A stretch of 52,747 nucleotides of DNA from Gammaproteobacteria bacterium. Its GTDB lineage: Bacteria; Pseudomonadota; Gammaproteobacteria; GCA-001735895. Of the stretch, positions 1-52,747 are shown piece by piece; within the stretch, counting starts at the first letter, position 1; every line of letters starts with the position of its first letter. The DNA lies in assembly GCA_041569645.1 (NCBI GenBank), contig JBFFXR010000002.1, positions 1 to 52,747 on the forward strand, given 5' to 3'. The translations under genes were made by a program, and so were the position numbers. Below the pieces are notes generated by a model. It had not been told where the DNA came from, did not search any database, and worked only from the letters and a program-made list of their open reading frames with translations.

Positions 1-1144
1 GACGATCGGTGTATTCGACCGCCTCGGCGTAGGCGGCATAAATCTTGTGTGGATCATGGCCGCCGCGGTTCAGCCGCCAGATGTCCTCGTCCGACATCTC
101 GGCGACCATCTCGAGGGTCTCGGGGTACTTGCCGAAAAAATGCTCGCGGGTATAGGCACCACCCTTGGCCTTGTAAGCCTGGTATTCGCCGTCGACGGTT
201 TCTTCCATCAGCCGCTGCAATACGCCTTCCTTGTCCTTGGCGAACAGGTGATCCCAGTAGGAACCCCAAATGACCTTGAGCACGTTCCAGCCGGCGCCGC
301 GGAACACGGCTTCGAGTTCCTGGATGATCTTGCCGTTGCCGCGCACCGGTCCGTCGAGCCGTTGCAGGTTGCAGTTGATGACGAAAATGAGATTGTCGAG
401 CTTTTCGCGCGAGGCCAGCGAGATCGCGCCGAGCGATTCCGGCTCGTCCATCTCGCCGTCGCCCATGAAGGCCCAGACTTTTCGATTTTGCCGTTCTTGC
501 AGGCCGCGATTCTCGAGATATTTCAGGAACCGTGCCTGATAGATTGCCATCAACGGGCCGAGCCCCATCGACACGGTCGGGAATTGCCAGAAATTCGGCA
601 TCAGCCAGGGATGGGGATAGGATGACAGACCGTTGTCGTCGAGCGCTTCCTGGCGGAAGGCACGCAACTGCTCTTCGCTGAGGCGGCCCTCGAGAAACGC
701 GCGGGCATAGACGCCGGGCGCCGAATGACCCTGAAAAAACACCAGATCACCTTTGTTGTCATCGGTCGGTGCACGGAAAAAGTGCATGAAACCGACATCG
801 TAGAGTGTCGCCGCCGATGCGAAGCTCGCGATATGACCACCGAGTTCGCTGGCCTTGCGGTTGGCGTGCACGACCATCGCCGCGGCATTCCAGCGAATCG
901 CGGAGCGGATGCTGTGTTCGATCGCCTGGTCGCCGGGTATCGGGCGCTGGCGTTCCTCGGGAATCGTGTTGACGTAGGCGGTATTGGCAGAAAACGGCAG
1001 GTAGGCGCCGGAGCGGCGAGTCTTGTCGATCAGTTTATCGAGCAGGAAGTGCGCCCGCTCGGGACCCTCCCGCTCCAGCACCGAATCGAGTGACTCCATC
1101 CATTCCTGTGTCTCCTGCGGATCAATGTCAGTTTCGTCTACCAC
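1..1144 (-). CDS. aceE: pyruvate dehydrogenase E1 component, N-terminal ~381 codons; 3' end runs off the left window edge
   Basis: Not in the ORF track (no stop in window). Minus-strand translation from GTG at 1144 reads VVDETDIDPQETQEWMESLDSVLEREGPERAHFLLDKLI, later PNFWQFPTVSMGLGPLMAI and VWAFMGDGEMDEPESLGAI (ThDP GDG motif). Track ORF 47..625(+) is its antisense shadow. Confidence 0.85.
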   Translation of the reverse strand, partial: MVDETDIDPQETQEWMESLDSVLEREGPERAHFLLDKLIDKTRRSGAYLPFSANTAYVNTIPEERQRPIPGDQAIEHSIRSAIRWNAAAMVVHANRKASELGGHIASFASAATLYDVGFMHFFRAPTDDNKGDLVFFQGHSAPGVYARAFLEGRLSEEQLRAFRQEALDDNGLSSYPHPWLMPNFWQFPTVSMGLGPLMAIYQARFLKYLENRGLQERQNRKVWAFMGDGEMDEPESLGAISLASREKLDNLIFVINCNLQRLDGPVRGNGKIIQELEAVFRGAGWNVLKVIWGSYWDHLFAKDKEGVLQRLMEETVDGEYQAYKAKGGAYTREHFFGKYPETLEMVAEMSDEDIWRLNRGGHDPHKIYAAYAEAVEYTDR

Positions 1145-1260
1145 GGGATTCGCCTTTATTGTAAATTGGCCGGAGTATATCGCATGCGGTCGAGCCGCCT
1201 GACTTAATTCTTGGAATTTATTGCAATATTAATCTTCCTTATCCGCCCTCTGCAAATACT

Positions 1261-2310
1261 ATGGACGAACTGAGCCTCATCCGTCCCGATGACTGGCACC
1301 TGCACCTGCGTGACTCGCCGTTTCTCGAAGCGGTCGTCGCCGATAGCGCGCGCCAATTCGCGCGCGCGATCGTCATGCCGAACCTCGTGCCGCCGGTGCG
1401 CAGCTACGCCGATGCGCTGGCCTACCGCGAGCGCATCCTCGCCGCGCTGCCGCCGGCAAGTTCCTTCGAGCCGCTGATGACGCTCTACCTGACCGACAAC
1501 ACGCGCGTCGACGAAATTCGCGCGGCCGCCGAGTCGGCCGAAGTATTCGGGGCCAAACTCTACCCGGCCGGCGCGACCACCAACTCGGATGCCGGCGTCA
1601 CCGATCTCGACAGGCTCGCTGCGGTGTTCGACGCGATGCAGGAACACGACCTGGTGCTGCAGGTCCACGGCGAGGCGACCGATCCCGGCATCGACGTTTT
1701 CGATCGGGAAAAGGTCTTCATCGAGCGCAGCCTCGAGCGGATCCGGCGGGATTTCCCCGCGCTGCGCATCGTCTTCGAACACGTCACGACGCGCGACGCG
1801 GTCGACTACGTCTGCGCCGCCGACGCCAATCTCGCGGCGACGATTACGCCGCATCACCTGTTGATCAATCGCAACGCGATGTTTGCCGGCGGGCTGCGTC
1901 CGCATCACTACTGCCTGCCGGTGGCCAAGCGCGAGACGCACCGCCAGGCGCTACTGGCTGCGGCGACCGGTGGTGATGCGCGGTTTTTCGCCGGTACCGA
2001 CAGCGCGCCGCACAGCCGCGCGGCCAAGGAGTCGTCCTGCGGCTGCGCCGGCATCTACTCGGCGCACGCCGCAATCGAACTCTACGCCGAAGCCTTCGAA
2101 CAAGCCGGCGGCTTCGCTCACTTCGAGGCCTTCATGAGCCGTAACGGCGCCGAATTTTACGGCTTGCCGCCCAACCGGGAGCGAATCCGGCTGGTCCGCC
2201 GCGACTGGCAGGTGCCGGACGCACTGCCCTGCCCCGACGGCGAACTGGTGCCGTTTCGCGCCGGCGAAACCCTGCGCTGGAAACTCGAAGCCGATGGCCG
2301 AACCGGCTAG
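1261..2310 (+). CDS. pyrC: dihydroorotase, homodimeric type
   Basis: 349 aa; N-terminal [11 protein letters not shown] metal-binding motif, FGAKLYPAG and AGTDSAPH motifs typical of PyrC. Confidence 0.93.
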
Positions 2311-2911
2311 TCTCGCGACGCGCTTTCGCGGCTTTCTGCCGGTTGTCGTCGACGTCGAGACCGGCGGTTTCAACGAGGCGACCGACGCGCTGTTGCAGAT
2401 CGCCGCGGTGCTGATCGATGTCGACGAGGCGGGCAAGCTCTACTGTGCCGAGACCGTTGCCTGCCACGTCAATCCGTTCGCTGGCGCCAACCTCGATCCC
2501 AAGTCGATGGAAATCAACGGCATCGATATCGACCACCCGTTTCGCCTCGCGGTCGACGAGAAAGAGGCCCTGCCTAAAATCTTCAAGCCGATTCGCAACG
2601 AGATCAAGCGCCACGGCTGCAACAAGGCTATCCTCGTCGGCCACAACGCGCACTTCGATCTGAAGTTCGTCAACGCCGCGGCCGAGCGCGCCGGCATCAA
2701 GCGCAATCCTTTTCACCCGTTTTCGACGCTCGACACGGTCAGTCTCGCCGCGCTCGCCTACGGCCAGACCGTGCTCGCGCGAGCGGTTCGCGCGGCCGGA
2801 CTGGAATGGGATCCGAGCGAGGCGCACTCGGCGATCTACGACGCCGAAATGACCGCGGCGTTGTTCTGCAAGATCGTCAACGAGACCCGGGTTGGTCATG
2901 TGGGCAAGTAA
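2294..2911 (+). CDS. rnt: ribonuclease T
   Basis: 205 aa; [18 protein letters not shown] matches the RNase T N-terminus and DEDD exonuclease motif I; HNAHFD and H-x4-D (HSAIYDA) motifs; 17-nt overlap with pyrC. Confidence 0.92.
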
Positions 2912-2953
2912 ATTTCATCTATACTCATCGCAATCCCCCACCGCTCGCCAATC

Positions 2954-3856
2954 TTGCGTAAAGAAGATCTCGCCATCATCGTCGTCGACGATTTGCAGTT
3001 CAGCCGCGAAGTCGTCAAGTCGGGCCTGACCAAGTCGGGTTTCGCCGACGTGCGCACCGCGTCGTCGGCCGACGAGGCGCTTTACCTCTTGAACCAGCGT
3101 CGTGCCCACGTAGTGCTCGCCGACTTCTGGATGCCGGGCATGAACGGCCTCGAGATGACCGACCTGATCCGCCGCTGGGACGAGAACCACGACCGCTATA
3201 CCGGCATCGTCTTGCTGACCGCCGAGGACACCGCTTCGAGCATCGTCGTCGCCTTCGAGCGCGGCGTCGACGATTTCGTTTCCAAGTCGGCGAATCAATT
3301 CGAACTGGCGGCGCGGGTGTTCGGCGCCGGCCGCACGGCGTGGGAGCAAAACGCGCTGCGCGAACGCATGCGCAACCTGAGCAGCCAGTTCCTACGGGTC
3401 AAGCAGTTCAGCCTGCAGGATCCGGAAACCAACCTGCCCAACCGCTCGCAGCTCGAATTGCACATCGAATCGATGATCGAACACTGCAACGCGCGCGGCG
3501 GCGGACTCGGGCTTGGCCTGATCGAAGTCAGCGCGCAAAACGGCAAGCTGCGACTCGGCACGCTCAAGACGATCGCCAACTCGATTCAGCTTTCGCTGCG
3601 GCCGATGGACATGGTTTCGCGCTTCAATCTGAATACCTTCGCCGTGCTGGTGCAATACGGCGATCCGCAACATTTCAATCCCGACCTGTTTGCGCGGCTG
3701 ATCCAGAACATTCGCCGGCACACGCAACAAACCAGCGAGCAGGGCCGCCAGTTACAAATCGCGGTCGGAATCTGGTACGGGCACGAATTCAATCCTGCGC
3801 CAACGGTCGACGAAATCGTCGCCATGGCGCACCAGGCGAGCCTGCCGATTCACTGA
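2954..3856 (+). CDS. response regulator: receiver domain plus degenerate GGDEF-like domain (NLNTF in place of GGDEF, RxxD I-site kept)
   Basis: 300 aa, TTG start. REC: IIVVDD...LADFWMPGMNG...VDDFVSKS. C-terminal DPETNLPNRSQL resembles the GGDEF-domain start. The A-site position reads RPMD-MVSRF-NLNTF. Confidence 0.75.
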   Translation: MRKEDLAIIVVDDLQFSREVVKSGLTKSGFADVRTASSADEALYLLNQRRAHVVLADFWMPGMNGLEMTDLIRRWDENHDRYTGIVLLTAEDTASSIVVAFERGVDDFVSKSANQFELAARVFGAGRTAWEQNALRERMRNLSSQFLRVKQFSLQDPETNLPNRSQLELHIESMIEHCNARGGGLGLGLIEVSAQNGKLRLGTLKTIANSIQLSLRPMDMVSRFNLNTFAVLVQYGDPQHFNPDLFARLIQNIRRHTQQTSEQGRQLQIAVGIWYGHEFNPAPTVDEIVAMAHQASLPIH

Positions 3857-3862
3857 GCGGGA

Positions 3863-3891
3863 GGCCGGCGCTGCGTTCAGCTGGCCTTTTT
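3863..3891 (+). terminator. candidate intrinsic terminator for the REC-GGDEF-like gene, embedded in the 3' end of convergent grxD
   Basis: GGCCGGC (3863-3869) pairs with GCTGGCC (3880-3886; one G-U), 10-nt loop, then TTTTT (3887-3891). Confidence 0.4.
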
Positions 3892-4203
3892 CGCCAGCGC
3901 CGCGTTGGCCAGCTTTTCGAGGTCGCCCGACTCGAGCATTTCCAGCGTGATATCGCAGCCGCCGATCAGCTCGCCGTCGACGTAAACCTGCGGAAAGGTC
4001 GGCCAGTCGGCGAAGCGCGGCAGATTCTCGAAGATTTCGGGGTCGGCCAGAACGTTGACGTAGGCGAACTCGATTTCGAGCGACTTGAGCGCCTCCGCGG
4101 TACGGCTGGAAAAACCGCACTGCGGCAATTGCGGCGTGCCTTTCATGTAAATGATGACCGGATAGGTCTCGACTTGTTGCTTGATCCGTTCCAGGACGTC
4201 CAT
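3877..4203 (-). CDS. grxD: monothiol glutaredoxin (Grx4 family)
   Basis: 108 aa; VIIYMKGTPQLPQCGFSS with the CGFS active site, WPTFPQVYVDGELIGGCDI. Confidence 0.93.
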   Translation of the reverse strand: MDVLERIKQQVETYPVIIYMKGTPQLPQCGFSSRTAEALKSLEIEFAYVNVLADPEIFENLPRFADWPTFPQVYVDGELIGGCDITLEMLESGDLEKLANAALAKKAS

Positions 4204-4262
4204 TAAATACCTCTGAAAATTATCTGCCGGTTGCAGCTAAGTAATCATCTTAAACCTTTTTT

Positions 4263-6074
4263 TCAAGCCGGAGAATTACCGCCTGCCGCCCGCGCGACCG
4301 GATCGACGTGCATCTGCAGCCAGTATTCGAGCAACGCGCTGTGCCACAGCTTGCTGCCGTTCAGGCGCGTAAAGTGGGTTTCGGGTTCGGCCAGCAGGCG
4401 ATCGATGTAGGCGCGGTTGAACAGCCCGCGCTCGCGGCTGGCCCGGCAGTTCAGCGTGTCTTTCATGAAATCGTAAAACTCGCCACGGACGTATTTCAGT
4501 GCCGGCATCGGAAAATAGCCCTTGGGCCGATCGATGACCGCATCCGGAATCCGACCGCGCGCGATTTCCTTGAGCAGGCCCTTGCCGTCGTGTTTCAGCT
4601 TGAGTTCGGGCGGACAGGACGCCACCAGCTCGACCAGATGGTGATCGAGGAAGGGTACGCGCGCTTCGAGTCCCCAGGCCATCGTCATGTTGTCGACGCG
4701 CTTGACCGGATCGTCGACGATCAGCGTGGTCACGTCGAAACGCAACACCGCGTCGAGGAAGCTGTCGGCCTGGTCGGTATCGAGATGTTCCGCGATCAGC
4801 GCCGACGTGTAGTCGTCGCCGTGGTAGCGCGCGGCTACCGTTTCGAGGAACTCGGCGTGGTCACGGTCGACGTAGCGCCGGGCGAAGCGCTCGAGCGGCG
4901 GCTCGTTTTGCGCCGCCCACATCTGCGCGTACCAGAAGTACCCGGCGAAAACCTCGTCGGCACCCTGGCCGCTCTGCACGACCTTGACCGAGCGCGAAAC
5001 CTGCTCGGCAAGCAGGAAGAACGCAACCGCATCCTGGCCGAACATCGGCTCGGCCATCGCCGCGACCGCCTCGGGCAGACGCGTCAGCACTTCGTCGTTC
5101 GGAATCAGAAATTTCTGGTGGTCCGACGAGTAGCGCGCCGCTACCGGGTCGGAAAATTCGAACTCATTACCGCGCTCCTCGGGCTGGTCCTCGAAGCCGA
5201 TACTGAAGGTGCGCAAATCATGCTGGCCGGCCTCGGCGAGCAGCGCGACCAGCAGGCTGGAGTCGAGACCGCCCGACAAAAGCACGCCGACCGGCACGTC
5301 GGCGATGGTCATGCGCTTCTTGACCGCCTGCATCAACGCATCGTGGACCAGCTCGTTCCACTCCTCGGGGCTGCGCCGCTCGGCTGGTCGTTTCGCGTTC
5401 AGATCCCAATAACGGCGCTCGACGATCTTGCCGTCGGTGGACACCGTCAGCGTGTGCCCCGGGTGGCACTTGTGAATCGCCGCGAGCAGCGTGCGCGGCG
5501 CCGGTATCACGGCGTGCAGGCTCAATTGATGATGCAGGCCGATCGGGTCGATCGCGGTGTCGAAGCGCCCGGTCGCGAGCAACGCCTGCAGGTTGGACGC
5601 GAAGTAAAAGCCGTCGTCGGCGACGGCGTAGTACAGCGGCTTGATGCCGATGCGGTCGCGCGCGACGAACAGGCTTCGCCGCTCGCTATCCCAGATCGCG
5701 AAGGCGAACATGCCGTGCAGTCTGGCTACCGCGTCCTCACCCCAGCAGGCATAGGCATTCAGGATGACCTCGGTATCGCTGTGCGATTTGAAGCGGTAAC
5801 CCTTGCCGACGAGTTGCTCGCGCAATTCGGGATAGTTGTAAATCGTGCCGTTGAAGACGATGTGGTAACGACCGCCCGCATCGACCATCGGCTGGTGCCC
5901 GGCGGGCGACAAATCGATGATTGCGAGCCGCCGGTGGCCGAGCAGCACCGGCCCGTCACGGTACTCGCCGCTGTCGTCGGGACCGCGGCGCGCGACGGCT
6001 TCCGACATACCCGTCGCGAGCCCTGGATCGGGCACCGTATCATTGAATCCGAGGACTCCGAACAAGCCGCACAT
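4263..6074 (-). CDS. asparagine synthase (glutamine-hydrolysing) family protein
   Basis: 603 aa; N-terminal MCGLFG (Ntn Cys2), HRRLAIIDLS, and the PP-loop-like motif LLSGGLDSS of the synthetase domain. Confidence 0.88.
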   Translation of the reverse strand: MCGLFGVLGFNDTVPDPGLATGMSEAVARRGPDDSGEYRDGPVLLGHRRLAIIDLSPAGHQPMVDAGGRYHIVFNGTIYNYPELREQLVGKGYRFKSHSDTEVILNAYACWGEDAVARLHGMFAFAIWDSERRSLFVARDRIGIKPLYYAVADDGFYFASNLQALLATGRFDTAIDPIGLHHQLSLHAVIPAPRTLLAAIHKCHPGHTLTVSTDGKIVERRYWDLNAKRPAERRSPEEWNELVHDALMQAVKKRMTIADVPVGVLLSGGLDSSLLVALLAEAGQHDLRTFSIGFEDQPEERGNEFEFSDPVAARYSSDHQKFLIPNDEVLTRLPEAVAAMAEPMFGQDAVAFFLLAEQVSRSVKVVQSGQGADEVFAGYFWYAQMWAAQNEPPLERFARRYVDRDHAEFLETVAARYHGDDYTSALIAEHLDTDQADSFLDAVLRFDVTTLIVDDPVKRVDNMTMAWGLEARVPFLDHHLVELVASCPPELKLKHDGKGLLKEIARGRIPDAVIDRPKGYFPMPALKYVRGEFYDFMKDTLNCRASRERGLFNRAYIDRLLAEPETHFTRLNGSKLWHSALLEYWLQMHVDPVARAAGGNSPA

Positions 6075-6229
6075 AGGTCTCTATATCCGTGATTTTCAGC
6101 GCGGATGCCAGCGCCCGGGGCGGCAATTGCGCCCCCTCGGGAAAGTCCTTATACTCCGCCGCAAGTAGCGGGTAAGGGCTAGCAACCCGTGATCCGCTTA
6201 TTCTAAACGTTTATAACCGGGAGTCATTA

Positions 6230-6829
6230 ATGAATCCGTTAAAATCCATTACCGGCACCATCGTCACCGGTATCGTGATCGCCGTGATCTTGATGATCAT
6301 CTTTGCCGACGGCGCCGGCTTCAATCTCCTCGGCTGGAGCGTCTGGTTGCACGCGCTGGCGGGCGTCGCCTGGATCGGCCTGCTGTACTACTTCAATTTC
6401 GTCCAGGTCCCCGGCGTCGCCAAGGCGCTGGCCGAAGCCGACAGCGGCGGCCCGGGCCCGGCAGCGATCAACAAGTACGTCGCCCCCACGGCACTGCTGT
6501 GGTTTCGCTGGGCGGCGGTCGTGACCTGGCTGTCGGGCGCGTTGATCCTGTGGCAGTACGGTATCCTGCACGCGGCCTTCATGTTCCAGGAAGGCGCCGC
6601 GGTGATCGGCGTCGGCGCCTGGCTCGGCACGATCATGTTGTTCAACGTCTGGGTTTTCATCTGGCCCAATCAGAAGAAGATCCTCGGTCTCGACGGCCAG
6701 AGCCACGACGCCGAAGTCATCGCCAAGGCCAAGTCGGTCGCGCTGATGGCGTCGCGCACCAATACCGCGCTCTCCATTCCGATGCTGTTGTCGATGACCG
6801 CTTACGCCCACGGCGGATTTCCCTTCTAA
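6230..6829 (+). CDS. integral membrane protein, about 5 TM helices, function unknown (possibly related to the membrane domain of PuuD-like proteins)
   Basis: 199 aa; hydrophobic segments ITGTIVTGIVIAVILMIIF, WLHALAGVAWIGLLYYF, WAAVVTWLSGALILW, IGVGAWLGTIMLFNVWVFIW, ALSIPMLLSMTAYA; GGAG-like RBS upstream. The family assignment is from memory only. Confidence 0.6.
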   Translation: MNPLKSITGTIVTGIVIAVILMIIFADGAGFNLLGWSVWLHALAGVAWIGLLYYFNFVQVPGVAKALAEADSGGPGPAAINKYVAPTALLWFRWAAVVTWLSGALILWQYGILHAAFMFQEGAAVIGVGAWLGTIMLFNVWVFIWPNQKKILGLDGQSHDAEVIAKAKSVALMASRTNTALSIPMLLSMTAYAHGGFPF

Positions 6830-6846
6830 AACGTTTTCGGTCCGCT

Positions 6847-6879
6847 CGAGCCACCCGTTGCATTACAGCGGGTGGCTCG
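6847..6879 (+). terminator. perfect 11-bp GC-rich hairpin downstream of the membrane-protein gene (no clear U-tract)
   Basis: CGAGCCACCCG (6847-6857) and CGGGTGGCTCG (6869-6879) are exact reverse complements with an 11-nt loop. Confidence 0.4.
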
Positions 6880-6954
6880 GTTGCGGACGGAAAAAACACT
6901 TGTAATCGCGCCAAATCGCTGTATGTTTGAGCGTTTTTTTCAGGCGCCATCCGA

Positions 6955-8130
6955 ATGTCGGACCATCTCGTCACTGCCTACCAGTCGCTACCGGTCAGCT
7001 TCGAGCGCGGCGACGGCTGCTATCTGTGGGATAGCGACCAGCGGCAGTACTTCGACGCGCTGTGCGGCATTGCGGTCACCAGCCTGGGGCATAATTTTCC
7101 GCCGCTGACCGCCGCGCTCGGCGAGCAGGCGGCAACCCTGCTGCACACCTCCAACCTTTATACGATACCGTGGCAACAGAAACTGGCCGACCGGCTTTGC
7201 GCGGCGGCCGGCATGGAGCGCGTGTTTTTCGGTAACTCCGGCGCCGAAGCCAACGAGGCGGCAATCAAGCTCGCGCGCCTGCACGGTCACGCGCGTGGCA
7301 TCGAGTCGCCGCAGATCATCGTCATGCAGGGCGCGTTTCACGGCCGTACGATGGCGACACTGTCGGCGACCGGCAGCCGCAAGGTGCAGGCCGGCTTCGA
7401 ACCGCTGGTCGGCGGCTTCGTGCGCGCGCCCTTCGACGACGTCGGCGCGATCGAAGCGATCGCCGCCAACAACCGCAAGGTTGCCGCGGTACTCGTCGAA
7501 CCGGTGCAGGGCGAGGCCGGCATCGTCATCCCGGAGCCGGGATACCTCGCGGCGCTGCGGCGGATCTGCGACCAGCGGGGCTGGCTGCTGATGCTCGACG
7601 AAATCCAGTGTGGCATGGCGCGCAGCGGAAAGTTGTTCGCCTTCGAGCACGAGGACATTCGACCCGACGTCATGACGCTGGCCAAGGCGCTCGGCAACGG
7701 CGTGCCGATTGGCGCCTGCCTGGTCGCCGGGCTCGCAACCGACCTGATCCGGCCGGGCAACCACGGTTCGACCTTTGGCGGCAACCCGCTCGTCTGCCGT
7801 GCTGCGCTGGTCGTCCTCGAGGCCATGCTCGAAAGCGACCTGGCGGCCAACGCCGCGGCGCGTGGCGCCGAGCTCCGGGCGCAACTCGACGCGGCGTTCG
7901 GCGACGACGAACGCGTTACCGATATTCGCCAGCTCGGCCTGCTAATCGGAATCGAACTCGATCGCGCCTGCGGCGACGTCGTCCGGCTCGCCCTCGAGCG
8001 TGGCTTGCTGGTCAACGTCACCGCCGAGCGCGTCGTGCGCGTCCTGCCGCCGCTGATACTCGATGCCGCGCAAACCGCCGAGCTCGGCGCGCGACTGATC
8101 GATACCATCAACGCATTCCTGGATCACTGA
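6955..8130 (+). CDS. argD: acetylornithine aminotransferase
   Basis: 391 aa; class III PLP aminotransferase motifs ([42 protein letters not shown] with PLP Lys); immediately followed by argF. Confidence 0.9.
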
Positions 8131-8131
8131 C

Positions 8132-9043
8132 ATGGCACCCCGGCATTTCATCAGCCTGCTCGATTTCAGCGGCGACGAGCTGCGCGAGTTGATCGCGCAC
8201 GCGATCGACGTCAAAGCCAAATTACGCCAGGGCATTGAACACAAACCGCTCGCCGGCAAGCTGCTGGCGATGATCTTCGAAAAATCCTCGACTCGCACGC
8301 GGGTTTCTTTCGAAGCCGGCATGTACCAGCTCGGCGGTCACGCGATGTTCCTGTCGCCGCGCGACAGCCACCTGGGCCGTGGCGAACCGATCGAAGACAG
8401 CGCGCGCGTGATCTCGAGCATGGTCGACGGTATTCTGATTCGCACCTTCGGGCATGACCGCGTCGAATTGCTCGCCAGGCACTCGGCGGTACCGGTCATC
8501 AACGGCCTGAGCGATCAACTGCATCCCTGCCAACTGCTCGCCGACATGCAGACCTTCTTCGAACTGCGCGGCGAAATCGCCGGCGCGACCGTGGCCTGGA
8601 TCGGCGACGGCAATAACATGTGCCACTCGTACATCAACGCCGCGATCCGTTTCGGTTTTCGCCTCAAAATCGCCAGCCCCGACGGACATGCGCCCGATGC
8701 CGCGATCGTCGCCAGCGGTGGCGACCTGATACAAGTCTTTGCAAGCGCTGGCGAGGCTGCCCGCGATGCGGACCTGGTCGTTACCGACGTCTGGGCGAGC
8801 ATGGGACAGGAGGACGAGCTCGAGGCGCGCAGCCGGGTATTTGCCGCCTACCAGGTCAATCGCGAAGTCATGGCCGCAGCCGGTGCCGACGCGCTGTTCA
8901 TGCACTGCCTGCCGGCGCATCGCGGCGAGGAGGTCAGCGCCGAGGTGCTCGACGGCGCGCAATCGGTGGTCTGGCAGGAAGCGGAAAACCGCCTGCACGC
9001 GCAAAAGGCGCTGCTCGAGCGCTTGCTCGCCGGTACAGCTTAG
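8132..9043 (+). CDS. argF: ornithine carbamoyltransferase
   Basis: 303 aa; STRTRVSFE carbamoyl-phosphate motif, [18 protein letters not shown]. Confidence 0.93.
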
Positions 9044-9046
9044 ACC

Positions 9047-10252
9047 CTAGGCCGCCAGCACCTCGAGCCGGTTGCGTCCCTTTTCCTTGGCGAGCTTGAG
9101 CGCGGTATCGGCGCGCGCCAGCAGTTCGCGCGACGACGAGCCGGGCGCCACGGTCTGGCTGCCGACCCCGACCGATAGCGTCAGATAAGGACCCGATCTC
9201 GATTTCGCGTGCTCGATCTCGCGCGCTTCGAGTTGTTGCATGATCCGCCCGGCGAGCGCACGCGCGTTTTCGCCGCTGGTGCCCGGCAGCAGCAGCGCAA
9301 ACTCGGCACCGTGCAGGCGCGCGACCATTTGCTCGGGTCGCGACAGCTCGGCCGCCAGCAGGCGGGCGATTTCCTTGAGGCGACGATCGCCGGCTTCCTG
9401 GCCGTAGTGCGAGTTGTATTCGTAGTAATAGTCGAGGTTGAGCTTGATCAACGACACCGGTTCGCGATTGCCCTCGTACTGCCGCCAGACGTCCTCGAGC
9501 GCAACACGGAACGCACGGTAGTTGGACGCGCCGGTCAACTCGTCGGTAGTCGAGATCTTCTCCAGCGCCTTGTTGGTTTGCGAGACCGATTCGAGCAGGC
9601 GCTCGAGGTCCTCGATCAGCGTCTCGTTGTCGTAGCGATAGTACAGCGCGTCGTTGACCAGCGTACTCATGCGCTTGACGCTTATCGACGCCGCGCCCAT
9701 GAAGAAGATATACAGGAAGCAAAGCACGTAGGTATCGGCGTTGCGCTGCAGGAACAGCCAGATCGTCACCGGCAGCATGATCGCGACCAGGTAGGCGATA
9801 TAGATGCGCAGCGAGGTCGAAAGATAGGCGATCGCGCCGGCGCCCATGCCGAGCAGCAGCGAATGCAGGATGATTTGCACGTTGGTCGTAATGTAAGGCA
9901 TCAACAGCGCGGCGCCGCCGCCGAGCATCGCGCCGGCGGCTACGACGCCGACGAAAAAGCGATTGTGCCATTTCTGATACGGGAAATAAGCCTTGTTGCT
10001 GATCTGCTCGAAGCGCCTGAGCAGGCGCCAGCGCGCGAAGGATATCAGGCATAACAGCCCGAACCAGCCGACCACCCACAGCTCGCGTCCCTGGATCGAT
10101 AATTCGATATAGGCCAGCAATGCCGCGACCCCGGCGACGACCAGCGTAATCAGCGTACCGAGGCTGAAGCGGCTATAGAGAAAGGCGACGAGCTCCTGCT
10201 GCTGCAGATGATGGCTACTTACCGGCTGGTGGTCGAGATCGATACTGGACAC
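9047..10252 (-). CDS. membrane-anchored GGDEF-domain protein with non-canonical active-site motif HGAEF
   Basis: 401 aa; about 6 N-terminal hydrophobic helices, coiled linker, then TDELTGASNYRAF...LDYYYEYNSHYGQEAGD...RLHGAEFALLLPG. RPEQ stands where an RxxD I-site would be. Confidence 0.8.
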   Translation of the reverse strand: MSSIDLDHQPVSSHHLQQQELVAFLYSRFSLGTLITLVVAGVAALLAYIELSIQGRELWVVGWFGLLCLISFARWRLLRRFEQISNKAYFPYQKWHNRFFVGVVAAGAMLGGGAALLMPYITTNVQIILHSLLLGMGAGAIAYLSTSLRIYIAYLVAIMLPVTIWLFLQRNADTYVLCFLYIFFMGAASISVKRMSTLVNDALYYRYDNETLIEDLERLLESVSQTNKALEKISTTDELTGASNYRAFRVALEDVWRQYEGNREPVSLIKLNLDYYYEYNSHYGQEAGDRRLKEIARLLAAELSRPEQMVARLHGAEFALLLPGTSGENARALAGRIMQQLEAREIEHAKSRSGPYLTLSVGVGSQTVAPGSSSRELLARADTALKLAKEKGRNRLEVLAA

Positions 10253-10322
10253 GGCTGGAGTCTAGGTTGCAACCTGCTTCTATAATATAGTGCGATCTCG
10301 AGTGTATAGGATCACGAAAGCG

Positions 10323-11624
10323 ATGGGCAACACGCAGGATATGGTGGAATGGTTTCGCGCCGCGGCGCCGTACATCCGGGCGCACCGCGAGCGAACCTTC
10401 GTCATTCTGGTCGCCGACGAGCTCATCCTGTCCGAGCGTTTCGTCGGGCTGACGCACGATATCGCCCTGCTCCACCATCTCGGCGTCAAGCTGGTGCTGC
10501 TGCACAGCAGCCGGCGCAGCATCGATGCGCAGCTCGCGCGGCACGGCATCGAGGCGCGCTTTCACCACCACGTTCGCGTCACCGACGCCGACGCCCTGCC
10601 GTGCGTCGTGCAGGCCGTCAACGAGGTCAGAACCCGTTTCGAATCACATTTGTCGATGGGTTTGCCGAACACGCCGATGTCGGGTTCGGAGATTTCGCTG
10701 GTCAGCGGTAATTTCGTCACCGGCATGCCGCTCGGCGTTATCGACGGGGTCGACATGCAGCACTCGGGCAAGGTGCGAGCAATCCGCCACGGCGCGATAC
10801 GCGAGCTGCTCGCGCAAAATCACGTCGTCTTGCTGTCCAACCTCGGCTACTCGCGCAGCGGTGAAGTCTTCAACCTGCCGGCCGAGGAACTCGCCGGCGA
10901 AGTCGCGCGCGCGCTGGCGGCCGACAAGCTGATTTATGCGATGGCCGAGCTCGGCGACGACGGCGCGCTGCGCAATACGCTGTCGACGCAGGACTGCGAG
11001 GTGCTGATTGGCGCGCCCGAGTTGCCCGACGATCTGAAAAACCTGCTGCGCCAGGCAATCTACGCGATCCAGGGCGGAGTACGGCGCGCGCACCTGATCG
11101 ATCAGCGCGTCGACGGCGGCCTGCTGCTCGAGCTGTTCACCCGCGACGGCTACGGCAGCATGGTCACCAACCTGTTCTACGAGGGAATCCGCGATGCGAC
11201 GATCGACGATATCGGCGGCATCTTGCAGCTGATCGAACCGCTCGAAGCCAGCGGCACGCTGGTACCGCGCTCGCGCGAGCAGCTCGAACTCGAGATCGGC
11301 CATTTCCAGGTTATCGACAAGGACGGCATGATCGTCGGCTGCATCGCCTGCATCCCCGACCGCGTCGCCGGGATCGCCGAGATCGCCTGCCTCGCGGTGC
11401 ACGACGATTACCGCAACGCCGGGCTCGGCGGCGAACTGCTCGAGCGCGCCGAGGGACGCGCCGCGGAGGCCGGCCTGGGCCGGCTATATACGCTGACGAC
11501 GCGCAGCTCACACTGGTTTCTCGAGCACGGCTACGCCGAGGAAGATGACTTCGACCTGCCAGATACGAAGCGGGCGAGCTATAATCCCGGGCGAGGCTCG
11601 AAGATACTGGCGAAGTCCATCTAA
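10323..11624 (+). CDS. argA: amino-acid N-acetyltransferase (N-acetylglutamate synthase)
   Basis: Track ORF 10290..11624. I prefer the ATG at 10323 (MGNTQDMVEWFRAAAPYIRAHRERTFVI, GAAAG 5 nt upstream). AAK-like domain plus C-terminal GNAT (CLAVHDDYRNAGLGGELL). Confidence 0.88.
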   Translation: MGNTQDMVEWFRAAAPYIRAHRERTFVILVADELILSERFVGLTHDIALLHHLGVKLVLLHSSRRSIDAQLARHGIEARFHHHVRVTDADALPCVVQAVNEVRTRFESHLSMGLPNTPMSGSEISLVSGNFVTGMPLGVIDGVDMQHSGKVRAIRHGAIRELLAQNHVVLLSNLGYSRSGEVFNLPAEELAGEVARALAADKLIYAMAELGDDGALRNTLSTQDCEVLIGAPELPDDLKNLLRQAIYAIQGGVRRAHLIDQRVDGGLLLELFTRDGYGSMVTNLFYEGIRDATIDDIGGILQLIEPLEASGTLVPRSREQLELEIGHFQVIDKDGMIVGCIACIPDRVAGIAEIACLAVHDDYRNAGLGGELLERAEGRAAEAGLGRLYTLTTRSSHWFLEHGYAEEDDFDLPDTKRASYNPGRGSKILAKSI

Positions 11625-12562
11625 TGCCCTACGATCTGAGCAACTATCTCGTCATCGGCGTATCGTCGCGCGCGCTGTTCGACCTGAACCGCGAAAACGA
11701 AATCTACGAGCAACAGGGTCTCGAGGCCTATTGCCAGTACCAGCTCGAGCACGAAAACGACGTGCTCAAGCCGGGCACCGGCTTCGCGCTGATCGACGCG
11801 ATCCTGCGCATCAACCAGATCGAGGCCGGCGTGCGTCGCACCGAGGTCGTGATCGTTTCGCGCAACTCGGCCGATACCAGTCTGCGGATTTCCAACTCGA
11901 TCGATCACTACCGGCTCGATATTACCCGCGCCGCATTCACCGGTGGCGAGCCGGTGGCCAAGTATTTGAACGCCTTCGACGTCGACCTGTTCCTGTCGGC
12001 AACCGAGGAAGACGTGCAGGCCGCGGTCGAATCGGGCGTCGCCGCCGGACTGATTTACGACGGGCCGCGGCGCGAGCGCGCCGACCCGCTGGAACAGATC
12101 CGCATCGCTTTCGACGGTGACGCAGTCCTGTTCTCTAAGGAATCGGAGATGATCTACCAGAACCAGGGTCTCGAGGCTTTCATCGCCCACGAGAAGCAAA
12201 ACGCGCAGCAGCCCCTGCCCGAGGGACCATTTGCCAAGCTGCTGAAAACCCTGTCCTACCTGCAGTTCGACCTGAAACGCAAGGCCGGCCGCGACAAGCC
12301 GCCGATACGCACCGCGCTGGTCACGGCGCGCAACAGTCCGGCGCACGAGCGCGTGATCCGCACGCTACGCACCTGGAACGTACGCATCGACGAAACGTTT
12401 TTTCTCGGCGGGGTGCCGAAACACAAGATTCTCGAATCCTTTTCGCCGCACATCTTCTTCGACGACCAGCACCTGCACTGCGAGGGCGCGGCGCCGATCG
12501 TGCCGACCGCGCGGGTACCTTATCTGAAGGATTCGACCGAAGACGAGTCGGAGACGGCCTGA
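11624..12562 (+). CDS. 5'-nucleotidase family protein (cytosolic 5'-nucleotidase-like)
   Basis: 312 aa; N-terminus YLVIGVSSRALFDLNRENEIYE...AFDGDAVLFS...FFDDQ resembles the bacterial 5'-nucleotidase/HAD-like family as I recall it. Start overlaps the argA stop (TAATG). Confidence 0.65.
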   Translation: MPYDLSNYLVIGVSSRALFDLNRENEIYEQQGLEAYCQYQLEHENDVLKPGTGFALIDAILRINQIEAGVRRTEVVIVSRNSADTSLRISNSIDHYRLDITRAAFTGGEPVAKYLNAFDVDLFLSATEEDVQAAVESGVAAGLIYDGPRRERADPLEQIRIAFDGDAVLFSKESEMIYQNQGLEAFIAHEKQNAQQPLPEGPFAKLLKTLSYLQFDLKRKAGRDKPPIRTALVTARNSPAHERVIRTLRTWNVRIDETFFLGGVPKHKILESFSPHIFFDDQHLHCEGAAPIVPTARVPYLKDSTEDESETA

Positions 12563-12578
12563 GCGAGGGCCGCGATGA

Positions 12579-12995
12579 TCAGTCGTCGCGGCGCTGCTTT
12601 TCCAGCCGCTCGTGCTTTTCCTGCGCTTCGACGGTCAGCGTCGCGATCGGTCGCGCTTCGAGGCGGAACAGGCCGATTTCCTCGCCGGTGTCGTCGCAGT
12701 AACCGTAGGTACCGTCGGCGACCCTCGAGAGCGCGGCATCGATTTTGTTAACCAGTTTACGGTAGCGGTCGCGCGTGCGGAGCTCCAGCGCGGCGTCGGT
12801 CTCGAGCGAAGCCCGGTCGTTGATGTCGGGTTCTTGCCAGTTTTCTTCTTTCAGGTGCGAAATCGTATTTTCCGATTCCTGCAGCAACTCCGAGCGCCAG
12901 GCCAGTAATTTGCGCCGGAAATACTCGAGTTGCTGCGGTGACATATACTCTTCTTTCGGGGATGGCTTGTAGCCGTCGGGCAGCTCTATTGTCAT
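12579..12995 (-). CDS. dksA: RNA polymerase-binding transcription factor DksA, variant lacking 3 of the 4 zinc-finger cysteines
   Basis: 138 aa; EYMSPQQLEYFRRKLLAWR, coiled-coil tip DINDRA (DxxDxA), YGYCDDTGEEIGLFRLEARPIATLTVEAQ aligning to E. coli [29 protein letters not shown]. Confidence 0.88.
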   Translation of the reverse strand: MTIELPDGYKPSPKEEYMSPQQLEYFRRKLLAWRSELLQESENTISHLKEENWQEPDINDRASLETDAALELRTRDRYRKLVNKIDAALSRVADGTYGYCDDTGEEIGLFRLEARPIATLTVEAQEKHERLEKQRRDD

Positions 12996-13184
12996 TGATT
13001 TGCGCTCCAGAAGTTAACCAATAGCAATAAAAGGCGGGCAGTATAGGGAGGTTTATGGCCTTCAGCAAGTCACCCGCGTTAATTTTTTCCACGCGGCGAA
13101 ATCCCGCGTTTTGCCGCACAGCGGTTATAATCATAGACTTGAAAATCCCGATTTCCAGAATCGATCCGACTGCCTCCTGAATCG

Positions 13185-13412
13185 ATGTTTCTCATGCGCC
13201 TGATCGTCCTGCTCGTCATCGTCGCGATCCTGCTTTGGCTGCTGAAGCGCCTGTTTTCGCCGAGCCCACCCCCGCAGCGCCTCGAGGCGCAGGGCTCGGA
13301 AGACATGCGCCAGTGCAAATACTGCGGCGTGCATGTCCCCGAATCCTCGGTCGTCGTCCGCGATAACGAATCCTACTGCTGCGCCGAACATGCAGAGCTT
13401 GACCGGCAATAA
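13185..13412 (+). CDS. small membrane-anchored Cys-rich protein upstream of pilS (PP0621-family-like)
   Basis: 75 aa; one TM helix (LIVLLVIVAILLWLL), Pro-rich linker SPSPPPQ, then CKYCGVHVPES...YCCAEHA (CxxC...CCxxH). Its 3' end overlaps the pilS start. Confidence 0.6.
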   Translation: MFLMRLIVLLVIVAILLWLLKRLFSPSPPPQRLEAQGSEDMRQCKYCGVHVPESSVVVRDNESYCCAEHAELDRQ

Positions 13413-15015
13413 ATCCTTCGACAGCGGCTACAAGCGGCGGTCGACGAACTGGACTTCGGTACGCCTGCTCAACGTCTACCGGCTGGGTCTGGCGTCGATT
13501 TTCGTCAGCCAGAGTTTCGTCCGCGACTCGCCACTGCTCAATATCGTCGATCTGACGCTTTTCTCGTGGACCAGCTTCGCCTATCTGTTGCTGTCGATGA
13601 TCTGGATCGTAGCCGCCTGGATCGAGCGCCGCGGATTCCAGGTGCAGGTATCGCTGCAGATTTACTGCGACACGATTATCATCATTTTGCTGATGCACGC
13701 CTGCGGCGGAATTTCCAGCGGCCTCGGCATGCTGCTGATCATCTCGGTGGCGACCACCGGGTTGCTGACCCAGCAGTCGCTGGCGATTCTGTTCGCGTCA
13801 CTGGCGTCGCTCGGCTTGCTTGCCCAGCACATTTTTTCGGTAACCAGTGTTCCCGACTATACCGGCACCTCGACTCAGGTCGGGATACTCGGCGCGAGCC
13901 TGATCGCGACCGCCGTCGTGACCCATAATCTGATCATGCGCGTGCGTTCCAGCGAGCAGCTCGTACAGCAGCGCGAGCGCGACGTCGCGCTGCTGTCGGC
14001 GCTCAACCAGGAAGTCATCGAGAACCTGCAGGCCGGCGTCATCGTACTCAACCGCAACGATCGAATTCGCCACATCAACCAGGCGGCTCTCGATCTGCTG
14101 CATTTGCCGGGCGACCGGGCGATCATCCTGAGCGAGGATTGCCCACGCCTGCAGGCGGCGCTCGAAGCCTGGCGCCAGGCTGGCGAAGACGAGCGGCCGC
14201 TGCTGCCGACCGAGACCGGACTCGACGATATCCAGGTCAGCTTTCGCCGCCTCAAGGGGCTCGAACAGGCCAACACGCTGATTTTTATCAATGACGTATC
14301 GTCGATTCGCGACAGCATGCAGCAGGCCAAGCTCGCCGCGCTCGGCCACCTGACCGCGAGTATCGCGCACGAGATCCGCAATCCGCTCGGCGCGATCTCC
14401 TATGCCGCCGAGTTGCTGCACGAAAACGATGACATCGAGCAATCCGAGCAGCGCATGGTCGAGATCATCAACCAGCACACCGCGCGCATCAACCATATCA
14501 TCGAGGACATACTCAGGATATCGCGCGGCAATCCGACGGCTCGCGAAAGTATCGATCTCGAGTCCTGGTTACCGCGTTTCGTCGACGATTTTTGCCATTC
14601 CGGACTTGCCCGCCCCGAGCAATTCGAAGTCGAAATCGCCGCCGAGCAACCGCTGATCGAGTTCGACTCCGGTCATCTGGCGCAAATTCTGACCAATCTG
14701 TGCAGCAATGCGCTGATTCACGGCATTGCCGACAAACCGATCACGCTGCGCGTCGCCGTGGTCGACAGCTTCCATACCCAGATCGAGATCGCCGATCGCG
14801 GCCCGGGAATCGATCCCGCGGTGCTCGACAAGATCTTCGAGCCGTTCTACACGACCAGCCATCAGGGTTCGGGGCTCGGCCTGTATATCGTCGGACAATT
14901 GTGCGAACTCAACAATGCCTCGATCTCGGCGCGCATCAATCAGCATGACGGCACCAGCTTCGTGCTGCGCGCGCATTCGTCGGTCATCCGGCAACCGCAA
15001 CGGGTCGCGTCATGA
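13390..15015 (+). CDS. pilS: sensor histidine kinase PilS (multi-TM, PAS-like, HisKA, HATPase_c)
   Basis: Track ORF 13333..15015; ATG at 13390 (MQSLTGNK) chosen. About 6 TM helices, H-box LGHLTASIAHEIRNPL, N-box NLCSNALIHG, G-boxes DRGPGI and GSGLGL. Followed by pilR and sigma-54 pilin genes. Confidence 0.85.
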   Translation: MQSLTGNKSFDSGYKRRSTNWTSVRLLNVYRLGLASIFVSQSFVRDSPLLNIVDLTLFSWTSFAYLLLSMIWIVAAWIERRGFQVQVSLQIYCDTIIIILLMHACGGISSGLGMLLIISVATTGLLTQQSLAILFASLASLGLLAQHIFSVTSVPDYTGTSTQVGILGASLIATAVVTHNLIMRVRSSEQLVQQRERDVALLSALNQEVIENLQAGVIVLNRNDRIRHINQAALDLLHLPGDRAIILSEDCPRLQAALEAWRQAGEDERPLLPTETGLDDIQVSFRRLKGLEQANTLIFINDVSSIRDSMQQAKLAALGHLTASIAHEIRNPLGAISYAAELLHENDDIEQSEQRMVEIINQHTARINHIIEDILRISRGNPTARESIDLESWLPRFVDDFCHSGLARPEQFEVEIAAEQPLIEFDSGHLAQILTNLCSNALIHGIADKPITLRVAVVDSFHTQIEIADRGPGIDPAVLDKIFEPFYTTSHQGSGLGLYIVGQLCELNNASISARINQHDGTSFVLRAHSSVIRQPQRVAS

Positions 15016-16358
15016 CCCGCCAGCGCGTGCTGATCGTCGACGACGAGCCGGATATTCGCGAACTGCTCGAGATCACGCTGCTGCGCATGGGCCTGGAGAC
15101 CCGCAGCGCCGAGGACTACAGTCACGCGACCCGACTGCTGCACGAGGAATCCTTCGATCTCTGTCTGACCGACATGAAGCTGCCGGACGGCGACGGCATC
15201 GCGCTGGTCGAACACATCCAACAGCACTGGCCGGATACACCGACCGCGGTAATCACCGCTCACGGCAGCATCGATCTGGCGATCAAGGCGATGAAATGCG
15301 GCGCCTTCGACTTCGTCTCCAAGCCGGTATCGCTCGACACCTTGCGCAACCTGGTCGAAAAGGCGCTGACCCTGCCGCGCTTGATCCAGCATGAGCCGGA
15401 CGTTGCCGATTCGCGCTATCGCATCGTCGGCGAGGCGCCGACGATGGTCGAGCTCAAACGCTCGATCGCGAAGTTCGCGCGCAGCCAGGCGCCGGTATAC
15501 ATCCAGGGCGAATCGGGTACCGGCAAGGAGCTCGTCGCCCGCCAGATCCACCTGCAGGGTTCGCGCGCGGACGCGCCGTTCATCGCCGTCAACTGCGGTG
15601 CGATCCCGTCGGAATTGATGGAGAGCGAGCTGTTCGGCCATCTGAAAGGCAGCTTCACCGGCGCGACCAGCGACAGCGATGGCCTGTTCAAGGCGGCCAG
15701 CGGCGGCACCTTGTTTCTCGACGAGATCGCTGACCTGCCGCTGGCGATGCAGGTCAAGCTGCTGCGCGTGATCCAGGAGAAATCGATCCGCCCGGTCGGC
15801 GCGCAGCAGGAAACCCCGGTCGACGTCCGCATCATCAGCGCGTCGCACAGAGATCTCGACGCGATGGTCAAGAACGGCGAATTTCGCCAGGATCTGTATT
15901 ACCGGATCAACGTCATCGGCGTCAGCGTACCGACGCTTGCCGAACGCGCGGGCGACCTACCGGCACTGACCAGGTACATGATCGAACGCCACAACCGCGA
16001 ATTCGGCAGCCGCATCGAGATATCGAAGGCGGCACTCGATTCGCTCGAGCAATATCCGTTTCCCGGTAACGTGCGCGAGCTCGAAAACATCCTCGAGCGC
16101 GCACTGGCGCTGTGCGAAAATGACCGCATCGAGCCCGACGATCTGCAACTGCCGGCCGTCAGTTCGGCAATCGACGAATCCGCGCCGAGCCTCGGCGAAC
16201 TGACGCAAAACCTCGAAAAAGAGCAAATCGTCAACGCCCTCGAGGAACATCGCTGGAATCAGTCGGCGGCCGCGCGTGCGCTCGGCATCACGCTACGCCA
16301 GCTGCGCTACCGAATCGACAAACTCGAGCTCAGGAAAGACGAGCGCGGCGATTCGTGA
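15012..16358 (+). CDS. pilR: sigma-54-dependent response regulator PilR
   Basis: 448 aa; REC (VLIVDDEPDIR...TDMKLPDGDG), AAA+ (GESGTGKE, GAFTGA-like GSFTGA, ESELFGH), C-terminal HTH (NQSAAARALGITLRQLRYRI). ATGA overlap with pilS. Confidence 0.9.
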   Translation: MTRQRVLIVDDEPDIRELLEITLLRMGLETRSAEDYSHATRLLHEESFDLCLTDMKLPDGDGIALVEHIQQHWPDTPTAVITAHGSIDLAIKAMKCGAFDFVSKPVSLDTLRNLVEKALTLPRLIQHEPDVADSRYRIVGEAPTMVELKRSIAKFARSQAPVYIQGESGTGKELVARQIHLQGSRADAPFIAVNCGAIPSELMESELFGHLKGSFTGATSDSDGLFKAASGGTLFLDEIADLPLAMQVKLLRVIQEKSIRPVGAQQETPVDVRIISASHRDLDAMVKNGEFRQDLYYRINVIGVSVPTLAERAGDLPALTRYMIERHNREFGSRIEISKAALDSLEQYPFPGNVRELENILERALALCENDRIEPDDLQLPAVSSAIDESAPSLGELTQNLEKEQIVNALEEHRWNQSAAARALGITLRQLRYRIDKLELRKDERGDS

Positions 16359-16401
16359 CATTCGCTGTCAAAATTTGACATTTTTGTCAAACTTTTCTGT
16401 C
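16356..16401 (+). promoter_or_regulatory. candidate PilR upstream activating sequence: cluster of TGTC/GACA elements including a perfect 15-bp palindrome
   Basis: TGACA 16356-16360, TGTCAAAATTTGACA 16366-16380 (7-bp arms), TGTCAAA again 16385-16391, CTGTC 16397-16401. About 75-120 nt upstream of the -24/-12 element. Confidence 0.55.
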
Positions 16402-16433
16402 GCCGGGCCACCAGAATCGCCGTCAAAACGCCA

Positions 16434-16446
16434 TAACATATTGATT
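16434..16446 (-). promoter_or_regulatory. IHF-like site between the UAS and the sigma-54 promoter
   Basis: Minus strand reads AATCAATATGTTA, matching WATCAA-N4-TTR; AT-rich surroundings. Confidence 0.35.
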
Positions 16447-16475
16447 TTACGATGTAATTATTTAACAACCCGGTT

Positions 16476-16491
16476 TGGCACCGGGATTGCA
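16476..16491 (+). promoter_or_regulatory. sigma-54 (-24/-12) promoter of the first pilin gene
   Basis: TGGCAC-cggga-TTGCA, an exact match to TGGCAC-N5-TTGCW, 75 nt upstream of the pilin ATG (16566). Confidence 0.85.
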
Positions 16492-16565
16492 TTCTATTCC
16501 AGCATGAAACGGCTTTGGTCGCTTTCTAAGTCGATTTTCAGGTTTTTTGACAAGAGGAAACTCAA

Positions 16566-17018
16566 ATGAAAAAAGTACAATCCGGCTTCACGCTGATTGA
16601 ATTGATGATCGTAGTCGCAATTATCGGCATCCTGGCCGCTATCGCGATTCCGCAGTACGCCGACTATACCCAGCGCACCAAGCTGGCCGGCGCGGTCGCA
16701 GGCATGGCGACTTACAAGACGACGATCGCCCTGTGTATCCAGGACCTGGGTACGCTGACCGGCTGTAACCACAACACCAACGGCATCCCGAACACGATTG
16801 CTGCGGGTAACAACGGTGCCGTTATCGCTTACGTCGACTCGGTTGCAGTCGCCAACGGCGTTATCACGATGGCATCCACCGGTATCGCAGCCGGTAGTAC
16901 CCTGCTCGCCGTGACGATGACCCCGGTTGCCGCTTCGGGCGCCGCCGCCATCGACTGGAACCTGACAGGTAATGGTTGCACGACCGCCGGTCGTTCGATC
17001 AAGTGCTCGGGTAACTAA
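16566..17018 (+). CDS. pilA: type IVa major pilin (copy 1)
   Basis: 150 aa; [31 protein letters not shown] prepilin leader and N-methyl-Phe site with Glu5; four Cys (two predicted disulfides), C-terminal [10 protein letters not shown] loop. Confidence 0.92.
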
Positions 17019-17032
17019 GCCGCCCGAGCAGG

Positions 17033-17063
17033 AAAAAAACGGGCCTTCGGGCCCGTTTTTTTT
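17033..17063 (+). terminator. intrinsic terminator after pilin copy 1 (A-tract / hairpin / T-tract, potentially bidirectional)
   Basis: AAAAAAA, then ACGGGCC-TTCG-GGCCCGT (7-bp stem, UUCG loop), then 8 T. Confidence 0.85.
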
Positions 17064-17102
17064 CCACCCCAGGATGGCAATCCAGTTTCGGAGGTAGGCG
17101 CA

Positions 17103-17555
17103 ATGAACAACAAATATTCCGGCTTTACCCTGATCGAATTGATGATCGTCGTTGCGATCATCGGCATCCTCGCCGCCATCGCGATTCCGCAGTACTCGGA
17201 CTACACGCAACGCACCAAGCTCGCGTCGGCACTGTCCGGCATCTCTTCCTATAAGGTCACGGTCGCGATGTGCCATGAAGATCTCGGCGTCATGGCCGGC
17301 TGTAACAGCGGCACGAACGACATCCCAAACGCGATCGCCGCCGGCAGTAACGGCGCGGCCGTAAACTACGTCGATTCGTTGTCGATCACCGACGGCGTCA
17401 TCACGCTGGTTTCGACCGGCATCGCGTCGGGTTCGACCAAACTCAGCCTGACGATCACACCGATTGCGTCGACCGCGTCGCGTTCGATCGACTGGAGACT
17501 GACCGGCAACGGTTGCACGACCGCCGGGCGCTCCATCAAGTGCACCAATAACTGA
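17103..17555 (+). CDS. type IVa pilin (copy 2, tandem paralog)
   Basis: 150 aa; [31 protein letters not shown]; same length, same four Cys positions and same [10 protein letters not shown] loop as copy 1; GGAGG RBS 8 nt upstream. Confidence 0.9.
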
Positions 17556-17575
17556 CGCGGGCGGTTCGGGGATGC

Positions 17576-17604
17576 AAAAAAGCGGGCTTGCGGCCCGTTT
17601 TTTT
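17576..17604 (+). terminator. intrinsic terminator after pilin copy 2
   Basis: AAAAAA, CGGGC-ttgcg-GCCCG stem-loop (17583-17597), then 7 T. Confidence 0.8.
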
Positions 17605-17842
17605 ATTCCAGAAACGATCCGCCCTGCTGCCCCGGCCGGACTCTGACAGCTGTCTCAACCCCTGGCTTAAGCTTGGCTTATAAGCGCATGATTTTGAACA
17701 TATTTCACATTTACCAGCGGTCGCCTTGAGCGGTCGATTTTTTGCGCCTATAGTAAGGTGCCAGATTCTCCAACAATCCCGCGAATCTGTAATATACTCA
17801 TTTCAATCGGGGTAAACCCTCTCTAGACCTGATGTTGTCCTT

Positions 17843-19549
17843 ATGGCCGCAACCAATATGAATTTGACCGGAATCGCGCGCAAGCTCGTGATGGACAAGC
17901 ATCTCGATGAAGGCGCGGCGATTCAGGCGGTCGAGGCGGCCAACAAGGAGGGGGTACAGCTGACCAGCTTCCTGGTCAGCAACAAGATCGTGCCGTCGAG
18001 CGTCATCGCGATGATTTCGTCGCAGGAGTTCGGCCTGCCGGTATTCGACCTGACGGTCATGGACACCGAACTGGCGGCGTTTTCGCTGGTCGAGGAAAAA
18101 CTGATCGTCAAGCTCAACGCCGCGCCGCTGTTCAAGCGCGGCAACAAGCTGTTCGTCGCGATTTCGAGCCCGACCAATACCCAGGCGCTCGATGAATTCA
18201 AGTTCGCCACGGGTCTCTCCACCGAGGCGGTGCTGGTGCAGGAAGACCAGCTCACGGACTTCATCGAGAAAGGCACGTCCGCGATGGACACCGCGATGGA
18301 CGACATGCTCGACGACGATCTCGAGAATCTCGATATCGGCGGCGAGGAAGAAGAAGACAGCGGGCCGACCGCAGCCGATGCCGAAGACGCGCCGGTCGTC
18401 AAGTACGTCAACAAGATCCTGCTCGACGCGATCAACAAGGGTGCGTCGGACATCCACTTCGAACCCTACGAAAAAAAGTACCGGATTCGCTACCGGATCG
18501 ACGGCATCCTGCAGGAAGTCGCGTCGCCGCCGATCAACATCGCCGCCAAGCTGACCGCGCGCGTCAAGGTCATGTCACGGATGGACATTTCCGAGCGACG
18601 CGTACCGCAGGACGGCCGCATCAAGCTCAAGCTGTCGAAAAAACGCGCGATCGATTTCCGCGTCAACACCTGCCCGACGCTGTTCGGCGAGAAAGTCGTG
18701 CTGCGGATCCTCGACCCGTCGAGCGCCAAGCTCGGCATCGATGCGCTCGGCTACGAGCCCGAACAAAAAGATTTGTACATGAAGGCGCTGGCCAATCCCT
18801 ACGGCATGATCCTGGTCACCGGCCCGACCGGTAGCGGTAAGACGGTGTCGCTGTATACGGGCCTCAACATCCTGAATAAACCCGAAACGAATATCTCGAC
18901 TGCCGAGGATCCGGCCGAGATCAACCTCGAGGGGATCAACCAGGTCAACGTCAACGATAAGGTCGGGCTGACTTTCGCCGAGGCGCTCAAGGCCTTCCTG
19001 CGCCAGGACCCGGACGTGATCATGGTCGGCGAGATCCGCGATATTGAAACCGCCAACATTGCGATCAAGGCGGCGCAGACCGGCCACCTCGTGCTGTCGA
19101 CCCTGCACACCAACGACGCGCCGCAAACCCTGACGCGCCTGATGAACATGGGCGTGCCGGCGTTCAATATCGCGACCTCGGTCAGCCTGATCATCGCCCA
19201 ACGACTCGGCCGCAGGTTGTGCCCCGAGTGCAAGGCGCTCGACGATCTGCCCAAGGACGTCCTGGTCAGGGAAGGCTTCAAGAAAGAAGACCTGGCCGAG
19301 GATTTCAAGCTCTACAAGGCCGTCGGCTGCGACAAGTGTGTCGGCGGCTACAAGGGCCGGGTCGGCATATACCAGGTCATGACGATCTCCGAGGAAATGG
19401 GCCGCCTGATCATGAGCGGCGCCAACTCGATCGACCTCGCCGACCAGGCGGCGAAGGAAGGCATCGACGATCTGCGCCGTTCGGCGCTGAAGAAAGTCAT
19501 GCAGGGCATTCTCAGCCTGGAAGAAGCAAACCGCGTTACTAAGGACTAA
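17843..19549 (+). CDS. pilB: type IV pilus assembly ATPase PilB
   Basis: 568 aa; N-terminal T2SS-E N domains, Walker A GPTGSGKT, Asp/His boxes, tetracysteine CPEC...CDKC. Confidence 0.93.
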   Translation: MAATNMNLTGIARKLVMDKHLDEGAAIQAVEAANKEGVQLTSFLVSNKIVPSSVIAMISSQEFGLPVFDLTVMDTELAAFSLVEEKLIVKLNAAPLFKRGNKLFVAISSPTNTQALDEFKFATGLSTEAVLVQEDQLTDFIEKGTSAMDTAMDDMLDDDLENLDIGGEEEEDSGPTAADAEDAPVVKYVNKILLDAINKGASDIHFEPYEKKYRIRYRIDGILQEVASPPINIAAKLTARVKVMSRMDISERRVPQDGRIKLKLSKKRAIDFRVNTCPTLFGEKVVLRILDPSSAKLGIDALGYEPEQKDLYMKALANPYGMILVTGPTGSGKTVSLYTGLNILNKPETNISTAEDPAEINLEGINQVNVNDKVGLTFAEALKAFLRQDPDVIMVGEIRDIETANIAIKAAQTGHLVLSTLHTNDAPQTLTRLMNMGVPAFNIATSVSLIIAQRLGRRLCPECKALDDLPKDVLVREGFKKEDLAEDFKLYKAVGCDKCVGGYKGRVGIYQVMTISEEMGRLIMSGANSIDLADQAAKEGIDDLRRSALKKVMQGILSLEEANRVTKD

Positions 19550-19552
19550 GCA

Positions 19553-20776
19553 ATGGCAGCAAAAGCAGCGACCGCCGAAAAAATCGAATTTCTCTACGAG
19601 GGCACCAATCGCGGTGGCACCAAGGTCAAGGGCGAAATATTTGCACTCAGCGATACGCTCGCCAAAAGCGAACTGCGCAAGCAGGGAATCAATCCGCTCA
19701 AGGTCAAGAAAAAGCCGCAACCGCTGTTCGGCAGCGGCGCCAAGGTCAAAGCCGCCGACATCGCCATATTCGCGCGCCAGATGGCGACGATGATGCAGGC
19801 CGGCGTACCGCTGGTGCAGTCCTTCGAGATCATCGGCCAGGGTAACGAAAACCCGGCGATGCAAAAACTGATCTACGGCGTCAAGACCGATGTCGAATCC
19901 GGCTTGCCGCTCGCCGAGGCGCTCGCCAGGCACCCACTGCACTTCGACCAGCTGTTCGTCAACCTGGTGAACGCGGGCGAGCAATCCGGCGCGCTCGAAA
20001 GCATGCTCGACAAGCTGGCGACCTACAAGGAAAAAACCGAAGCGCTCAAGGCCAAGGTCAAAAAGGCCTTGTTCTATCCGATCGCGGTGCTCGTCGTCGC
20101 CTTCGTCGTGACCGTCATCCTGCTGGTCTTCGTCGTGCCGCAATTTCAGGATCTCTTCGAATCCTTCGGCGCAGACCTGCCGGCGCTGACGCTGTTCGTT
20201 ATCGGTCTTTCCGATTTCATGCAAACATGGTGGTACGTCATCGCCGGCGCGATCGCCGGTATCGTTTGGTTCATACTGCGACTGAAGAAAACCTCGCCGA
20301 AGGTGCAGGAAGCCTTCGACCGCTTCGCGCTGCGCGCGCCGGTGGTCGGCGATATCGCGACCAAATCCGCGATTGCGCGCTTTTCGCGAACGCTCGAGAC
20401 CATGTCCGCCGCCGGCGTGCCGCTGGTCGAAGCGATGGATTCGGTCGCCGGCGCCACCGGCAACATCATCTACCACGACGCCAGCCTGCGAATCAAGGAC
20501 GAGGTATCGCAAGGCACCCAGCTTCAGACCTCGATGCGCAACACGGGTCTTTTCCCGAACATGGCGATCCAGATGGTTTCGATCGGCGAGGAAGCCGGTT
20601 CGCTCGACGCGATGCTCGCCAAGGTGGCCGACTTCTACGAGGCCGAGGTCGACAATGCGGTCGACGCGCTGACCTCGCTGCTCGAGCCGATAATCATGGC
20701 GGTTCTCGGCATTCTCGTCGGCGGCCTGATCATCGCGATGTACCTGCCGATCTTCAAACTGGGCTCGGTCGTCTAG
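19553..20776 (+). CDS. pilC: type IV pilus platform protein PilC
   Basis: 407 aa; duplicated GspF-type domains (FARQMATMMQAGVPL and FSRTLETMSAAGVPL), 3 TM segments. Confidence 0.92.
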   Translation: MAAKAATAEKIEFLYEGTNRGGTKVKGEIFALSDTLAKSELRKQGINPLKVKKKPQPLFGSGAKVKAADIAIFARQMATMMQAGVPLVQSFEIIGQGNENPAMQKLIYGVKTDVESGLPLAEALARHPLHFDQLFVNLVNAGEQSGALESMLDKLATYKEKTEALKAKVKKALFYPIAVLVVAFVVTVILLVFVVPQFQDLFESFGADLPALTLFVIGLSDFMQTWWYVIAGAIAGIVWFILRLKKTSPKVQEAFDRFALRAPVVGDIATKSAIARFSRTLETMSAAGVPLVEAMDSVAGATGNIIYHDASLRIKDEVSQGTQLQTSMRNTGLFPNMAIQMVSIGEEAGSLDAMLAKVADFYEAEVDNAVDALTSLLEPIIMAVLGILVGGLIIAMYLPIFKLGSVV

Positions 20777-20800
20777 GCGGCGTTCGTCCAGGGCGGGTTT

Positions 20801-21676
20801 TTGTTCCAGCAGTTTCTCTACCTGTTAGAGCAGAGTCCGACCTTTTTTCTCGGCAGCCTGTTCGTGATCGGGCTCGCCGTGGGCAGTTTTCTCAACGTCG
20901 TCATCTATCGTCTGCCGGTCATGATGCAGCGCGAGTGGCGACGCGACTGCCTCGAGCTGCTCGAACAGGCTGCGCCTGGTGACAGTGAGCGCTTCGATCT
21001 GGCCTATCCGCCGTCACGCTGCGGCCAGTGCGGGCATCGAATCACCGCGCTGGAGAACATTCCGCTACTGAGTTACATCGCGCTCGGCGGTAAATGCGCC
21101 GCCTGCAAAACCCCGATATCGCTGCAGTATCCGCTGGTCGAACTGTTTACCGGCCTGGTTTCGGTGGCCGTCGGCTGGCGTTTCGGCGTCGGTATCGAAA
21201 CGCCGGCCGCATTGATTCTGAGCTGGAGTCTGATCGCCATGAGCGGCATCGATATCGGCCACAAGCTGCTGCCCGACAGCATCACCCTGCCGGTGCTGTG
21301 GCTCGGCCTGCTGCTGGCGCTCGGCGACGTATTCGTGCCGCTCGACACCAGCGTCATCGGCGCCGCGGCCGGCTACCTGAGCCTGTGGAGCGTATTCATG
21401 CTGTTCAAGCTCGTGACCGGCAAGGAAGGCATGGGCTACGGCGATTTCAAGCTGCTCGCCGCGCTCGGCGCCTGGACCGGCTGGGAAATGTTGTTTGTGA
21501 TCGTGTTGACCTCGTCGGTGGTCGGCGCCACGATCGGCATCACGATGATCTTGCTCAAACGCAGCGAACGCGGCACGCAAATACCGTTCGGCCCCTACCT
21601 CGCGGCGGCCGGCTGGATTACGCTGCTGTGGGGCGATTCGCTGCTGCGCTCCTACTACGCCCTGTTCGGGCTGTGA
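20801..21676 (+). CDS. pilD: prepilin peptidase / N-methyltransferase PilD
   Basis: 291 aa (TTG start per track); CGQCGHRI...CAAC zinc motif, GMGYGDFKLLAALGAW aspartyl-protease motif. Confidence 0.9.
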   Translation: MFQQFLYLLEQSPTFFLGSLFVIGLAVGSFLNVVIYRLPVMMQREWRRDCLELLEQAAPGDSERFDLAYPPSRCGQCGHRITALENIPLLSYIALGGKCAACKTPISLQYPLVELFTGLVSVAVGWRFGVGIETPAALILSWSLIAMSGIDIGHKLLPDSITLPVLWLGLLLALGDVFVPLDTSVIGAAAGYLSLWSVFMLFKLVTGKEGMGYGDFKLLAALGAWTGWEMLFVIVLTSSVVGATIGITMILLKRSERGTQIPFGPYLAAAGWITLLWGDSLLRSYYALFGL

Positions 21677-22287
21677 GCGACGACGCCGTGTTCGCGATCG
21701 GGCTGACGGGGGGCATCGCATCGGGCAAGACGACGATCAGCGACCTGTTCGCCCAGCGCGGCGTGCCGGTAATCGATACCGACGTCATCAGCCGCGGCCT
21801 GCTCGAGCCCGGCGAACCGGCCTTCAACCAGGTACGCGCGCATTTCGGCGACGAGATCATCGCTGCCGACGGTCGAATCCAGCGTTCCCGCCTGCGCGAA
21901 ATCGTGTTCAACGACAGGCGCGAAAAATCCTGGCTCGAAACCATGCTGCACCCACTGATCTACCAGCGCAGTCTCGACACGATTCGTCGGCACAGGCGCG
22001 ACGCCTATGTGCTGGTGGTGATTCCGCTATTGTTCGAAACCAACTTCCAGGCGCTGGTCGACCGGATCCTGGTCGTCGACTGCCCGGCCGCGATGCAAAT
22101 CGAGCGGCTTACCCGGCGCGACGGGATCAGCGTCGATCTGGCGCGCAAGATGATCGCCCAGCAACTGTCGAACGAAGACCGCATCGCCCGGGCTCACGAC
22201 GTCATCGACAATAGTCACGACGGCGCCAGGCTCGACGCCGAAGTCGAGCGGCTGCATCGCCAATACCTCGCGCTGGCAAACGCCTAG
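21673..22287 (+). CDS. coaE: dephospho-CoA kinase
   Basis: C-terminal part of track ORF 21094..22287. GTG at 21673 overlaps the pilD stop (GTGA). VSDDAVFAIGLTGGIASGKTT P-loop. The upstream 193 codons of the track ORF lie inside pilD in another frame. Confidence 0.88.
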   Translation: MSDDAVFAIGLTGGIASGKTTISDLFAQRGVPVIDTDVISRGLLEPGEPAFNQVRAHFGDEIIAADGRIQRSRLREIVFNDRREKSWLETMLHPLIYQRSLDTIRRHRRDAYVLVVIPLLFETNFQALVDRILVVDCPAAMQIERLTRRDGISVDLARKMIAQQLSNEDRIARAHDVIDNSHDGARLDAEVERLHRQYLALANA

Positions 22288-22371
22288 CGCACAGACGCCG
22301 GCGATTTCAACGGGGTCCAGTGCATTGCGTTTTCCGCTATAATTTAAAGGTTTCCCCTATTGTTTTCCGCG

Positions 22372-23145
22372 ATGTCGGCTAAATACCAGACTTTCGAGCA
22401 GCCGCTAAACGAGCGCATCCGCATGTTATTGCGCGTCGAGACGCTGATGAAGCGCTATCACTATTTCGAGGCGCTGAAGGGGGACTGGAGCGCCTATTCG
22501 GCATTGCTGACGATTCTCGAAATCACATCGCTGCTCGAACGGGGCGACCTGAAGCAGGAGCTGATGAAGGAACTCGAGCGCCAGCATATCGCGCTCAAGG
22601 CCATGGCCGATCACGCGGAAATCGACCGCGGCAAGCTGGATTCGATCCTGAGCAAGCAAAAGCAGGCGCTCGAGCGCATCCATCGCCTCGATGGCAAGCT
22701 CGGCGAACATCTGAAACGTACCGACTTCCTGCTCGGAATCAAGCAACGAACGTCGATTCCCGGCGGCTCCTGTGATTTCGACCTGCCGCAACTACGCTTC
22801 TGGCTGAACCGGGAACACGAACGGCGCGTCGCCGACCTGCGCCTGTGGGTCGCGCCCTATCTCGAGGTCGACGAAGTCATCGAGCTGATCCTCGCCACCA
22901 TCCGCGACAGCGCCAGCGCGAACCAGGTCATCGCCGAAAACGGTTTCTACCAGGAATCGCTGAATACCCGCAAGGCCAACCAGTTGCTCCGCATCGGCGT
23001 CGACGCCGACGCGCCCTACTACCCCGAGATCAGTGCCGGCAAGCACCGCTACTCGGTGCGCTTCATGCAACCCCAGGGCGGCGACGCGCCGTCGACGCAG
23101 GTCAAGGACGACGTCGTTTTCCAGCTGTTGCGCTGTTCGCTATAG
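22372..23145 (+). CDS. zapD: cell division protein ZapD
   Basis: ATG at 22372 within track ORF 22360..23145; YQTFEQPLNERIRMLLRVE N-terminus typical of ZapD/YacF; the coaE-zapD order is conserved in many gammaproteobacteria. Confidence 0.85.
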   Translation: MSAKYQTFEQPLNERIRMLLRVETLMKRYHYFEALKGDWSAYSALLTILEITSLLERGDLKQELMKELERQHIALKAMADHAEIDRGKLDSILSKQKQALERIHRLDGKLGEHLKRTDFLLGIKQRTSIPGGSCDFDLPQLRFWLNREHERRVADLRLWVAPYLEVDEVIELILATIRDSASANQVIAENGFYQESLNTRKANQLLRIGVDADAPYYPEISAGKHRYSVRFMQPQGGDAPSTQVKDDVVFQLLRCSL

Positions 23146-23575
23146 CATCGAGAACCGGCCGATCGGCGGGTGGAAAGCTGAAGTCGTCGATCTGCGTGAC
23201 CGATATCCATTTCACCACCTGGCGTTCGAGCGCCACGACGCTGCCATCGTAGGCATCGACCGTCCAGAAATCGAGCAGTACGTTGCATTCGGGATAACGC
23301 TGGTAGACCCGCATGAGCGGCTTGGCCCGCGTGGGCCGAATGCCGACCTCTTCGCCGAGCTCGCGGTACAGCGCCTGCCAATCGCTCTCGCCGGACTCGC
23401 GCTTGCCGCCGGGAAATTCCCACAAGTCGGCAAGGTGCTGATCCGCGCGGCGTTGCGCGATCAGGAATTCGCGCCTGTCGGGATTACGCCAGATGACCGC
23501 CGCAACGACGTGCACATGATCCTCGTCGATCGGACCGGGATCGACGATCGGCGCCTCAGCTGCGGTACTCGGCAT
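23102..23575 (-). CDS. mutT: 8-oxo-dGTP diphosphatase (Nudix, MutT)
   Basis: Nudix box GGKRESGESDWQALYRELGEEVGI. ATG at 23575 (MPSTAAEAP) preferred over 23629. Overlaps the argJ 3' end by 20 nt and the convergent zapD 3' end by 44 nt. Confidence 0.82.
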   Translation of the reverse strand: MPSTAAEAPIVDPGPIDEDHVHVVAAVIWRNPDRREFLIAQRRADQHLADLWEFPGGKRESGESDWQALYRELGEEVGIRPTRAKPLMRVYQRYPECNVLLDFWTVDAYDGSVVALERQVVKWISVTQIDDFSFPPADRPVLDAIANSATAGKRRRP

Positions 23576-24767
23576 TGATCCTGACGTAGTCGTAGGACAG
23601 ATCCGAAGTCCAGACCCGGGCGCGGGCATCGCCGAGATTGAGGTTCACGCGAATACGGATTTCGCTGCGCCGCATCTCGGCCAGCCCCAGTGCTTCGCGA
23701 TAGTCGGGATCGGGCAGTCCTCGATGCAACAACCGAAGCTCGCCGAGACAAACGTCAACGCGCTGCGGGTCGATGCGCCCGAGCGGCGCGCGTCCGATCG
23801 CCATAATCAGCCGCCCCCAGTTCGGATCCGATGCGAACAGCGCGGTCTTCACCAGCGGCGACTCGGCGATCGTAAACGCGACGCTGCGCGCATCGGCGTC
23901 GCTGTCGGCACCCTCGACCTCGACCTCGACGAACTTGGTGGCGCCCTCGGCATCGCGGATGATGGCTTGCGCGAGCTGCTCGAACAGTTTGCGCAGCGCG
24001 TTGCGCAGCTTATCGCCGCCGCCGTCGAGATCGACTCCTGAGGCGCCGGTAGCGATCAGCACGCAGGAATCGTTGGTCGACGTGTCGCCGTCGACCGTGA
24101 TCGCGTTGAAGCTGGTCGCGACCAGTTCGCCGAGTAGCGTCTGCAGCGCATCACCGTCGATCGCCGCGTCGGTCGCGACGAAGGCGAGCATGGTCGCCAT
24201 GTTCGGTTTGATCATGCCCGAGCCCTTCGCGATGCCGGTCATGGTCACCCTGCGGCCGTCTATTTCGACTCGCGTACTGACCGCTTTCGGCAGCGTATCG
24301 GTGGTCATGATACCCTCGGCCGCGGCCAGCCAGGCATCGGCCGCGAGCGTTTCGACGAGCCGCGGAATCGCCCCGCGAATCGGTTCGAGCGGCAAGGCTT
24401 CGGCAATCACGCCGGTGGAAAACGGCAATACCTCTTCTGCGGTGACGCCGCCCGCTGCGGCAACCACGGCGCAGCTGGCGGCCGCGGTTTCGAGACCCGC
24501 CTCACCGGTCGCCGCGTTGGCGTTACCCGAGTTGATCAGCAGGTAGCGCGCCGCCGGTTGTGCCTGCAAATGGCGCCGGCACAGAATCACCGGCGCGGCG
24601 CAGAAATGGCTTTGCGTGAAGACCGCAGCGACGCTCGCGCCGGCGGCGATTTCGATCAGGCTCAGGTCCTTGACCGCCGGATCCTTTTTTATGCCGCAGT
24701 GGGTCGCGGCGAGCCGAATACCGTCGACAGGATAGAGTTCACCCGGAGCCTGCAAGCCGACCGCCAT
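23556..24767 (-). CDS. argJ: bifunctional ornithine acetyltransferase / N-acetylglutamate synthase
   Basis: 403 aa; GIAKGSGMIKPNMATMLAFVATDA containing the autoproteolytic ATML site. Confidence 0.92.
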   Translation of the reverse strand: MAVGLQAPGELYPVDGIRLAATHCGIKKDPAVKDLSLIEIAAGASVAAVFTQSHFCAAPVILCRRHLQAQPAARYLLINSGNANAATGEAGLETAAASCAVVAAAGGVTAEEVLPFSTGVIAEALPLEPIRGAIPRLVETLAADAWLAAAEGIMTTDTLPKAVSTRVEIDGRRVTMTGIAKGSGMIKPNMATMLAFVATDAAIDGDALQTLLGELVATSFNAITVDGDTSTNDSCVLIATGASGVDLDGGGDKLRNALRKLFEQLAQAIIRDAEGATKFVEVEVEGADSDADARSVAFTIAESPLVKTALFASDPNWGRLIMAIGRAPLGRIDPQRVDVCLGELRLLHRGLPDPDYREALGLAEMRRSEIRIRVNLNLGDARARVWTSDLSYDYVRINAEYRS

Positions 24768-24770
24768 GAA

Positions 24771-27473
24771 TTACAGCTTGCCGTGGCACTGCTTGAATTT
24801 CTTGCCCGAACCGCACCAGCAAGGCTCGTTGCGGCCGATCTTGCGTTCCTTGCGCACGTAAGGCTGGTGCGCTTCCTCGGCTTCGGCTTCGGCTTCCGGC
24901 GCCGCCAGCGGGTTTTGCGCGCTGGCATGCTCCATTTTCATCGCCGGTTCGGCGGCGTGGCTCTGCTCGAGCGCCTCGACCTGCGCTTCGCTGCGCACCT
25001 GCACGCGCGTCAACGCCTGTACGACCTCGTAATTGATGCTATCGAGCATCGCGGTGAACATCTCGAACGATTCGCGCTTGAACTCCTGCACCGGATTTTT
25101 TTGCGCATAACCGCGCAGGCCGATGCCCTGGCGCAGGTAGTCCATCGCCGCAAGATGCTCCTTCCAGTGGCGATCGACGATCATCAGCGTGATTTCCTTT
25201 TCCAGCCGCACGGTCAATTCCTCGCCGAGCATTTCGACCTTGTCCCGATAAGCCGCCTCGAAGTGCTCCAGAATACGCTCGAGCAGGTCTTCGTCGCCAA
25301 GTTCGTCGTCCTCGTCGAGCCAGCGCGCGAGCGGCAATTCGACGCCGAACTCGGTTGCGAGCGTCTGCTCGAGGCCGGGTAAATCCCACTGTTCGTCGAG
25401 CGAGTTCGGCGGCACGTGGGCGTGAAACAGGTTCGTCAGCACATCTATGCGCATATTGGCAATCGCCTCGCTGATGCTGTCGGCATGCAGCAGGTCGTTG
25501 CGTTGCTGGTAAATGACCTTGCGCTGGTCGTTGGCGACGTCGTCGTATTGCAGCAATTGCTTGCGGATGTCGAAGTTATGGGCCTCGACCTTGCGCTGCG
25601 CGTTTTCGATCGCGCGGCTGACCCAGGGATGTTCGATCGCCTCGCCCTCCTCCATGCCGAGGCGCTGCATCAGCCCGGCAACTCGCTCGGAAGCGAAAAT
25701 CCGCATCAGGCTGTCTTCCATCGACAGGTAAAAGCGCGACGAACCCGGGTCGCCCTGGCGGCCGGAACGGCCGCGCAGCTGGTTGTCGATGCGCCGCGAT
25801 TCGTGGCGTTCGGTGCCGACGATGTGCAAACCACCGGCGGCAATGACCTGCTCGTGGAGCCCCTGCCATTCCCGAGTCAGCTTGTCGCGCGCAGCGGCGT
25901 CGTCTTCGGGAGTTTCGTTCAGGTGGACCTCGAGATTGCCGCCGAGCACGATGTCGGTGCCGCGGCCGGCCATGTTGGTCGCAATCGTGACGGTGCCCGG
26001 CATGCCGGCGTCGGCAATGATCTTGGCCTCGCGTTCGTGCTGTTTGGCATTGAGAATCTGGTGCTTGATGTCGAGCTTGTCGAGCAGCCCGGAGAGATAT
26101 TCCGAGGTTTCGACCGAGGTCGTGCCGACCAGCACCGGCTGACCGCGACCGACGCAATCGCGAATGTCGTCGATGATCGCATCGAATTTCTCGCGCTTGG
26201 TCAGGTATATCAGGTCGCCGAGATCTTCACGAATCATCGGCACGTTGGTCGGCACCACGACGACCTCGAGACCGTAGATTTGCTGGAACTCGAAAGCCTC
26301 GGTATCGGCGGTACCGGTCATGCCAGCCAGTTTTTCGTAGAGTCGAAAGTAGTTCTGAAACGTGATCGACGCGATCGTCTGGTTTTCGTGCTGGATGCGC
26401 ACGCCTTCCTTGGCTTCGATCGCCTGGTGCAAGCCGTCCGACCAGCGCCGGCCCGGCATCGTGCGGCCGGTAAATTCATCGACGATCACGACCGCGCCGT
26501 CCTGGATCAGGTAATCGACGTCGCGGTGATACAGCGCGTGCGCGCGCAGGCCCGCGTTCAGATGATGAACCAGCGCGATGTTGCTGGCGTCGTAGAGGCT
26601 CTCGCCTTCTTGCAGCAAGCCCGCTTCGACGAGCAGGCGCTCGGCCGTATCGTGGCCTTCCTCGGTGAGAAACGCCTGGCGGGATTTTTCGTCGATCGAA
26701 TAATCGCCCGGCCCGTCCTCGGATTCGACCGGCTTGAGTTTCGGGATTACGCCATTGATGCGCTGGTACAGGTCGGAACTGTCGCTCGCCTGCCCCGAAA
26801 TGATCAACGGCGTACGCGCTTCGTCGATCAGGATCGAATCGACCTCGTCGACGATCGCGAAGTGCAAGCCACGCTGGACACGCTCGTCGAGCGTGAAGCA
26901 GAGATTGTCGTGCATGTAGTCGAAGCCGAACTGGTTGTTGGTACCGTAGGTGATGTCGGCCTGGTAGGATTCACGCTTGCGGTTGTAGTCCATCGTGCTC
27001 AATACGACGCCGACGCTGAGACCGAGAAATTCGTAAATATGCCCCATCCACTCGGCGTCGCGCTCGGCGAGGTAGTCGTTGACCGTGACGATATGCACGC
27101 CCTTGCCGCTCAGCGCGTTCAAATAGGCCGGCAGCGTCGCGACCAGCGTCTTGCCCTCGCCGGTGCGCATCTCGGTGATCTGGTTGTTGTCGAGGATCAT
27201 GCCACCGACGAGCTGCACGTCGTAGTGGCGCAGTCCCAGCGTGCGCACCGAGGCTTCGCGGACCACGGCAAAAGCCTCGTCGAGAATTTGATCGAGGGTT
27301 TCGCCGTCGGCGAGACGGCGCTTGAATTCGTCGGTCTTGGATTTGAGCTCGGCATCACTCAGCGACTGCATTTGCGGTTCGAGCAGGTTGATGCGCTGCA
27401 CCCGCTGACTGAGCTTCTTTATAATGCGGTCGTTGCGACTGCCGAACAGGGCTTTACCAATTTTGGACAACAT
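24771..27473 (-). CDS. secA: preprotein translocase ATPase SecA
   Basis: ATG at 27473 (the track M at 27476 is TTG); [10 protein letters not shown] Walker [21 protein letters not shown]-terminal zinc motif [14 protein letters not shown]. Confidence 0.95.
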
Positions 27474-27560
27474 CAAACGACCGTAGCTAACGAACAGTTA
27501 ACAAGAGTTGGTGACTAGTTGGATTGTTTCAAGCGCAACGCCGAATTAACGGGTCGACGC

Positions 27561-28472
27561 TCAGTTTGAATCACGAATAAACCGCACGGGATTGATCTCG
27601 CGGCCGTTCTTCAATACCTCGAAATGAACATGCGGCCCGGTGGAGCGCCCCGACGAGCCGATCTCGGCAATTTGAAACCCTTTCTCTATCGTGTCGCCAA
27701 CCGACACCAGCAGGCGTGAATTGTGCGCGTAGCGTGTCGTGTAGCCGTTGCCGTGCGCAATGTCGATGACCTTGCCGTAACCATAACGCTTGCCGGCATA
27801 GGTCACGACGCCCTTGGCCACGGCGATGACCGGCCCGCCGAGCTTGCCGGCAAAATCGATGCCCTTGTGCATTTCCCGGCGCCCCGACAACGGGTGCGTG
27901 CGCATGCCGTAATACGACGAAATCCAGCCGCGCGTTATCGGTCGACCGCTGGGCTGAACTTCCTTGCGCAGGTTTTCGTTGAGCACCAGATTTTCGAGTA
28001 CCGTCAATTGATCTTCGCGCGCCTCGAGCTCGAGACTCAGCTGATCGATTGCAATCGACAGTTCGTTGGGCTCGATACCCGTGTTGCTGACCGTCTCGGG
28101 TCCGCCGACCGCCGGCGCCTGGTCGAAGTCGAACTCACCCTTCTCGATGCTCGCCATGTGAGTGAGCTTGCGGCCGAGCGCATCGAGCCGCATGACGTGT
28201 GCCTGCAACAGGCCGATACGCGACGAAAGCGCGTCGATATTGGCGTCGGCTTCCTCGCGGATGTGTTCGAGTTGCACCTGCTGTCGATGCACCTTGGACT
28301 GCCATTCACTGATCAGCGCGTGATTGTCGGGATTCTTCAGGCGATAACCCAGGTAAGCCGAGCCGCCTGCGATTGCCCCAATTAATACCATCATCAGCAA
28401 CAAGTGCAGCGGCTTGGCGAGATTCAGCCCGCATATTTTGCCCTTGTTGGATGACAGAATTAGGATATTCAA
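27561..28472 (-). CDS. M23 family metallopeptidase with N-terminal TM anchor and coiled coil
   Basis: 303 aa; HKGIDFAG, HNSRLLV, GSSGRSTGPHVHFEV (LytM-type HxxxD / HxH motifs). Confidence 0.88.
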   Translation of the reverse strand: MNILILSSNKGKICGLNLAKPLHLLLMMVLIGAIAGGSAYLGYRLKNPDNHALISEWQSKVHRQQVQLEHIREEADANIDALSSRIGLLQAHVMRLDALGRKLTHMASIEKGEFDFDQAPAVGGPETVSNTGIEPNELSIAIDQLSLELEAREDQLTVLENLVLNENLRKEVQPSGRPITRGWISSYYGMRTHPLSGRREMHKGIDFAGKLGGPVIAVAKGVVTYAGKRYGYGKVIDIAHGNGYTTRYAHNSRLLVSVGDTIEKGFQIAEIGSSGRSTGPHVHFEVLKNGREINPVRFIRDSN

Positions 28473-28480
28473 GACGCTAC

Positions 28481-29395
28481 CTATATCGCCGCTTCGACCG
28501 GCTGGGCGTAAGAGATCGGCGCGGTAGACGCGTCCTCGAATGTGACTTCTTCCCAGGCGCTCTGATCGTCGAGCAGTGCGCGCAGCAGCCGATTGTTGAG
28601 CGCGTGGCCCGATTTGTATCCGGCGAAAGCACCGATCAGGCTGTGACCGAGCAGGTACAGATCGCCAATCGAATCGAGGATCTTGTGCTTGACGAACTCG
28701 TTGTCGTAGCGCAGGCCGTCCTCGTTGAGTACTCGGTAATCGTCGAGCACGATCGCGTTGTCCTGGCTACCGCCGAGCGCCAGATTGTTGGCGCGCAGAT
28801 GCTCGATGTCTCGCTGAAAACCGAAGGTACGCGCGCGACTGACTTCCTTGACGAACGAGGTCGTCGAAAAATTGATCGTGCAGACCTGTTTTTGCTTGGT
28901 GAACAACGGGTGATCGAAGTCGATCTCGAAGCTGACCTTGAAACCGTCGAAAGGGGTGAATTCGACCCACTTGTCGCCGTCTTCGACGCGCACCTTCTTT
29001 TTGATCTTGATGAATTTTTTCGCCGCGTTTTGCTCGACGATGCCGGCCGACTGGATCAGGAACACGAACGGCCCGGAACTGCCGTCCATGATCGGCACCT
29101 CATCGGCGCTGACGTCGATGTAGGCATTGTCGATACCAAGTCCGGCGATCGCCGAAAGCAGGTGTTCGACTGTCGAAATACGAACACCATCTTCGACCAG
29201 CGTGGTCGACAAGTTGGTGTCGCCGACCTTGTCCGGGCGGGCGAGGATTTCGACCGGTTCGTCGAGATCGATGCGACGAAATCGGATTCCGGAATCGATT
29301 GGAGCCGGCCGCAATGTCAGATAAACTTTTTTCCCTGTGTGCAAACCGACGCCCATGGCGCGGATTACATTTTTCAACGTGCGCTGTTTAATCAA
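28481..29395 (-). CDS. lpxC: UDP-3-O-acyl-N-acetylglucosamine deacetylase
   Basis: 304 aa; MIKQRTLKN...[32 protein letters not shown]. Confidence 0.95.
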
Positions 29396-29581
29396 AACCG
29401 CTTCCCAAAAAAACGAGTAAAATCAGAAACTTGGCTAGGGTGGTTCTTATACCGCCAATGGACCGGTAATGATGGACGATTTCCCTCGGAAAATCAATCT
29501 CGTCGGTGAAAACGTCACACTAAACGCCTGAAAATGCTCACGGTTTCCAGGTCCATGTCATACCCCAGCCGATTCTCGGCA

Positions 29582-29965
29582 TCATCGATGCCGCTGATTC
29601 TGTCGGATCTTCGCTTTTTGCAGATCCAGTATGTAAGAGTGTAGTAGATTTTCCGCATCTTCGTGAATTTCTCGGAAGCAACAACGACACAGATCACGTT
29701 GCGTCGCAACCACCTCGAGCACGACCGGAAAAACCCGCTCCTGGCTCGACAGGCGAATCATCGCGCGCTTGCGTTCGCCATCCCGAAAACCGCTAGCGCG
29801 GAACGCGATTCCGCTGCCGCTGATATTGACCGCGCGATGCGATTTACCGTCGATCACAACGAGCACCGGGTCATCCTCGGCGCAGGCGATGCGATACGCG
29901 CTGCGGTGATCCTCGTGGCGCGACTCGAGTTTCAGATCGATGCTAGCTTTCTTTTTCCAGAACAA
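29582..29965 (-). CDS. single-domain PilZ protein (c-di-GMP receptor motifs intact)
   Basis: 127 aa, TTG start; RSAYR (RxxxR) and NISGSGI ((D/N)xSxxG). Start overlaps the motB 3' end by 23 nt. Confidence 0.75.
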   Translation of the reverse strand: MFWKKKASIDLKLESRHEDHRSAYRIACAEDDPVLVVIDGKSHRAVNISGSGIAFRASGFRDGERKRAMIRLSSQERVFPVVLEVVATQRDLCRCCFREIHEDAENLLHSYILDLQKAKIRQNQRHR

Positions 29966-30689
29966 ATTCGACTCTCCGGTTTCGCGCCCGGTTGTTCGGG
30001 TTGTCGTTGTCGACCAGCGGCAGGTAATCGGCGTAGCCGGTCGCGGTCATGCGTACCGGGTCGATACCCTGATCGATGAAATAGCGCAATACGGTCGTTG
30101 CGCGCACCGCCGACAGCTCCCAGTTGGAAGGAAACTGGGCGGTCGATATGGGCTCGTCATCGGTGTGGCCCCGGATCGCGATGCGGTAGTCCGGGTTTTC
30201 ACGAAACATCTGCGCGAGGTTGGCGAAGATGAATCGCGCGCGGTCCTTGAGTACGGCCGAACCCGAACCGAACAGAAAGCGACCGTCGATTTGCAGGTTG
30301 ATCTGGTCGCCGTCGAATTCTACCTGCACGCTGTCGGCGAGATCGGTGCTGTCGATCATGCTTTCCATTTCGCTGACCAGCGCGGGTTTCAGATTGTCGA
30401 CCGCGGCATCGGCAGGGTTCATGCCGAGCATGTCCTCGACCGGCTTGATCGGCTGCGGATTGCGGCCCTTGCGCGTGGCGAAATCGATGACGCTGACCTG
30501 GTTGCCGTCGCCGTCGATGACCTGTACCGACTCGACCAGCTGCTTGTAAGCTTCGTCCTCGAAGTCGGCGAGCGTATACAGCAGGATGAAGAAGACCAGG
30601 ATTAGCGTCATCATGTCGGCGAAGGTCACGACCCACGCGCTGCCGCCCTCGTCGTCTTCGACCATGTCGCTGAAAGATCGCGCCGACAT
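29943..30689 (-). CDS. motB: MotB-type stator protein (OmpA-like peptidoglycan-binding domain)
   Basis: 248 aa; WVVTFADMMTLILVFFILL with the conserved channel Asp, C-terminal OmpA motif IRGHTDDEPI...NWELSAVRA...NRRVEF. Confidence 0.85.
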   Translation of the reverse strand: MSARSFSDMVEDDEGGSAWVVTFADMMTLILVFFILLYTLADFEDEAYKQLVESVQVIDGDGNQVSVIDFATRKGRNPQPIKPVEDMLGMNPADAAVDNLKPALVSEMESMIDSTDLADSVQVEFDGDQINLQIDGRFLFGSGSAVLKDRARFIFANLAQMFRENPDYRIAIRGHTDDEPISTAQFPSNWELSAVRATTVLRYFIDQGIDPVRMTATGYADYLPLVDNDNPNNRARNRRVEFVLEKES

Positions 30690-31462
30690 CAGGCGCGCTG
30701 CCTCAGTTTCTGCATCGGTTTGCGTTTCTTGGCCGGCACGAATGACGACAGCTTCTCGTAAACCGAAAGCGGGTTATTGTCCTGCAGAATGCTGATCGCG
30801 CCCTGGTAGATGATCTCGAAGTTCATGATCTCGGCAAGCGTGCGCGACTTGAGCTTGCCGGCGATCGGCAGGAAGATCGCGGTCGACAGCAGCGTACCGT
30901 AAAACGTCGTCAGCAATGCAATCGCCATCGCCGGGCCGAGGTTGTCGGGCGTCGCCAGCATCGACAGCATCTGGATGAGACCGATCAGCGTACCGAGCAT
31001 GCCGAAAGACGGTGCGTACATCGCCATCTTGCGAAACACATCCTGCACGACGAAGTGACGCATGCGCATCGAATCGATCTCGGTGCGCATCGCCGAGCGC
31101 AGCGTTTCCTCGTCGGCGGCGTCCGCGATCAGCGTGCAGACCCGTTTGAGAAACGGCGAATTGGTCTTGACGTCCATCAGGCTCAGCAAGCCCTTGCGGC
31201 GGCTGATCGTGCCGAGCTTGATCATCGTGTTGATCAGTTCCTGCGAATCCTGCTTGGGCGACGAAAACACGAAGTAGGCGCTCTTGAATGCGCTGACGAC
31301 GTCGCGAAACTGAAACGTCAGCAAGGTCGCTGCCATCGTACCGCCCATGACGATCATGATGCCGGGCAGGTTCATGAAATTGTGCACCTCGCCACCGAGT
31401 ATGATCGCCGCGACGATCAAACCGATTCCCGAGATGATGCCGATCAGCGAGGCAAGATCCAT
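30689..31462 (-). CDS. motA: MotA-type stator / proton-channel protein
   Basis: ATG at 31462 (MDLASLIGI, typical MotA/PomA start) preferred over the track GTG at 31528. 4 TM helices, APSFGMLGTLIGL and LTTFYGTLL motifs. TGATG overlap with motB. Confidence 0.82.
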   Translation of the reverse strand: MDLASLIGIISGIGLIVAAIILGGEVHNFMNLPGIMIVMGGTMAATLLTFQFRDVVSAFKSAYFVFSSPKQDSQELINTMIKLGTISRRKGLLSLMDVKTNSPFLKRVCTLIADAADEETLRSAMRTEIDSMRMRHFVVQDVFRKMAMYAPSFGMLGTLIGLIQMLSMLATPDNLGPAMAIALLTTFYGTLLSTAIFLPIAGKLKSRTLAEIMNFEIIYQGAISILQDNNPLSVYEKLSSFVPAKKRKPMQKLRQRA

Positions 31463-31608
31463 GCGCGGTCTGCAATCTGGTTTTGTGACGCTTGAAGTAT
31501 CGGCCGCGAGGCCAATATCTTGAGCCACGTCGAGGCCGCGACAGCTGCGCCCGGCTTTATTTCAACCCGGTGCGGTGAGACACCCGAGACGGTCGTCGAC
31601 GGAGGGTA

Positions 31609-31947
31609 ATGATGGTATCCAGTGGGCGCGCGCGCAGCCGGGTCGAACTGGTCGAGCTCATCAACCAGGCCCTCGATGCGGTCGAGGATTTACGCGCCGC
31701 GATCGAGTTCGACGAGGACTACGTCGACGACAACAGCCTCATCGTCGAGCCGCTGTCGAACGGGCTGTCTGACGTGCTGATCGCGATTCGCAACGGCGAG
31801 TACCATCCCGGCGAGCGCGACTGGTTCGAATTCCTCGAAGGCATTCGCGACATGGATCATCGCGCATTACCCTTCTGGCCGCTATTGCGGCGGATTATCG
31901 ATACCCACGAACAGGGCTACCAGACCGATGATCGACATGCGGATTAA
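31609..31947 (+). CDS. hypothetical acidic cytoplasmic protein, no family recognised
   Basis: 112 aa; strong GGAGGG Shine-Dalgarno 5 nt upstream of ATGATG; no TM segment or motif I recognise. Confidence 0.55.
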
Positions 31948-32489
31948 ACCCGGATGAAGTGCTCGCGGTAGTACTTCAGTTCGTCGATCGATTCGAGAAT
32001 GTCGTCAAGCGCCAGGTGCGCACCCTTTTTGGCGAAGCCGCCGACGAGATCCGGCTTCCACAGGCGCGCCAGCTCCTTGAGCGTGCTGACGTCGAGATTG
32101 CGGTAGTGAAAAAAAACTTCGAGCTCGGGCATCAGGCGCGCGAGGAAGCGGCGATCCTGGCAAATGCTGTTGCCGCACATCGGCGACCGCCCCGGCGGCA
32201 CCCAGGCGCGCAGGAATTCGAGCGTCTCGCGTTCGGCCTCCGCCGCGCTGCTCGAACTCGAACGCACGCGACCGATCAGACCCGAGGCGCCGTGATGCCG
32301 GGTGTTCCATTCATCCATCCCGGCAATGACCTCTTCGGGCTGGTGGATGGCGATAACCGGACCCTGCGCCAGCACCGCGAGATGCGGGTCGGTGACGACG
32401 GTCGCGATCTCGATGATCTGGTCTCGCTGCGGATCCAGGCCGGTCATTTCGAGATCGATCCAGATGAGATTGTTGTCGTTCAGCGTCAT
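31944..32489 (-). CDS. orn: oligoribonuclease
   Basis: 181 aa; [29 protein letters not shown] nearly identical in pattern to E. coli Orn. Confidence 0.95.
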
Positions 32490-32559
32490 CCGCTGCTCCC
32501 GTCTACAGGCAGGCCTAGATGCGCTAAACTATAGCAAGTTTTCCAGTCCACATTGGCCG

Positions 32560-33825
32560 ATGCCGGTATTCACCGCCGTATTCCTAAGTTTCGTCACCGC
32601 AACCGTCATCGTTCGCCTGTGGCTCGGTCAACGCCAGATACGGCATATCCGTGCCCACTACGATCGCGTGCCGCCGGCCTTCGCCGACCGCATTTCGCTC
32701 GACGATCATCGTCGCGCCGCCGATTACAGCTGCACCAAGCTGCGCTTCGGCCGCGTTCTGCTGGCCTGGGAAACCCTGTGGTTGTTGCTATGGACACTCG
32801 GCGGCGGTATCGATTTGCTCGACCGCAGCTGGGCGGGATTCGACTACCCGCAACTGATCGGCGGAATGCTCGTCATCTTCTCGCTGTTGATTCTTTCGTC
32901 GCTGCTCGGCCTGCCGTTTTCGTGGTACAGCACTTTCGTCATCGAGGAGCGCTTCGGCTTCAACCAGACGACGCTGACCACGTGGATCAAGGATTTGCTC
33001 AAGACCGCGGTGCTCGTGGCCGTGCTCGGCGTGCCGCTGCTGGCGGCAATCCTGTGGCTGATGCAGCGCGCCGGCGAATACTGGTGGTTGTACGCCTGGG
33101 CGCTGTGGATGGCCTTCAGCCTGACGATGATTTGGGCCTATCCGGCGTTCATCGCGCCGCTGTTCAATACTTTCAGCCGACTCGAAGACGAAAGCCTGCG
33201 CGCGCGTATCGAGGCTCTGCTCGAGCGTTGCGGATTTCATAGCCAGGGTGTTTACGTCGTCGACGGTTCGCGTCGTTCGTCGCACGGTAATGCCTACTTC
33301 ACCGGATTCGGCCGCAATAAGCGCATCGTGTTTTTCGATACCTTGCTCGATACGCTGTCGCCCAATGAGGTCGAGGCCGTGCTGGCGCACGAACTCGGCC
33401 ATTTCAAGCGCCATCACATCAAGAAGTCGTTGCTGTTGTCGGCGGCATTTTCGTTCGCCGGATTCGCCCTGCTCGCCTGGTTGATGCGTTCCGACTGGTT
33501 TTATTCGGGGCTCGGCGTGTCGTCCCCGTCGACGCACGCCGCAATCATCCTGTTCCTGCTCGTGATGCCGATATTCACCTACTTCATCAGTCCGCTTTTC
33601 TCGGCGCTTTCGCGCAAGCACGAGTTCGAAGCCGACGAGTTCGCTCATGCCAACAGCGATTATCGCGCGCTGATTTCGGCGCTGGTGAACCTCTACCGCG
33701 ACAACGCCAGCACGCTGACGCCGGATCCGTTACACTCGATATTCTACGATTCGCATCCCCCCGCGACGATACGCATCGACCATCTCGAAACCCTGGCGAC
33801 TGACGGCCGCGGGTACCACGACTGA
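32560..33825 (+). CDS. M48 family (Ste24/HtpX-like) zinc metallopeptidase
   Basis: ATG at 32560 (MPVFTAVFLSF) within track ORF 32302..33825; multiple TM helices; HELGHFKRHH (HExxH) and downstream EFEADEFA. Confidence 0.85.
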   Translation: MPVFTAVFLSFVTATVIVRLWLGQRQIRHIRAHYDRVPPAFADRISLDDHRRAADYSCTKLRFGRVLLAWETLWLLLWTLGGGIDLLDRSWAGFDYPQLIGGMLVIFSLLILSSLLGLPFSWYSTFVIEERFGFNQTTLTTWIKDLLKTAVLVAVLGVPLLAAILWLMQRAGEYWWLYAWALWMAFSLTMIWAYPAFIAPLFNTFSRLEDESLRARIEALLERCGFHSQGVYVVDGSRRSSHGNAYFTGFGRNKRIVFFDTLLDTLSPNEVEAVLAHELGHFKRHHIKKSLLLSAAFSFAGFALLAWLMRSDWFYSGLGVSSPSTHAAIILFLLVMPIFTYFISPLFSALSRKHEFEADEFAHANSDYRALISALVNLYRDNASTLTPDPLHSIFYDSHPPATIRIDHLETLATDGRGYHD

Positions 33826-33849
33826 TGCCGGGTAACGCGGCTCCGGACA

Positions 33850-34809
33850 GTGGCGAAACGGCGGCTTAGCCGGCAGCAGCAGCGCCGGATAAGCGCGGGC
33901 CAGCGCGCCGAGGCCGGACGCGATGATAGCCTCCACGGCCGCATCGTTTCGCATCAGGGCAAACGGGTATTGATCGAGATCGCACCCGCGAGGGTCGGCG
34001 AGGCGCGTATCCGCGCAAACCTCGGCACGCTCGTCTGCGGCGATCGGGTCGCGGTCGAGATGACCGCCGGCGGCGAGCTGCGCGTCGTCGCCGTGCTGCC
34101 GCGCGACAATCTGCTGCAGCGCGTCGACGGCTACGGCCAGGCGCGCGCGGTGGCCGCCAACCTCAGCCGGCTGTTCGTTTGCCTGGCGGTAGCACCCGAG
34201 CCCAACCTGTTGTTGCTCGACGAATACCTGCTGTCGGCCGAGCAGCAGGCAATCGACGCGCAAATACTGCTCAACAAGATCGACCTTGCGCCGGGCGTCG
34301 ATGATCCCTTCGAATTACGCCGGATCTATGCTCCGCTGGGTTACCCGGTCCTGCACACGAGTGTCAGGAGCGGCGCCGGCATGGCGGATTTCGAGCGCAG
34401 CCTGCCCGGCCAGGTGTCAGTATTGAGCGGCGTCTCCGGAGTCGGCAAATCCTCGCTGACGCAGTATTTGCTGCCCGACGAGGAAATCAAGATCGCCGAG
34501 CTGTCGGCGCACGCCGACGAAGGCCGCCACACGACTCGCGCGAGCCGGCTCTATCACTTGCCGAAGGGGGGTGACCTGATCGATACGCCCGGCGTGCGTG
34601 GATTCAGCCCCTTCGTCGACGCCGAACGCTCGCCGGCACAGGGCTTTCGCGAGATCCACGCGCGCGCGACCGGCTGCCGCTTCAACGATTGCCGACACGC
34701 CAACGAACCGGGTTGCGCGGTCATTGCCGCGGTCGAGGACGGCACGATCGCGGCGTCGCGCTACCGCAACTATCTGAAACTGCTCGAACGTCCGGCCACG
34801 CCGGGTTGA
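33850..34809 (+). CDS. rsgA: ribosome small-subunit biogenesis GTPase RsgA
   Basis: 319 aa; N-terminal KRRLSRQQQRRI, LNKIDL (G4), GVSGVGKSSL (G1), DTPGV (G3), zinc motif CRFNDCRHANEPGCAV. Confidence 0.92.
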   Translation: MAKRRLSRQQQRRISAGQRAEAGRDDSLHGRIVSHQGKRVLIEIAPARVGEARIRANLGTLVCGDRVAVEMTAGGELRVVAVLPRDNLLQRVDGYGQARAVAANLSRLFVCLAVAPEPNLLLLDEYLLSAEQQAIDAQILLNKIDLAPGVDDPFELRRIYAPLGYPVLHTSVRSGAGMADFERSLPGQVSVLSGVSGVGKSSLTQYLLPDEEIKIAELSAHADEGRHTTRASRLYHLPKGGDLIDTPGVRGFSPFVDAERSPAQGFREIHARATGCRFNDCRHANEPGCAVIAAVEDGTIAASRYRNYLKLLERPATPG

Positions 34810-34827
34810 AGCGCGCCGCCCGGTCGG

Positions 34828-35175
34828 TCAGCTGCCGGCGAGGCCGCGCAGCTGGCGGCCGCCGATCAGGTGCAGGTGCAGGTGGAAAACTTCCTGGCAG
34901 CCGTGGCGGTTGCAATTGATTACGAGCCGGTAACCGTCCTCGGCAATGCCGGCGTCGGCGGCGAGTCGCTGGGCGGTCAGCACCAGTTTGCCGATCAGTT
35001 CGGCCTGCTCGGGCCGGATATCGTTGACCGTCGCGATTTCGACCTTCGGCACGATCAGCAGATGCACCGGCGCCTGCGGATTGATGTCGCGGAAGGCGAT
35101 GATTTCATCGTCTTCGTAGACGATGTCTGCGGGCAACTCCTTGCGAATGATTCTGGAAAAGATGGTATCTGCCAC
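34828..35175 (-). CDS. histidine triad (HIT) nucleotide-binding protein
   Basis: 115 aa; FSRIIRKELPADIVYEDD...HLHLHLIGG histidine triad. Confidence 0.9.
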   Translation of the reverse strand: MADTIFSRIIRKELPADIVYEDDEIIAFRDINPQAPVHLLIVPKVEIATVNDIRPEQAELIGKLVLTAQRLAADAGIAEDGYRLVINCNRHGCQEVFHLHLHLIGGRQLRGLAGS

Positions 35176-35196
35176 AAGCCCTCCGAAAACCAGGCG

Positions 35197-35793
35197 TTAC
35201 TGAAACTGCTGTCGACCATCGAGCGCCCGCGACAGCGTGCCGCTGTCGACGAACTCGAGCTCGCCGCCGAGCGGAATACCGCGCGCGAGCCGACTGCTGC
35301 GAATGCCGTGGCGGCTGGCGAGATCGGCAATATACTGCGCGGTGATATCGCCCTCGATGGTCGCGCTGGTGGCCAGGATGATTTCGCCGATCCCGCCATC
35401 CGCGAGTTCTGCCTCGAGCGCGTCGAGCCCGAGTTCGTCGGGACCGAAACCGTCGAGCGGTGAAAGCCGTCCGAGCAATACGAAGTAACGCCCGCGATAA
35501 GCACCCGAGGATTCGACGGCGAGCACGTCGGCCGGTGTTTCGACGACGCAGATCGTCGCCTGGTCGCGGTCTGCATCGGAGCACACCGGGCACAGCGCCT
35601 GGTCGGAAAAATTACGGCAACGCTCGCAGTGCCCGACCCGCTCGAGGGCCTCGGTGATGGTCTCGGCGAGCTGGCGAGCACCGTCGCGGTCTCGCTCGAG
35701 CAGATGCAGGGCCATGCGTTGCGCCGACTTGCGCCCGACCCCGGGCAGGCAGGTGAGCGCCGCGATCAGCGCATCGAGACTGGCCGAGGACAT
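35197..35793 (-). CDS. recR: recombination protein RecR
   Basis: 198 aa; [17 protein letters not shown] HhH, CxxC...CxxC zinc finger (CERCRNF...CPVCSD), Toprim. Confidence 0.94.
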
Positions 35794-35796
35794 GGG

Positions 35797-36120
35797 CTAG
35801 AACGGAAGTTTGAAACCCGGTGGCAGGTTCAGACCCGCGGTGATTTCCTGCATTGCCGCCTGGTTGGACTTCTCGACCTTGTGGACCGCGTCGTTGATCG
35901 CCGCGGCGATCAGATCTTCGAGCATTTCGTGATCTTCGCCTGTGAGCTCGGGATCGATCCGCACCTGGCTGACTTCGTGCGTGCCTCGCATGACGACCGA
36001 CACCATGCCGCCACCGGCTTCGCCGGTGACTTCGCGATTCGCCAGCTCACGCTGCGCCTTTTGCAGGTTGTCCTGCATTTCCTGCGCTTTTTTCATCATG
36101 TCGCCGAGCGCGCCTTTCAT
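35797..36120 (-). CDS. ybaB: nucleoid-associated protein YbaB/EbfC
   Basis: 107 aa from ATG at 36120 (MKGALGDMMKKAQEMQDNLQKAQ). The 234-aa track ORF extends upstream into the dnaX 3' end in another frame. Confidence 0.9.
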   Translation of the reverse strand: MKGALGDMMKKAQEMQDNLQKAQRELANREVTGEAGGGMVSVVMRGTHEVSQVRIDPELTGEDHEMLEDLIAAAINDAVHKVEKSNQAAMQEITAGLNLPPGFKLPF

Positions 36121-36136
36121 GCTTCTACCTCTATCA

Positions 36137-37711
36137 TCACTCGCGATCGTCGGTCTTGACGACGCTCGATTCGTCGAGTTCCGCGGCCAGCGCGTGGCCG
36201 AGTTTGCGCACCACTCGATCGTCGCGAATCGCCGCGATGACCGCGTTGCGTTCGTCCTCCAACTGCCGATCCCTGGCTTCGACCGGGGTCGACGAACCCA
36301 ATCCGGACGAGGCCGTGAACTCGATTCGCAATGATAACCCAAGACGCCGCTCGAGAGCTTGCCTAATTTCCGCCGCCAGCGGCGGGGTAAGCAAATCGTG
36401 GATCTCCTGCCGCAGGCCAAGCTCGAGACGCTCCGGGCCCTGCTCGATGACCAGACTGTTGGCAACGATTTGCCGTGCGAGACCGCCGAGTTCGAGTTCA
36501 TAGGCGAGCGTCGACCAGTCGCCGATCGTGGTATCCCGATCGACCGCCGCAGCCGATCCGTCGGCGGCCGGCTGCGACGGTGTCAGCTCAGGCTTTTTTT
36601 TTTCGGGCGACGCCGCAGCCACGGCATTTGCGGGCGTAAAGGCGTGCAGGCGCAACATCAGCATTTCGAAGCCGGCAGCCGAGTCGGGCGCGAGCAGCAG
36701 ATCGTGGCGCCCCTGCAGCAGGATCTGGTAGTAGAGCTGAATTTCTTCGGCCGTCCACGCGGCGGCGCAGCGCTCGAGCAGTTCGGAGGAAAAAAATTCT
36801 TCCTCGACCAGCGCCGGATCCTGCCGGTAGAGGGCAAGCTGCTGCAACAAGGCGAGCATTTCGGCACAAACCCGCTGGTAATCGGGGTTGTGTTCGATCA
36901 CCGTGCGCGCCTCGCGGATCAGGCCCGCGGCATCGTGCGCGAGCAAAGAATCGAACAGGCGCTCGAGATATTCGCGCGAGATCGTACCGAGCATCGCTTC
37001 GACGACTTCGCTGCCAACTTCGCCGGCGCCGTAGGCGATGGCCTGGTCGAGCAAGCTCAGCGCATCGCGCATGCTGCCGTCGGCGGCGGCCGCGAGCTGC
37101 GCGAGCGCGGCCGGCTCGGCCTTGACCTGCTCGGCTTCGACCAGCCGCTGCAGCTGGCCGCCGATTTGTGTCCGGGACATACGCTTGAGACTGAATTGCA
37201 GGCAGCGCGACAATACCGTAACCGGCACTTTTTGCGGATCGGTGGTTGCCAGCAGGAACTTGACGTGCGGCGGCGGCTCCTCGAGCGTCTTGAGCAACGC
37301 ATTGAAGCTGTGCTTCGACAGCATGTGGACTTCGTCGATCAGGTAGATCTTGAAGCGCCCGCGGGTCGGCGCGTACTGCACGTTGTCGAGCAGCTCGCGC
37401 ATGTCGTCGACGCCGGTGCGCGAGGCAGCGTCGATCTCGAGCAGATCGACGCTGCGTCCCTCGTCGATTTCGGCGCAGGACGCGCAAGCGTTGCACGGCT
37501 CGGCGGTGACGCCTTTCTCGCAATTGAGCGCCTTGGCGAAAATTCGTCCGAGGGTCGTCTTGCCGACTCCGCGCGTGCCGCTGAACAGGTAGGCGTGGTG
37601 CAGGCGTTCGTCGCCGAGCGCGTTGACCAGGGCCTGCACGACGTGCTCCTGGCCGACCATCTGTCCGAAGTCGGCAGGCCGCCATTTGCGCGCTAATGCC
37701 TGGTAACTCAT
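36137..37711 (-). CDS. dnaX: DNA polymerase III subunit tau (full-length dnaX product)
   Basis: 524 aa; YQALARKWRP, GTRGVGKTT Walker A, zinc module CEKGVTAEPCNACASC, IDEVHML. Confidence 0.94.
   Translation of the reverse strand: MSYQALARKWRPADFGQMVGQEHVVQALVNALGDERLHHAYLFSGTRGVGKTTLGRIFAKALNCEKGVTAEPCNACASCAEIDEGRSVDLLEIDAASRTGVDDMRELLDNVQYAPTRGRFKIYLIDEVHMLSKHSFNALLKTLEEPPPHVKFLLATTDPQKVPVTVLSRCLQFSLKRMSRTQIGGQLQRLVEAEQVKAEPAALAQLAAAADGSMRDALSLLDQAIAYGAGEVGSEVVEAMLGTISREYLERLFDSLLAHDAAGLIREARTVIEHNPDYQRVCAEMLALLQQLALYRQDPALVEEEFFSSELLERCAAAWTAEEIQLYYQILLQGRHDLLLAPDSAAGFEMLMLRLHAFTPANAVAAASPEKKKPELTPSQPAADGSAAAVDRDTTIGDWSTLAYELELGGLARQIVANSLVIEQGPERLELGLRQEIHDLLTPPLAAEIRQALERRLGLSLRIEFTASSGLGSSTPVEARDRQLEDERNAVIAAIRDDRVVRKLGHALAAELDESSVVKTDDRE
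36588..36603 (-). promoter_or_regulatory. dnaX: candidate programmed -1 frameshift (or slippage) site producing the gamma subunit
   Basis: The zero frame reads GAA AAA AAA AAG CCU GAG (10-A run plus G), containing A_AAA_AAG. The -1 frame reads AAA AAA AAA GCC UGA, i.e. one extra Ala then stop at 36590-36588. Confidence 0.6.
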
Positions 37712-37751
37712 AGGGATATTTCGCGGCCCGCCGCCTGGTGCTGAAATTGGC

Positions 37752-37862
<111 letters not shown>

Positions 37863-37992
37863 ATGGAAAGTCCGAAAGTGTATCGCCAAGGCGGCCGTCC
37901 TGGCAAGGCGCGGTCACATCGCCGCGCTTGTTTTGTCGACTATTTCACCCGAGAATATGGCGCCCCGGCGAGACCGCTCGCGAGAGTTCCCG

Positions 37993-38466
37993 ATGGTAAA
38001 GAAAAAGAGCAAGACGCCCGACAACACGATTGCGCAAAACCGGCTTGCCCGCCACGACTTTTTCATCGACGAAGACCTCGAGGTCGGGATCGCGCTCGAA
38101 GGCTGGGAAGTGAAGAGCCTGCGCGACGGCAAGCTGCAACTCAAGGAAAGCTACGTGATGGTGAAAGATGGCGAGCTGTGGCTGATCGGCGCGCATATCA
38201 GCCCGCTGCCGAGCGCTTCGACCCACGTCAAGGCCGATCCGACGCGCAGCCGAAAGTTGCTCGCGCACCGGGGCGAGATCGATCGTTTGACCGGGCTGGT
38301 CGAGCGTCGCGGTTACACGCTGATCGCGCTGGCGGCCTACTGGAGCCGCGGCCGGGCGAAGCTAAAGCTCGGAATCGCGCGCGGCAAGCGCGCCCACGAC
38401 AAACGCGCCGCGGTCAAGGATCGCGACTGGAAGCGCGATCAGGCGCGGATTATGAAATCGTCCTGA
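37993..38466 (+). CDS. smpB: SsrA-binding protein SmpB
   Basis: 157 aa from ATG at 37993 (MVKKKSKTPDNTIAQNRLARHDF...GWEVKSLR) within track ORF 37933..38466. Confidence 0.93.
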   Translation: MVKKKSKTPDNTIAQNRLARHDFFIDEDLEVGIALEGWEVKSLRDGKLQLKESYVMVKDGELWLIGAHISPLPSASTHVKADPTRSRKLLAHRGEIDRLTGLVERRGYTLIALAAYWSRGRAKLKLGIARGKRAHDKRAAVKDRDWKRDQARIMKSS

Positions 38467-38486
38467 TCCACGAATCCTGCCCGGAG

Positions 38487-39185
38487 TCACTTCCACGCCG
38501 GATCATCGTGCTGCTCGGCGAGAAACGCGGCATATTCCCGATCCGCCGCGAGCGAGGCCTCGTCGATCTGCCAGACCGCTAGCGGCGCGCCGGTTTCGAT
38601 CGGCAACGCGGCAGCCGGGCCGTCGGTCGATGTCTCGCCCTGCTCGGCATCGAGCCCGAGACTGGTCTGGCCGCCGGTCATCGCCAGATAGACGTCGGCG
38701 AGAATCCGCGCGTCGAGCAACGCACCGTGCAGACTGCGATGGCTATTGTCGATCTCGTAACGCTTGCACAATGCATCGAGGTTGTTTTTTTGCCCCGGGT
38801 GTTTCTGCCGCGCCAGCACCAGCGTATCGAGAATATCGCAGCGCAGCTCGACGCCGTCGGCCGGCGGATCGAGTCGCGCCAGCTCGTCGTTGAGAAAACC
38901 GACGTCGAATGGCGCGTTGTGAATGATCAGCTCCGCGCCGTCGACGTAGGCGAGGAAATCATCGGCCAGTTCGGCGAAGCGCGGCTTGTCGGCGACGAAC
39001 TCGTTGCTGATTCCGTGGACCTCGAAAGCACCGCTGTCGATCTCGCGTTCCGGATTCAGATAATGGTGCCAGTGGTTGCCGGTTACGCGGCGATTGACCA
39101 ACTCGACGCAACCGATCTCGATGATGCGGTGGCCGAGGCTGACTTCGAGCCCGGTGGTTTCGGTATCCAGCACGATTTGACGCAT
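38487..39185 (-). CDS. dnaQ: DNA polymerase III subunit epsilon
   Basis: [13 protein letters not shown] (Exo I), IHNAPFDVGFL (Exo II), HGALLDARILADVY (Exo III). The ATG overlaps the rnhA stop (TGATG). Confidence 0.93.
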   Translation of the reverse strand: MRQIVLDTETTGLEVSLGHRIIEIGCVELVNRRVTGNHWHHYLNPEREIDSGAFEVHGISNEFVADKPRFAELADDFLAYVDGAELIIHNAPFDVGFLNDELARLDPPADGVELRCDILDTLVLARQKHPGQKNNLDALCKRYEIDNSHRSLHGALLDARILADVYLAMTGGQTSLGLDAEQGETSTDGPAAALPIETGAPLAVWQIDEASLAADREYAAFLAEQHDDPAWK

Positions 39186-39625
39186 CAATTCATCTCCGCA
39201 TCTATGGCTTCATTGGCCAGCCGGTCGGCCAGCTCGTTATCGGCGACCCCGGCATGCGCCTTGACCCAACGCCAGTCGACCGAGTGGCGGGCGGCCTCGC
39301 TGTCCAGCCGACGCCATAAATCGTCGTTCTTGACCGGCTTGCGCGCCGCGGTTTTCCAGCCGTTGCGCTTCCAGTTCGCGAGCCACTCGCTGATGCCCTG
39401 CATGACGTACTTCGAGTCGGTATGCACGACGACTTCGCAAGGTCGCCTGAGCGCGCGCAATCCCTCGATCACCGCGGTCAGCTCCATGCGGTTGTTGGTG
39501 GTTTCGCGGTCGAATCCGGACAGCGTCTTGCAGCGGTCGCGATAGCGCATGACGACGCCCCAGCCGCCCGGCCCCGGGTTGCCGCGACAGGCGCCGTCGG
39601 TATGCATAACGACCTGCTCGGACAC
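39185..39625 (-). CDS. rnhA: ribonuclease HI
   Basis: 146 aa; [45 protein letters not shown]. Confidence 0.94.
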
Positions 39626-39675
39626 GTCAGAACAGGCGCGCCGTCGGCGATCCCGGCGCGAGATCGCGCCGGCGT

Positions 39676-40440
39676 TCAGCGATCATATCTCATACCGCGC
39701 CCGGCGGTGGGGCGCGCGATATTGCCGGGCAGGATCTTGCGCGTAACCCAGCGGTGGCGAACCGGTGTCAGCGGCGAAATGTTTTTCGTGTAGACCAGCA
39801 GGTTCAGCGCGCCGAGCACCGGCAGCCATCGGCGGGTGCCTTTTTCGAGCCACCCCAGATGACGGGTCAGCGAGGTCTTCTGGATCGGCGGCAGGTAGCC
39901 GACCCGGTAGTGCCGCTCCTGGTCGAACACCAGCAATCGCATCCAGTCGTCGATGCGGCGCGCGGTGTAATAGTGTCCGTTGAAAGGCACGTGCTCGAGC
40001 CAGGACTGCAGCAGGTTACGCAAGCCCCACAACGACACCGGGTTGAAATCGATGATCACCAGCTTGCCTTCGGGAATCAGGATGCGAAAGGATTCACGCA
40101 GGATCGCGTGCGGTTCACTGGTATTCGATAAATGATGCATCAGAATCACGAGGTCGACGCTGTCCGACGCCACCGGCAGCATCGACGGATTGGCCCTGAC
40201 CTGCGCATTCGAGGGCAAGTCGTCGAGCGTGAACTGGTGTTTGACGCGACAACCGTCCTGCAGGCGGGCGGCGAGCCCGGTGCAGCCGACCTGCAGCGAG
40301 TAGTAACCGAAGGTAGTCGAGAGAATCGGGTTCAGGCGTTCGACGAGCTCGTTGAACAGGTATTGCCCGGTTTCACTCGCATACCACTCGTCGATTGTGC
40401 GAAATCCTTTTCTTTCAGAGGCTTGTCTCCAAAATCTCAT
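39676..40440 (-). CDS. class I SAM-dependent methyltransferase (YafS-like, conserved neighbour of rnhA)
   Basis: 254 aa; position next to rnhA/dnaQ and mltD as in E. coli yafS; [12 protein letters not shown] and [14 protein letters not shown] resemble methyltransferase motifs. Confidence 0.7.
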
Positions 40441-40503
40441 TTGAAACTTACGAATCGGGGGTTACAATCAAGGTATTCTAGCCACTAACAACAAACGTTA
40501 CTA

Positions 40504-42288
40504 ATGTTTCTCAGGCTCAAGCCTCTGCGCGAGCAACGGAAGATTCTGATTCCGTCCGTGCTCGCCCTCGCCGTTGGCGCCTGCGCCAGCCTTACCCCCG
40601 CCGATCGCAGCGCTGTGCCGGCGGTGGTCGACGGCTATTCGCTCGACGAGATCGACGCGAGCCAGCATCGCGATTTCGACGACTTCAGCGCCGCCGCGGC
40701 GCGCCAGGCCGAGCGCGAAGCCGATCCCTACGATGCTCCCGATTTCAGCCAGTTCGAGCGCCCCGTGCCGATCGATCTCGACATCGAAATCGCGGCCGCA
40801 GAATACGAGGCAACGCAGCGTCGCGAGGCACTGATCGTCGCCGAGATCAAGCAGCGCCTGCGCGCGACCCGCAGCGAACACAGCGCCTGGTTCCGCCTGC
40901 GCGACGGCATGCAGCTCGAACCGGTCATGAACAAGCGCGTCGAGACCCAGCTCAAATGGTACCTCGACCACCCCGGTTACCTGCAGCGGGTCATGCAACG
41001 CGCGCGACCGATCCTGCCCTTCGTGCTCGACGAACTGGAGGATCGCGGCCTGCCCACCGAGATCGCCCTGCTGCCGATCGTCGAATCGGCTTACCAGGCA
41101 TTCGCCTACTCGCATGGTCGCGCTTCGGGTATGTGGCAAATCATCCCATCGACCGGGCGCCTGCTCGGCCTCAAGCAAAACTGGTGGTACGACGGCCGCC
41201 GCGACATCATCGAGTCGACGCGCGCGGCCATCAATTATCTCGAAAGCCTTGCAGCTACTTTCGACGGCGACTGGGAACTGGCGCTCGCCGCGTACAATGC
41301 CGGCCCGGGCAAGATTCGCAATGCCGTGCGCTACAATAAGAAGCGCAAGCGCCCGACCGATTTCTGGCACCTGACCAAGATCCGCCGCGAAACCCGCGCC
41401 TACGTGCCGAAACTGTTCGCGCTCAAGGAGCTGTTTTCGCATCCCGAGCGCTACGGCCTCGACCTGGTTCCGATCAACAACGAAGTCGACTACGAAATTG
41501 TCGAACTCGACGGTCAGATCGACCTCGCGCTAGCGGCCGAACTCGCCGAGATTTCGATCAATCAGCTCTACCAGCTCAACCCGGCGTTTAACCGCTGGGC
41601 GACGGCACCTGGCGGACCGCACCGCCTGCTGCTGCCGCGCGGCAAGGCCGAGAGCTTTCGTACCGCCGTCGCCGAGGTTCCGGCCAACCAGCGCATCAAC
41701 TGGGTTCGCCACAAGATCGGGAACGGCGAGACCTTGAGCCACATCGCGCGCAAGTACCGTACGACCATCCCGCTGATCCGGGAAGTCAACAATATCCGCG
41801 GCACGCAAATTCGCGCCGGCAAGTACCTGACGATTCCGACCGCAACCAAGTCGCTGCAGACCTATACGCTGAGCGAATCGTCGCGCGTCGCGCGCATCCA
41901 GAACACTTCGCGCAAGGGCAAGAAGCTGGTTCACGTTGTGCGACCGGGGCAAAGCCTGTGGTCCATCTCGCGCAGCTACGGTGTCTCGACCCGCCAGCTG
42001 GCCAAGTGGAATGCGATGGCGCCGATCGATACCTTGCGCGTCGGGCAAAAGCTCGTGGTCTGGACACGCGACGATGTCGCCCGGGCCCTGAGCGTCAACC
42101 AGACGCGCCCGAGCAACGCGCTGCACGCGCTGCGCTATACCGTGCGCAAGGGTGATTCGCTGTATCGTATCGCCAATAAATTCAACATCAGCGTCGCCGA
42201 TATCAAGCGCTGGAACAAGGTCGGCAAATATCTGCAGCCGGGACAGAAACTGAAACTTTACGTCGACATTACGCAGCAATCCGGGTAA
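40504..42288 (+). CDS. mltD: membrane-bound lytic murein transglycosylase D (SLT domain plus three LysM repeats)
   Basis: 594 aa; lipobox-like LALAVGAC, SLT catalytic region LLPIVESAYQAFAYSHGRASGMWQIIPSTG, AAYNAGPG, three LysM repeats (HKIGNGETLSHIARKY, HVVRPGQSLWSISRSY, YTVRKGDSLYRIANKF). Confidence 0.9.
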   Translation: MFLRLKPLREQRKILIPSVLALAVGACASLTPADRSAVPAVVDGYSLDEIDASQHRDFDDFSAAAARQAEREADPYDAPDFSQFERPVPIDLDIEIAAAEYEATQRREALIVAEIKQRLRATRSEHSAWFRLRDGMQLEPVMNKRVETQLKWYLDHPGYLQRVMQRARPILPFVLDELEDRGLPTEIALLPIVESAYQAFAYSHGRASGMWQIIPSTGRLLGLKQNWWYDGRRDIIESTRAAINYLESLAATFDGDWELALAAYNAGPGKIRNAVRYNKKRKRPTDFWHLTKIRRETRAYVPKLFALKELFSHPERYGLDLVPINNEVDYEIVELDGQIDLALAAELAEISINQLYQLNPAFNRWATAPGGPHRLLLPRGKAESFRTAVAEVPANQRINWVRHKIGNGETLSHIARKYRTTIPLIREVNNIRGTQIRAGKYLTIPTATKSLQTYTLSESSRVARIQNTSRKGKKLVHVVRPGQSLWSISRSYGVSTRQLAKWNAMAPIDTLRVGQKLVVWTRDDVARALSVNQTRPSNALHALRYTVRKGDSLYRIANKFNISVADIKRWNKVGKYLQPGQKLKLYVDITQQSG

Positions 42289-42404
42289 TCCACGCGTGCC
42301 CGCGAAGCTGTTTTTACTTTTTCCTGCGAACGGTTGCTTTATCAAGAACCAGCGGCCAAAATAGCTTCTTGCCACGCAATTGGTAAAGGATTCTGCGAAA
42401 CACC

Positions 42405-43460
42405 ATGAGCCTAGAGATCGATCCCAAACAGATAAAAACGCTCTCGCCGATCAATTCGCTGAATCCAGAAAACGCTCAAGAATTAATCAAAAAAATCAGC
42501 GCGACCGCGGTTCAACCAGGGCATTACCTGTTCAAGAAAGGCGATTCCGAAAAGTGTCACGTCTACGTCCTCAAGGGCGAGGTCGAACTGGTACAGGACA
42601 AGAAAGTCATCAAGGTGATCAAGGCCGGTTCGCCCGAAGGCTTGCAACCGCTGGCGCATGGTTTTCCGCGGCCCGTATCGGCGCGAGCCAAATCGGAAGT
42701 CGTGATTACCAAAATCAACAGCGACATGCTCGATATCATGCTGACCTGGGACCAGACCGGCAGCTACTCGGTCGAGGCGGTCGACGAAGAAGACGAGGAA
42801 ACCGACTGGATGACGCGCATTCTGCAGACTCGCGCGTTCCACCGGATACCGCCGGCCAATATCCAGGCGATGTTCATGCGCATGGAATCGGTCGGCTTCA
42901 AGCCCGGCGACAAGATCATCGAGCAGGACGACGAGGGCGACTATTTCTACATCATCAAGGAAGGCCGCTGCCTGGTCACCCGCTCGACACCGGCCAACCC
43001 GAAGGGCGTCAAGCTCGCGACTCTGTCGGTCGGCGACAGCTTCGGCGAGGAAGCCCTGATCTCCGACAGCAAGCGCAACGCCACGGTCACGATGCTGACC
43101 GAGGGCAGCCTGATGCGCCTCGGCAAGGAAGATTTCAATTCGCTGCTCAACGAGCCCTTGCTGAACTGGGTCGATTACGACGAAGCCAGGAAGCTGGTTG
43201 CCGACGGCGCGGTCTGGTTCGACGTGCGGCTGCCGACCGAACACAAGGCCAAGCACATCAAGGGCAGCATCAACATTCCGCTGATTTTTTTGCGCATGAA
43301 GGCGAACTCGCTCGACGCGAACAAGAAGTACGTCATTTATTGCGACACCGGCCGCCGCAGCTCGGCGGCATCATTTCTGCTGAACGAAAAGGACATCGAG
43401 TCTTTCGTGCTACGTGACGGCGTCGATACCGCCGAGCCCGGCGATCTCGTTTCCGCCTGA
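42405..43460 (+). CDS. tandem cyclic-nucleotide-binding domains fused to a rhodanese domain
   Basis: 351 aa. CNB-1 is degenerate. CNB-2 has SFGEEALISDSKRNATV (FGE...R-x-A phosphate-binding cassette). The C-terminal rhodanese has the active-site loop YCDTGRRS. Confidence 0.8.
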   Translation: MSLEIDPKQIKTLSPINSLNPENAQELIKKISATAVQPGHYLFKKGDSEKCHVYVLKGEVELVQDKKVIKVIKAGSPEGLQPLAHGFPRPVSARAKSEVVITKINSDMLDIMLTWDQTGSYSVEAVDEEDEETDWMTRILQTRAFHRIPPANIQAMFMRMESVGFKPGDKIIEQDDEGDYFYIIKEGRCLVTRSTPANPKGVKLATLSVGDSFGEEALISDSKRNATVTMLTEGSLMRLGKEDFNSLLNEPLLNWVDYDEARKLVADGAVWFDVRLPTEHKAKHIKGSINIPLIFLRMKANSLDANKKYVIYCDTGRRSSAASFLLNEKDIESFVLRDGVDTAEPGDLVSA

Positions 43461-43466
43461 ATGGCG

Positions 43467-45077
43467 TCAGGCCGACGCCGCGTAACCCGGAATCGCCGAC
43501 TCGTCGATTTCGTCGATCTGTTCCGGCAATAGAAATTCCCTGGCGTAATCGAGATAGACTTTTTCGCGAATGAAAATATCGAAGATATCCGGATCGATGT
43601 GGTTGTCCCTTTTCATGAAACCCATGATCCGGAGACATTCGGACAGGGTCTTGCCCTGCTTGTAGGGCCGGTCGCTGGCGGTCAACGCCTCGAAAATATC
43701 GGCGATCGCCATGATCCGCGCCTGCACCGACATATCTTCGCGACGCAGCCCGCGCGGATACCCCGTGCCGTCCATCTTCTCGTGGTGGCCGCCGGCATAC
43801 TCCGGCACGTTTTGCAGGTTTTTCGGAAACGGTAGCGATTCGAGCATCTTGATCGTCGCGACGATATGATGGTTGATGACCTTGCGTTCGCTGTCGTTGA
43901 GCGTGCCGCGCTTGATACAAAGATTCGTGACTTCGTCTTCGTTCAATAGCGGCCGCCGCTCGCCACTCGCGTCGGTCCATTCGATTCGCGCCAGCCGCTC
44001 GACCCGAGCGATGTCTTCGTCGCGCATGAATTCGCCGCCGATATTGACATGGCGCAAAAATTCCAGGTCTTGCTGCAGCTCAACGCAGTAGTTCTCGAAG
44101 GCCTGGCGCCGGCGTTTGCGTTCGGCGTCGCTCGAATCATTTTCGAGGCATGCCCTGAGGTAGTCGTTCTCGGCGTCGCGCCGCAGCAGTTCGAAGCGGG
44201 TTTCGAGAAGCTGGATTCGATCGCAAATCGTCTCGAGCTTGGTCGCCTTGTCCATCACGTACTCCGGCGTGACGACCTTGCCGCAATCGTGCAGCCAGGC
44301 CGCCGTCTCGAGCTCGTAACGATCCTTGGCGTCGATATGAAAATCTTTCAGCGGCCCCTGGTCGGTGCGATGCGCGGCTTCCGCCAGCATCATCGTCAGC
44401 ACCGGAATGCGGCGGCAATGACCGCCGGTATAAGGCGATTTATCGTCGATCGCCGACGCAATCATGCGGATGAAGGATTCGAACAGTTCGCGCAACTCGT
44501 TGATCAGTCGCCGCTGGGTCAGCGCGACCGCGGCCTGCGAGGCCAGCGACTCGGCGAGTTGCTGCTCGACATCGCGAAATTCGACCACCTCGCCGCTGGT
44601 GGAATCGCGCGCGTTGATCAACTGCAAGGCGCCGATTATTTCCTGTTCATGGTCCTTGAGCGGAAAGGTCAACATCGACTGCGTGCGATAGCCGGTCTGG
44701 GCGTCGAAACTGCGCGTACCGCTGAAATCGAAACCGTCCTCGTTGTAGGCGTCGGCGATATTGACCGTCTCGCCCGATAACACGCAATGGGTGACGACAT
44801 TGCTGTGATTTTCTTCGCCGTCGACGCATAGCGGGATCGCCGGAAAAGTGATCTCGCTGCCCGAAGCGCCGCCCATCTGGATGTCGAGCGAGTCGTTCGA
44901 AATGATCTCGAAACTGAGTTCACCGTTATTGACGAAGTACAGCGATCCACCGTCCGCATGGGTCAACGACTTCGCGCCCATCATGATCAGCTCGAGTAAT
45001 TTCGGCGTATCGGTTTCGGCTGAAAGCGCGATTCCGATTTCGTTGAGACGATCAATTCTATCGAGCAATTCGGACAT
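43467..45077 (-). CDS. GAF domain plus HD-GYP domain protein (putative c-di-GMP phosphodiesterase)
   Basis: ATG at 45077 (MSELLDRIDRLNEIGIAL) within track ORF 43467..45134. N-terminal GAF; AAWLHDCGKV (HD) and GGHHEKMDGTGYPRGL (GYP). Confidence 0.85.
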   Translation of the reverse strand: MSELLDRIDRLNEIGIALSAETDTPKLLELIMMGAKSLTHADGGSLYFVNNGELSFEIISNDSLDIQMGGASGSEITFPAIPLCVDGEENHSNVVTHCVLSGETVNIADAYNEDGFDFSGTRSFDAQTGYRTQSMLTFPLKDHEQEIIGALQLINARDSTSGEVVEFRDVEQQLAESLASQAAVALTQRRLINELRELFESFIRMIASAIDDKSPYTGGHCRRIPVLTMMLAEAAHRTDQGPLKDFHIDAKDRYELETAAWLHDCGKVVTPEYVMDKATKLETICDRIQLLETRFELLRRDAENDYLRACLENDSSDAERKRRRQAFENYCVELQQDLEFLRHVNIGGEFMRDEDIARVERLARIEWTDASGERRPLLNEDEVTNLCIKRGTLNDSERKVINHHIVATIKMLESLPFPKNLQNVPEYAGGHHEKMDGTGYPRGLRREDMSVQARIMAIADIFEALTASDRPYKQGKTLSECLRIMGFMKRDNHIDPDIFDIFIREKVYLDYAREFLLPEQIDEIDESAIPGYAASA

Positions 45078-45210
45078 TTCTGTTACGCCGACGCATCGCC
45101 GGCAACGAGTTTGCGGACCGACTGCGAGACTCAATCTATTCTAGGTTACTCGCCCGGCATTTCAATTGCGCCGGGAGTAAATAATTGGCCTTTACACTGG
45201 TAAAAAAGTG

Positions 45211-45257
45211 ACGACAACCTTATAGTTGTCCGCGATCGCACGACAAATGAACGACAA
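45211..45257 (+). repeat. three direct copies of ACGACAA in the divergent promoter region (a fourth, ACGACAC, lies at 45389-45395)
   Basis: ACGACAA at 45211-45217, 45240-45246 and 45251-45257. Copy 1 is part of the inverted repeat GACAAC-cttata-GTTGTC (45213-45230). Confidence 0.45.
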
Positions 45258-45406
45258 CGGGGTCGCGAGCTGTTAAGCAGTTCAAGGCGTTTGCATAAAC
45301 GTTTGAAAATTATACGGTTTGGGCTACCTTTAAACCCGGGCCAATGTCCCATTCGACGCCTGCAAACTTGGGGCCGTTCAATAAGAAAACGACACTAGGA
45401 GACGGA

Positions 45407-48037
45407 ATGAAATCCCGTTTTTGGAGTAGCGATTGGTTTGCCGGACTACTGATTACAATCGTTGTCGTCGTCTTCTCGGGTACCGCCGCCTTCCAGGGTC
45501 TGGAACGCAATTTTTACGACTGGGGCGTGCGTTCGACCGAACGCCTGCCGTCCGACAAGGTCGCGATCATCGCGATCGACGACCAGAGCATCAATAACAT
45601 CGGCCGCTGGCCCTGGCCTCGCGATCTGCACGCCGAGCTGATCAATCGGCTTGCCGAAAGCGGCGCCAAGGTCGTCGGTCAAACCGTGTTTTTTCTCGAA
45701 CCGCAAGAAGATCCCGGAACCCTCTACATCCGTGAACTGATCGAGTTCTTTTCCAACGCCAGTTTCAACGATGTGCCCGCCGATGTCGACGCCTTGCGCG
45801 CGATGCTCGAGATCAAGGGCAATGATCGCGCGGTCGCCGAAATTCTCGAGTTCTATCTCCAGTCCAGCGTCAACACACGGCTGAGCCAGGATATCGAAAC
45901 GCTGAAGTCGAGCCTGTTCGAGGCCGAGCAGGCGCTCAACACCGACAACAAGCTCGCGCAAAGCCTCGCCGAGGCAAACAACGTCGTACTGGCGATGGTG
46001 TTTTATCTCGGAGTCCCGCGCGGCAAGCCCGATTCGGAACTGCCCGACTACGTGTTGCGCAACTCGCTCAACCAGATCCGCGACCGGATCTCGGCGCAGG
46101 CCAACGGCCTGTTTCCGATTCCGAGCATCAACGTGCTGCCGCCGATTCCGGAAATTGGCCGCCACGCCACGGCCATCGGGCACCTCAACACCCTGCCCGA
46201 TCTCGACGGCGGCGTGCGCTCCGAGCCGCTGGTATTGCAATATTATGATCGTTTTTTTCCGTCGATCTCGCTGCAACTCGCGGCGAAAAGCCTGAATCTC
46301 GACGTCAACGACATTCGCGTCAACCTCGCGGAAAGCGTCGAGCTCGGCAGCCTGACGATCAAGACCGATACGCAGCTGCAAATGAACACCTTTTACTACT
46401 CGGACATCGAAGGATTTCCGGCCTTTCAGGTCGATTCCTTCTACGACGTTTTCAGCGGCAAGATTCCGCTCGACAAGTACCGCGACAAGATCGTGCTGAT
46501 CGGGCCGACCGCGACCGGCGTCGGCACGCCACAGGTAACCCCGATCGATCCGGCAATGGCGCCGGTTCTGACGCTCGCGCATTCGGTCTCGAGCATTCTG
46601 AACGAAGATTTTTTCATCGAACCGGAATGGGGCTTTTGGGCGCGCATGGGTGCCTTTTTGCTGATCGCGCTCTACCTGATGCTGTTGATGCCGAGACTCA
46701 AGGCCGGCGTCGCCTTCGTCGTCAGCTTCGCGCTGCTGCTGGCGCTGGTCGTGACCCACTACGTGCTGATGACGAACAACACGATGTGGGTACAATTGAT
46801 GACTCCGGGTGCGCTGCTCGTCATCGGCTACCTGTTGATCACGACCAAGCGCTTCCTCGTCACCGAGCGCGGCAAGGCCAGGTCGGATGTCGAGTCGGCC
46901 GAAAGCAATCGCATGCTCGGCATCGCATTCCAGACCCAGGGCCAGCTCGACATGGCCTTCGAAAAGTTTCGCAAGTGCAGCCCGGTGGACGAACAGGTGC
47001 TCGAGGCGATGTACAACCTTGCGCTCGATTTCGAGCGCAAGCGCCAGTTCAACAAGGCATCGTCGGTCTACCAGTACATGTCCAGGCACGACAAGGGATT
47101 TCGCGACATCGAGTCGCGCATGCAGCGTGCGCAAAAAATGGAGGAGACGGTCATGCTCGGCGGTAGCGGTGGTCACGCCGGCGGCACCCTGGTGCTCGAT
47201 GAAGGCGGGGTCGAGAAACCGATGCTCGGCCGATACGAAGTCGAAAAGGAACTCGGCAAGGGCGCGATGGGCATCGTCTACCTCGGCCGCGACCCGAAGA
47301 TAAGCCGCGTGGTCGCCATCAAGACGATGGCGCTGGCGCAGGAATTCGAAGAAGACGAACTCGACGAAGTCAAGGAACGATTCTTTCGCGAAGCCGAAAC
47401 CGCGGGCCGCCTGAATCATCCGTACATCGTCACGATTTACGATGCCGGCGAGGAACACGATCTCGCCTATATCGCGATGGAGTTCCTGCAGGGACAGGAC
47501 CTGACCCGCTACACCAAACCGGATAGTCTGCTGCCGATGTCGAAAGTCCTCAGCATCGTGCAGCGTGCCGCCGAGGGCCTCGATTTCGCGCATCAGCAAA
47601 ACGTCGTACACCGCGACATCAAGCCTGCCAATATCATGTGGGAGCCCGAATCCGACTCGCTGAAAATTACCGATTTTGGTATCGCGCGCATCACCGATTC
47701 GAGCAAAACCAAGACCGGCATGGTACTCGGCACGCCGTCGTACATGTCGCCCGAGCAACTGGCCGGCAAAAAGGTCGACGGCCGTTCCGACCTGTTCTCG
47801 CTCGGCGTCATGCTCTACCAGATGCTGTCCGGTTCGCTGCCGTTCAAGGCCGACTCGATGGCGAGCCTGATGTTCAAGATTACCAATGAGGACGCGCCCG
47901 ACGTGCGCACGATTCGTAGCGAAATTCCCGATGCCCTGGCCGCCGTGATCGAAAAGGCGCTCACCAAGGATGTTGATCAACGCTTCCAGACCGGAACCGA
48001 ATTTGCGAATGCACTCAAGGCATTCCTGAAACAGTAG
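45407..48037 (+). CDS. CHASE2 sensor - TM - TPR-like linker - Hanks-type Ser/Thr protein kinase
   Basis: ATG at 45407 (GGAGA RBS) within track ORF 45344..48037; 876 aa. CHASE2 signature IAIDDQSINNIGRWPWPRD. TM helices near FWARMGAFLLIALYLMLLM. Kinase motifs GKGAMGIVY, VAIK, HRDIKPAN, DFGIAR, GTPSYMSPE. Confidence 0.88.
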   Translation: MKSRFWSSDWFAGLLITIVVVVFSGTAAFQGLERNFYDWGVRSTERLPSDKVAIIAIDDQSINNIGRWPWPRDLHAELINRLAESGAKVVGQTVFFLEPQEDPGTLYIRELIEFFSNASFNDVPADVDALRAMLEIKGNDRAVAEILEFYLQSSVNTRLSQDIETLKSSLFEAEQALNTDNKLAQSLAEANNVVLAMVFYLGVPRGKPDSELPDYVLRNSLNQIRDRISAQANGLFPIPSINVLPPIPEIGRHATAIGHLNTLPDLDGGVRSEPLVLQYYDRFFPSISLQLAAKSLNLDVNDIRVNLAESVELGSLTIKTDTQLQMNTFYYSDIEGFPAFQVDSFYDVFSGKIPLDKYRDKIVLIGPTATGVGTPQVTPIDPAMAPVLTLAHSVSSILNEDFFIEPEWGFWARMGAFLLIALYLMLLMPRLKAGVAFVVSFALLLALVVTHYVLMTNNTMWVQLMTPGALLVIGYLLITTKRFLVTERGKARSDVESAESNRMLGIAFQTQGQLDMAFEKFRKCSPVDEQVLEAMYNLALDFERKRQFNKASSVYQYMSRHDKGFRDIESRMQRAQKMEETVMLGGSGGHAGGTLVLDEGGVEKPMLGRYEVEKELGKGAMGIVYLGRDPKISRVVAIKTMALAQEFEEDELDEVKERFFREAETAGRLNHPYIVTIYDAGEEHDLAYIAMEFLQGQDLTRYTKPDSLLPMSKVLSIVQRAAEGLDFAHQQNVVHRDIKPANIMWEPESDSLKITDFGIARITDSSKTKTGMVLGTPSYMSPEQLAGKKVDGRSDLFSLGVMLYQMLSGSLPFKADSMASLMFKITNEDAPDVRTIRSEIPDALAAVIEKALTKDVDQRFQTGTEFANALKAFLKQ

Positions 48038-48050
48038 TCTCGCCGGCTCG

Positions 48051-48875
48051 ATGAATCTGCAAAATAAAATTTCGATCACGGGCTTGACCGACGCCGGACG
48101 CGTGAGGGAAAAAAACGAAGACGCAATCGGCTTCGACAGTGCGCTCGGACTGGTTGTGCTCGCCGACGGCATGGGCGGTCATCGCGGCGGCGAAATAGCC
48201 AGCAGCATGACGGTCGACAAGATCATCGGCGATTTACAGCAGCGCCTGCCCGAAATCGAAACCGGCGAAATCGACGAAGCCAGCGGCTTTTCAATGGAGT
48301 CGATCTGCATCCAGGATGCGGTCGTCGCGGCCAACGAGCTGGTCTACAATACCGCCGAAGCGAACCCCGAGCACAAGGGAATGGGCACGACGATCGTCGT
48401 GCTGCAGTTCTACAACAATTCGTTTTCCCTCGCGCACATCGGCGACTCACGCTGTTACCGTTTGCGCAGCGACAAAATCGAGCAAATTACCAAGGATCAT
48501 TCGCTGCTGCAGGAACTCATCGACCGGGGCTTTTACACCCCCGAGGAAGCGCGCAATTCGATGAACAAGAACCTCGTTACTCGCGCGCTCGGCATCGATC
48601 CGATCGTCATGCCGGACATCCAGGAAGATATAGTCCTGAAAAACGACATATATTTGCTATGTTCTGATGGATTAACCGATTTAGTTGAAGACAACGATAT
48701 ATACTTAACTATTAAGCAATTTAGTGCTAATCTAGAAGATGCTGCCAAGCAATTGATTACAAAGGCAAACCAGAAAGGCGGAAAGGACAATATTTCGGTA
48801 ATGCTATGCCGAATCGACGAGGATTTTTCGACCAAACAGGGCTGGTTCAAAAAGTTGGTTGGATGGTTCGATTAA
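48051..48875 (+). CDS. PP2C-family Ser/Thr protein phosphatase
   Basis: 274 aa; TDAGRVREKNEDA, LADGMGGH, LCSDGLTD, GGKDNISV. The last ~80 codons are encoded by markedly AT-rich DNA. Confidence 0.9.
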   Translation: MNLQNKISITGLTDAGRVREKNEDAIGFDSALGLVVLADGMGGHRGGEIASSMTVDKIIGDLQQRLPEIETGEIDEASGFSMESICIQDAVVAANELVYNTAEANPEHKGMGTTIVVLQFYNNSFSLAHIGDSRCYRLRSDKIEQITKDHSLLQELIDRGFYTPEEARNSMNKNLVTRALGIDPIVMPDIQEDIVLKNDIYLLCSDGLTDLVEDNDIYLTIKQFSANLEDAAKQLITKANQKGGKDNISVMLCRIDEDFSTKQGWFKKLVGWFD

Positions 48876-48920
48876 CGGATTAGACCGGTTTCAAAATTTC
48901 TCTAGAGGCTGAATCACAAC

Positions 48921-49643
48921 ATGGTCGCAAAACTGATAATGACATCGAGCTCGGGCGAGCAGACCGAATACGAACTGGTCAACGAAACCACGACGATTGG
49001 ACGCAAGCCGGGCAATGATATTCAGATCGACAATCTGTCAGTCAGCGGCCGCCACGCTCAGGTCATCACGATTCTCGAGGACTCTTTTCTCGAGGATCTC
49101 GGCAGCACCAACGGCACCTATGTCAACGGCAAACTGGTCAAGAAACACGCGCTCGAGCACGGCGACAACATCACGCTGGGCAAGTATCAAATCACCTATC
49201 ACAACGCCGCCAGCGGCGGCGAGCAGGATTTCGAGCAAACGATGATCATCCGCCCCGGCGAGGCGGGCATGCCCGAGGAAGCCGGTGGCAAAGAAATCGA
49301 CAAATCGGTACAAAAAATTTCCGCGGCGATTGCCTCGGAGGCCGCGAGCGCCGCGGCTTCGCCGATGTCGAACCGCGAAGCCTGCCTGCAACTGCTGTCC
49401 GGCGCCAATGCCGGCAAGGAACTGATCCTGACCAAGGCCCTGACGACGATCGGCCAACCCGGGGTCCAGGTTGCCGCGATTACCCGCCGGCCGCAGGGAT
49501 TCTTCCTGATTCACGTCGACGGTGGCCCCAATAACAATGTTCCCAAGGTCGGCGGTTCCCCGATCGGCTCCAATGCTCACGAACTCAAAAGCCACGACAT
49601 CATCGAGATCGCTGGCGTCAAGATGGAATTCTATCTGAAGTAA
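48921..49643 (+). CDS. FHA-domain protein (canonical N-terminal FHA plus degenerate C-terminal FHA-like domain)
   Basis: 240 aa. FHA-1: TTIGRKPGNDIQIDNLSVSGRHAQV...GSTNGTYVNG (GR, SxxH, NG all present). The C-terminal TTIGQPGV...IIEIAGVKMEFY lacks these residues. Confidence 0.85.
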   Translation: MVAKLIMTSSSGEQTEYELVNETTTIGRKPGNDIQIDNLSVSGRHAQVITILEDSFLEDLGSTNGTYVNGKLVKKHALEHGDNITLGKYQITYHNAASGGEQDFEQTMIIRPGEAGMPEEAGGKEIDKSVQKISAAIASEAASAAASPMSNREACLQLLSGANAGKELILTKALTTIGQPGVQVAAITRRPQGFFLIHVDGGPNNNVPKVGGSPIGSNAHELKSHDIIEIAGVKMEFYLK

Positions 49644-49686
49644 ATTCGGCGGCCGGCTCCGCCGATTCACACCCCGGGAGCAAGTC

Positions 49687-51918
49687 ATGCAGCTACAGCG
49701 CATCGTTCGGCTGGTGCTCAGCGCGCTGATTTTGCTCGTGCTGCTTATCGATACTTCCGGTCTCTACGACTATCCTTTTGTTCGGCAACTCGAGAACTGG
49801 ACCTACGACGCGCGCCTGAATTTCACCCTGCCGCGCGATCTCGACGAACGCATCGTCATCGTCGACATCGACGAGAACTCGCTCGCCGAGGTCGGTCGCT
49901 GGCCGTGGAGCCGCGACAAGCTCGCGACGATGGTCGACAATCTCTTCGAATACTACCAGGCCGACGTGGTCGGTTTCGATATCGTGTTTGCCGAGAAGGA
50001 CGAGAGCTCCGGACTGGACAAATTCGAGGAGCTCGCGCGCACGACTCTGAGCGACAACCCCGAATACAAAAAGGCACTCGACGATATCCGGCCGAGCCTG
50101 CGGCACGACGAAATCTTCGCCAACAGCCTGGTCGGGCGCGACGTCGTCCTCGGCTATTACTTCAAGTATTCGTTGCAGGAGGGTGAGTCGGGCGTGACCG
50201 GCCTGCTGCCCCCGGCACTGACCAAGATGGACGCGCAGTGGCGCGAGCGCCTGCCGATCAACAAGGCCGCCGGCTATGGCGGCAACCTCGAGATCCTGCA
50301 GGTATCGGCGCGCAGCGGCGGATACTTCGATAACCCTTATGTCGACCCCGACGGCGTGTTCCGCCGCGTGCCGCTGATCCAGTCCTACAAGGGCTACCTG
50401 TTCGCGTCGCTCGCACTCGCCACCGCCCAAGCACACCTCGATGCTTCCGGCATCGAGCTGGTGGTCGAATCCTCGGGAAAAAAGGGCGGCAAGGAGTACT
50501 ACGCGCTGGAAACCATCAAACTGGAGAATTACCGGATTCCGGTGGACATGAACGGCGCCGTATTCGTTCCCTTCCGCGGGCCGCAGGGAAGCTTCCCGTA
50601 CGTCTCGGCACACGAAGTCCTGTCTCGCGATGCCAGGCCGGAGCAGTTGCGAAACAAGATCGTACTCGTCGGCACATCGGCTCCGGGCCTGCTCGATCTT
50701 CGTTCGACGCCGGTACAAAACGTTTATCCCGGGGTCGAGGTTCACGCCAATATCATTTCCGGAATCCTCGACGAGCGTATCAAGCACAAGCCGGCCTGGA
50801 CCGTCGGCTACGAGTTCGTCCTGCTGGTCGTCATCGCGGTCAGCATGGCCCTGTTGCTGCCGATCGTCTCGCCGCTGCTTGCGACCGCAGGGACATTGAC
50901 GCTCACCGCAATCGTGCTCGCCGGTACCTTCTTCGCCTGGGAAAACAACCTGATACTGCCGCTCGCGAGCCCGCTGTTGCTGCTCGTACTGATGTTCATG
51001 CTGCACATGACCTACGGTTTTTTCATCGAATCGCGCGGCAAGCGCCAGCTCGCCAACCTGTTCGGCCAGTACATCCCGCCGGAACTGGTCGACGAGATGA
51101 GCGCCTCGCCCCAGGAATTCTCGCTCGACGGCGAGAATCGCGAAATGACCGTGCTGTTTTCCGACGTTCGCGGCTTCACGACGATTTCCGAAGGCATGGA
51201 TCCCAAACAGCTGACCCAGTTGATGAACGCGCTGCTGACGCCGATGACGCGGGTCATACACAAATACCGCGGCACCATCGACAAGTACATGGGCGACGCG
51301 ATCATGGCTTTCTGGGGCGCACCGCTGGCCGATTCCGAGCACGCCCGGCACGCGCTCTACGCGGCGATGGAAATGATGGACGAGCTCAAGATCATGCAGG
51401 CAGATTTCAGGCAGCGCGGCTGGCCCGAAGTCAACATCGGTATCGGCCTCAACACCGGCGACATGAACGTCGGCAACATGGGTTCCGAATTCCGCATGGC
51501 TTACACCGTGCTCGGGGATGCGGTCAATCTCGGGTCGAGACTGGAAGGCCTGACCAAGGAATATGGTGTCAACATCATCGTCAGCGAGACGACCAAGGCG
51601 GCGATCCCGGAATTCGTCTTTCGCGAGCTGGACCTGGTGATAGTCAAAGGCAAACACGAACCGGTCGCGATCTTCGAGCCGGTCGGCCACAAGAACGATC
51701 TCGACAAATCGATCACGTCCGAACTATCGGCTTACCGCAAGGCGCTGATGTATTTCCGCGCGCAGGACTGGGACAAGGCGGAGCTCGACTTTTTCAATCT
51801 GAACCGCGCCTATCCCGACAGATTCCTCTACCAGGTCTATCTCGATCGCATCGCGATTTACCGCAAGGACCCGCCCGGCGACGACTGGGACGGCGTCTTC
51901 ACCCACACGACGAAATAA
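49687..51918 (+). CDS. CHASE2 sensor - TM - class III nucleotidyl cyclase (predicted adenylate cyclase)
   Basis: 743 aa; CHASE2 VDIDENSLAEVGRWPWSRD, TM cluster, cyclase motifs VLFSDVRGFT, IDKYMGDAIMAFWG, AYTVLGDAVNLGSRLEG. Confidence 0.88.
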   Translation: MQLQRIVRLVLSALILLVLLIDTSGLYDYPFVRQLENWTYDARLNFTLPRDLDERIVIVDIDENSLAEVGRWPWSRDKLATMVDNLFEYYQADVVGFDIVFAEKDESSGLDKFEELARTTLSDNPEYKKALDDIRPSLRHDEIFANSLVGRDVVLGYYFKYSLQEGESGVTGLLPPALTKMDAQWRERLPINKAAGYGGNLEILQVSARSGGYFDNPYVDPDGVFRRVPLIQSYKGYLFASLALATAQAHLDASGIELVVESSGKKGGKEYYALETIKLENYRIPVDMNGAVFVPFRGPQGSFPYVSAHEVLSRDARPEQLRNKIVLVGTSAPGLLDLRSTPVQNVYPGVEVHANIISGILDERIKHKPAWTVGYEFVLLVVIAVSMALLLPIVSPLLATAGTLTLTAIVLAGTFFAWENNLILPLASPLLLLVLMFMLHMTYGFFIESRGKRQLANLFGQYIPPELVDEMSASPQEFSLDGENREMTVLFSDVRGFTTISEGMDPKQLTQLMNALLTPMTRVIHKYRGTIDKYMGDAIMAFWGAPLADSEHARHALYAAMEMMDELKIMQADFRQRGWPEVNIGIGLNTGDMNVGNMGSEFRMAYTVLGDAVNLGSRLEGLTKEYGVNIIVSETTKAAIPEFVFRELDLVIVKGKHEPVAIFEPVGHKNDLDKSITSELSAYRKALMYFRAQDWDKAELDFFNLNRAYPDRFLYQVYLDRIAIYRKDPPGDDWDGVFTHTTK

Positions 51919-51921
51919 GCT

Positions 51922-52747
51922 TTACCAGCTGCGGCGCAGTTCGGCGGCGAGGATTTCGATGCCGCGCGCGAGATCTTCTTCGCTTTGCACGAAATTCATG
52001 CGAATACAGCATTCGCCGTGCGCCGAGACTTCGCGCTGGCCGGGAAAGAAGTATTTGCCCGGGACGATCAGCAGCCCGTTGCGTTTGAGGCGCTCGTAGA
52101 GTTCGCTGGTGGTGATACCCAGGTCTTCGAAGTAGAGCCACAGGAACATCGACCCCTCGGGCTTGTGGATGTGCAGCCGCGGGTCGTCGACCGCCGACTG
52201 CAGGAGTTCGACCGCGAGCCGCGAACGCTGCTGATAAAACGGCCGGATAATATTCTCGCACAGCGGCTCGAGCGCATCGTCAACGATCAGCCGGTTGACG
52301 ATCGACGCGCCGATTCCCGCCGGTGCGAGACTCGTGATCGCGGTCAGATTGGCGAAGTAGCGGATCAAGTCCTCGCTGGCAATGACGATGCCGGTACGAC
52401 TGCCGGGCAGGCCGAGTTTCGACAGGCTCATGCAGACGATGCAGTTGTCGTTCCACAACGGACTGACCTCGTCGAAAATGATGTTCGGAAACGGTGTGCC
52501 GTAGGCGCTGTCGATCAGCAGCGGCACGTCGTGATCGCGCGCGATCCGGTCGAGCTGTGCGCATTCGGTGTCGGTCAGCACGTTGCCGCTGGGATTGGTC
52601 GGCCGCGACACGCAGATCAGGCCGGTCGAGTCGTCCACGGCGAGATTGTCGAAGTCGACCTGGTACTTGAAAAAGCCGCCGTCGAGATGCTCGATACGCG
52701 CCGGCTGGCTGGTGATCAGGTCGGCCTCGATACCGAGATCGCAGTAA
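51922..52747 (-). CDS. avtA: valine-pyruvate (class I/II) aminotransferase, C-terminal part; 5' end beyond the right window edge
   Basis: The reading frame stays open upstream of the track GTG at 52638 to the window edge (YCDLGIEADLITSQPARIEHLDGGFFKYQVDFDNLAVDDSTGLICVSRPTNPSGN), resembling E. coli AvtA around ICVSRPTNPTGN; SLSK PLP-Lys motif present. Confidence 0.8.
   Translation of the reverse strand, partial: YCDLGIEADLITSQPARIEHLDGGFFKYQVDFDNLAVDDSTGLICVSRPTNPSGNVLTDTECAQLDRIARDHDVPLLIDSAYGTPFPNIIFDEVSPLWNDNCIVCMSLSKLGLPGSRTGIVIASEDLIRYFANLTAITSLAPAGIGASIVNRLIVDDALEPLCENIIRPFYQQRSRLAVELLQSAVDDPRLHIHKPEGSMFLWLYFEDLGITTSELYERLKRNGLLIVPGKYFFPGQREVSAHGECCIRMNFVQSEEDLARGIEILAAELRRSW

Follow-up and report, generated by a model that had tools for sequence, protein, structure and literature searches.

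A conserved four-gene cassette that may couple a phospho-threonine switch to cAMP synthesis through an FHA adaptor

When a receptor-like protein kinase and a receptor-like nucleotide cyclase carry the same type of extracytoplasmic sensor and are encoded together with a phosphatase and a phospho-threonine (pThr) reader, do they form a single signalling device? The question is raised by a locus in a gammaproteobacterial contig (JBFFXR010000002.1), of which the whole stretch analysed here, 52,747 nucleotides in length, is referred to as the window. Four genes on its plus strand, together spanning positions 45407-51918, encode a CHASE2-Hanks kinase, a Stp1-type PP2C phosphatase, an FHA protein and a CHASE2-class III cyclase. 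Our analysis suggests, with about as much chance of being right as wrong, that in this chromosomal cassette a phospho-threonine switch of the PknB/PstP type is coupled to the synthesis of cAMP via the FHA protein acting as an adaptor.

Organization and conservation of the cassette

The open reading frames of the kinase (45407-48037), PP2C (48051-48875), FHA protein (48921-49643) and cyclase (49687-51918), all on the plus strand, are separated by gaps of 13, 45 and 43 nt, exactly the order and spacing on one strand reported in the initial annotation. The kinase frame is open from 45344 already, and an AGGAG Shine-Dalgarno sequence lies 5 nt 5' of the ATG at 45407; no sigma-70-like promoter was found upstream of this position. 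The GC hairpin that had been noticed between the FHA and cyclase genes (49646-49665, plus strand) is present, with a 7-bp stem and a 6-nt loop in a spacer whose folding energy is -12.6 kcal/mol, but it recurs only in the nearest relative and, having no U-tract on the plus strand, is not a canonical terminator. Long minus-strand frames opposite the kinase and cyclase genes (45446-48172 and 49693-51690) most likely do not code for protein, being shadow ORFs of G+C-rich genes; independent gene calls on a related contig place no genes at the corresponding minus-strand positions.

Relatives of the FHA protein occur in at least 548 species-level genomes. Among their hosts are uncultured Gammaproteobacteria from marine and sediment habitats, a symbiont of a gutless worm, and Burkholderiales from soil and groundwater, with a single cultured carrier, Methylohalomonas lacus. 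Gene content within 10 kb was compared across the 46 species-level loci having adequate flanks. All four genes, the co-conservation of which the initial annotation had proposed to check, are kept together in 36 of these loci, from both Gamma- and Betaproteobacteria. Because it recurs in this many independent species-level loci, the arrangement is more than chance. In three genomic contexts, those of the window clade, the Burkholderiales and a Methylohalomonas-type clade, the four cassette genes are the only ones in common, and the pairwise identity matrices of the four proteins correlate with one another (Pearson 0.84-0.93), pointing to co-inheritance. The cyclase gene is inverted in 10 of the 36 complete loci, where it still adjoins the FHA gene and, being on the opposite strand, is therefore not co-transcribed with the other three.

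Co-conservation has its limits, and the earlier description of the module as hard-wired to cAMP synthesis overstates the case. In 10 of the 46 loci the kinase, its CHASE2 part or the cyclase is missing within 10 kb, and the only invariant pair is PP2C-FHA (46/46). This pair occurs without a nearby cyclase in five loci (L066, L067, L069, L071 and L077); in L066-type loci it stands alone amid housekeeping genes.

The receptors, the phosphatase and the adaptor

The first gene (45407..48037, plus strand) encodes an 876-aa protein, for which Pfam, hydropathy and motif conservation indicate a CHASE2-4TM-(TPR-like)-Hanks Ser/Thr kinase architecture. CHASE2 spans aa 18-423 (E 5.5e-52; 177.3 bits, cut-off 26.3) and the kinase domain aa 610-861 (PF00069, E 7.7e-57; 193.1 bits, cut-off 31.7), with transmembrane segments at about aa 11-29, 410-428, 431-449 and 460-478. 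The Gly loop (GKGAMG), the VAIK Lys, the alphaC Glu, HRD (in HRDIKPAN), DFG and an APE-like motif (SPE) are all present, the motifs are conserved in 46 orthologues, and the closest solved structure is PknB (E 1.6e-51). By motif content, the protein is predicted to be a phosphotransfer-competent Hanks kinase. A TPR-like helical region at aa ~498-556 (46898..47074, plus strand) is conserved in orthologues and matches TPR_2 in two stretches below the gathering cut-off (E 2e-4, 21.7 bits versus 27). Orthologue alignment also revealed a juxtamembrane motif, E-E-T581-V-M-L-G-G (47141..47164, plus strand), of the general form [ED]-T-[VI]-[IML]-[LI]-G-G. T581 is invariant in 46/46 orthologues and, with Leu at pT+3, is a candidate site for autophosphorylation and FHA docking.

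The cyclase (743 aa; 49687..51918, plus strand) was characterized by Pfam, hydropathy and alignment to Pseudomonas aeruginosa CyaB. It consists of CHASE2 (aa 16-385; E 1.5e-60, 205.4 bits, cut-off 26.3), four transmembrane segments, a Guanylate_cyc catalytic domain (aa 485-659; E 2.6e-22, 79.8 bits, cut-off 21.9) and a weakly conserved C-terminal tail, the motifs FSDVRGFT, DKYMGD, AYTVLGD and NLGSR being conserved in orthologues. In the closest solved cyclase structure, that of CyaB (3r5g, E 8e-36), the Lys/Thr specificity pair, both metal-binding Asp residues and the Asn/Arg pair align with the same residues of the cassette protein, whereas the specificity positions of guanylate cyclase Cya2 are occupied by Glu and Gly. 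The cyclase is thus predicted to be a class IIIb adenylate cyclase, and the Lys/Thr pattern noted initially is borne out by this alignment. The resemblance to CyaB concerns the catalytic domain; the membrane module of CyaB is MASE2, not CHASE2, and we know of no FHA or kinase neighbours of CyaB.

Both membrane proteins have one N-terminal transmembrane segment, CHASE2 (PF05226), three further transmembrane segments and a cytoplasmic output domain, as judged by hydropathy, and the two CHASE2 domains are predicted to be extracytoplasmic, i.e. periplasmic. The two had been called paralogous; both are indeed CHASE2 domains, but at 26% identity (E 3e-17) they are paralogous in a loose, ancient sense only. 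No solved CHASE2 structure is detectable by sequence.

The second gene (48051..48875, plus strand) encodes a 274-aa PP2C Ser/Thr phosphatase of the Stp1/PstP type, as it passes the NCBIfam Stp1/IreP model (NF033484; 248.5 bits, cut-off 230) in addition to Pfam PP2C (E 3.9e-14). It has the motifs NED, DGMGG, DG and DN, the last three of which, binding metal, are invariant in 70 orthologues, and its nearest PDB entries are Stp1, PstP and PppA (6jkv). Taken over all four proteins, the catalytic and pThr-binding motifs described initially as intact are present and conserved across 46-75 orthologues.

In the FHA protein, a disordered linker connects a canonical FHA domain to a second domain that has the FHA fold but is pThr-blind. 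The N-terminal domain (aa 1-95; 48921..49205, plus strand) matches Pfam FHA (PF00498, E 2.8e-22; 79.4 bits, cut-off 20.7), and its G27-R28, S42-x-x-H45 and N64-G65 are invariant in orthologues, so we predict it to bind pThr. Its best Foldseek matches are to GarA/OdhI, among them the PknB-GarA complex (6i2p) and phospho-OdhI (2kb3); FHA structures of Bdellovibrio DgcB are also among the matches of the adaptor's FHA-fold domains. The linker, with pLDDT below 50 for aa 97-150, is variable in orthologues except for the near-invariant E-x-T107-M-I-I within D-F-E-Q-T107-M-I-I-R-P-G (49227..49259, plus strand). Of 75 orthologues, 73 have T107 and 73 have I or L at position +3; the two without T107 come from loci showing no kinase upstream. 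In several close relatives (L003, L006 and L022), most of the kinase is lost, and PP2C-FHA-cyclase and the T107 motif are kept, a pattern that counts against the switch proposed below. We regard T107 as a candidate phospho-acceptor and self-docking site; its motif has the same pattern as that of T581, acidic-T-hydrophobic-hydrophobic-[I/L].

The C-terminal half of the adaptor (aa 154-240; 49380..49643, plus strand) has no Pfam match, PF00498 included, but the AF2 model (pLDDT 87.8) is similar to the FHA domains of GarA/OdhI (Foldseek TM 0.72-0.78), which gives structural substance to the earlier impression of a degenerate second FHA-like half. The R/S/H/N residues that bind pThr are missing: the corresponding positions read IGQ and DGG, and there is no SxxH. 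According to the model, then, this is a pseudo-FHA domain, having the FHA fold only. It matches 1110 50%-identity clusters; in the best 150 of these matches it is located C-terminally, and an N-terminal FHA domain is found in 7 of the 8 long matches scanned.

The nearest known counterparts of the kinase, PP2C and FHA domain, namely PknB, Stp1/PstP and GarA/OdhI, together recall the PknB (PknG)-PstP-GarA/OdhI switch. GarA/OdhI is a self-binding phospho-switch (PDB 2kb3, 6i2p), and the adaptor resembles it in having, in a disordered segment beside the FHA domain, a conserved Thr followed at +3 by a hydrophobic residue. There are also clear differences. The sensor is CHASE2 rather than the PASTA of the mycobacterial and corynebacterial PknB system, the candidate phospho-site is C-terminal and not N-terminal (ETTS) to the FHA domain, the adaptor has the additional pThr-blind domain, the neighbouring output is a cyclase instead of TCA-cycle enzymes, and the hosts are Proteobacteria. 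By analogy, the adaptor may work like GarA, though from outside the OdhI/GarA family: it scores 66.3 bits against a cut-off of 200 with NF041660 and has no N-terminal site.

The type VI secretion system of P. aeruginosa (T6SS; PpkA-PppA-Fha1, the last also known as TagH) likewise groups genes for a transmembrane Hanks kinase, a PP2C and an FHA protein, yet the periplasmic domain of PpkA is not CHASE2. With the T6SS TagH/Fha1 model (TIGR03354) the adaptor scores 46.5 bits, the cut-off being 120.25, and no T6SS genes were found beside the cassette in positions 40504-52638 of the window, in L032 and L050, or in the 20.7-kb related locus L081.

A possible route from phospho-threonine to cAMP

Most likely, the parts of the cassette would work together as follows. 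Because both membrane proteins have the same CHASE2-TM-output layout, periplasmic cues would reach the Hanks kinase and the class IIIb adenylate cyclase in parallel. The activated kinase would autophosphorylate its activation loop and juxtamembrane Thr581 (E-T-V-x-L), the N-terminal FHA domain of the adaptor would dock on pT581, and the kinase would next phosphorylate Thr107 of the linker. As in GarA/OdhI, pT107 would fold back onto the adaptor's own FHA domain and alter what the pThr-blind C-terminal domain can bind. The neighbouring cyclase is the most likely partner of this domain, so the adaptor would gate cAMP output, and PP2C would reset the adaptor switch. All of the phosphorylation and binding steps are inferred, as are the way in which cyclase activity would change and the direct coupling between the FHA protein and the cyclase.

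Two further genes may extend the route. One (42405..43460, plus strand) encodes a protein that combines a pair of cNMP-binding domains with a rhodanese domain (Pfam cNMP_binding 1.2e-29 in two stretches, Rhodanese 1.2e-12). It is found upstream of the cassette in the window clade and downstream in Burkholderiales, is likely a cAMP receptor associated with the cassette, and would read the cAMP made by the cyclase. The other gene, divergent from the cassette (43467..45134, minus strand, with 45077 the probable start), encodes a GAF-HD-GYP protein according to Pfam (GAF and HD_5; HD_5 149.4 bits, cut-off 27.2), with HD at aa 282, HHE at 450 and GYP at 458 placing it among HD-GYP proteins. Its gene accompanies the cassette in two different orders; the protein probably reads cAMP too, and may link cAMP to c-di-GMP turnover. 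Neither neighbour figured in the initial annotation, nor did T107 and T581. Burkholderiales have further additions near the cassette, namely a gene resembling class-II cAMP-PDE and one for a GAF-MshEN-T2SSE ATPase, found in 25 loci. That cAMP-related genes accompany the cassette in this way speaks for the proposed route. A still broader interpretation, which we put forward tentatively and with less confidence than the core route, is that of a widespread cassette in which the Hanks kinase/PP2C pair gates cAMP through the FHA/T107 switch/pseudo-FHA adaptor, cAMP then acting through the GAF-HD-GYP, cNMP-binding/rhodanese and GAF-MshEN-T2SSE proteins on the turnover of c-di-GMP and on an ATPase of a pilus or secretion system.

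The adaptor need not act on the cyclase. The two receptors could be merely co-regulated, perhaps responding to the same envelope cue, with the cyclase controlled only by its own CHASE2 and the adaptor acting on some other protein, much as GarA acts on metabolic enzymes and Fha1 on a secretion machine. We consider this possible, if distinctly less probable than adaptor-gated cAMP synthesis. It accords with the five loci that have PP2C-FHA and no nearby cyclase, where the pseudo-FHA domain nonetheless stays conserved, with the placement of the cyclase on the opposite strand in 10 loci, and with the lack in the cyclase of a conserved docking Thr, there being no conserved Ser/Thr outside the generic motifs of the catalytic core. 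Neither are there FHA-cyclase fusions among the 150 representatives (best matches) of the C-terminal domain family. However, the cyclase gene lies directly beside the FHA gene even when inverted and in three unrelated contexts, and no other conserved partner gene is common to all of these. Both observations favour the cyclase as the target of the adaptor.

Alternatively, the kinase might phosphorylate the cyclase directly, or the two CHASE2 proteins might form a heteromeric receptor, as their common CHASE2-4TM layout would allow; the FHA protein would then mainly serve the kinase and phosphatase, as their scaffold or regulator, for which FhaA/FipA with PknB provides a model. The catalytic domain of the cyclase does contain several conserved Thr residues and, at its very start, T488 in E-M-T488-V-L-F, which fits the motif. 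However, T488 lies in a beta1 strand common to CyaB and Cya2, and it and the other conserved Thr residues belong to generic class III core motifs found in these enzymes as well. Direct phosphorylation also leaves the T107 linker motif and the pseudo-FHA domain unexplained, which makes this alternative unlikely.

Finally, PADLOC models for PD-T4-6, PycC and Pycsar effectors match the kinase, cyclase and cNMP-binding domains, but we consider it highly improbable that the locus is a defence island against phages, whether of the Pycsar kind (a cyclase with a cNMP-binding effector) or resembling PD-T4-6 (a Ser/Thr kinase), since the matches span generic catalytic or binding domains only, the cyclase has the purine-type Lys/Thr pair of CyaB, the cNMP-binding protein has a rhodanese domain instead of a toxin domain (TIR or TM), the chromosomal surroundings of the locus are of a stable housekeeping type and syntenic across species, and no full-length adaptor homologue was found on plasmids; we accordingly do not assign the locus to Pycsar.

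Implications for CHASE2 and Ser/Thr signalling in Proteobacteria

The cassette is a new combination built from known parts. We know of no mechanism defined so far by which Ser/Thr phosphorylation controls class III cyclases in Proteobacteria, and the literature searched contains no description of this cassette linking protein phosphorylation and cAMP signalling, in agreement with the earlier remark that no characterised system with this architecture was known. The closest precedents each cover a part of it. The Sinorhizobium meliloti adenylate cyclases CyaD1 and CyaD2, studied in vivo, share with the cassette cyclase the CHASE2 plus class III cyclase architecture and make cAMP in response to an external (plant) signal, with no kinase, PP2C or FHA partners reported (PMC5498481, PMC13001267). 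In Bdellovibrio DgcB, a diguanylate cyclase is switched on by an FHA domain binding the phosphorylated tail of the same protein (PMC6733907); there, FHA is fused to GGDEF, whereas in the cassette it is on a separate polypeptide and the cyclase is of class III.

If the proposed coupling is true, the cassette would tie Hanks-type phosphorylation to cyclic-nucleotide synthesis in Proteobacteria and would be the first case in which a defined path leads from Ser/Thr phosphorylation in bacteria to the control of a class III cyclase. The tandem FHA/pseudo-FHA adaptor and its conserved T107 motif are open to direct mutagenesis. CHASE2 is among the commonest bacterial extracytoplasmic sensor domains and is still an orphan, no defined ligand being known to us. 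Two CHASE2 receptors with two easily measured outputs, phospho-Thr and cAMP, make a tractable system for ligand screening and, should the proposed coupling hold, the common cue of the two receptors could be hunted genetically.

The four genes and their predicted products

The four + strand genes encode a CHASE2-kinase (ORF 45407-48037; Pfam CHASE2, 5.5e-52; Pkinase, 7.7e-57), a PP2C phosphatase (48051-48875; Pfam PP2C; NCBIfam Stp1/IreP, 248.5 bits against a cut-off of 230), an FHA protein that we refer to as the adaptor (48921-49643; Pfam FHA, 2.8e-22) and a CHASE2-cyclase (49687-51918; Pfam CHASE2, 1.5e-60; Guanylate_cyc, 2.6e-22). These Pfam matches agree with the domain identities given in the initial annotation, and the gaps of 13, 45 and 43 nt reported there match the ORF coordinates exactly. 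The kinase ORF is open from 45344, and the start assigned to it, ATG 45407, is backed by an AGGAG Shine-Dalgarno sequence 5 nt ahead. A sigma-70 promoter scan found no + strand promoter upstream of 45407; the sole good sigma-70-like match in the divergent intergenic region (45138-45165, - strand, 10/12 positions) faces the GAF-HD-GYP gene. Long minus-strand ORFs run antisense to the kinase gene (45446-48172, 908 aa) and the cyclase gene (49693-51690, 665 aa). Because the G+C content is roughly 60%, these are most likely non-coding shadow ORFs; on a related contig (L081), the equivalent places carry no gene calls on the minus strand.

According to hydropathy prediction, both membrane proteins have one N-terminal TM segment followed by CHASE2 and three further TM segments, a shared layout that would place both output domains in the cytoplasm. 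The two sensors had been described as paralogous; CHASE2 is indeed found in both, the relationship being qualified by an identity of 26% (E 3e-17). The TPR assignment in the kinase falls below the TPR_2 threshold (21.7 bits; cut-off 27). Among solved structures, the kinase domain is nearest to PknB (E 1.6e-51), the phosphatase to Stp1/PstP/PppA and the cyclase to P. aeruginosa CyaB (3r5g, E 8e-36), while for CHASE2 the search for the nearest solved structure gave nothing. In the alignment with CyaB, the first metal Asp (in FSDVRGFT), the second metal Asp and the specificity Lys (both in DKYMGD), the specificity Thr (AYTVLGD) and the Asn/Arg pair (NLGSR) all align, whereas in the guanylate cyclase Cya2 the two specificity positions are occupied by Glu and Gly. 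At the sequence level, this supports the earlier assignment to class IIIb adenylate cyclases.

The 7-bp GC hairpin noted earlier between the FHA and cyclase genes (49646-49665) does exist, but it has no U-tract on the + strand and recurs solely in the closest relative, L001; for these reasons a conserved attenuator or terminator was rejected. In other genomes the spacer between these genes is 4-241 nt long, and an Rfam search of the operon gave no match. Within the window spacer (49644-49686), the Shine-Dalgarno sequence of the cyclase gene, GGAGC, has its complement, GCUCC, in the 3' arm of the hairpin, and in several close relatives (L002, L005, L007, L008, L027, L029 and L030) an alternative stem pairs UGCUC with GGGAGCA. 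The spacer structure may therefore sequester the ribosome-binding site and tune cyclase translation.

Conservation of the cassette across genomes

A scan of one genome per GTDB species, with the FHA protein aligned with close metagenomic relatives as the query, identified at least 548 genomes encoding a relative of the adaptor. The 80 best of these loci were taken with flanks of up to 10 kb on either side. They include uncultured Gammaproteobacteria, among them the Olavius algarvensis Gamma 3 symbiont, as well as Burkholderiales, Nitrosomonadales, Thiobacillaceae and Sulfuritalea MAGs and Methylohalomonas lacus HMT 1 (L050), the sole cultured carrier among the 80. Gene content was scored by tblastn with the window proteins split by domain, and the counts cover the 46 loci with enough flank. 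The PP2C-FHA pair is present in every one of them (46/46). All four genes are found in 36/46 loci, with the cyclase on the same strand in 26 and inverted (convergent), still directly after the FHA gene, in 10. PP2C, FHA and cyclase occur with the kinase missing or devoid of its CHASE2 part in 4/46 loci, and PP2C-FHA without the cyclase in 6/46 (with a kinase in 2 and without one in 4). Independent gene calls and precomputed Pfam assignments on a 705-kb contig gave the same gene order as in the window.

The cassette resides in three unrelated genomic contexts. In the clade of the window it is preceded by MltD-like, cNMP-rhodanese and HD-GYP genes and followed by an aminotransferase gene; in Burkholderiales, oxalyl-CoA-type metabolic genes lie upstream; in M. 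lacus, it is flanked by MutS/DUF4124 and, at the opposite end, by an Mla-like ABC system, STAS and GAF-SpoIIE. The identity matrices of the four proteins correlate pairwise (Pearson 0.84-0.93), as expected of a jointly inherited unit. Co-conservation, a check set beforehand, thus holds: the four genes form a conserved cassette. Nonetheless, their association is not obligatory, since 10/46 loci depart from the full set, and the description of the module as 'hard-wired' to cAMP synthesis was overstated.

Several individual loci are worth describing. A kinase remnant is seen in the close relatives L003 (8419-9108), L006 (6660-6833) and L022 (5512-5958), whose FHA identity is 83-93%; there a single deletion took the GAF-HD-GYP gene together with the kinase CHASE2 and N-lobe, leaving PP2C, FHA and cyclase intact. 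In L066 (5477-6316 and 9151-10708), an 'orphan' PP2C-FHA pair lies amid the housekeeping genes HPPK, PriA and ArgS; some 3 kb upstream there is a DDE transposase, and neither kinase nor cyclase is encoded within 10 kb. Past the convergent cyclase of M. lacus (L050 12330-17677), an Mla-like ABC system (MlaD, MlaE, ATPase and auxiliary lipoprotein) is followed in the list of genes by a GAF-SpoIIE phosphatase and a STAS protein, a partner-switching module beside the cassette. At some loci the PP2C and FHA ORFs are as long as 1117 aa; these were rejected as fusions, as they are over-extended high-GC frames. A plasmid search with the adaptor returned no full-length homologue, just partial matches to generic FHA domains.

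The adaptor and a proposed phosphorylation switch

The AlphaFold2 model of the adaptor has two beta-sandwich domains (aa 1-95 and 154-240) and a disordered linker (pLDDT <50 at aa 97-150). The N-terminal domain is a canonical FHA with invariant R28, S42, H45 and N64, and structurally it matches GarA and OdhI best, the complex of GarA with PknB among them. The C-terminal domain, modelled alone (pLDDT 87.8), is predicted to adopt an FHA fold (TM 0.72-0.78 to GarA/OdhI), in line with the degenerate second FHA-like half described initially. Because Pfam gives no match and the residues that bind pThr are missing, we call it pseudo-FHA. BLASTP detects no similarity between the two halves, so that their kinship is visible at the fold level alone. 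The pseudo-FHA family comprises 1110 clusters at 50% identity. Among its 150 best hits the domain sits C-terminally in the protein, and a Rosetta-stone search of the same hits for fusions with a cyclase or other effector revealed none with a cyclase. Of eight long hits scanned, seven have an N-terminal FHA and differ just by a longer linker or a duplicated FHA; the remaining one has unrelated ferredoxin/oxidoreductase matches.

Across 75 orthologues the adaptor linker is variable and of low complexity, with a single conserved motif, [DE]-F-E-[KQ]-T107-M-[IV]-[IL]-[RK]-P-G, in which T107 is kept in 73. The two orthologues without it, L024 and L026, carry Pro and Gly at this position, and neither showed a kinase gene upstream, the flank of L024 extending only 3.8 kb on that side. 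A matching motif, [ED]-T581-[VI]-x-[LI]-G-G, is invariant in 46/46 kinase orthologues and maps to the flexible stretch that joins the TPR-like region to the kinase domain. The kinase activation loop, TDSSKTKTG, is likewise invariant. In both motifs the residue at pT+3, on which the selectivity of many FHA domains rests, is Ile or Leu.

We propose a switch in which the kinase would autophosphorylate, T581 included, and the adaptor FHA domain would dock at phosphorylated T581. The adaptor T107, once phosphorylated, would bind back onto the adaptor's own FHA domain, the pseudo-FHA domain would switch partner, most plausibly to the adjacent cyclase, and PP2C would reset the switch. Analogues for the self-binding of T107 are GarA/OdhI (PDB 2kb3, 6i2p) and the FHA-GGDEF enzyme DgcB, which is activated by a self-derived phosphopeptide (PMC6733907). 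We are fairly confident that the cassette is a single functional unit, and the adaptor is probably both a dock and a substrate of the kinase. Coupling via the FHA protein is plausible; that the adaptor acts on the cyclase directly we suggest tentatively, at somewhat below even chances. Counting against direct coupling, the cyclase has no conserved non-catalytic Thr as a docking site in its linker or tail (T488 fits the motif but is part of the generic class III beta1 strand and was rejected), no pseudo-FHA-cyclase fusion occurs among the 150 best hits, PP2C-FHA pairs exist without a cyclase, and kinase-less variants retain PP2C-FHA-cyclase.

The exceptions would be accounted for if sensing were parallel and the adaptor targeted a protein other than the cyclase. 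However, the adjacency of FHA and cyclase genes through inversion and in three genomic contexts would then be left unexplained, and we consider this rather unlikely. If the kinase phosphorylated the cyclase directly, or if the CHASE2 proteins formed a heteromeric receptor, the T107 motif and the pseudo-FHA domain would have no explanation, and we regard this as improbable. A Pycsar-like or PD-T4-6-like defence island is hardly credible and was rejected, since PADLOC matches are domain-level only, the cyclase specificity residues are purine-type and the locus is syntenic and chromosomal. In sum, the initial observation is confirmed, and its interpretation, a pThr module coupled to cAMP synthesis through the FHA protein, is partly supported in that co-conservation and the cAMP assignment hold.

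Every part of the cassette comes from known families. Most similar to it are the PknB-PstP-GarA/OdhI switch, the T6SS PpkA-PppA-Fha1 triad, P. aeruginosa CyaB and Bdellovibrio DgcB. The adaptor itself falls outside the OdhI (66 bits against a cut-off of 200) and TagH (46.5 bits against 120.25) families. Synechocystis Cya1 is probably an FHA-cyclase fusion. The CHASE2 cyclases CyaD1 and CyaD2 of S. meliloti are also among the closest systems (PMC5498481, PMC13001267). A full-text literature search, whose coverage leaves out most subscription journals, found no description of the cassette. The cassette joins known modules in a conserved and widespread arrangement; its adaptor is distinctive, and its candidate phospho-sites are concrete and open to testing.

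A probable wider cyclic-nucleotide module

Directly upstream of the cassette in the window are a gene whose product combines a rhodanese domain with two cNMP-binding domains (42405-43460, +) and a divergent GAF-HD-GYP gene (43467-45134, -) with HD, HHE and GYP motifs. In Burkholderiales, their orthologues are found downstream of the cassette. Since both genes accompany it in a different order, they probably belong to the same module. The Burkholderiales same-strand cluster starts with CHASE2-kinase, PP2C, FHA and CHASE2-cyclase and continues with a class-II cAMP-phosphodiesterase-like metallo-beta-lactamase protein, cNMP-binding/rhodanese, a GAF-MshEN-T2SSE ATPase and GAF-HD-GYP. The phosphodiesterase-like gene is present in 25/80 loci, and the ATPase gene too in all of those except one. 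The extended operon is seen in L032 (13071-19156) and 24 other loci of Burkholderiales and Nitrosomonadales (e.g. L031, L036, L057 and L076); a class-II phosphodiesterase-like gene was sought in the window, and no counterpart is present there.

Other window features were also noted. A gene for an MltD-like lytic transglycosylase (SLT and three LysM; 40504-42288, +) lies upstream throughout the window's clade, a linkage that is probably synteny by descent and not functional. About 24 kb upstream of the cassette, genes for a pilB-like T2SSE ATPase with MshEN, a pilC-like T2SSF protein and a pilD-like prepilin peptidase (17843-21676, +) are ordinary type IV pilus assembly genes. The sole Rfam match in the window is the bacterial small SRP RNA (RF00169, 61.2 bits; 37758-37853, -), and no tRNA genes were found in it.

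The co-encoded proteins thus make up two writer/eraser/reader sets side by side: the kinase, PP2C and FHA protein for pThr, and the cyclase, phosphodiesterase and cNMP-binding and GAF proteins for cAMP. This arrangement strengthens the functional link to cAMP and suggests that signalling may run on to c-di-GMP and to an ATPase of the pilus or secretion type.
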